A DNA stretch of 32,000 nt from Verrucomicrobiota bacterium (GCA_021294815.2 CP095464.1:660001-692000); one strand, 5' to 3'; counted from the first letter of the stretch, positions 1-32,000 are shown. The notes: generated by a model not told the origin, from the sequence alone. Numbers and translations: made by a program.

Positions 1-54
1 GAATTTCGTCAGTCGAGCTCTGAACGGAACAGAGGAGGGGATAGTGGATTTGGG

Positions 55-534
55 TTGCGGTTTCGTCTGCTACTCGGTTACCACGATTTGACGTTGAAAG
101 ATGTCAGCGAGGTTACAGGTGCCGCGATTTCGACGGTTAGTACGTGGCGCAATGGTCGAATTCCTTCATCACGTGATGTTATTGAGCGTATCGCGCAGCT
201 ATTCCATGTTACTCCGGCATACCTATTATACGGTGGAACCGCAACGGAAAGCGATGTGGACCCATCCTTCTGGGAAATTTCAAGTGGGATGCCGCAAAAA
301 CGGGATCATGACCAGTTATTGCGTCGGCGAATCGAGTTGTATTTCGGTGACTACCTCAATGAAGCGGAAAAATATGAGGGAGGTCTGGAGCATACCTGGT
401 TGCAGCTTGTTCGGGAGTTTCCTGCGCATTGGTTTCAAAACGCCGGTGAGATCGTTGTACGTAAGTCTTCTAAAGACAAAACAACTATCCGAATTTCCAT
501 GGACCCAAATGAGGAATTATCCTCGAGTGAATAG
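55..534 (+). CDS. XRE/Cro-C1-type helix-turn-helix transcriptional regulator
   Basis: 159-aa ORF with a TTG start. The N-terminal LTLKDVSEVTGAAISTVSTWRNGRIPSSRDVIERIAQLFHVTPAYLL fits the HTH_3 pattern. The C-terminal ~90 aa are unassigned. Confidence 0.8.
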   Translation: MRFRLLLGYHDLTLKDVSEVTGAAISTVSTWRNGRIPSSRDVIERIAQLFHVTPAYLLYGGTATESDVDPSFWEISSGMPQKRDHDQLLRRRIELYFGDYLNEAEKYEGGLEHTWLQLVREFPAHWFQNAGEIVVRKSSKDKTTIRISMDPNEELSSSE

Positions 535-1431
535 TGCAATGGGTTCGTTTTCGGACCGATATTCGTTCAAAATATTCAAGAATTGTTGGGCACTTTGAGA
601 AGGTGTTCGCTCTTTAGGGTAGGAAACGTACAGCGAGAAGGGTAACGTGCACTCTGTGAGTGAGATTTTTTGAAAACGAGATCCATCCGAAGACGAGATA
701 TCGGGAAATACCGTACTTCGCGGTAAAAATGCAATGCCGTTGTGCGATAGAACGGCCTGTTTGACGAGTTCAATTTGCCCGAGTTCAACCGTATAATGAG
801 GTGATAAAGCATAGTTCTCCAGTGCTTTTTCAAAAACATTGCGGAGCGAATGTTGTGAATGAAACCCGACGAGTGGAAAAGTTTTGATTTTTTGTAGTGC
901 TAGCGTTTCCGGTTGGGGGAAGGTCTTTCGGGATCCAATAGGAATAAACTCTTCCTTTAGAAATGGGCTTGAGGTAAAATCGCGCGACGATAGGGGTTTT
1001 TCAAAGAGAAAGAGGTCTGAGCGGAGCCCCTGTCTCGCCTGCATGCTGTCGGCGTAGTGAATATCGATATTAAATTTCTGAAAGCGTTGAAAGTATTCGT
1101 GGATAAATTGCGGCAAGATATAGACACCGATCCAATCACTCGTGGCAATCATGAGTTCGTCGGGGTCGTTTTTTGAGGGATTTTCGATGTCGGAAAGCAT
1201 CGTCGCATAGTGAGAGAGAATCTGTTGCGCGTATTTGTAAAAAATTAACCCCTCACGTGTCAGCTTAAGTGATTTCTGTGTTTTTTCGATGAGATTGACC
1301 TTTAATGTGCTTTCAATAGCTCTGATGCGCTGACTGATGGCGGACTGCGAAACCTGATTTTTGCGTGCTGCTTCCGAAAAACTCGCGCTATCGACGAGGT
1401 CTAAAAAAACTTTCATCATGCCGATATTCAT
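517..1431 (-). CDS. LysR-family transcriptional regulator
   Basis: 304-aa ORF. The N-terminal MKVFLDLVDSASFSEAARKNQVSQSAISQRIRAIESTLKVNLIEKTQKSLKLTREG is a typical LysR winged HTH, followed by a substrate-binding-domain-sized C-terminus. Confidence 0.9.
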   Translation of the reverse strand: MNIGMMKVFLDLVDSASFSEAARKNQVSQSAISQRIRAIESTLKVNLIEKTQKSLKLTREGLIFYKYAQQILSHYATMLSDIENPSKNDPDELMIATSDWIGVYILPQFIHEYFQRFQKFNIDIHYADSMQARQGLRSDLFLFEKPLSSRDFTSSPFLKEEFIPIGSRKTFPQPETLALQKIKTFPLVGFHSQHSLRNVFEKALENYALSPHYTVELGQIELVKQAVLSHNGIAFLPRSTVFPDISSSDGSRFQKISLTECTLPFSLYVSYPKERTPSQSAQQFLNILNEYRSENEPIALFTRG

Positions 1432-1466
1432 CGCGTCGTCGGTGCTTATTCTATAAAAAAAAATCC

Positions 1467-1481
1467 ATTAGTGAAGCTAAT
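1467..1481. promoter_or_regulatory. Candidate LysR box (ATTAG-N5-CTAAT, containing T-N11-A) in the divergent intergenic region
   Basis: ATTAGTGAAGCTAAT dyad lies 36 nt upstream of the LysR start (1431), between it and the divergent gene at 1558. The surrounding region is AT-rich. Confidence 0.4.
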
Positions 1482-1557
1482 ATTTACTTTTATTTAACAA
1501 TTGAGTCTCTAAAAATAAAAGCTGGTACGGTACCGGTTTTTATCTACAGTCGCCATC

Positions 1558-2505
1558 GTGGATACGCTCAAGAAAATTTTGTTATTTCCGTTTGTTGTTT
1601 TACGTATGCTTTGGCGCGGATTGGTGCTCATTTGGCAGTGGAGTTTTTATGTGAGCCTTGTACTTTTTCTACTTTTCCTGCTCGCCTGGGCTTCACTAAA
1701 TTTTTGGCTCCCGTGGGTTTCCAGCCATTATATGAAGCGAAAGACGGGTTTCAGGCTCGTAATCCAAGATTCCAATTGCTCGATTTACCATGGGTTACTC
1801 GATTTTCGTGACCTTACGATCAAAAATCCAGAGAATGATACTTTTAAACAAGAAGATCTTGTGCGATTCCATCAAGTGCGAGCGAGTATTGATTGGATAT
1901 CACTCTATCGCTCTTATTTCCCTGGAGGAAATTCCGAGGAAATTGTCATTCCGGAAGTCGATATCGATGTCGAAAAATTGATTTGTGAGCCTGGTAAGCA
2001 CGGAGAATACAATTTTAAACTTTTAGGCGATCAGTTTGCAGCGCAGAACGGCGATTCGAAAAAATTGCGGCCGAAAGATAAATCGGCACCACATAAATCC
2101 GAGAATGGATCTAAGCTGCGTTTTGTGATTGCGAAAGTTCGCTTTCACTTGGGTTCATGCGAACTCTATAAACGCGATGGTACGAGTAAAGTTGTTGCGG
2201 TCGACCGTACCTGGCACTTTGAAAATATTCGTTCGTGGAGTGACGTGGCGCGATCGATTGTTGCCGATGTCCAGGCGATGGGACTTTCCGTAGCTGTCGG
2301 TGGCCTTCTCGACCTAGTTTCCGATTTGCCGATTTTGAAAACCGCTAAGCGTTCGCTCAAGGCTGTGCATCGTACCAGTAAGAATTTAGCAAAAAAGGCC
2401 GTTGATTCGGCGCAAAAACTGCCTTCGGTGAAAGAAGTTTGGGATAACTCATTGGAAGCGCTGAAGGTCTCTAAACCAGATCCCGACGTTGTTCCCGTGC
2501 AGTAA
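1558..2505 (+). CDS. Membrane-anchored hypothetical protein (AsmA/DUF748-like N-terminus)
   Basis: 315-aa ORF with a GTG start and one long N-terminal hydrophobic segment (LVLIWQWSFYVSLVLFLLFLLAWASLNFW). This is followed by TGFRLVIQDSNCSIYHGLLDFRDLTIKNPEND, which resembles AsmA-like proteins. The assignment is from memory only. Confidence 0.45.
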   Translation: MDTLKKILLFPFVVLRMLWRGLVLIWQWSFYVSLVLFLLFLLAWASLNFWLPWVSSHYMKRKTGFRLVIQDSNCSIYHGLLDFRDLTIKNPENDTFKQEDLVRFHQVRASIDWISLYRSYFPGGNSEEIVIPEVDIDVEKLICEPGKHGEYNFKLLGDQFAAQNGDSKKLRPKDKSAPHKSENGSKLRFVIAKVRFHLGSCELYKRDGTSKVVAVDRTWHFENIRSWSDVARSIVADVQAMGLSVAVGGLLDLVSDLPILKTAKRSLKAVHRTSKNLAKKAVDSAQKLPSVKEVWDNSLEALKVSKPDPDVVPVQ

Positions 2506-2512
2506 TGATCGA

Positions 2513-3238
2513 CTACTTTTGAATCGCTCCTAAGGCGGTGATCTCAAATTTGCTACCGGTAGGACCCCAGCGGTCCGCGAAGAATTCGACGTGTTCTCCG
2601 ATACCGGTGGGATAAAGCGTCATATAAGGACGCGCGTGACTGTGTGATGCCGAATAGGATTGGCCTTCCGAGGTCATTGTTGTAAACGCCGGTGCAAAAA
2701 ATTGATGATCGCTGCTAATAGTCGCTTCGGTGTTCTGATTATTTTGCTGAGGATTTTGGATTCGGCAGTAAACGATAGCTCCGTGATCTAAAACGATCCG
2801 ATCGGTTTCATCTGTGATGAGTGCCAGTGGGGTGCGTGTTGTAACATTGGTTGTGATGCTCGATAACGTTTGTTCGGTAATGGGTTGCCGAAGTGACGCG
2901 ATTTCATTGATAAATTTGGCGACGTTTTTGCATTCCTCGGGATCCGAGGCATTGGCCAAGCTATTTCCAGAATTTGTGCCTAAAAAAAGCTCCGAAATGT
3001 TGAGCGTAGCGGCATTATCGTAAACATGAATACGCATCGGTCGGCCGTAATGAACCGCGAGTTTACGGGCTTCGTAAAGGATTTCGCGCATCGCATCCTC
3101 CGGTTTTTTGACCCTCAATTCCTCGGCGCTTGGAAATTTCCCCACCGTTGTCACTGCCGCTAAAATCGCGACGATCGCAATTGCCAATAGGAGTTCGACG
3201 AGTGTTAATCCGCTCGATTTTTTGTTCTTTAGATCCAT
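2513..3238 (-). CDS. Prepilin-type N-terminal cleavage/methylation domain protein (pseudopilin-like)
   Basis: I use the internal ATG at 3238 (MDLKNKKSSG/LTLVELLLAIAIVAILAAV). This gives the classic G-[FL]TLxE prepilin motif plus a hydrophobic helix. The tracked ORF start at 3316 would add 26 non-pilin residues. Confidence 0.8.
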   Translation of the reverse strand: MDLKNKKSSGLTLVELLLAIAIVAILAAVTTVGKFPSAEELRVKKPEDAMREILYEARKLAVHYGRPMRIHVYDNAATLNISELFLGTNSGNSLANASDPEECKNVAKFINEIASLRQPITEQTLSSITTNVTTRTPLALITDETDRIVLDHGAIVYCRIQNPQQNNQNTEATISSDHQFFAPAFTTMTSEGQSYSASHSHARPYMTLYPTGIGEHVEFFADRWGPTGSKFEITALGAIQK

Positions 3239-3287
3239 ACCGACTTCGCTTCGATTGTAATAAGACCGGCTACATTCGCAAGGCAGA

Positions 3288-4769
3288 TCAGTGTTTTTGT
3301 GCCCACCGATAGACATCGACGTAACGTTCTGCAGACGTCTTCCATGAAAAATCCTGTTCCATCGCCTTTTGTCGCATCGCTAAAATGACCTCCGGTTGGT
3401 CGTAATAAAGCGCATTCGCTTTGCCAATGGCGTGAAAGAGGGCGGATTCCGAGAGGTCGTCAAAAAGGAAACCCGTACCGGGGTGTTTTCCGTAAGTGGT
3501 AATTGTATCGGCGAGACCTCCCGTGGCATGTGCAATCGGCAGCGTTCCGTAGCGCATCGAGTACATCTGATTGAGCCCACAGGGTTCGAATCGGCTGGGC
3601 ATCAAGAAAAAATCGCTCCCGGCCTCGATGAGATGGGCCAGCGACTCGTTGTAGCCTATATAAATAAAAGCCTGATCCTGATGGTGCCGCGCAATGTGGA
3701 TGAATTGCGATTCCAACTCGTGATCGCCACTGCCTAATAATACAAACTGTAGGCGCATTTGTCTCAAGACGCTCTCAAGGATGCGGACCAAATAGTCTAA
3801 CCCCTTTTGCTCGTAGAGACGTGCAATGACCGAAAAAATCGGAATCGCCGGATCTTCTGGAAGACGGCAGTAGTGCTGTAATTCGGCTTTGCATTGCGTT
3901 TTACCAGAAAAATCATTCCGGGAAAAGTGATGTGTAATCAAGGGGTCGTGTTCGGGAGACCAAAGCGTTTCATCAATTCCATTTCGGATTCCAATAAGGT
4001 CACCTGCACGAAACTTTAACACCGGATCGAGACCAAAACCAAAATGCGGCGTCTGGATCTCCTTCGCGTAATTTTCGCTGACGGTTGTGAGTTTGGTGGA
4101 AAAATACAGTCCCGCTTTCATCATATTGACTTGACCAAAAGCCTCGACGCCATCGGGCCGAAAAACATGGTCTGGAATGCCTAAAAACGATAAGACCGAG
4201 CGGGGCGCATAGCCGTGATGCTGAAGATTGTGAATCGTGAAGACGGAGCCACTGCGTTCGAGAGGGTGTTCACGCTCAACAGTATCAAGCAGCACCGAGA
4301 GGAGTCCCGCGGTCCAATCGTGCCCATGAAAAATATCTGGGATCCAGTTGAGGTAGTAGCAGAGATCGATCGCCGCGCGCGCAAGAAACGCAAAGCGCTC
4401 ATGATTATCGTCAAAATCTCCATACCGGTCCGCGTAAATGCCGTTGCGGTTGAAATAGCGGTCGAACTCCAAAAAATAAACGGATAAATTGTCTTTTTTG
4501 AGTTCCCAAATTTTGGCGAATTCGATCCCGTAGCCCATATTGACAATCATCGGCTGGGGATGTTCAATCACCGACGATGGCAGCGAAAATGTGGAATATT
4601 TGGGCAAAACCACCTTAACCTCATGTCCCAGTTGTGCGACATAACGCGAAAGCGATGCAACACAATCGCCCAAACCTCCAACCTTTGCAAACGGTGTATA
4701 CTCCGGCGTTAGCATGCAAATTTTGAGTGGTTGTATGGAATCTGCCGATTTTGAAGCCCTCGCTTTCAT
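3288..4769 (-). CDS. glgA: Glycogen synthase (ADP-glucose type starch/glycogen synthase)
   Basis: KICMLTPEYTPFAKVGGLGDCVASLSRYVAQLGHEVKVVLPKY is the GlgA N-terminal K-x-G-G-L signature. The C-terminal FLMPSRFEPCGLNQMYSMRYGTLPIAHATGGLADT is also typical. I moved the start to ATG 4769 (MKARASKS...) because the 51-aa upstream extension in the ORF track looks non-coding. Confidence 0.93.
   Translation of the reverse strand: MKARASKSADSIQPLKICMLTPEYTPFAKVGGLGDCVASLSRYVAQLGHEVKVVLPKYSTFSLPSSVIEHPQPMIVNMGYGIEFAKIWELKKDNLSVYFLEFDRYFNRNGIYADRYGDFDDNHERFAFLARAAIDLCYYLNWIPDIFHGHDWTAGLLSVLLDTVEREHPLERSGSVFTIHNLQHHGYAPRSVLSFLGIPDHVFRPDGVEAFGQVNMMKAGLYFSTKLTTVSENYAKEIQTPHFGFGLDPVLKFRAGDLIGIRNGIDETLWSPEHDPLITHHFSRNDFSGKTQCKAELQHYCRLPEDPAIPIFSVIARLYEQKGLDYLVRILESVLRQMRLQFVLLGSGDHELESQFIHIARHHQDQAFIYIGYNESLAHLIEAGSDFFLMPSRFEPCGLNQMYSMRYGTLPIAHATGGLADTITTYGKHPGTGFLFDDLSESALFHAIGKANALYYDQPEVILAMRQKAMEQDFSWKTSAERYVDVYRWAQKH
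4648..4730. repeat. Direct repeat copy 1 (inside the intact glgA 5' end)
   Basis: 83 nt align without gaps to 8535..8617, with 9 mismatches by my manual count. Confidence 0.85.
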
Positions 4770-4884
4770 CTCTAAAGTGAAAAACATTATGGTAAAAAGT
4801 ATCTCAAATGCAAGAGAGCCCCGAGTTACATATGTTCTGAAAAATTCTTGACAGTAGTTTAAATATATCAACCAAGATGCGGCC

Positions 4885-6372
4885 ATGAATCTAAAAAGGT
4901 ATTCTAAGAATAAGTTGAGCACTTTGTTTTGTTCTACGGCGGTTTTGCTGAGTGGTTTTGTTCAAACTTTTGGAGCAACAGAAGTCATGATCAATCCTCC
5001 TAACTCTTCCGAGTGTCAAGATAAACGGTATGCTCCAGTAAAACGGTACATCATTGATACGGGAAATCGGGAGGACTTAGGATTGCAGTCTGCGTGCGGT
5101 TTTTATTCGCTAGAAGCAGCATTGCAAATAGCCTTAAACCCAAAAGAAAAATTTCTAACAATTCAAAGGGGACCGATTATTGATTGGTATCAACAGTACG
5201 CAAAAATTCTCGAGGAATATTTCCCTATTATAAGGAGTGTTGTTTCTCCCTCGTTTAAGATAGATGGGAAATTTTTTACTGATTTTTATAATCTGTCGAA
5301 TTTTGACACGCTGGAAAGGGTTGCCCAGTTTGCAACGGGAAATTTGAATGCAAGCTGGAGGGAAAGTTTAAAGGGGCGCCCTGATAACACTTCAGAAGAT
5401 GAAGATTATGAGGAAAAATTCTGCAAACTTGCTAAACTCTATTATGGTAATCGGAGCCCCTCAGAGGATTATTTGGAGTTTAGACAGATTTTATTTGCGC
5501 AATGGATAATGCTAGTAATTGGTGAATGTCCGTGGCTAGATATCGAAGAAAAGGATTCGGAAAACTTGGAGTTAATGAGTTCAAAATGGAACGATCACTG
5601 CGGGGGAAAGCGTTGTGATATGCAAGTACAAGAACGTATGTACCGCGAAGGAGTTCAACTGGTGAAAAATTGTGATTTTGGTATTTGCTCCTGGAGTTAT
5701 TTTTTCACGGGAATGGTGCAGGTAGCATCATGTGGGAATGAGATGCTTTGCGATAAGTTTACGATTAATATATTTTCTTTGGAGCCTAATGAGCGTGAAG
5801 TACGTTTTGTGAGGAGTTTCTTTGATTCTTTAGACAGAGAAGGGAATAAAAAGCTTAGCATTAACATAGCGTTCAGTTCTGAACATGCAGAGTGCTTAAC
5901 TCCAGATGACCGGTTGCGCTGGGTAACTTACAATGATGTATACACGAATTCTCAATATGAAGAATTGACTCAGGATATGAATCGATGGGAGAACCTTCGT
6001 CTATCATTACTTGAAGCAGAGCGGTGGCAAGATACAATTCAAGCGAAGAAGTTTGATTTGCGTCTCAATGAATTCTTAACTCAAATGCGGGCAAAACAGC
6101 CTATAGTGAATTCTGTAGTTGTTGCCCCAAATCCTGTACTGATAGTGACAGCAAAAGACGTAAACATTCAAAAGGATTTTCCGAGATATCTCACAGTAGA
6201 TGATATTCCTCAAAGATGGAGGAAGAACAAGTCATCCCACATACCGGGTACGCTTAGTAATGAGGAAAAGGGGTTTCATGACAAACTTGTATGCATAAAA
6301 ATATACGAAGACTATTTTTCACTATTATCCAGGATGATGGATGCGGCAAAACTAAGAGAACGAGTCAAGTAG
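4885..6372 (+). CDS. Secreted hypothetical protein, paralog A of a Cys...His family (possible papain/USP-like cysteine peptidase)
   Basis: 495 aa with an N-terminal signal-like segment (LSTLFCSTAVLLSGFVQTFGA). It is clearly homologous to 6703..8343 through shared blocks: KRYII, ACGFYSL, ALNP, VSPSF, GNLN, SKWND, KFTINIF, SFFDSL, LTPDDRLRWVTY, QDMNRW, PVLIV and EDYFSLL. Confidence 0.85.
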   Translation: MNLKRYSKNKLSTLFCSTAVLLSGFVQTFGATEVMINPPNSSECQDKRYAPVKRYIIDTGNREDLGLQSACGFYSLEAALQIALNPKEKFLTIQRGPIIDWYQQYAKILEEYFPIIRSVVSPSFKIDGKFFTDFYNLSNFDTLERVAQFATGNLNASWRESLKGRPDNTSEDEDYEEKFCKLAKLYYGNRSPSEDYLEFRQILFAQWIMLVIGECPWLDIEEKDSENLELMSSKWNDHCGGKRCDMQVQERMYREGVQLVKNCDFGICSWSYFFTGMVQVASCGNEMLCDKFTINIFSLEPNEREVRFVRSFFDSLDREGNKKLSINIAFSSEHAECLTPDDRLRWVTYNDVYTNSQYEELTQDMNRWENLRLSLLEAERWQDTIQAKKFDLRLNEFLTQMRAKQPIVNSVVVAPNPVLIVTAKDVNIQKDFPRYLTVDDIPQRWRKNKSSHIPGTLSNEEKGFHDKLVCIKIYEDYFSLLSRMMDAAKLRERVK

Positions 6373-6702
6373 TCTGGGAATTGAGCTTCCAAAGTTACTG
6401 ACAGGTGGACATTTATCATAACACAAGTGAGGACAGTGTTTTACTGGGCCTGTTTTGGATATCCGATGATCCAGTAGTTGAACAGGTAGTGGCTGTTGCT
6501 CTATTGAGGTGGAGATTTTAGACTGAAAGTTTCGGTTTATGGAATTTGATTGAGTTGCATCAGTAGAGTTCCGCCTTGGGAAAGGTGGGATTTTGATGAT
6601 GTTGCCATTTTTAAGATTAGCGACGATATTTTTGGATTTTTGTAGTTTGCGTGATACAAAAAACAATCTTGACAATGGAAAAGATATAGGTGACAACGGG
6701 GC

Positions 6703-8343
6703 ATGGTTTTGGAAAATTTTTCTAAATGTAGTGTAGATAGATGGTTGTGCGTTGCTGCGGTTTTATCGAGTAGCTGGTGTTGTTCCTTCGGCTCATTGGA
6801 CGAAAATATTTCGATGGAGGTTTCTTTATCCAGTCTCCTAAAACAGCAGTCATATGACCAATCAATTAAGCAACCGATCAAGCGGTACATAGTTGAGGCC
6901 GGAAATGGAGTGGGAGGAAATAGTACAAAGAAAGGCGATATGGCAATTGGTGAAGAAGCATGTGCTATTTATGCACTTTTAACTGCAATACACATGGCAT
7001 TGAATCCAGATGAGCTTTATGGTTTGGCAGTTGATGATCGAGAGGTTGCCGATGTTTATCGGCAATATGCGGATATACGGGAGAAGTATCTTCCTGTTAT
7101 GGAATGCATTGTTTCTCCGTCATTTGAGATAAACGGAGATTTTTTGCGAGAGAGAGAGAAGGTTTATAGCGAAATATGTGGCACACCCCGGCATGCTAGT
7201 ATAGAGGATTTTGCGAAAATAGCGGATGGAAATTTAAATGAAAAATTTCAAGAAGATATAAAGGAGAAAGGTCTTGTGGAGAGGTTGCGAGAGCTTGCAA
7301 TGCTCTATTATGATAAGGAATGTCCAGAAGGAACGCCCTTAGAAAACTTACCGGGGTTTGAATCGGATTTCCGTGAGCTTAGGTGGGAGTTGTTTGAAGA
7401 TTTTATAGGTACAGCGGTGTTAATAGGAAGAAACTTCTTAGATTTGACAGATTTGGATGCAATAGATGATGATGAACAAAGATTGAGTTCAATTGTAAGT
7501 AAATGGGATGATTACTATCGGGAGGAAACTTGTGATGTTCAGAAACAAGGCGAGCTGTTTCGAGAAGAGATCAAAAAATTAAGGCGGTGTGAATCATGTG
7601 TGCATACTGCAGGTTACTTTTTGATTGGGATGTTGAAAATAAGACCCTGCGGAGATTGCATGCTTTATGAAAAGTTTACGCTTAATCACTTTACTGCGGA
7701 TGAAGAGGGAAGTCGAAAAATACATTTTGACAAGAGTTTTTTCGGTTCGCTTGGCAATAATCAGGGTTCTAAAAAGGAGGTTAATGTGGTAACTTTTGCC
7801 GTGTTGGACAAGGAGGGAGAAGTTGCCTCTTGGCACGATGAGGCATTGACGCCTGATGATCGATCACGTTGGGTGACTTATAGTTTTAAACTTGCAAAAT
7901 CTCAAAGTGCAGAATTGGCTCAGGATATGCGACGATGGAAAGTGCTAAGAAAAAAGTTTTCACGCAAGTCAAAAACATGGGGTGAGTACGTAGCGTTTAA
8001 AAAACTTAGGGTTGAAACTAGCAAAAAATATCCCGTAGTAAGGGCTGTTATCCCAATTCCAGTTCCTGTACTGATTGTGAATAAGGAAAATGAAGATGTT
8101 GTAAGTGATGACCGAAAAGATTTTACAGAGGCTGATCTTCCAAGGTGTTTTATTGATAGGAGGCGCTATTCTCGAACAACGTGTCATGAAGATGGGGACG
8201 AGTCTAGAGAATGGCTTATTCGCCTAGCTATATCAGAAGAATATTTTGCACTATTATTCAAGAAGATGTGGCCCCAAAGGAGGTTGACTTGCCGGTCAAA
8301 ATTGGCCCGAGGTCATTTGCATGCCAATAGCAATCGAAAATAA
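6703..8343 (+). CDS. Secreted hypothetical protein, paralog B of the Cys...His family
   Basis: 546 aa with a signal-like N-terminus (WLCVAAVLSSSWCCSFGS). It shares blocks with paralog A: KRYIV, ACAIYAL, ALNP, VSPSF, GNLN, SKWDD, CESC...CGDC, KFTLNHF, SFFGSL, LTPDDRSRWVTY, QDMRRW, PVLIV and EEYFALL. Confidence 0.85.
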   Translation: MVLENFSKCSVDRWLCVAAVLSSSWCCSFGSLDENISMEVSLSSLLKQQSYDQSIKQPIKRYIVEAGNGVGGNSTKKGDMAIGEEACAIYALLTAIHMALNPDELYGLAVDDREVADVYRQYADIREKYLPVMECIVSPSFEINGDFLREREKVYSEICGTPRHASIEDFAKIADGNLNEKFQEDIKEKGLVERLRELAMLYYDKECPEGTPLENLPGFESDFRELRWELFEDFIGTAVLIGRNFLDLTDLDAIDDDEQRLSSIVSKWDDYYREETCDVQKQGELFREEIKKLRRCESCVHTAGYFLIGMLKIRPCGDCMLYEKFTLNHFTADEEGSRKIHFDKSFFGSLGNNQGSKKEVNVVTFAVLDKEGEVASWHDEALTPDDRSRWVTYSFKLAKSQSAELAQDMRRWKVLRKKFSRKSKTWGEYVAFKKLRVETSKKYPVVRAVIPIPVPVLIVNKENEDVVSDDRKDFTEADLPRCFIDRRRYSRTTCHEDGDESREWLIRLAISEEYFALLFKKMWPQRRLTCRSKLARGHLHANSNRK

Positions 8344-8397
8344 AATGAGTGTTTGGCAATGATGCGGGAAGACTTCACCAACATCGTCTTTACTGTT

Positions 8398-8417
8398 CGA
8401 TAGCTCAGTGGTAGAGC
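8398..8417 (+). pseudogene. tRNA 5' fragment (acceptor/D-arm remnant)
   Basis: cgatagctcagtggtagagc matches 19/20 to 8833..8852 of the intact tRNA-Asn. Downstream sequence does not fold into anticodon or T arms. The D-arm is a conserved sequence, so origin from another tRNA cannot be excluded. Confidence 0.55.
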
Positions 8418-8494
8418 GTCATTGGCAACGGGGGTTGATGTTGGATTTTAGGTAAAAAGTTGTAGTCTGATTCATGAGGGCTTTTATATAGGCA

Positions 8495-8653
8495 TCATAA
8501 TTGCGGGCGCTCTATGCTATGATTGCGCTGACGTGAAAGCGACGCAACACAATCACCCAAACCTCCGACCTTCGCAAACGGCGCATACTCCGGCGTTAGC
8601 ATGCAAATTTTTAATGGTATCTTCGCTTTCGGGGCATCTTTTTCCGTCCTCAT
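8495..8653 (-). pseudogene. glgA: Truncated glgA 5' fragment (first ~40 codons only)
   Basis: It translates to MRTEKDAPKAKIPLKICMLTPEYAPFAKVGGLGDCVASLSR, near-identical to the GlgA N-terminus at 3288..4769. It then diverges and stops (QRNHSIERPQL*). Confidence 0.85.
8535..8617. repeat. Direct repeat copy 2 (glgA 5' duplicate)
   Basis: Pairs with 4648..4730 in the same orientation, ~89% identical by manual alignment. Confidence 0.85.
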
Positions 8654-8828
8654 CCTCAACAAGAACAGTAAAAGAAATGAAGAATGGATCAAGTTTTGTT
8701 CCAGGGAAGAGTTTTAGTATCAATCAGTGTTGCTATGTTGTCGTCGGGAGGGGCGAGAAATTATCCTTTGTATTTGCCGATAATGGATTGACATCGCGGG
8801 CTGGAAAATTCTACTGGGGGCGTCTCGA

Positions 8829-8903
<75 letters not shown>

Positions 8904-8974
8904 TGTTGGGATACTTAAATAAATTTTATAAAGAGACTTGACTTTTGCTTGAGACGGTGGTTACAAGGCCGTCT

Positions 8975-10711
8975 ATGGATAGTAAAGATAGTTTAAAAAC
9001 TCGGAAGAGTTGTAAATGTTTGCAAAGTGCGCTTGTAGCATCCCTTTTCTGCTTGGCAAGCTTTTTACATGGAGCTGCACCTTTGAGGTCAGCTACGCTT
9101 TCGGTTGCTCGGAATACACAGAAAATTAATACCGCTCCGAAGCAGTATAAAGATGTGGAAGTTCAGTCAGGAGTAGATGATCCAAATCGGTTCCACGTAG
9201 TTGAGGTTTATGGCGGGAGAGAAAGTGGCTGCGTTTTTGCCTCAGTAATAACGGCGATCGAGACCGAGAAATATCTCAAAGAGCGCTCTGGTATCCCGCT
9301 CGTTGTCGTAGACACAGAAAAGACCGACAATCTACGCGACTGCTATACTAGTACACTTTTGTCACTAGTCAAGATTGGGGCGCAATGCATTAAATCGATT
9401 GATTTCGATGCGAACGGCAAGCCTCATGCCAAGTTTTCATCGTTTAAATTTGCTTTATTAGATGAAGATGGCCAAGAGACGCTTAGAAAATTCGTGCGTG
9501 CATTGGGTGTTGATGGGCTTACTCTAAATGAAGAGACGGAGATTAGCGAGGGAGATTTAGAAGATAGACGAGATGTTTTAATCAAGAAACGAGCAGAACT
9601 AGACGCCAAGCAAGCGAAACTAGATGCTGAGAAGGCAGATCGGGATAGGAAATTGCAGGACTTAGAGGCGGGAATAGCTGCTTGGGATGAACGTATCAGA
9701 GAGAACCCTAATAACCAACACTCTCAGGATTATACTGATTTTCTGAAAAAAGCAACTTCACTAATGAAGCAGATTGAAGAAGAGCGTACGCAATCAATGA
9801 ATGAGCAGTTGCAATTGTTAGAGGAAACTAAGATTCATCTACAAAAAGTACAATGGGAAGCTTGTACTTGGTTATGTGATACGAAAGATTTACCATCCGT
9901 TCTAATCAAATTGGCAAAAGTTTTAGAAGCCTTGTGTTCCTACGCAAAAGAAAAGATAAAAGAATCCGATGAAGCATATGATGCTAACCGATGGAGTGAG
10001 TTTGCCATAAGACAGGCCGAGGACATACGAACAACAGAAGGAATAGGTTCCAACCTTTATGTAGTTTTTGGGATGTTGCCCGCTCCTTATGGAAAGGAAG
10101 GTGAATTGTTTTGCGAGCGTTATACCTTAAATGTGTACAACGAAGATCCTCGAAAGCCCACAAGAGTTATCGTCGAGAAGGATTCTTTTTTGGGCAATAT
10201 TCATATGGTATTAACCGATAGATATTTTTATAAGGAAGGATGTCCGAAGATCGAGTTGAATCTTTTAAGTTGTACTGTAAGTGATCTTAGAGAGCGCGAC
10301 GGACAAAGATATTATGAGTCGTGTGGACACAGTAGACCTCTCATCCGAAAAGAAGATTGCTGTTGGGTTTTATATAGAGATAAAGACGATGAAGAGGGTG
10401 GCATTGCATCGCAGTCCTTTCCCGTAATCGTTAAAAATGATGAAAATTTCGGGGATGATGATAGTGTTCTTAGAAAGAACTATATGGATGCTATCATGGT
10501 GCAATCGGAGGGTGGTACTCCTGGTGCGGAGGGTCAGGAAAAATTTTCTGTCATAGGAACGCCAAACTCATTCTCCAAACCGGCCATTCCACTTGCCTTT
10601 GAGAAAACTACCAAACTTATAAAAAGACCGATTTTGCAATCTTGCAGCTCTCTTTCGAGTTTTTCGTTCTCTTCTAAGTCTTCGCAAATCTTGATTTTTG
10701 TAATATCGTAG
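8975..10711 (+). CDS. Secreted hypothetical protein, divergent paralog C of the Cys...His family with a coiled-coil insertion; 3' end uncertain
   Basis: Start set at ATG 8975 (MDSKDS..., signal-like LVASLFCLASFLHGA). It keeps the family blocks in divergent form: FHVVEVYGGRESGCVFASV, GMLPAPYGKEGELFCERYTLNVY, EKDSFLGN and CGHSRPLIRKEDCCWVLY. A long charged heptad-like insert begins KKRAELDAKQAKLDAEKADRDRKLQDLE. The last ~50-60 codons are low-complexity and overlap a minus-strand ORF. Confidence 0.7.
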   Translation: MDSKDSLKTRKSCKCLQSALVASLFCLASFLHGAAPLRSATLSVARNTQKINTAPKQYKDVEVQSGVDDPNRFHVVEVYGGRESGCVFASVITAIETEKYLKERSGIPLVVVDTEKTDNLRDCYTSTLLSLVKIGAQCIKSIDFDANGKPHAKFSSFKFALLDEDGQETLRKFVRALGVDGLTLNEETEISEGDLEDRRDVLIKKRAELDAKQAKLDAEKADRDRKLQDLEAGIAAWDERIRENPNNQHSQDYTDFLKKATSLMKQIEEERTQSMNEQLQLLEETKIHLQKVQWEACTWLCDTKDLPSVLIKLAKVLEALCSYAKEKIKESDEAYDANRWSEFAIRQAEDIRTTEGIGSNLYVVFGMLPAPYGKEGELFCERYTLNVYNEDPRKPTRVIVEKDSFLGNIHMVLTDRYFYKEGCPKIELNLLSCTVSDLRERDGQRYYESCGHSRPLIRKEDCCWVLYRDKDDEEGGIASQSFPVIVKNDENFGDDDSVLRKNYMDAIMVQSEGGTPGAEGQEKFSVIGTPNSFSKPAIPLAFEKTTKLIKRPILQSCSSLSSFSFSSKSSQILIFVIS

Positions 10712-10969
10712 CCTTGCTCTGAGTTTCTTGTTCTCTTCTTCTAAGTTTTCGCAAATCTTGACGCAAGTATCGAGATTCCTCTGAGAAACTTTCTCAGCTT
10801 GTTTCGCTTTTTCAGTTTGTTCATGCCATGAACACTCTGCAAGTGCAGCAAGCGCAGACTCCCGATTTTTACGAACGCGCAACTGTTTTGAACCAGCATC
10901 GGTAAAATAGGAATCTGTTTTTATCCAACGTAACCAACGGAGCCTTACGATCCAACGGAGCCAACGCAT
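10568..10969 (-). CDS. Hypothetical coiled-coil protein, probably frame-disrupted; boundaries uncertain
   Basis: The plus strand has no long ORF across 10712..11010, whereas the minus-strand ORF reads plausibly (FTDAGSKQLRVRKNRESALAALAECSWHEQTEKAKQAEK...KICENLEEENKKL). I chose ATG 10969 so that it does not overlap the plus-strand ORF at 11059. The tracked ORF extends to 11131. The tandem duplication is read in two different frames. Confidence 0.35.
   Translation of the reverse strand: MRWLRWIVRLRWLRWIKTDSYFTDAGSKQLRVRKNRESALAALAECSWHEQTEKAKQAEKVSQRNLDTCVKICENLEEENKKLRARLRYYKNQDLRRLRRERKTRKRAARLQNRSFYKFGSFLKGKWNGRFGE
10627..10761. repeat. Imperfect tandem duplication, two units with a ~67-nt period
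   Basis: Unit ends ...gttctcttctaagtcttcgcaaatcttga (to 10694) and ...gttctcttcttctaagttttcgcaaatcttga (to 10761). Similarity with small indels extends leftward through gattttgcaat / gatttttgtaat. Confidence 0.7.
10925..10966. repeat. Four CCAACG hexamers (starts at 10925, 10934, 10952, 10961) arranged as two 16-nt units
   Basis: tccaacgtaaccaacg and tccaacggagccaacg match 14/16. They lie ~350 nt upstream of the large terminase gene. Confidence 0.6.
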
Positions 10970-11058
10970 CTGTTCACGGACGGTGATTCCATGGTAGAAT
11001 CGGGACTGTTGTGGCGAGAGACACTTCAAAATTGCTCTTGTCACAGCGTTGCGATTGG

Positions 11059-11316
11059 ATGGATGCTCGAGAACAGTTGGCCCATAGTGCCGTTCAAATT
11101 CAAATAACGCTGACGGCGGCGCTGCTCGCACTCGGGAAAAAGTTCCTCCGCGAAATCCCTCACTTGAGCTTCGCCGACCTCGGCACCGCTCCCGTTACTC
11201 TGCAAAAGCTCATCGGTTGTTATGCCAATATGCAGGCAATCGATCCTAAACTCGGATTCCAAAGCCTCTCAGAAGAGGTGCTTGAGCATATCCAATCGCA
11301 ACTGAATCTGATGTAG
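11059..11316 (+). CDS. Small hypothetical phage protein immediately upstream of terminase (a small-terminase role is possible but unsupported)
   Basis: 85 aa from ATG 11059 (the tracked ORF begins at GTG 11011). It stops 2 nt before the terminase ATG at 11319. No motif recognised. Confidence 0.4.
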   Translation: MDAREQLAHSAVQIQITLTAALLALGKKFLREIPHLSFADLGTAPVTLQKLIGCYANMQAIDPKLGFQSLSEEVLEHIQSQLNLM

Positions 11317-11318
11317 CA

Positions 11319-12716
11319 ATGAGGCATTTCGAGGAAAAGTTTTTCTTGCCCTATCAGCAGCGGTGGATTAACGATCCCGCGCGATTGAAAATCGTCGAAA
11401 AGTCGCGCCAGATCGGGCTTTCGATGGCAACAGCGTACCACCTCGTTCGGGAACATTCCTGCCAAAAGTGCCGGTACGATGCTTGGGTTGCCTCTCGTGA
11501 CGAGGTTCAAGCGAAACTATTTCTGGAAGATTGTCAGAAATTTAGCCAGATTTTACATGTCGTGGCGCAGTATTCTGGACAAACCGTGATTGCCGCTGAT
11601 AAGAAACCGGGAGCAATGGCGCTGCGCTTTAGTAATCATCGAGCCATCCATTCGTTATCCTCGAATCCCGATGCTCAGGCGGGGAAGCGTGGAACGCGGG
11701 TCCTTGATGAATTCGCGCTCCACCCGAATCCACGGTTGCTGTACGCTGCGGCGTATCCGGGGATCACCTGGGGCGGCAAGCTGGAGATTATTTCGACACA
11801 CCGCGGGTCGAATAATTTTTTCTATCAGCTCATTCAGGAGATTACACAAAACGGAAATCCAAAAAATTTTTCCCATCACAAAGTAACGCTTGCCGACGCG
11901 CTTGATGAGGGATTTTTAACGAAATTACAGGCAAAAGCGCTCCCAGATGACCCGATTCGTGATATGGATGCAGCGGAGTATTTTGATTTTATTCGGCGAT
12001 CGTGTCCGGATGCGGAGACATTTCGGCAGGAGTATATGTGCGAGCCGTATGAGGATCAGTCGATCTTTTTACCGACAGAGCTTGTGGATGCAGCGGAACA
12101 GGAAGCGGATATGCCGCCACAGTCGGACCTCTATATGGGAGTGGATATTGGACGCACCGAAGATCGTACCGTATTTTGGATTCTCGCGGCGGTGGAAACG
12201 TCGTTGGTGACAAAAGAGGTTATTGTTCTCCAAAATAAAACATTTTCAGAACAGGAAGCAGTTTTTTACCAATTGCTGGCGCTCCCGAATTTAAGAAGAG
12301 CTTGTATCGATCAAACGGGAATTGGACGGCAATTTGCGGAACGTGCGGTTGAGCGGTTTGGAAACTACCGCGTTGAGGGCGTTACGTTTACAAATGCCGT
12401 CAAGGAGCAGTTGGCGTATCGTCTGCGCTCCGTGTTCGAAGATCACAAAATAAAAATCCCGGCGAGTGAGGCGATCCGTGCCGATTTACGGGCAGTGAAG
12501 CGCGAAAATACATTTACCGGGAAAATCCGCTTTGCGGCCGATCAAAGCGAGTACGGGCATGCCGACCGTTTTTGGGCTTTGGCACTAGCAATTCACGCTG
12601 TGGGCAACGTTCCTGCAACAACTGAATCCTTTTTTGTTAACATACCGAGAAACCATGAAAACATTTTCTCAAATTTCCGACGCACGAATGCAACACTCGA
12701 TGCGTGCGCGATTTAA
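11319..12716 (+). CDS. Phage terminase large subunit
   Basis: 465 aa. The N-terminal FLPYQQRWINDPARLKIVEKSRQIGLSMATAY is a deviant Walker-A-like segment typical of this terminase class. The C-terminal RNaseH-like nuclease motifs are MGVDIGRTEDRTVFWIL, CIDQTGIGRQFAE and GHADRFWALALAIHA. Confidence 0.88.
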   Translation: MRHFEEKFFLPYQQRWINDPARLKIVEKSRQIGLSMATAYHLVREHSCQKCRYDAWVASRDEVQAKLFLEDCQKFSQILHVVAQYSGQTVIAADKKPGAMALRFSNHRAIHSLSSNPDAQAGKRGTRVLDEFALHPNPRLLYAAAYPGITWGGKLEIISTHRGSNNFFYQLIQEITQNGNPKNFSHHKVTLADALDEGFLTKLQAKALPDDPIRDMDAAEYFDFIRRSCPDAETFRQEYMCEPYEDQSIFLPTELVDAAEQEADMPPQSDLYMGVDIGRTEDRTVFWILAAVETSLVTKEVIVLQNKTFSEQEAVFYQLLALPNLRRACIDQTGIGRQFAERAVERFGNYRVEGVTFTNAVKEQLAYRLRSVFEDHKIKIPASEAIRADLRAVKRENTFTGKIRFAADQSEYGHADRFWALALAIHAVGNVPATTESFFVNIPRNHENIFSNFRRTNATLDACAI

Positions 12717-13866
12717 TCCGATCAAATCACTGACGCCGGATTCGCTCTCACGGATGCTCGACGAGTTCGCATCTGGTTATCTCCACTCAACAGCGTTGGT
12801 TTGGGAGGCTATCGAGCATCGCGATGACGTCGTCCAATGCGTTGTCTCCAAAAGAAAAAAATCCGTCGCGCGGCTTAGTTGGGAGATTTTGACCGTAGAC
12901 CAGTCTGCTGAGGCGGTTTTACAAAAACAGGCGCTCGAGTACTTTTATAACAACCTGTCGGCGACTAATGCGTTTGATAAAAATGAACAGGGCGGCGTTG
13001 CACTACTCATTAAACAGATGATGGATGCCGTTGGGAAAAAATACGCGGTTCATGAAATGGTTTTTCAAACACAAGATGCACTCGATATTTTGCCATTTCC
13101 TCGGTTGACAGCGACGTTTCGCTTCGTACCCCTCTGGTTTTTTGAAAATACAACGGGCCAATTGCGATTTTTGGAAAGTGATTACGCCCTGAGCGGAATT
13201 CCTCTGGAAAAAGGGGCGTGGATGATTACCGTTGGTGAAGGGTTGATGGAGGCGACGTCGATCGCGTACCTCTTTAAACATCTCCCGTTACGTGATTGGT
13301 TGGTTTATTGCGAGCGAAATGGGATGCCCGGTGTCAAGGGTGTGACGAATGCACTCCCAGGATCGGCCCAGTGGGAGGCCGCACGTGACGCGGTTGCTGA
13401 TTTTGGTGCCGAGTTTAGTGCCCTGATGTCGCAGGGAACCAATATCGAGGCGATTGATTTGTCGACCCGTGGCGATTTACCGTATCCCGGAATTGTGGAC
13501 CGGATGGACCGCGCGATTGTTGCACTCTGGCGGGGATCGGATCTATCGACACTCTCGCGTACTTCAGGTGCCGGGGCTTCCCTGCAAGGCGATGAGGCCG
13601 CAATATTACTCGAAGATGACGCGCAAATGATCTCGGAAACCCTCAATGAGCAGGTCGATGGCCAGATTATTCGCTATCTATTTGGCGATGTGGCGCAGAA
13701 GGCGTATTTTCGACTGGTTACTACGACTTCGGGAAATCCTGCGGATGAAATCTCGATTTATCGGGCGCTGTATGAAATGGGGGTGCCAATCGCGATCGAA
13801 GATTTGAGGGAAAAATTTGGCCTCTCGACGCCGAGTGCCGAGGAAAGCGTTTTGCAAAAGGCATAG
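12655..13866 (+). CDS. Phage portal protein (Mu gp29 / DUF935-like)
   Basis: 403 aa from ATG 12655, overlapping the terminase 3' end by 62 nt. Its position directly after TerL, its size and the N-terminal RFNPIKSLTPDSLSRMLDEFASGYLHSTALVWEAIEHRDDVVQCVVSKRKKSV resemble DUF935 portals (from memory). Confidence 0.75.
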   Translation: MKTFSQISDARMQHSMRARFNPIKSLTPDSLSRMLDEFASGYLHSTALVWEAIEHRDDVVQCVVSKRKKSVARLSWEILTVDQSAEAVLQKQALEYFYNNLSATNAFDKNEQGGVALLIKQMMDAVGKKYAVHEMVFQTQDALDILPFPRLTATFRFVPLWFFENTTGQLRFLESDYALSGIPLEKGAWMITVGEGLMEATSIAYLFKHLPLRDWLVYCERNGMPGVKGVTNALPGSAQWEAARDAVADFGAEFSALMSQGTNIEAIDLSTRGDLPYPGIVDRMDRAIVALWRGSDLSTLSRTSGAGASLQGDEAAILLEDDAQMISETLNEQVDGQIIRYLFGDVAQKAYFRLVTTTSGNPADEISIYRALYEMGVPIAIEDLREKFGLSTPSAEESVLQKA

Positions 13867-13867
13867 T

Positions 13868-14854
13868 ATGGAAAAACAATGGCTGAAATTAGTGGATTAT
13901 GGTGATTATCCACATGCAGACGGTGTCCAGCGGGTAACTTACACAGCGGCGCTTGAGATGCAAAAACGATTCCGTTCACTCCGCGCGCGTCTCGCACGAA
14001 AATTTGGCGGTATCCCCGTTTATATCGGACATCCCGACGATCGGCATTTTTCGCAACTCCCAGGACATAGTGATACGCGCTCATACGCTTGGGTTCAAGA
14101 TCTCGAGGCGCGCGATGATGGTATCTGGATCTTACCGAAGTGGTCAACCGCTGGGGAGGAAATTTTACAAAATGCGTTCTTTAAGTTCTTGTCACCGCGC
14201 TGGGAAACAAAACGCGAAAATGGGTTTCTCACTCCGATCCGTTTAATTTCTGTGGGGCTTACCAATAATCCCAATATTCCTGGAGAGGCAATTGCAAACC
14301 AAGAACCGCAAGTGTGTCCGGAGGAAAAGGAAGATATTGAGCTGCAAGCATTTCTGGAAAAAACCTTAAATATCCGCTTTCAAGATTCTGATTGGAAAGA
14401 ACAAATCGCGCAGCTCGGGGCACATGCCGAAGCGATTGAAGCGCTGAAAGAAGCGAATAAGGACCTCCAATCCGAGTCCGACCGATTCTATAAATTAGCG
14501 TGCGAGCAGGAACAAAAAATCAAAGAACTAACTGCTGCACTTGTGGATGCTAAGATCGCCTCTGGTGAGCGTTTCGCGAAATTTGCGCTCGATCGTGGCC
14601 TTATCCAGACTGCCGAAGTCGACGAGTGGAAGGAACGCTATATCGCAGACCCGAAAGCCGCGTCTAATGAGCTGCTCGGACAGTCGCAGACGCTCAATAC
14701 GCATTCAAAGACAGAACACCTGGAAAATCGCCACGAACCGACCGATGCGCAAACCCATATTTTGAAACGTGTCCGGGAGCGGATGCAAATGACGGGAGAG
14801 GATTATACCGCGGCGTGGCACTTCGTTCGGCAGAGTACGCCCGTGTTGTTGTAA
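13868..14854 (+). CDS. Head maturation protease / scaffold fusion (Mu gpI-like)
   Basis: ATG 13868 lies 1 nt after the portal stop. The N-terminal WLKLVDYGDYPHADGVQRVTYTAALEMQKRFRSLRARLARKFGGIPVYIGHPDD resembles Mu-like prophage protein I. The C-terminal half is a charged, coiled-coil scaffold-like region (KEANKDLQSESDRFYKLACEQEQKIKELTAAL). Confidence 0.7.
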   Translation: MEKQWLKLVDYGDYPHADGVQRVTYTAALEMQKRFRSLRARLARKFGGIPVYIGHPDDRHFSQLPGHSDTRSYAWVQDLEARDDGIWILPKWSTAGEEILQNAFFKFLSPRWETKRENGFLTPIRLISVGLTNNPNIPGEAIANQEPQVCPEEKEDIELQAFLEKTLNIRFQDSDWKEQIAQLGAHAEAIEALKEANKDLQSESDRFYKLACEQEQKIKELTAALVDAKIASGERFAKFALDRGLIQTAEVDEWKERYIADPKAASNELLGQSQTLNTHSKTEHLENRHEPTDAQTHILKRVRERMQMTGEDYTAAWHFVRQSTPVLL

Positions 14855-14929
14855 ATAAAAAAAGAGATGGGAAAAAACAAAAACAAGATGCCCTAAGGCA
14901 CACTTAGATCGCGCTTTTGCTCTAATTTT

Positions 14930-15346
14930 ATGGATACTCAAATCCTATCAAATGTGGCATTGGGAACGCATGAAGATTGCTTGACCAAAAATGCTCAAAC
15001 CGCGTTGACCGCGTACCGATTAGTTAAAATTGATCCCTCTAACGGTGATCAAGTCATGTGTGCGGGGCCGAATGACTGCGCTTTTGGTGTTACAACCGAT
15101 GAGGCACAGGCCGGCGAAGAGGTCAATATCGCACTTCTCGGATGTTCAAGCACGCTGAAAATTACCACTAGCGGTGCCATTACTTCGGGAGATCTATTGA
15201 TGCCGGGTGATAACGGTACCGTGAGGTCAATGCCAACGGAAGAAGGTCAATATATGTGTATTGGGATTGCGTTGTCAGGGGCTGCAAGTGGTGGTACTGT
15301 CGAGGTGCTTACGTCCTTCCCTTCGCAATGCTCTGTAACTGCTTAA
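14930..15346 (+). CDS. Head decoration/cement-like protein (DUF2190-like)
   Basis: 138 aa, Gly/Ala-rich beta-type sequence (AFGVTTDEAQAGEEVNIALLG...ITSGDLLMPGDNGTV...IGIALSGAASGGTVEVL). It sits between the protease and capsid genes, as DUF2190 genes usually do. Confidence 0.6.
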   Translation: MDTQILSNVALGTHEDCLTKNAQTALTAYRLVKIDPSNGDQVMCAGPNDCAFGVTTDEAQAGEEVNIALLGCSSTLKITTSGAITSGDLLMPGDNGTVRSMPTEEGQYMCIGIALSGAASGGTVEVLTSFPSQCSVTA

Positions 15347-15365
15347 ACGTTTTGGATTTTTACTT

Positions 15366-16334
15366 ATGAATACCTATGAAGTTTTGCCCAAAGATGACGG
15401 TTTTCAGGATTGTGGGACGGTGTGTGCGGCAAATGAGTCGCGTTTTACTGCAGCACATTATTCAGAGCCTCTCACCGCTTTTACCGTCGGATGGAAAGAT
15501 CGAGAAGAAATCGAAGAAGTCTTAAACTTTATCGCGCCAGTTGTCCCCGTTGCACGACGTTTTGAGTTTAAGATCGCCGACCCTAACGAGGCTTTCTTAT
15601 CGGAGACCGACGATATTCGTTCCATCGGATCTTCGTTTAAGCGCGTTGAGTTTACCGGTACCTCTGTGACGTCCAAGACATACAACAAAGGTCTAACTGT
15701 TCGTGTCGATCATGATGATGTTGCCGGGGACGACTGGCGGGAACGCTATGTACAGCTCCTGCTACAACGCCTCTATCGCAATGAGTTACGTCGGGCAATA
15801 TCCGCTTTAGCTGCGAATGCTGTATCGGTTAAGGAGCAGTATAAGTGGGGAACGACTGGAACACCCAATCCGGATGCGGATATCCGCGCCGAACTTGAGG
15901 CCGCTACCGATCTGACCGGGATACGTCCTAACCGAGTGATTATCGGAGAGGGCGCTTGGGATATGCGTTCCAATTCCTATGATTGCCAAAATAACGCAGG
16001 TGCAAACCGCTCCGCATCGTTGACCCTAGAGGAGCTCTCACGAAAGCTGTTTGTCGACGAAACCCGTATCATTAGTGCGCGGTACCAATCTGGCGATGTC
16101 AAGCAAGAGACGTTCTTAGGCAATACAATCTACACCTTCTTCACCAATAACAAAATTATGAAAGATGAACCGGCCAACATCAAACGCTTTGTAACGCCGG
16201 TCGACGGAAGTTCTCCGTTCCGTGTGTATCTCGAGGAACATAGCAAGTTCAGCGATATCACGGTCGAACATTATAGTAATATCGTCATTACCTCGCCAAC
16301 GGGTATTCGGAAGCTTGTTGTGGCGGCAGCATAA
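15366..16334 (+). CDS. Major capsid protein (presumed HK97 fold)
   Basis: 322 aa. The call is by position (after protease/scaffold and decoration genes, before the adaptor) and size. It is followed by a strong stem-loop. Confidence 0.65.
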   Translation: MNTYEVLPKDDGFQDCGTVCAANESRFTAAHYSEPLTAFTVGWKDREEIEEVLNFIAPVVPVARRFEFKIADPNEAFLSETDDIRSIGSSFKRVEFTGTSVTSKTYNKGLTVRVDHDDVAGDDWRERYVQLLLQRLYRNELRRAISALAANAVSVKEQYKWGTTGTPNPDADIRAELEAATDLTGIRPNRVIIGEGAWDMRSNSYDCQNNAGANRSASLTLEELSRKLFVDETRIISARYQSGDVKQETFLGNTIYTFFTNNKIMKDEPANIKRFVTPVDGSSPFRVYLEEHSKFSDITVEHYSNIVITSPTGIRKLVVAAA

Positions 16335-16344
16335 AACCCAAAGT

Positions 16345-16367
16345 GCTATGGCCTTCGTGGCCATAGC
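16345..16367 (+). terminator. Perfect 9-bp stem-loop just after the capsid gene (attenuator or RNA-stabilising hairpin; no U tract)
   Basis: GCTATGGCC-ttcgt-GGCCATAGC begins 11 nt after the capsid stop. It is followed by CATCAAAAAAATG, not by a T run. Confidence 0.4.
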
Positions 16368-16377
16368 CATCAAAAAA

Positions 16378-16830
16378 ATGATTACGAATTGGATTAATGT
16401 TACAATCGAAGACCTCTATACTTATCTCGCAGCCCCACAGGTCGAAGCATTACGGCGTTGTGCGGTCGCCAAATCCCAACCTGATCCGGTAGCAGATGCG
16501 ATTCAAAATGTCGTGCTGAGTATTCGTGCTTACATTGTGAGCAACAAACGGAATGTCTTGAGCCAATCGCCATATGCGATCCCACCGGAATTAAAAAGTG
16601 ATGCCTGTGTACTGATACTTGAAGTTGCACAGCTACGGATTCCGGGTTTTCGGCTTACAAGTGACCAGGTCCGCCTTGTTGAGGACGCACGTGGGAAAAT
16701 GCAAAAAATTGTTAGCGGCGAATTTGTCGTATCACTCCCGAATGATCGCGCTATGGAGCCCGAAAAGGCGATGGAAGTTGTCGCATCACGCCGGCGAGTG
16801 ATTACCGGAAAAACCTTGGAGGGATTTTAA
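16378..16830 (+). CDS. Head-tail adaptor/connector-like protein (Mu gp36 / DUF1320-like)
   Basis: I prefer the start at ATG 16378, after the hairpin. The alternative ATG 16348 is buried in the stem. ITNWINVTIEDLYTYLAAPQVEAL...DPVADAIQNVVLSIRAYI resembles DUF1320 proteins (from memory). Confidence 0.5.
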   Translation: MITNWINVTIEDLYTYLAAPQVEALRRCAVAKSQPDPVADAIQNVVLSIRAYIVSNKRNVLSQSPYAIPPELKSDACVLILEVAQLRIPGFRLTSDQVRLVEDARGKMQKIVSGEFVVSLPNDRAMEPEKAMEVVASRRRVITGKTLEGF

Positions 16831-16831
16831 A

Positions 16832-17284
16832 ATGGGGCAGCCGTTAGAAGGAATTTTGGAACAACTGCAGGAGCGCGTATATGACGCATTACGGGCACAA
16901 CATGATCTCCAAAAAGTTGCGATTGCGATGCGAAAACGAAGCTCGCTCGAATTATTTTGTGAGCAACTCATACAACAAGGTTTCGGTGAAGGAATTTTTA
17001 TCGATGCACCATTGCCGAAAGCCATCGTTTCAGGTGTTCCTGGACCAGTCTACCGGGAAATCGCCTTCGTCGTCCAAGTGATTGAAAACGTTGCGACCAA
17101 TGAAAGTGGCAGTAGTGGGATGTTGGTTGCGGAAAAAATCGCGCATCAGCTACACCTCCGAGAATTTGTATTTGGCGATCAATCTTGGATCGTGAGCTGC
17201 CGTGAAAAAGACCCCTGGCAGTTCGAGGGCGATGCGTTTAAAAATACTATCACGCTTCACTTTGCGACGATGTACTCCTTTTAA
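16832..17284 (+). CDS. Phage head-completion/neck hypothetical protein
   Basis: 150 aa. It starts 1 nt after the previous stop. Function is inferred only from position. Confidence 0.55.
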   Translation: MGQPLEGILEQLQERVYDALRAQHDLQKVAIAMRKRSSLELFCEQLIQQGFGEGIFIDAPLPKAIVSGVPGPVYREIAFVVQVIENVATNESGSSGMLVAEKIAHQLHLREFVFGDQSWIVSCREKDPWQFEGDAFKNTITLHFATMYSF

Positions 17285-17295
17285 CGCACGAGAAA

Positions 17296-17709
17296 ATGAA
17301 AATTATTTGGGGAGAATGGGAATTGGCACGTGGAGCTGCGTATGGAGAAGTCCCACAGGATCTAAAAATCTCAGGCCAACGGTCGGTACAGCTGTTAACG
17401 ACGGTCCGTGGGGAGACCTCAAAGGCACTGAACCGCGGCAATCTATTGATGAATTTAGAGTTCCGTGTACGTAAAAAACATCCGACGGCGGAAATTGCTC
17501 AAGAAGATGCGCTGCGCCATGCCTCGGAATTAAAAACCGAAACCGCAAACCTGATGCTCGTCGGTGAATCTGGGAAAACCACATTTCAGCTGAAAGATGC
17601 TGTGATCGCAAACATCATATCCAGCAGTAACGGCAATATCGCAGAGCATTTTTATAAAATTGTCGGAGGTCGTGTGTGTACCACCGAAAGCGCAAACAGT
17701 TCTTTTTAA
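17296..17709 (+). CDS. Phage structural hypothetical protein
   Basis: 137 aa, co-directional within the tightly packed module. No motif recognised. Confidence 0.5.
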   Translation: MKIIWGEWELARGAAYGEVPQDLKISGQRSVQLLTTVRGETSKALNRGNLLMNLEFRVRKKHPTAEIAQEDALRHASELKTETANLMLVGESGKTTFQLKDAVIANIISSSNGNIAEHFYKIVGGRVCTTESANSSF

Positions 17710-17719
17710 GAAAAACAGT

Positions 17720-19384
17720 ATGGAAACCATAGAACGTAGTGTAGTCCGCGTCGCTCTCGATGTGTTGTCATTCGATGCGCCGAAAGATGTTATCCGAAAG
17801 CAACTTGTACAATTTTGGCGCTGTAATGATCTCGAATTCCAAATTGGAATTTTTCGCAATGAGATGCCAGTCGATGTCCGTGATTGGGATGCCATCTATC
17901 TCTCGATTCGAGAACTCGACCAGGGCAATCCGCCATCGGGAGGTTCGCCAACATTGATGCTAGGTTCGACGCAATATCTGGATTCTACCGTGACGCTTGA
18001 GACGTGGCAAAGCGGAGCACAACAACACGCAGTTATTACGTTTTCCTCAGAGGGAAACGCCCTCGAGGCGGGAGAGTATTGGTTGAGTCTGTGGGCTGTA
18101 ACGACAGCACAGAGGACTGTCACATTGGGCTCGGGAGTGTGTAAAATTCTTGAAAATGGTGGCGTTTCAACAACACCGCCAGAGCCCAAAGATGTCTATT
18201 ACACCGCCGAGGTTTGTGACCAGCGATTTGCATTTAAAGGCGAAGGCGGTGAAGGGGGAACAACAGTCGTTTCAGGCCTTCAACAGAAAGACCTCGATCG
18301 GGCACTTAAGGATTACTATACCGCTACCGTCTGCGATCAACGGTTTTCGCGCAAGAGCGAGGTTGGTCCGAGTTCGGGATTACAACAAAGCGATCTCGAT
18401 ACTGCGCTGCGGAATTACTACCTAAAAACGGAGATCGATACCCAGTTGTCTTCTTATGCCAAGCACAGCGCCCTGGACAACTATTACACCGTGGCAGCCT
18501 GTGACGCCAAATTCCAAAATTATTATTCGAAAAGCGAAATTACGACACAATTTGTACCCTATGCCAAAACTTCCGATATTGCGAAACAGCTCAATCTTTA
18601 TGCAACGCAGGATCAATTAACAACGCAGCTGCAAAATTACTATACGTCTACGGAGTGTGAAGAGCGATTTGAGTTGAAAGGAGAGGGTGGAGGCGGCGGT
18701 GAAATCAGTCCAAAAGAGAAGGGAAGTTTACTTCTTGGCGACGGCGAACAGGCGGTAATTCTCCCCGCGGGAACAGTGCAGCAGGTTCTTGTTGCGGACC
18801 CGACAAAAACACTCGGTGCAGCATGGACAGATTACCCCTGGCATCGCATCAGTGAGTACCAAATAACCGATGCCGTTCCCAATCTCGTCTTCGAAAATAA
18901 TTTTGATTTCGGACGTTGGTGGCACTACCGGCTCGATTTCGATTTTTTAGAGACATCAATCGTTGGAACTCAAGTGCGGATGCAGTACGGGTACGATCAA
19001 AACGGCAGTACAATCTGGGAAAACAACATCAATGAGTACTGCTTTAGCACGGCCGATTTCGCCGGAAGCGCTGGCCGATATGCCGCCTACACCTTCCTGT
19101 ACGGCTATTTTGGCTTCGGTAATGAGGAAAAGTTTTACCGCAACGATGGAGGTTACATTCACGGTAGTGTCGATTTTTGGAATGATGGAAATGCCGCACA
19201 TCGCGTCTACGCCCAAGCACGCACCAATAGTTTCCGTATCGCCAATGACACACCAGTGGCGACTGGAGGTATTTACAATTTTGTCTATTACAACGTGGGT
19301 GCTCACGTCATCAGTGCGTTTAAATTGATGCCGGCGGAAGGAACGTTCAAAATGGGGAGGTTCGCGCTCTATGGAATTCGCTGA
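17720..19384 (+). CDS. Tail fibre / receptor-binding-like protein with internal repeats
   Basis: 554 aa from ATG 17720. The central region carries repeated GLQQxDLDxAL-xYYTxxxC[DE]xxF and NYY[ST]K[ST]EI[DT]TQ motifs with Gly runs (GEGGEGG, GEGGGGG). The C-terminal GSLLLGDGEQAVILPAGTVQQVLVADPTKTLGAAW is a motif I associate with phage fibre heads. Confidence 0.65.
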   Translation: METIERSVVRVALDVLSFDAPKDVIRKQLVQFWRCNDLEFQIGIFRNEMPVDVRDWDAIYLSIRELDQGNPPSGGSPTLMLGSTQYLDSTVTLETWQSGAQQHAVITFSSEGNALEAGEYWLSLWAVTTAQRTVTLGSGVCKILENGGVSTTPPEPKDVYYTAEVCDQRFAFKGEGGEGGTTVVSGLQQKDLDRALKDYYTATVCDQRFSRKSEVGPSSGLQQSDLDTALRNYYLKTEIDTQLSSYAKHSALDNYYTVAACDAKFQNYYSKSEITTQFVPYAKTSDIAKQLNLYATQDQLTTQLQNYYTSTECEERFELKGEGGGGGEISPKEKGSLLLGDGEQAVILPAGTVQQVLVADPTKTLGAAWTDYPWHRISEYQITDAVPNLVFENNFDFGRWWHYRLDFDFLETSIVGTQVRMQYGYDQNGSTIWENNINEYCFSTADFAGSAGRYAAYTFLYGYFGFGNEEKFYRNDGGYIHGSVDFWNDGNAAHRVYAQARTNSFRIANDTPVATGGIYNFVYYNVGAHVISAFKLMPAEGTFKMGRFALYGIR

Positions 19385-19385
19385 G

Positions 19386-19514
19386 ATGGAATCGTTATTG
19401 TCGCATCTCGAAGCGCTTGTAGAGGAATTACAGGAACGTTTGAATGCCTTGGATAATGTCGTGGATGCGGAAATGGAGTCCTTGCAGCTTCAAATCGATA
19501 ATTTGAGGAATTAA
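19386..19514 (+). CDS. Small coiled-coil protein (42 aa), not in the ORF track
   Basis: MESLLSHLEALVEELQERLNALDNVVDAEMESLQLQIDNLRN. ATG 19386 lies 1 nt after the fibre stop, and its TAA ends 1 nt before the next ATG (19516). Confidence 0.5.
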   Translation: MESLLSHLEALVEELQERLNALDNVVDAEMESLQLQIDNLRN

Positions 19515-19515
19515 G

Positions 19516-21252
19516 ATGTGGTTTTTAACGTACCAAGGAACACGCAAGTGCTTCGAAGACTGGGGTTTGAGCGGTGTTATCCGAAAATTAAAGAACCAAT
19601 CCGTCGATATTGTTACTGTTCGTGTCGCGGGAAATACGGCCGATACTCCACTGCTCTTTTCGGCGAATGAAACCATTCAGATTGATCGCGATGGGTCGTA
19701 TTGGTTTACGGGGATTGTGACGAAAACGCCGGTGTATGGTAGCGCTCAGGAGGGTTATCAAGAATACACTTTTTCAGGACCTTGGTGGTATCTCGATCAC
19801 ATCATTTATCAACAGACCTGGAAGGAGGCCGATCTTGAAGATCCGGAAAAACTCAATGATATCCGAAAAAGCCGACTGATTTTAGGGCAGGATCATAAAG
19901 GAAATCCGATGACAATCGGTGCCCAAATTGCAGAGATTATCGACTATGTGAATCAGGTTTTTGCTCTTCCCGTTATGGCGCTATCCAGTGAGCTCGACCT
20001 GCCCGTCTATATTCCTTTCGATGAATGCCACGACCTCTCTTGTGCGGAGGCGATCAAACGTTTGTTACGTTGGGTACCTGATGTGATCGCATTTTTCGAT
20101 TATTCGGAAGCGGTACCCATATTGCATTTTCGCCGTCGAGCGCAATTGCCCCCTGTGTCGCTAGATATCGAGGAACTACACGCGTTCCAGCTGACGCCCC
20201 GTTACGATTTACAGATCCCAGCCGTTGTTTTGAAGTTTGAAAAGACGCATCGCAACAATGGCCAATCATGGAAAACGCTTGATGTCCAAAAATACCCGGC
20301 GTCAGCGACGGGGTGTGAACCGCAGGCACTTGTAATGACAATTGCGTTGGAGGGGGCCGAGTCGACCTATATCCGCCAAGAAGTTGAAACAGAGCCAATC
20401 CAAATGAGTAGCGCGACATGGTGGAAAAAACATCTTCCCGGATTACAAGCGGTCGACAATCTCCGTATCGAAGAGCCCACGCGCGAAGGTTCGTTGCCCA
20501 ATGAACTCATTTCGGGTTCAGTCGCGAATTGGATGAATTGCCAGGTTCATCGGGAGACCGTAACTGCTAAAGTTTCTTACGAAACGGAAGACGAGGCGGT
20601 TTCGCGTCGTTTGGTGGCGGTGAAAATTAATGCAACTGATGCGACGAGTAAGACTTACCGCAGCCTGGTTTCTTTTACCGGCGAAGAAACTGTGCCGGAT
20701 CAATTGGCGGAACAGGTTTATCAAGGCGTTTCGGTTTTACACTATGAAGGGAAGATCGTCTTGACACAGCCTGAGGTCGGAGGCGATTTTTTAGGCAAAA
20801 CCATCAACTTAACCCACGGTCGCACAGAATGGGAATCGATGAATGCCGTGGTACAAAGCGTCGCCGAATCGGTGGATACCGGGACGACAACCATCATATT
20901 GGGCCCGGCGAAACACCTCGGCCCTAACGATCTATCGGAGCTTACGAAGTCGAACCGCCGGCGTACGCGAAGCCGTAATTTTCATACCCGAAGCACGGGA
21001 GAGGCGAGTGGGAGTGCCTGTGTCGAACAAGGGCGGTTTGGACATGTCGAGAACTCGGCTTACGGTTCCGGATGTTGGCAAAAAATGACCTTTAGCGATA
21101 CCGAAAATGTAGAGCGTAAGATCATCATTGATGCCAGTGAGCTTGAAAAAGACGTTGTTGTACGGCTGCGCGAGGAAGACGTTAGTGACTCCGGTGTTTT
21201 GAAAAAACGTTACTCGCTCGCGAGTGATCCCTTTGTGGCAACAGAATCATGA
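19516..21252 (+). CDS. Large tail/hub-like structural protein
   Basis: 578 aa. The N-terminal pattern (ETIQIDRDGSYWFTGIVTKTPVYGSAQEGYQEYTFSGPWWYLDHIIY) resembles hub or gpD-like tail proteins. The assignment is weak. Confidence 0.45.
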   Translation: MWFLTYQGTRKCFEDWGLSGVIRKLKNQSVDIVTVRVAGNTADTPLLFSANETIQIDRDGSYWFTGIVTKTPVYGSAQEGYQEYTFSGPWWYLDHIIYQQTWKEADLEDPEKLNDIRKSRLILGQDHKGNPMTIGAQIAEIIDYVNQVFALPVMALSSELDLPVYIPFDECHDLSCAEAIKRLLRWVPDVIAFFDYSEAVPILHFRRRAQLPPVSLDIEELHAFQLTPRYDLQIPAVVLKFEKTHRNNGQSWKTLDVQKYPASATGCEPQALVMTIALEGAESTYIRQEVETEPIQMSSATWWKKHLPGLQAVDNLRIEEPTREGSLPNELISGSVANWMNCQVHRETVTAKVSYETEDEAVSRRLVAVKINATDATSKTYRSLVSFTGEETVPDQLAEQVYQGVSVLHYEGKIVLTQPEVGGDFLGKTINLTHGRTEWESMNAVVQSVAESVDTGTTTIILGPAKHLGPNDLSELTKSNRRRTRSRNFHTRSTGEASGSACVEQGRFGHVENSAYGSGCWQKMTFSDTENVERKIIIDASELEKDVVVRLREEDVSDSGVLKKRYSLASDPFVATES

Positions 21253-21857
21253 CGCGCTTTACGCCCTTTCTCTGCCGCGTCACCCCGTACGGTACGCCTT
21301 TTTTTGTTCCACTCGTAACCAATGACGGCATCACATCGATTTTAAGCGGGTTGGATGCAGATTCGCTTTGCCGTTGCTATTGGCTTTTAGAACGCGTCGA
21401 TATCCGTTACCAAATGACATTTAGTGGATCAATTATTTTAGAAAACGAACTCTCGATCGGTGGCATGTACGCAACACCGCCCATTCGGCGGCTTCTTGGC
21501 ATTCCCGAGCTCAATGCTTCGATGATTCATGCACTTTATGGTGTGTATTCAGAAGGAAAAATCGATTTCTCGACAGTTTACGCACAAGCGGACCAACAAT
21601 ACGCCGTGCGCTTTGATTTTACCGTCTGTAACGCTGATGAACCCAAAGAGGAGAGCAATTTTCTGCTCTCATTCTACCGCAGTGCGGGGGCGAGTGATCG
21701 ACGTAACCGCTGCAAGACGCGTAACTTCAGCTTTTTGGGGAAAACGTATACCGCCTACCTCAACTATAACAGTTCTGTTTGGGCCGATACTGATATCTCA
21801 CTAGACAGTTTTTCGCTCCAAACGGTCTTTTTTGAGAATCCGCAAGAAGCGAGTTAA
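21249..21857 (+). CDS. Phage-associated hypothetical protein
   Basis: 202 aa. An ATGA start/stop overlap with the upstream gene suggests translational coupling. Confidence 0.5.
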   Translation: MTRFTPFLCRVTPYGTPFFVPLVTNDGITSILSGLDADSLCRCYWLLERVDIRYQMTFSGSIILENELSIGGMYATPPIRRLLGIPELNASMIHALYGVYSEGKIDFSTVYAQADQQYAVRFDFTVCNADEPKEESNFLLSFYRSAGASDRRNRCKTRNFSFLGKTYTAYLNYNSSVWADTDISLDSFSLQTVFFENPQEAS

Positions 21858-21861
21858 GAAA

Positions 21862-22701
21862 TTAGATCTCCAGTCTCATTGCGGGATGTTTTACCTTTAC
21901 GTCGGCATTGATCGGGAGCTGATCGATATTCCGCATCCAAGCGACTTCAATTTGCGCTTTTTCCTTAGTTTCCTTGTGGAGTTTTTCCGCATTCGGCGCG
22001 TGGCTATTTTTACCATCTTTGTCGGTGATGACAATGTCTTGGGTGTGTCCATCGACAATTAAACGGAGCGCACAATAATCTGGCTGACGTGCGAGACTGT
22101 AGCGCTTACGGACATCGCCGGGAATAAAGAAGTATACCGAGGCCAATTCGTTGTTTTTGAGACAGATACAGGTGCATTCGGAGCGCATGAGCAACATCCT
22201 TCCTGAAGGAAGACACCCATTGAATCCAACATAGAGGCGTATTTTACAATTGTCGGCCCATTCCTGACCCTTAACAAGGGCTTGTGGTTTGAGATCAATA
22301 CGGACCTGTCCCCATTTCTTCATTGCGATCATGAGCCGACTCGTATCAAACTTGACGCGTTCGATATCGATTCTCGACGTCGCCTGAAAGTTGCTCGGCT
22401 TTTGAGCATCCGGTAAAATATTGGCGTCGACGAGCTCTTTTTTTGCCTGCTCTGTAGGTCCCGATAACATTTGCGACATTTCGCTCACTAGTGCCTTATG
22501 TTCTGCTGGAAGAGCTTCGGGCTGTGGTAGGATTTTAACCGCTTGAGCGTCAATCTGAGAATCCGATTTAGCCTCGTGAACGACTACCGTATTTGTTTCC
22601 GTTTGTAGTTGGTTTTCGGGATTTTCGACTCCATAAAGCGCACACGGGGCGCAGATGCACAAAAATTGGAGACAACGGCCAAAAAAATGGGTTTCGTTCA
22701 T
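21862..22701 (-). CDS. Secreted hypothetical protein
   Basis: 279 aa with a hydrophobic, Cys-rich N-terminus (GRCLQFLCICAPCALYG). It is convergent with the phage module, and its stop lies 4 nt from the module's last stop. Confidence 0.55.
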   Translation of the reverse strand: MNETHFFGRCLQFLCICAPCALYGVENPENQLQTETNTVVVHEAKSDSQIDAQAVKILPQPEALPAEHKALVSEMSQMLSGPTEQAKKELVDANILPDAQKPSNFQATSRIDIERVKFDTSRLMIAMKKWGQVRIDLKPQALVKGQEWADNCKIRLYVGFNGCLPSGRMLLMRSECTCICLKNNELASVYFFIPGDVRKRYSLARQPDYCALRLIVDGHTQDIVITDKDGKNSHAPNAEKLHKETKEKAQIEVAWMRNIDQLPINADVKVKHPAMRLEI

Positions 22702-22754
22702 ACGATGGAGATTTTAAAAAAATAATGATTTACTTCAAGTAATTTTTACATAGC

Positions 22755-23000
22755 ATGAACAGCATGTCGAGGTTGAGTGAAGTAAAGCAATCTAATGCAA
22801 CTTCATATGCAGATATGAAGGCCCAAGAGGTAAAAAAAGTTGGCATTCCACCTTTACGCCAAGAGATGGAGATGTCACCACTCGAACGCGCACAAACCAA
22901 GGATCAGGACTTTTTTACCATTAATCATCCGGCCGCGCTACAGTTAGATGCCAATGTCGCGGCAAAGCAGTTGATCGGCCTTGACGGGTTACCGGAATAG
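22755..23000 (+). CDS. Small hypothetical protein
   Basis: 81-aa ORF in an otherwise empty gap. No motif recognised. Confidence 0.3.
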   Translation: MNSMSRLSEVKQSNATSYADMKAQEVKKVGIPPLRQEMEMSPLERAQTKDQDFFTINHPAALQLDANVAAKQLIGLDGLPE

Positions 23001-23051
23001 GCGCTTTAATTGCGCATTGCATTTACGAAAGATCCAACATAGTTGGGGTAC

Positions 23052-24173
23052 ATGTACGAAATCGTCGAGCACGAGGAGCTCCACATTTTTGAAGATCTTT
23101 CTGTGGTCCATGTGTGCTGTTCCGGAATGTGGGCACTGCGCAGTCACGTCGAGGATTTACAGGAACTCGGCGATTTAAAATCCGTCAAACAAATCATTCT
23201 GGATGCCGACAAGATGGTAAAATTGAGTTCGGCGTTTTTGATATTTTTACAGCATCTTCAGCAATTGTCGCAAAAAGCCAAAATCCCATTGGTGACAACA
23301 AATCTGCCGAGTGGGGCGCAAAAGATTTTTAATCTTCAGCAGGCGCAATTACCGCAGCAGGCGAAAAAGCCAATGCCAGATAATTTTTTTTACCAGGTAG
23401 GCGTAGAGGTCATGGCGCAGAGCCGAACGTTTTACCAAGCGCTAAAGTTTTTCGGCCAGGTTCTAACCGCTATCAGCCGTGCGGTGGTCCGTCCCTCACT
23501 CCGTATCTGGGCACGTGTGATCCCATTTTTCCAGTCAACGGGTGTTGAAGCGCTGCCGGTCGTAACGCTGATCAGTGCACTTGTGGGGTTGATTATGGCG
23601 TTTGTGAGCGTCGTGCAGCTTGAGCGCTTTGGGGCGAGCATCTATGTTGCAGATCTCGTTGCCCTAGCGATGACGCGTGAAATGGGGTGCTTGATGATCG
23701 GTGTGATTATCGCTGGCCGAACGGGGGCCGCTTTTGCCGCAACCATTGGGAGTATGCAAGTCAACGAGGAGCTCGATGCGCTGCAGACCTTTGGTATCGA
23801 TCGGATTTCTTACCTCGTGTTACCGCGAGTTGTCGCTTTGGCCCTGATGATGCCGTTACTTTGCATTTTTGCAGATGTGATTGGGATCTTAGGTGGGATG
23901 TTTTCGGCGCTACCGTTTATTCCCGGAAGCATGACACAGTACCTGGCGGAGACAAAAAAGGCCCTCGGCATGGGCGACATTTTGTTAGGCTTGATTAAGA
24001 GTTTCTGTTTTGGGGGAATTATTGCCGGAATTGGTTGTTTCCAAGGTGCATGTTGTGGGCGTAATGCGACGGCAGTCGGACAGGCTTCGACGACAGCCGT
24101 TGTTCAAGGAATTACCTGGATTATTATTGCCGATGCGATCTTTGCCTTAATAACGACAGCGTTAGGGATTTAA
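23052..24173 (+). CDS. mlaE: MlaE/YrbE-family ABC permease with an N-terminal STAS-like extension
   Basis: The C-terminal ~260 aa are typical MlaE (GVEALPVVTLISALVGLIMAFVSVVQLERFGASIYVADLVALAMTREMGCLMIGVIIAGRTGAAFAATIGSMQVNEELDALQTFGIDRISYLVLPRV). The N-terminal ~110 aa look like a STAS/MlaB-type domain. ATG 23052 is preferred over TTG 23043. Confidence 0.85.
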   Translation: MYEIVEHEELHIFEDLSVVHVCCSGMWALRSHVEDLQELGDLKSVKQIILDADKMVKLSSAFLIFLQHLQQLSQKAKIPLVTTNLPSGAQKIFNLQQAQLPQQAKKPMPDNFFYQVGVEVMAQSRTFYQALKFFGQVLTAISRAVVRPSLRIWARVIPFFQSTGVEALPVVTLISALVGLIMAFVSVVQLERFGASIYVADLVALAMTREMGCLMIGVIIAGRTGAAFAATIGSMQVNEELDALQTFGIDRISYLVLPRVVALALMMPLLCIFADVIGILGGMFSALPFIPGSMTQYLAETKKALGMGDILLGLIKSFCFGGIIAGIGCFQGACCGRNATAVGQASTTAVVQGITWIIIADAIFALITTALGI

Positions 24174-24853
24174 CAGACGATCAAGGTGTGGTCGCATAGC
24201 CGGTATGACTGATCCAGCAGTTGTGTGAAAGCCAGGTTGTGGGTAACCAGCAGTAGTGCCGCATGGTTTTCTCTGCAGAGGTCGCGAAGCAGTGCAATGA
24301 CGTTTCGCGCGTTGGCCTCATCGAGGTTTCCCGTTGGTTCATCGGCAATTAATATCTGAGGATTAGTAATGAGCGCTCGAGCGATGGCAGTACGTTGGCG
24401 TTCTCCGCCAGAAAGATATTCAGGGATTTGGTTTGCGCAATGTGCGATTCCCAGCTGCTCAAGAAGTTGTTGGCTCCGGATTTTATCGGCCTTTTCAATT
24501 GGATTTTTGAGAATACGCAGGGCAAAAAGTACATTTTCCAAAACTGTGAGCTCGGGAATAAGGTTCGCGCTTTGAAAAACGAAACTCATAAATCCACGCC
24601 GTAAAACCGCTTTTTGATTGATGGAATCGCGATCAATTGGGCGATTTTTCCAAAAAATATGACCGCTCGAGGGGCGTTCAAGCCCACCGATGAGATGAAG
24701 TAATGTTGATTTTCCCGATCCCGACTCACCTGTAATGCTCACGGAAATTTCAGGTACAATCTTCAACGAGACAGACTGCAACACCGTGAAACTTCCCTTC
24801 CCCTGAAAGGGGAATTGTTTTGAGACATCTCGAAGTTCAACAAGGGCGTCCAC
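24170..24853 (-). CDS. ABC transporter ATP-binding protein (LolD/MacB/FtsE-like)
   Basis: Walker A GESGSGKST, signature LSGGERQR, Walker B ILIADEPTGNLD. I set the start at GTG 24853 because the tracked ATG (24892) would overlap tRNA-Gln. Confidence 0.88.
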   Translation of the reverse strand: MDALVELRDVSKQFPFQGKGSFTVLQSVSLKIVPEISVSITGESGSGKSTLLHLIGGLERPSSGHIFWKNRPIDRDSINQKAVLRRGFMSFVFQSANLIPELTVLENVLFALRILKNPIEKADKIRSQQLLEQLGIAHCANQIPEYLSGGERQRTAIARALITNPQILIADEPTGNLDEANARNVIALLRDLCRENHAALLLVTHNLAFTQLLDQSYRLCDHTLIVC

Positions 24854-24860
24854 GCAAAAG

Positions 24861-24934
24861 TGGCTGCTTGACCAGGATTCGAACCTAGACAAACTGAACC
24901 AAAATCAGTTGTGCTACCATTACACCATCAAGCA
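24861..24934 (-). tRNA. tRNA-Gln (anticodon TTG), CCA encoded
   Basis: The reverse complement folds as acceptor TGCTTGA/TCAAGCA, D-stem GTGT/GCAC, anticodon stem ACTGA/TCAGT with loop TTTTGGT, T-stem CTAGG/CCTGG with TTCGAAT, then G-CCA. Confidence 0.9.
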
Positions 24935-24986
24935 ACGACTTCCCAGCAGAAGAAAAACCTCTGCCAAAGCAAGCTCGGAATTTGCT

Positions 24987-26402
24987 CTAGTATCGTTGTT
25001 GTTGTGTCGGCATTTCAAAAGGATCTTCTTTGAGCCAATCGGCGTCCCATTTAATGAATCTATTTTCTTTTGGCACTTCCGGAAGCTTGGGATGACGGTT
25101 GATCCGATACCTTTCCTCTTCCGGACGTGTTGTGTCGTTCCAGTCGGACAGGGCAAGGTCTTGTAACTTTTCTAGAATTTCTATCGCGGAAGGACGATTG
25201 TCAGGGTTAGGGTCGAGGATACCGATAACAATATTTTTGATTTCATTGAGAACAGGTTCAGGATAAGCATTATGTGCTTCCCCGTTTTCTCTCATTTCTT
25301 CGTTTAGAGAGTCGATTATTCCTCCTATAAACTTCGACCGCGATCCATCGGTATCATTTAGAAAATTTGGATCTCGCATCTTTTCCACATAATGGGAAGG
25401 TTTGGGTGACAAACCGCCTGTTTTTTCCCAAAAGTTGGCTTTGTCTTGTTCGTAGCCCCGTTTACCAAACAAACAAGTCAGGATAACATTCGAAGAGCAA
25501 TAGATATCGTAGGATGCTCGTGCTTGCTTATTTTGAGGAATAATTTTTTTAAATTGGAAGTAGGAACATGATTCTGGAGGGCAGTTACCGCTGCAACCAA
25601 CATCCGAGAGTCTGTTACCAAACTTAGTTAGCGAACCTAAATCTATGACCTTAAGCGCACCATCTGGCGACCAAACAACGTTTTCTGCCTTGATATCGCG
25701 ATGTATAAACTCCAGTGTGTGCAACGCAACAAGGGCCTGGCCAAAAGCAGAGAGAGCTTTAAGTACTTCTGGCAGATTCCATGGGAACCCTTGTTTGTCG
25801 TAAACCCTGCGATTTCCACCATGTGTGGATTTTTTTAAATCCATACCTGCATATTCTTGGATAATACCACCATTTTCTGTTTTTCCAACAACTGGGACAA
25901 TGGCCCCAAGTCCTAGGAGTAAGCCGTAAAGATTATTCCCTTTATAAGCTTTGATGAATGTATTCGCACTCTCCGCTAATTGCTCGATTTTTTGTGCTTC
26001 ATCTTGTAAAATGTTTTCCAAATAAGAATCACCCTCTTCTACTGGAAATTTGATGATGAACGGCGGATTGTTGTTACTCTCTTGGTTGTTCTCATATGCT
26101 GTTGCGGCTTGGGCAAATCCTCCTTTTCCAATAATTTTGCCTAAAAAAATCTTTTGACATTCTGTAAGGTGCCTTCCTTGTATTAAATCTCTAATGAAAT
26201 TTGCGTTGATTTTGGCATTTGGCTGTATTAAGTCACTCAAGCTGGAGGCTTTTGTTACCTGATAGTGGATGGTCTGTGACTGTGCGTTGTTGTGTATACC
26301 GCTGCTTGGCATAGTATTATCATCTGCAAACACTCCGGGACAGAATGCGCTCAAAACAGAGAACATTATTATCTTTGCCTTTAATTTATTGTTCTTTCCC
26401 AT
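24987..26402 (-). CDS. Signal-peptide-bearing eukaryotic-like Ser/Thr protein kinase (K1)
   Basis: 471 aa. Signal-like KIIMFSVLSAFCPGVFA, Gly loop GKGGFAQA, FIIKF Lys, HRDIKAEN, DLG in place of DFG, SYDIYCSS and DPNPDNRPSA. Confidence 0.85.
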   Translation of the reverse strand: MGKNNKLKAKIIMFSVLSAFCPGVFADDNTMPSSGIHNNAQSQTIHYQVTKASSLSDLIQPNAKINANFIRDLIQGRHLTECQKIFLGKIIGKGGFAQAATAYENNQESNNNPPFIIKFPVEEGDSYLENILQDEAQKIEQLAESANTFIKAYKGNNLYGLLLGLGAIVPVVGKTENGGIIQEYAGMDLKKSTHGGNRRVYDKQGFPWNLPEVLKALSAFGQALVALHTLEFIHRDIKAENVVWSPDGALKVIDLGSLTKFGNRLSDVGCSGNCPPESCSYFQFKKIIPQNKQARASYDIYCSSNVILTCLFGKRGYEQDKANFWEKTGGLSPKPSHYVEKMRDPNFLNDTDGSRSKFIGGIIDSLNEEMRENGEAHNAYPEPVLNEIKNIVIGILDPNPDNRPSAIEILEKLQDLALSDWNDTTRPEEERYRINRHPKLPEVPKENRFIKWDADWLKEDPFEMPTQQQRY

Positions 26403-26421
26403 AACCTTTTTTATTAGAAAG

Positions 26422-26449
26422 ATTGTAGAAAGAATAAATTAAAAGTAAA
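26422..26449 (-). promoter_or_regulatory. Sigma70-like promoter candidate for K1 (TTTACT-N16-TACAAT)
   Basis: On the minus strand, the -35 TTTACT is at 26449..26444 and the -10 TACAAT at 27..22 (26427..26422). The -10 lies 19 nt upstream of the ATG. Confidence 0.4.
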
Positions 26450-26515
26450 ATTAAATTTAAAATGATTTATAAAAATGTTAAAATATTCCAGTTAATTGTT
26501 ATTTTTTCCATTTTT

Positions 26516-32000: not shown

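Follow-up and report, generated by a model that had tools for sequence, protein, structure and literature searches.

The 32,000-nucleotide stretch of a Verrucomicrobiota bacterium analysed here ('the window'; GCA_021294815.2, CP095464.1:660001-692000) carries, at positions 11059–21857, an 11-kb cluster of 13 co-directional phage head and tail genes. Judging from its sequence, this cluster is probably a domesticated particle locus: chromosomally fixed, vertically inherited, maintained by selection and most likely similar to a gene transfer agent (GTA). Because its head and tail genes are intact, selected and vertically inherited, we regard it as a host-owned, GTA-like machine for making particles rather than a dead prophage. 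The original prediction leaned mildly towards domestication; synteny, housekeeping flanks, purifying selection and flank-like synonymous divergence now support that leaning strongly.

Genes of the cluster

All 13 open reading frames (ORFs) foreseen in the original prediction were confirmed in position and direction (Table 1). The small protein g01 comes first, followed by the large terminase (TerL), a Mu-type portal, a Mu gpI-type protease/scaffold, the cement protein, the capsid and the gp36-like adaptor g07, and then by g08, g09, the fibre g10, the coiled coil g11, g12 and g13. The genes are closely packed, as had been claimed; with starts that homologues support (11059, 13868, 16378 and 17720), gaps measure 1–75 nt, not 0–75, and the overlaps are those of g10 with g11 and g12 with g13. 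The protease/scaffold ORF itself opens at 13817, upstream of its start. The promoter-like site ahead of the first gene is suggestive by its position only, such sites being no more numerous in the region than in shuffled sequence.

Table 1. Features of the cluster and its immediate surroundings
Feature	Position	Strand	Evidence
Promoter-like site, TTCACG-16-TAGAAT with TG extension	10973–11000	+	Just 5' of first gene
g01, small helical protein immediately 5' of TerL	11059–11316	+	u11/g01 family (HMM link)
Large terminase, TerL	11319–12716	+	Terminase_6N/6C; phrog_5909 (1e-36)
Portal, Mu gp29/DUF935 type	12634–13866	+	Portal_Mu (2.2e-61)
Head maturation protease/scaffold fusion, Mu gpI type	13868–14854	+	Mu-like_Pro (2e-16); phrog_328 (1.6e-21)
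Capsid cement/decoration protein	14930–15346	+	Phage_cement_2 (7.6e-11); phrog_673 (3e-15)
Major capsid protein, HK97-fold family	15366–16334	+	phrog_1005 (2e-15); PDB 3bjq profile match (4e-7)
g07, candidate head-tail adaptor, Mu gp36-like	16378–16830	+	Weak Phage_Mu_Gp36 match of the homologues found in L045, L098
g08, conserved candidate connector/neck protein	16832–17284	+	Intact in all loci
g09, 137 aa, predicted tail-tube fold (tube/Dit-like ring)	17296–17709	+	AlphaFold2 (pLDDT 84) and Foldseek
g10, fibre	17720–19384	+	Family-level Phage_head_fibr matches
g11, 47-aa coiled coil	19371–19514	+	Conserved C-terminal INNLR motif
g12, 578 aa, predicted central tail hub/spike base (gp27, Mu gp44, VgrG, Tal family)	19516–21252	+	AlphaFold2 (pLDDT 87) and Foldseek
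g13, conserved 202-aa protein 3' of hub	21249–21857	+	Found wherever contig extends that far
d279, secreted protein, outside module	21862–22701	−	tblastn and HMM matches

Profile matches bear out the predicted TerL, portal, protease/scaffold, decoration and capsid genes. In TerL, the Walker A-like and Walker B motifs and those for coupling and nuclease activity are retained by at least 90% of 27 homologues. The capsid, which also matches Phage_capsid_4, belongs to a family of 427 representative clusters among 1.84 billion proteins. Values of dN/dS are low throughout the head genes: 0.08 for TerL, 0.055 for the portal, 0.17 for the protease/scaffold, 0.053 for the capsid, 0.09 for g07 (kept in all loci) and 0.10 for g08, which matches no Pfam or PHROG profile and no PDB entry. 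The family of g01 (u11/g01; u11 dN/dS 0.095) ends in a conserved EEQLxLL motif. No Pfam or PHROG match was found for g01, nor any similarity to the Sf6-like small terminase (TerS) of an Akkermansia phage, and it is a candidate small terminase by position only.

The tail genes are of a different character from that originally proposed. With a probability of ~1 (E 1e-4 to 1e-2), the predicted structure of g09 resembles Hcp, lambda gpV and the tube proteins of PVC/AFP, phage 812, siphophage R4C and the particle of the Rhodobacter capsulatus GTA (RcGTA; 6tba/6toa). That of g12 matches, in the PDB, the spikes of eCIS/PVC/AFP as well as the MuSo2 43-kDa tail protein, Mu gp44 and VgrG (E 7e-13 to 1e-9) and, in BFVD, among others, tail protein, Mu gpP and protein D, so that the predicted fold confirms the hub-like character assigned to this protein. 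With a tube fold in g09 and a gp27/VgrG-type hub in g12, the module thus draws on components of long tails. The same two folds rule out a podovirus-type, short-tailed module, and the best Foldseek hits include no nozzle protein. The claims of a short tail and of a missing tail tube are thus not upheld, because g09 has a predicted tube fold. The minimal tail we propose below has no solved precedent among those tested.

The fibre, g10, is the most variable gene of the module (450–736 aa across loci). In alignments, an N-terminal anchor domain of 160 aa is conserved and is followed by YYT..ECD..F repeats and a distal domain that varies; Phage_head_fibr is matched by 5 of 28 family members (3.6e-10) and Gp53-like_C by one, in support, for the family, of the repeat-rich fibre first proposed. 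The coiled coil g11 is a real, conserved gene, 47 aa long rather than the predicted 42, present in nearly all loci and always immediately 5' of the hub. It shows weak matches to trimerisation motifs, and we speculate that it could be a miniature tape measure or plug. Neither profile nor PDB matches were found for g13 (dN/dS 0.15), a candidate tail tip or baseplate accessory by its position.

Among the window's flanking ORFs, five of which have no Pfam match at all, Pfam and PHROG scans found no integrase, transposase, repressor, replication or lysis families, and no direct repeats of 12 nt or more (att-like) bracket the cluster. No tape measure, sheath or identifiable terminator was found in the module; profile scans of the window and the relatives' flanks detected no recognisable small terminase; and neither the 32-kb window nor the ±10-kb flanks of the relatives contain a regulator or lysis gene. 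Among the absences originally listed, one is wrong, that of a tail tube. The neighbouring d279 matches sequences at six loci (L001, L004, L006, L044, L047 and L048), has no Pfam or PHROG match and a dN/dS of 0.077 against L044, and is a conserved neighbour within the window's subclade and L047. Families of secreted kinase and secreted-protein paralogues also adjoin the module in the window's organism.

Synteny, position and selection

Relatives of the capsid occur at 44 loci in 43 other species-representative genomes, all of them Opitutales/Puniceicoccales MAGs. Gene order within the module is identical in these relatives, the module is present once per genome, and in nearly every locus each gene is a single, intact ORF (~95–100% HMM coverage). 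Housekeeping genes abut it directly, among them genes for LptD-like, MiaA, RNase D-like, PlsC, BaxI and PRPP synthetase proteins and for SurA-like, RNase HII, DeoC, Fe-ADH, ComM and PilT proteins. On a 757-kb contig of a distant relative (L047) the module occupies the orthologous position, between N_methyl-GlgA and MlaE-ABC-TrpS-MFS; compared with the window, its module proteins are 34–77% identical, its flanking host proteins 44–70%, and TrpS 70%.

Median dN/dS ranges from 0.05 to 0.19 for all 13 module families, against 0.06–0.16 for flanking host genes, and from 0.03 to 0.26 for the window against its closest relative; these, like the dS values, are pairwise NG86 estimates on MAGs with crude ORF calls. 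The module is thus under purifying selection like its neighbours. In a subclade of seven genomes, module dS follows flank dS pair by pair (r = 0.985, from 21 non-independent pairs and partly driven by one divergent genome, L023), at a ratio of 0.93 (range 0.79–1.12); for deep pairs, dS is saturated. GC and GC3 of the module equal those of the housekeeping flanks.

These results reject the idea that the cluster is a recently truncated, simply decaying prophage, a reading to which we give almost no credence. Prophage remnants are common and the head genes are of Mu type, but every gene has a dN/dS of 0.05–0.19, composition is fully host-like, the module is intact in 43 other species genomes, and one genome with just 70% identity in TrpS has it at the orthologous position. 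Nor are the copies of close relatives embedded in 35–45 kb prophages while this one drifts neutrally; phage-sized relatives are only distant ones, outside the clade of compact loci. Host genome size matters here as well. The window's proteins lie in GenBank on an 878,461-bp contig, and at least some module carriers, the window's organism included, probably have genomes below 1 Mb. The literature describes a gut family of Opitutales with genomes of this size; competence genes are reported for it, phage genes are not mentioned (PMC12306168). In so small a chromosome useless DNA would not be expected to persist.

Not all loci are complete. Five are partial: one has no TerL (L034), one runs only from portal to capsid (L035), one only from cement to g13 (L037), and two end after g09 (L038 and L043). 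In some lineages, then, the module has been split or has lost genes. Its flanks differ between subclades, between which it may have been relocated a few times. In a neighbour-joining tree of capsids, the compact chromosomal loci form one clade nested among viral contigs with 2–8 kb of extra tail genes, and IMG/VR classes some compact copies as viral contigs (L050–L055).

Varying flanks, half-modules and the viral calls of IMG/VR could all be read as signs of a mobile element that is not autonomous, be it a satellite or a phage that has been split or become defective, and that is still moved between genomes by a helper phage or by genes elsewhere in the genome. We consider this very unlikely: the window and the relatives' scanned flanks show no integrase or replication gene, no att repeat brackets the cluster, each genome has a single copy, the compact loci are monophyletic in the capsid tree, dS is the same for module and flanks, and the chromosomal position is the same in genomes with only 44–77% protein identity. 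Known capsid-forming satellites, moreover, have an integrase and no tail genes. A cf-PICI-like element in particular was rejected, since integrase, replication gene and flanking repeats are absent and the tail genes g09, g10 and g12 are present.

Phage relatives and known particles

The nearest complete phage relative is Akkermansia phage DTMo-2021a (CP084202.1, 31.9 kb), which carries a tyrosine integrase, RecT-like and PD-(D/E)XK proteins, a methyltransferase and an Sf6-type TerS. This phage and a set of IMG/VR contigs (L056–L096) have a homologous head module in the same order (TerL, Mu-type portal, protease, cement, capsid and g07-like protein), and, as in the window, their tail region ends with a g12-like hub; homologues of g08, g09 and g10, in the window's order, occur in many of the contigs as well. 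Unlike the window's cluster, they are phage-sized (30–59 kb), with a larger tail region—the distance from capsid to hub is ~12 kb in the Akkermansia phage and 3.2 kb in the window—and they fall outside the compact clade in the capsid tree. Mu-like transposable ancestry, one of the original suggestions, is not shown, the nearest complete phage having an integrase of the tyrosine type and not a transposase. A Mu-like prophage was likewise rejected: transposase A/B, c repressor, Mu F (gp30) and a contractile or long tail module are all absent from the window, and only the portal, the protease and possibly the gp36-like adaptor are of Mu type.

A second conserved module lies beside miaA-hflX-radC-lpxA in three larger genomes (L045, L097 and L098). 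Its chromosomal position is fixed in all three, and it is as conserved as its host flanks (capsid 94–97%, HflX 89–90%). Like the window's module, it has a portal and a protease of Mu type, a capsid, an adaptor resembling gp36, a g09-like protein and, at 38% identity, a g12-like hub; it differs in its lambda GpA-type TerL of 729 aa, in extra genes (CHB_HEX_C, Mtd_N and an Avd-like 23S_rRNA_IVP) and in tailspikes, 3' of the hub, that are swapped between genomes. It is seen from TerL onward, and may be part of a complete prophage.

Features expected of a GTA are present in the window's module: a phage-derived structural cluster free of replication, integration and regulatory-switch genes (in the window and the relatives' scanned flanks), inherited vertically at a chromosomal locus under purifying selection. 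RcGTA and its relatives resemble it in many respects. They too are compact (~11–15 kb), co-directional head-tail operons, and the RcGTA cluster likewise lacks integration, replication and lysis genes, has a fixed chromosomal locus, vertical inheritance, purifying selection and host-like base composition, and has, where TerS would be expected, a small protein that is not recognisable as such. Its ancestry, however, is independent. The portal, protease and capsid of RcGTA are HK97-type, whereas here portal and protease are Mu-type, a cement protein is added, and searches revealed neither a tape measure nor a distal-tail protein or megatron-like gene. RcGTA is alphaproteobacterial, and its transfer of DNA is proven; that by the verrucomicrobial module is putative. 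Membership of the RcGTA-like homology group was rejected on Portal_Mu, Mu-like_Pro, phrog_1005/Phage_capsid_4 and the missing tape measure, the only common feature being the generic tube fold. Bartonella BaGTA (found in host-associated bacteria with small genomes), Brachyspira VSH-1 and Bacillus PBSX are also host-maintained, phage-derived particles that package host DNA. No search revealed a sequence relationship between them and the module, and, unlike it, they have retained tails that are long or contractile and encode lysis functions at the locus or close by.

Selection and vertical inheritance are silent on cargo and target, and the module could be domesticated and selected for something other than moving host DNA between cells: killing competitors, bringing DNA or protein to a partner, whether eukaryotic or bacterial, or, as a defence, packaging or degrading DNA during phage infection. 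Its most variable gene is the fibre, as expected of a part that recognises changing surfaces; the hub belongs to the VgrG/eCIS spike family; and the adjoining secreted families suggest a partner-dependent lifestyle. Yet TerL, portal and the full capsid set are strongly constrained and the catalytic motifs of TerL conserved, which points to DNA-filled heads, and tailocins and eCIS, which have no capsid, need a sheath or long tube, neither of which was found here. We think such a function unlikely. A tailocin or eCIS proper was rejected because the module has a capsid, a portal and TerL, all of them constrained, and no sheath was detected; hub and tube folds are all that the module has in common with them.

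A putative particle and its role

The GTA-like reading can be cast as a sequence of events. The ancestor would have been a phage lineage infecting Verrucomicrobia, whose portal and protease were of Mu type and which also had a cement protein and an HK97-fold capsid. This lineage would have lost its integration, recombination/replication and lysis genes, any recognisable TerS and part of its tail region, and then descended vertically within a gut-associated clade of Opitutales/Puniceicoccales. Expressed by the host, the operon would direct assembly of a head on the portal from protease/scaffold, capsid and cement; TerL, possibly helped by g01, would package DNA; and g07 and g08 would close the head. 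A minimal tail, of one or a few g09 rings capped by a trimeric g12 hub and perhaps including g11 and g13, would follow, and the variable fibre would bind the recipient. Since the locus lacks a replication origin and packaging-specific genes of its own, its particles would bring host DNA to related cells, in the manner of GTAs.

Taken jointly, and tentatively, these elements could describe the first GTA of the PVC superphylum, of independent origin from a phage whose head was of Mu type, miniaturised in its tail and strongly selected in gut Opitutales with genomes below 1 Mb. In the same tentative picture, the tail would consist of tube-fold ring(s) and a VgrG-type hub, with the 47-aa coiled coil in place of a tape measure. 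The sister element fixed beside miaA in larger Verrucomicrobia genomes would then imply that domestication was old and phylum-wide. If this is true, the module would supply recombination among the otherwise clonal, reduced genomes of gut Opitutales.

Conservation, selection and chromosomal setting

The thirteen co-directional head and tail genes of the module (g01 to g13) are best read as a domesticated particle locus. The original prediction had called for a search for synteny in related genomes and for estimates of dN/dS. Scanning one genome per species, we found the capsid gene in 44 loci from 43 other genomes, at 62–97% identity; all are Opitutales or Puniceicoccales MAGs, mostly from termite guts. 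Gene order is identical in all 44 loci, and almost all genes, whatever the locus, are single intact ORFs that cover ~95–100% of the family HMM. In these relatives the module abuts housekeeping genes: LptD-like, MiaA, RNase D-like, PlsC, BaxI, PRPP synthetase, SurA-like, RNase HII, DeoC, Fe-ADH, ComM and PilT. Flanks are common within subclades and partly between them (upstream, ComM in four loci and PlsC in eight). The ComM-type, Mg-chelatase-like protein encoded just upstream of the module in L027, L028, L031 and L040 is annotated as a competence protein; DNA delivered by RcGTA enters cells by way of competence genes, and the adjacency of ComM and module may be coincidence.

Upstream of the module in the window lie LysR, a DUF748 protein, an N-methyl-motif protein, GlgA and tRNA-Asn; downstream lie MlaE, an ABC ATPase, tRNA-Gln, TrpS/TyrS and an MFS transporter. 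The two tRNAs were the only hits of an Rfam scan. L047, a distant relative (757-kb scaffold), carries the module at the same position (N_methyl–GlgA, module, d279 ... MlaE–ABC–TrpS–MFS, where d279 is the minus-strand secreted-protein gene just after the module). Between the window and L047, identity is 63% for GlgA, 53% for MlaE, 44% for the ABC protein, 70% for TrpS and 62% for the MFS protein, and, within the module, 63% for TerL, 75% for portal, 77% for capsid and 54% for hub.

Selection on the module is housekeeping-like. By pairwise Nei–Gojobori analysis of pairs with dS of 0.05–1.5, median dN/dS is 0.05–0.19 across all 13 module families versus 0.06–0.16 for flanking host genes, and 0.03–0.26 between the window and its closest relative; among the seven genomes sharing both flanks, module dS tracks flank dS pair by pair (r = 0.985; ratio 0.93, range 0.79–1.12; 21 pairs), all these values deriving from crude ORF calls, the 21 pairs being non-independent and the deep comparisons saturated. 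GC and GC3 of the module equal those of the housekeeping flanks. The evidence from selection, synteny, dS and composition led us to reject one earlier reading, that of a recently truncated prophage.

Profile searches matched no integrase, transposase, repressor, replication or lysis families among the window ORFs, bearing out their reported absence from the flanks, and no direct or att-like repeats of 12 nt or more bracket the module. That the module is a mobile satellite is unlikely: it has neither integrase nor att site, occurs as one copy per genome at an orthologous position, and has a dS equal to that of its flanks. As judged from these sequence comparisons, the signature of domestication—fixed position, housekeeping-like dN/dS, dS equal to flanks—is unusually clean. 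We also considered tRNA-Asn as an integration site and rejected it; it lies 2 kb from the module, and L047 has the module with neither tRNA nor secreted paralogues between GlgA and module.

Partial modules occur in one deep subclade, in L034, L035, L037, L038 and L043. They lack TerL, or run from portal to capsid only, from cement to g13 only, or from cement to g09 only; the remaining genes are intact. L038 and L043 share downstream genes, and the break in these two is therefore ancestral to both. Their gene content shows the module to have been split or partly lost in this subclade, and the remaining genes look still constrained. Between L033 and L037, for instance, capsid identity is 81% and dS is saturated.

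The window flanks have features of their own (Table). The three secreted paralogues between GlgA and the module, the first two 31% identical, are missing at that position in L047 and resemble a secreted or effector-like family that expanded recently; an 88-nt direct repeat, probably a promoter or 5' region that was duplicated, precedes the first and the third. Between ABC/tRNA-Gln and TrpS lie three eukaryote-like Ser/Thr kinases that are paralogues of one another (first and third 34% identical); these possible secreted effectors are likewise missing there in L047. No tRNA is called by ARAGORN or Rfam at the 20-nt copy of part of tRNA-Asn, which represents a tRNA fragment or else matches the common D-arm consensus by chance. 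The call for the ABC ATPase ORF extends into tRNA-Gln and is probably too long or spurious.

Features of the window and of related loci
Feature	Locus	Position (strand)	Match or remark
Module, 13 genes	Window	11059-21857 (+)	
TerL	Window, module	(+)	Terminase_6N/6C; phrog_5909, 1e-36
Portal, Mu-type	Window, module	(+)	Portal_Mu, 2e-61
Protease/scaffold, Mu gpI-type	Window, module	(+)	Profile match, 2e-16
Cement/decoration protein	Window, module	(+)	Phage_cement_2, 8e-11
Major capsid protein	Window, module	(+)	phrog_1005, 2e-15; family profile against PDB 3bjq, 4e-7
Secreted paralogues	Window	4885-6372, 6703-8343, 8945-10711	Signal peptides; no Pfam match; low GC (GC3 0.35-0.38)
88-nt direct repeat	Window	4644-4731, 8531-8618	90% identity
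Copy of tRNA-Asn 5'/D-arm part	Window	8398-8417	95% identity; 435 nt upstream of tRNA-Asn
tRNA-Asn	Window	8829-8903	
187-aa ORF	Window	10568-11131 (-)	89% conserved, against ~97% for real genes
ABC ATPase ORF	Window	24170-24892 (-)	
tRNA-Gln	Window	24861-24934	
Ser/Thr kinase paralogues	Window	24987-26402, 26691-27782, 27860-29395 (-)	N-terminal signal-like sequences; low GC
Shadow ORFs	L038; L018	6863-8197 (-); 4786-6390 (-)	
Extra fibre-g11 gene	L021; L008	13839-14252; 14547-14849	No profile match
Tandem capsid genes	L052	9926-12001	HMM 4e-142 and 1e-110
Second head-tail cluster	L045	1-14728	
g12-like hubs, no nearby capsid genes	L046; L099	3448-8073; 7736-18997	627-637 aa; 34-35% identity

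Phage relatives and a second element

Against a phage database the capsid had no match and the hub one faint match, in Akkermansia phage DTMo-2021a (31.9 kb). This phage has a homologous portal, protease and capsid, a g07-like protein and a 714-aa hub, with TerL and cement ORFs in matching positions. Unlike the module, it also has a tyrosine integrase, RecT-like and PD-(D/E)XK genes, a methyltransferase and an Sf6-type TerS, and its capsid and hub genes are ~12 kb apart. Among IMG/VR sequences, 47 contigs of up to 59 kb share the head module, with capsids at 35–61% identity, and many keep the order g08, g09, g10 with 1–3 kb of extra genes between. In a neighbor-joining capsid tree, all chromosomal compact loci form one clade nested among expanded viral contigs, and the capsid-to-g09 distance is ~0.95–1.45 kb in compact loci versus 2–8 kb in the expanded contigs. 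This nesting fits a single event of loss and compaction, followed by vertical descent. One IMG/VR relative, L052, has two tandem copies of the capsid gene.

A second, related head–tail cluster is fixed immediately before miaA-hflX-radC-lpxA in three larger genomes (L045, L097 and L098), one of them on a 4.07-Mb contig. Besides a 719-aa g12-like hub, it has a TerL of the lambda GpA type, a portal and protease of the Mu type, an Mtd_N protein and Avd-like 23S_rRNA_IVP genes. Conservation of its proteins equals that of the host flanks (e.g. HflX); downstream of its hub, the genomes have exchanged the tailspike, which is of a K1-lyase/GDSL or a pectate-lyase kind. The element, viewed from its TerL gene onwards, suggests that the phenomenon is wider in the phylum.

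Head and tail proteins

The 13 genes are tightly packed, and profile searches (Pfam and PHROG) identified six, including the five in the Table. The same searches returned no match for the other seven (g01, g07–g09 and g11–g13), nor for d279, u11 (the upstream small-gene family that includes g01), u12 and alternative upstream small genes. At least 90% of 27 homologues keep the ATPase and nuclease motifs of TerL. The capsid belongs to a small family, of 427 clusters at 50% identity among 1.84 billion representatives. By alignment, g01 groups with the 120–130-aa 'u11' proteins, which have the C-terminus EEQLxLL; hhalign detected no similarity between this family and the Sf6-type TerS of the Akkermansia phage. 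All three of g01, g08 and g13 are conserved. Profiles of g07, g08, g09, g12, g13, full-length g10 and its N-terminal domain found nothing among PDB sequences, and a promoter and terminator scan of the region gave counts not above shuffle expectation. The 187-aa minus-strand ORF overlapping the end of the third secreted paralogue and the start of g01 is probably over-extended or spurious. ORFs antisense to capsid and TerL, clustered as 'families' c26 and c128, were discarded as shadow ORFs of conserved sense genes; such ORFs recur across loci.

Structure prediction bears on the tail. The g12 model (578 aa; pLDDT 87; 62-sequence alignment) matches central hub and spike proteins (probability 1.0, E down to 7e-13), among them eCIS/PVC/AFP spikes, the MuSo2 43-kDa tail protein, Mu gp44 and VgrG and, in BFVD, entries for tail protein, Mu gpP and protein D. 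The g09 model (137 aa; pLDDT 84) has a predicted tail-tube fold, matching tube proteins of PVC/AFP, phage 812, siphophage R4C and the RcGTA particle, as well as Hcp and lambda gpV. The original prediction, which saw no tail tube, thus fails on this point. Its labels 'hub-like', 'fibre', 'adaptor' and 'coiled coil' stand, given the g12 fold, the match of 5 of 28 g10 homologues to Phage_head_fibr, a weak match to Mu gp36 in the g07 counterpart of distant relatives, and the conservation of g11. The fibre itself has a conserved 160-aa N-terminal domain, then fibre repeats and a variable distal domain. g11 is a 47-aa coiled coil with a C-terminal INNLR motif, kept in nearly every locus and always directly 5' of the hub gene.

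No tape measure or sheath was found in the module, and hhalign found nothing on comparing g08, g13 and the g10 N-terminal domain with the g09 tube profile. The modelled folds suggest a minimal tail, in which one or more tube-fold rings would join a trimeric hub and carry a variable fibre; g11 might, speculatively, serve as a miniature tape measure. Ancestry from a Bordetella BPP-1-like podovirus, prompted by the cement protein and the Mtd_N protein of L045, was dropped, because a podovirus tail is hard to reconcile with the tube and hub folds. Whether a tail can be built from tube protein and hub without a tape measure is a question that the module makes testable.

Several subclades have an extra gene of ~100–137 aa between fibre and g11, absent from the window; its R..R..LL..SDW-type motif recalls tail-fibre assembly chaperones. 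Two g12-like hubs lie away from capsid genes, one in a Kiritimatiellae contig adjoining restriction/defence genes and the other beside HTH regulators and an AAA_22 protein. Because these contexts are non-capsid, we do not count the hubs as module copies; possibly they belong to a different hub-containing device.

Cargo and host

The constrained set of TerL, portal and capsid points to DNA-filled heads, and since no replication or packaging-specific function is present, the cargo would seem to be host DNA, as in gene transfer agents (GTAs). A use of the particles other than host-DNA transfer is the less likely reading; further loci elsewhere in the genome are possible. The parallel with RcGTA-type agents would be functional. 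By homology the module falls outside that group, having a Mu-type portal and protease and a cement protein, and no tape measure. A literature search for GTAs in Verrucomicrobia, Opitutales and termite-gut Puniceicoccales found nothing in the library covered. To our knowledge, tailed phages have been domesticated independently into host-owned, DNA-carrying particles in only a few described cases, and in Verrucomicrobiota in none.

The g09 and g12 proteins of the window are identical to GenBank UPA28288 and UPA28290, from a Verrucomicrobiota MAG (locus tag LW808; 878,461-bp contig). Exact matching of window proteins to a contig index gave no hit. The Opitutales family UBA9783 is described from animal guts and has genomes of <1 Mb and competence genes (PMC12306168); the text of that paper does not contain the word 'phage'. 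Bacteria carrying the module appear to be shedding most other genes, and an intact 11-kb phage-derived operon in a genome probably this small argues for function. If the particles transfer DNA, they would provide a route for recombination in reduced-genome gut symbionts, and the module, with 13 genes in 11 kb, would offer structural and engineering studies a natural minimal head–tail machine.
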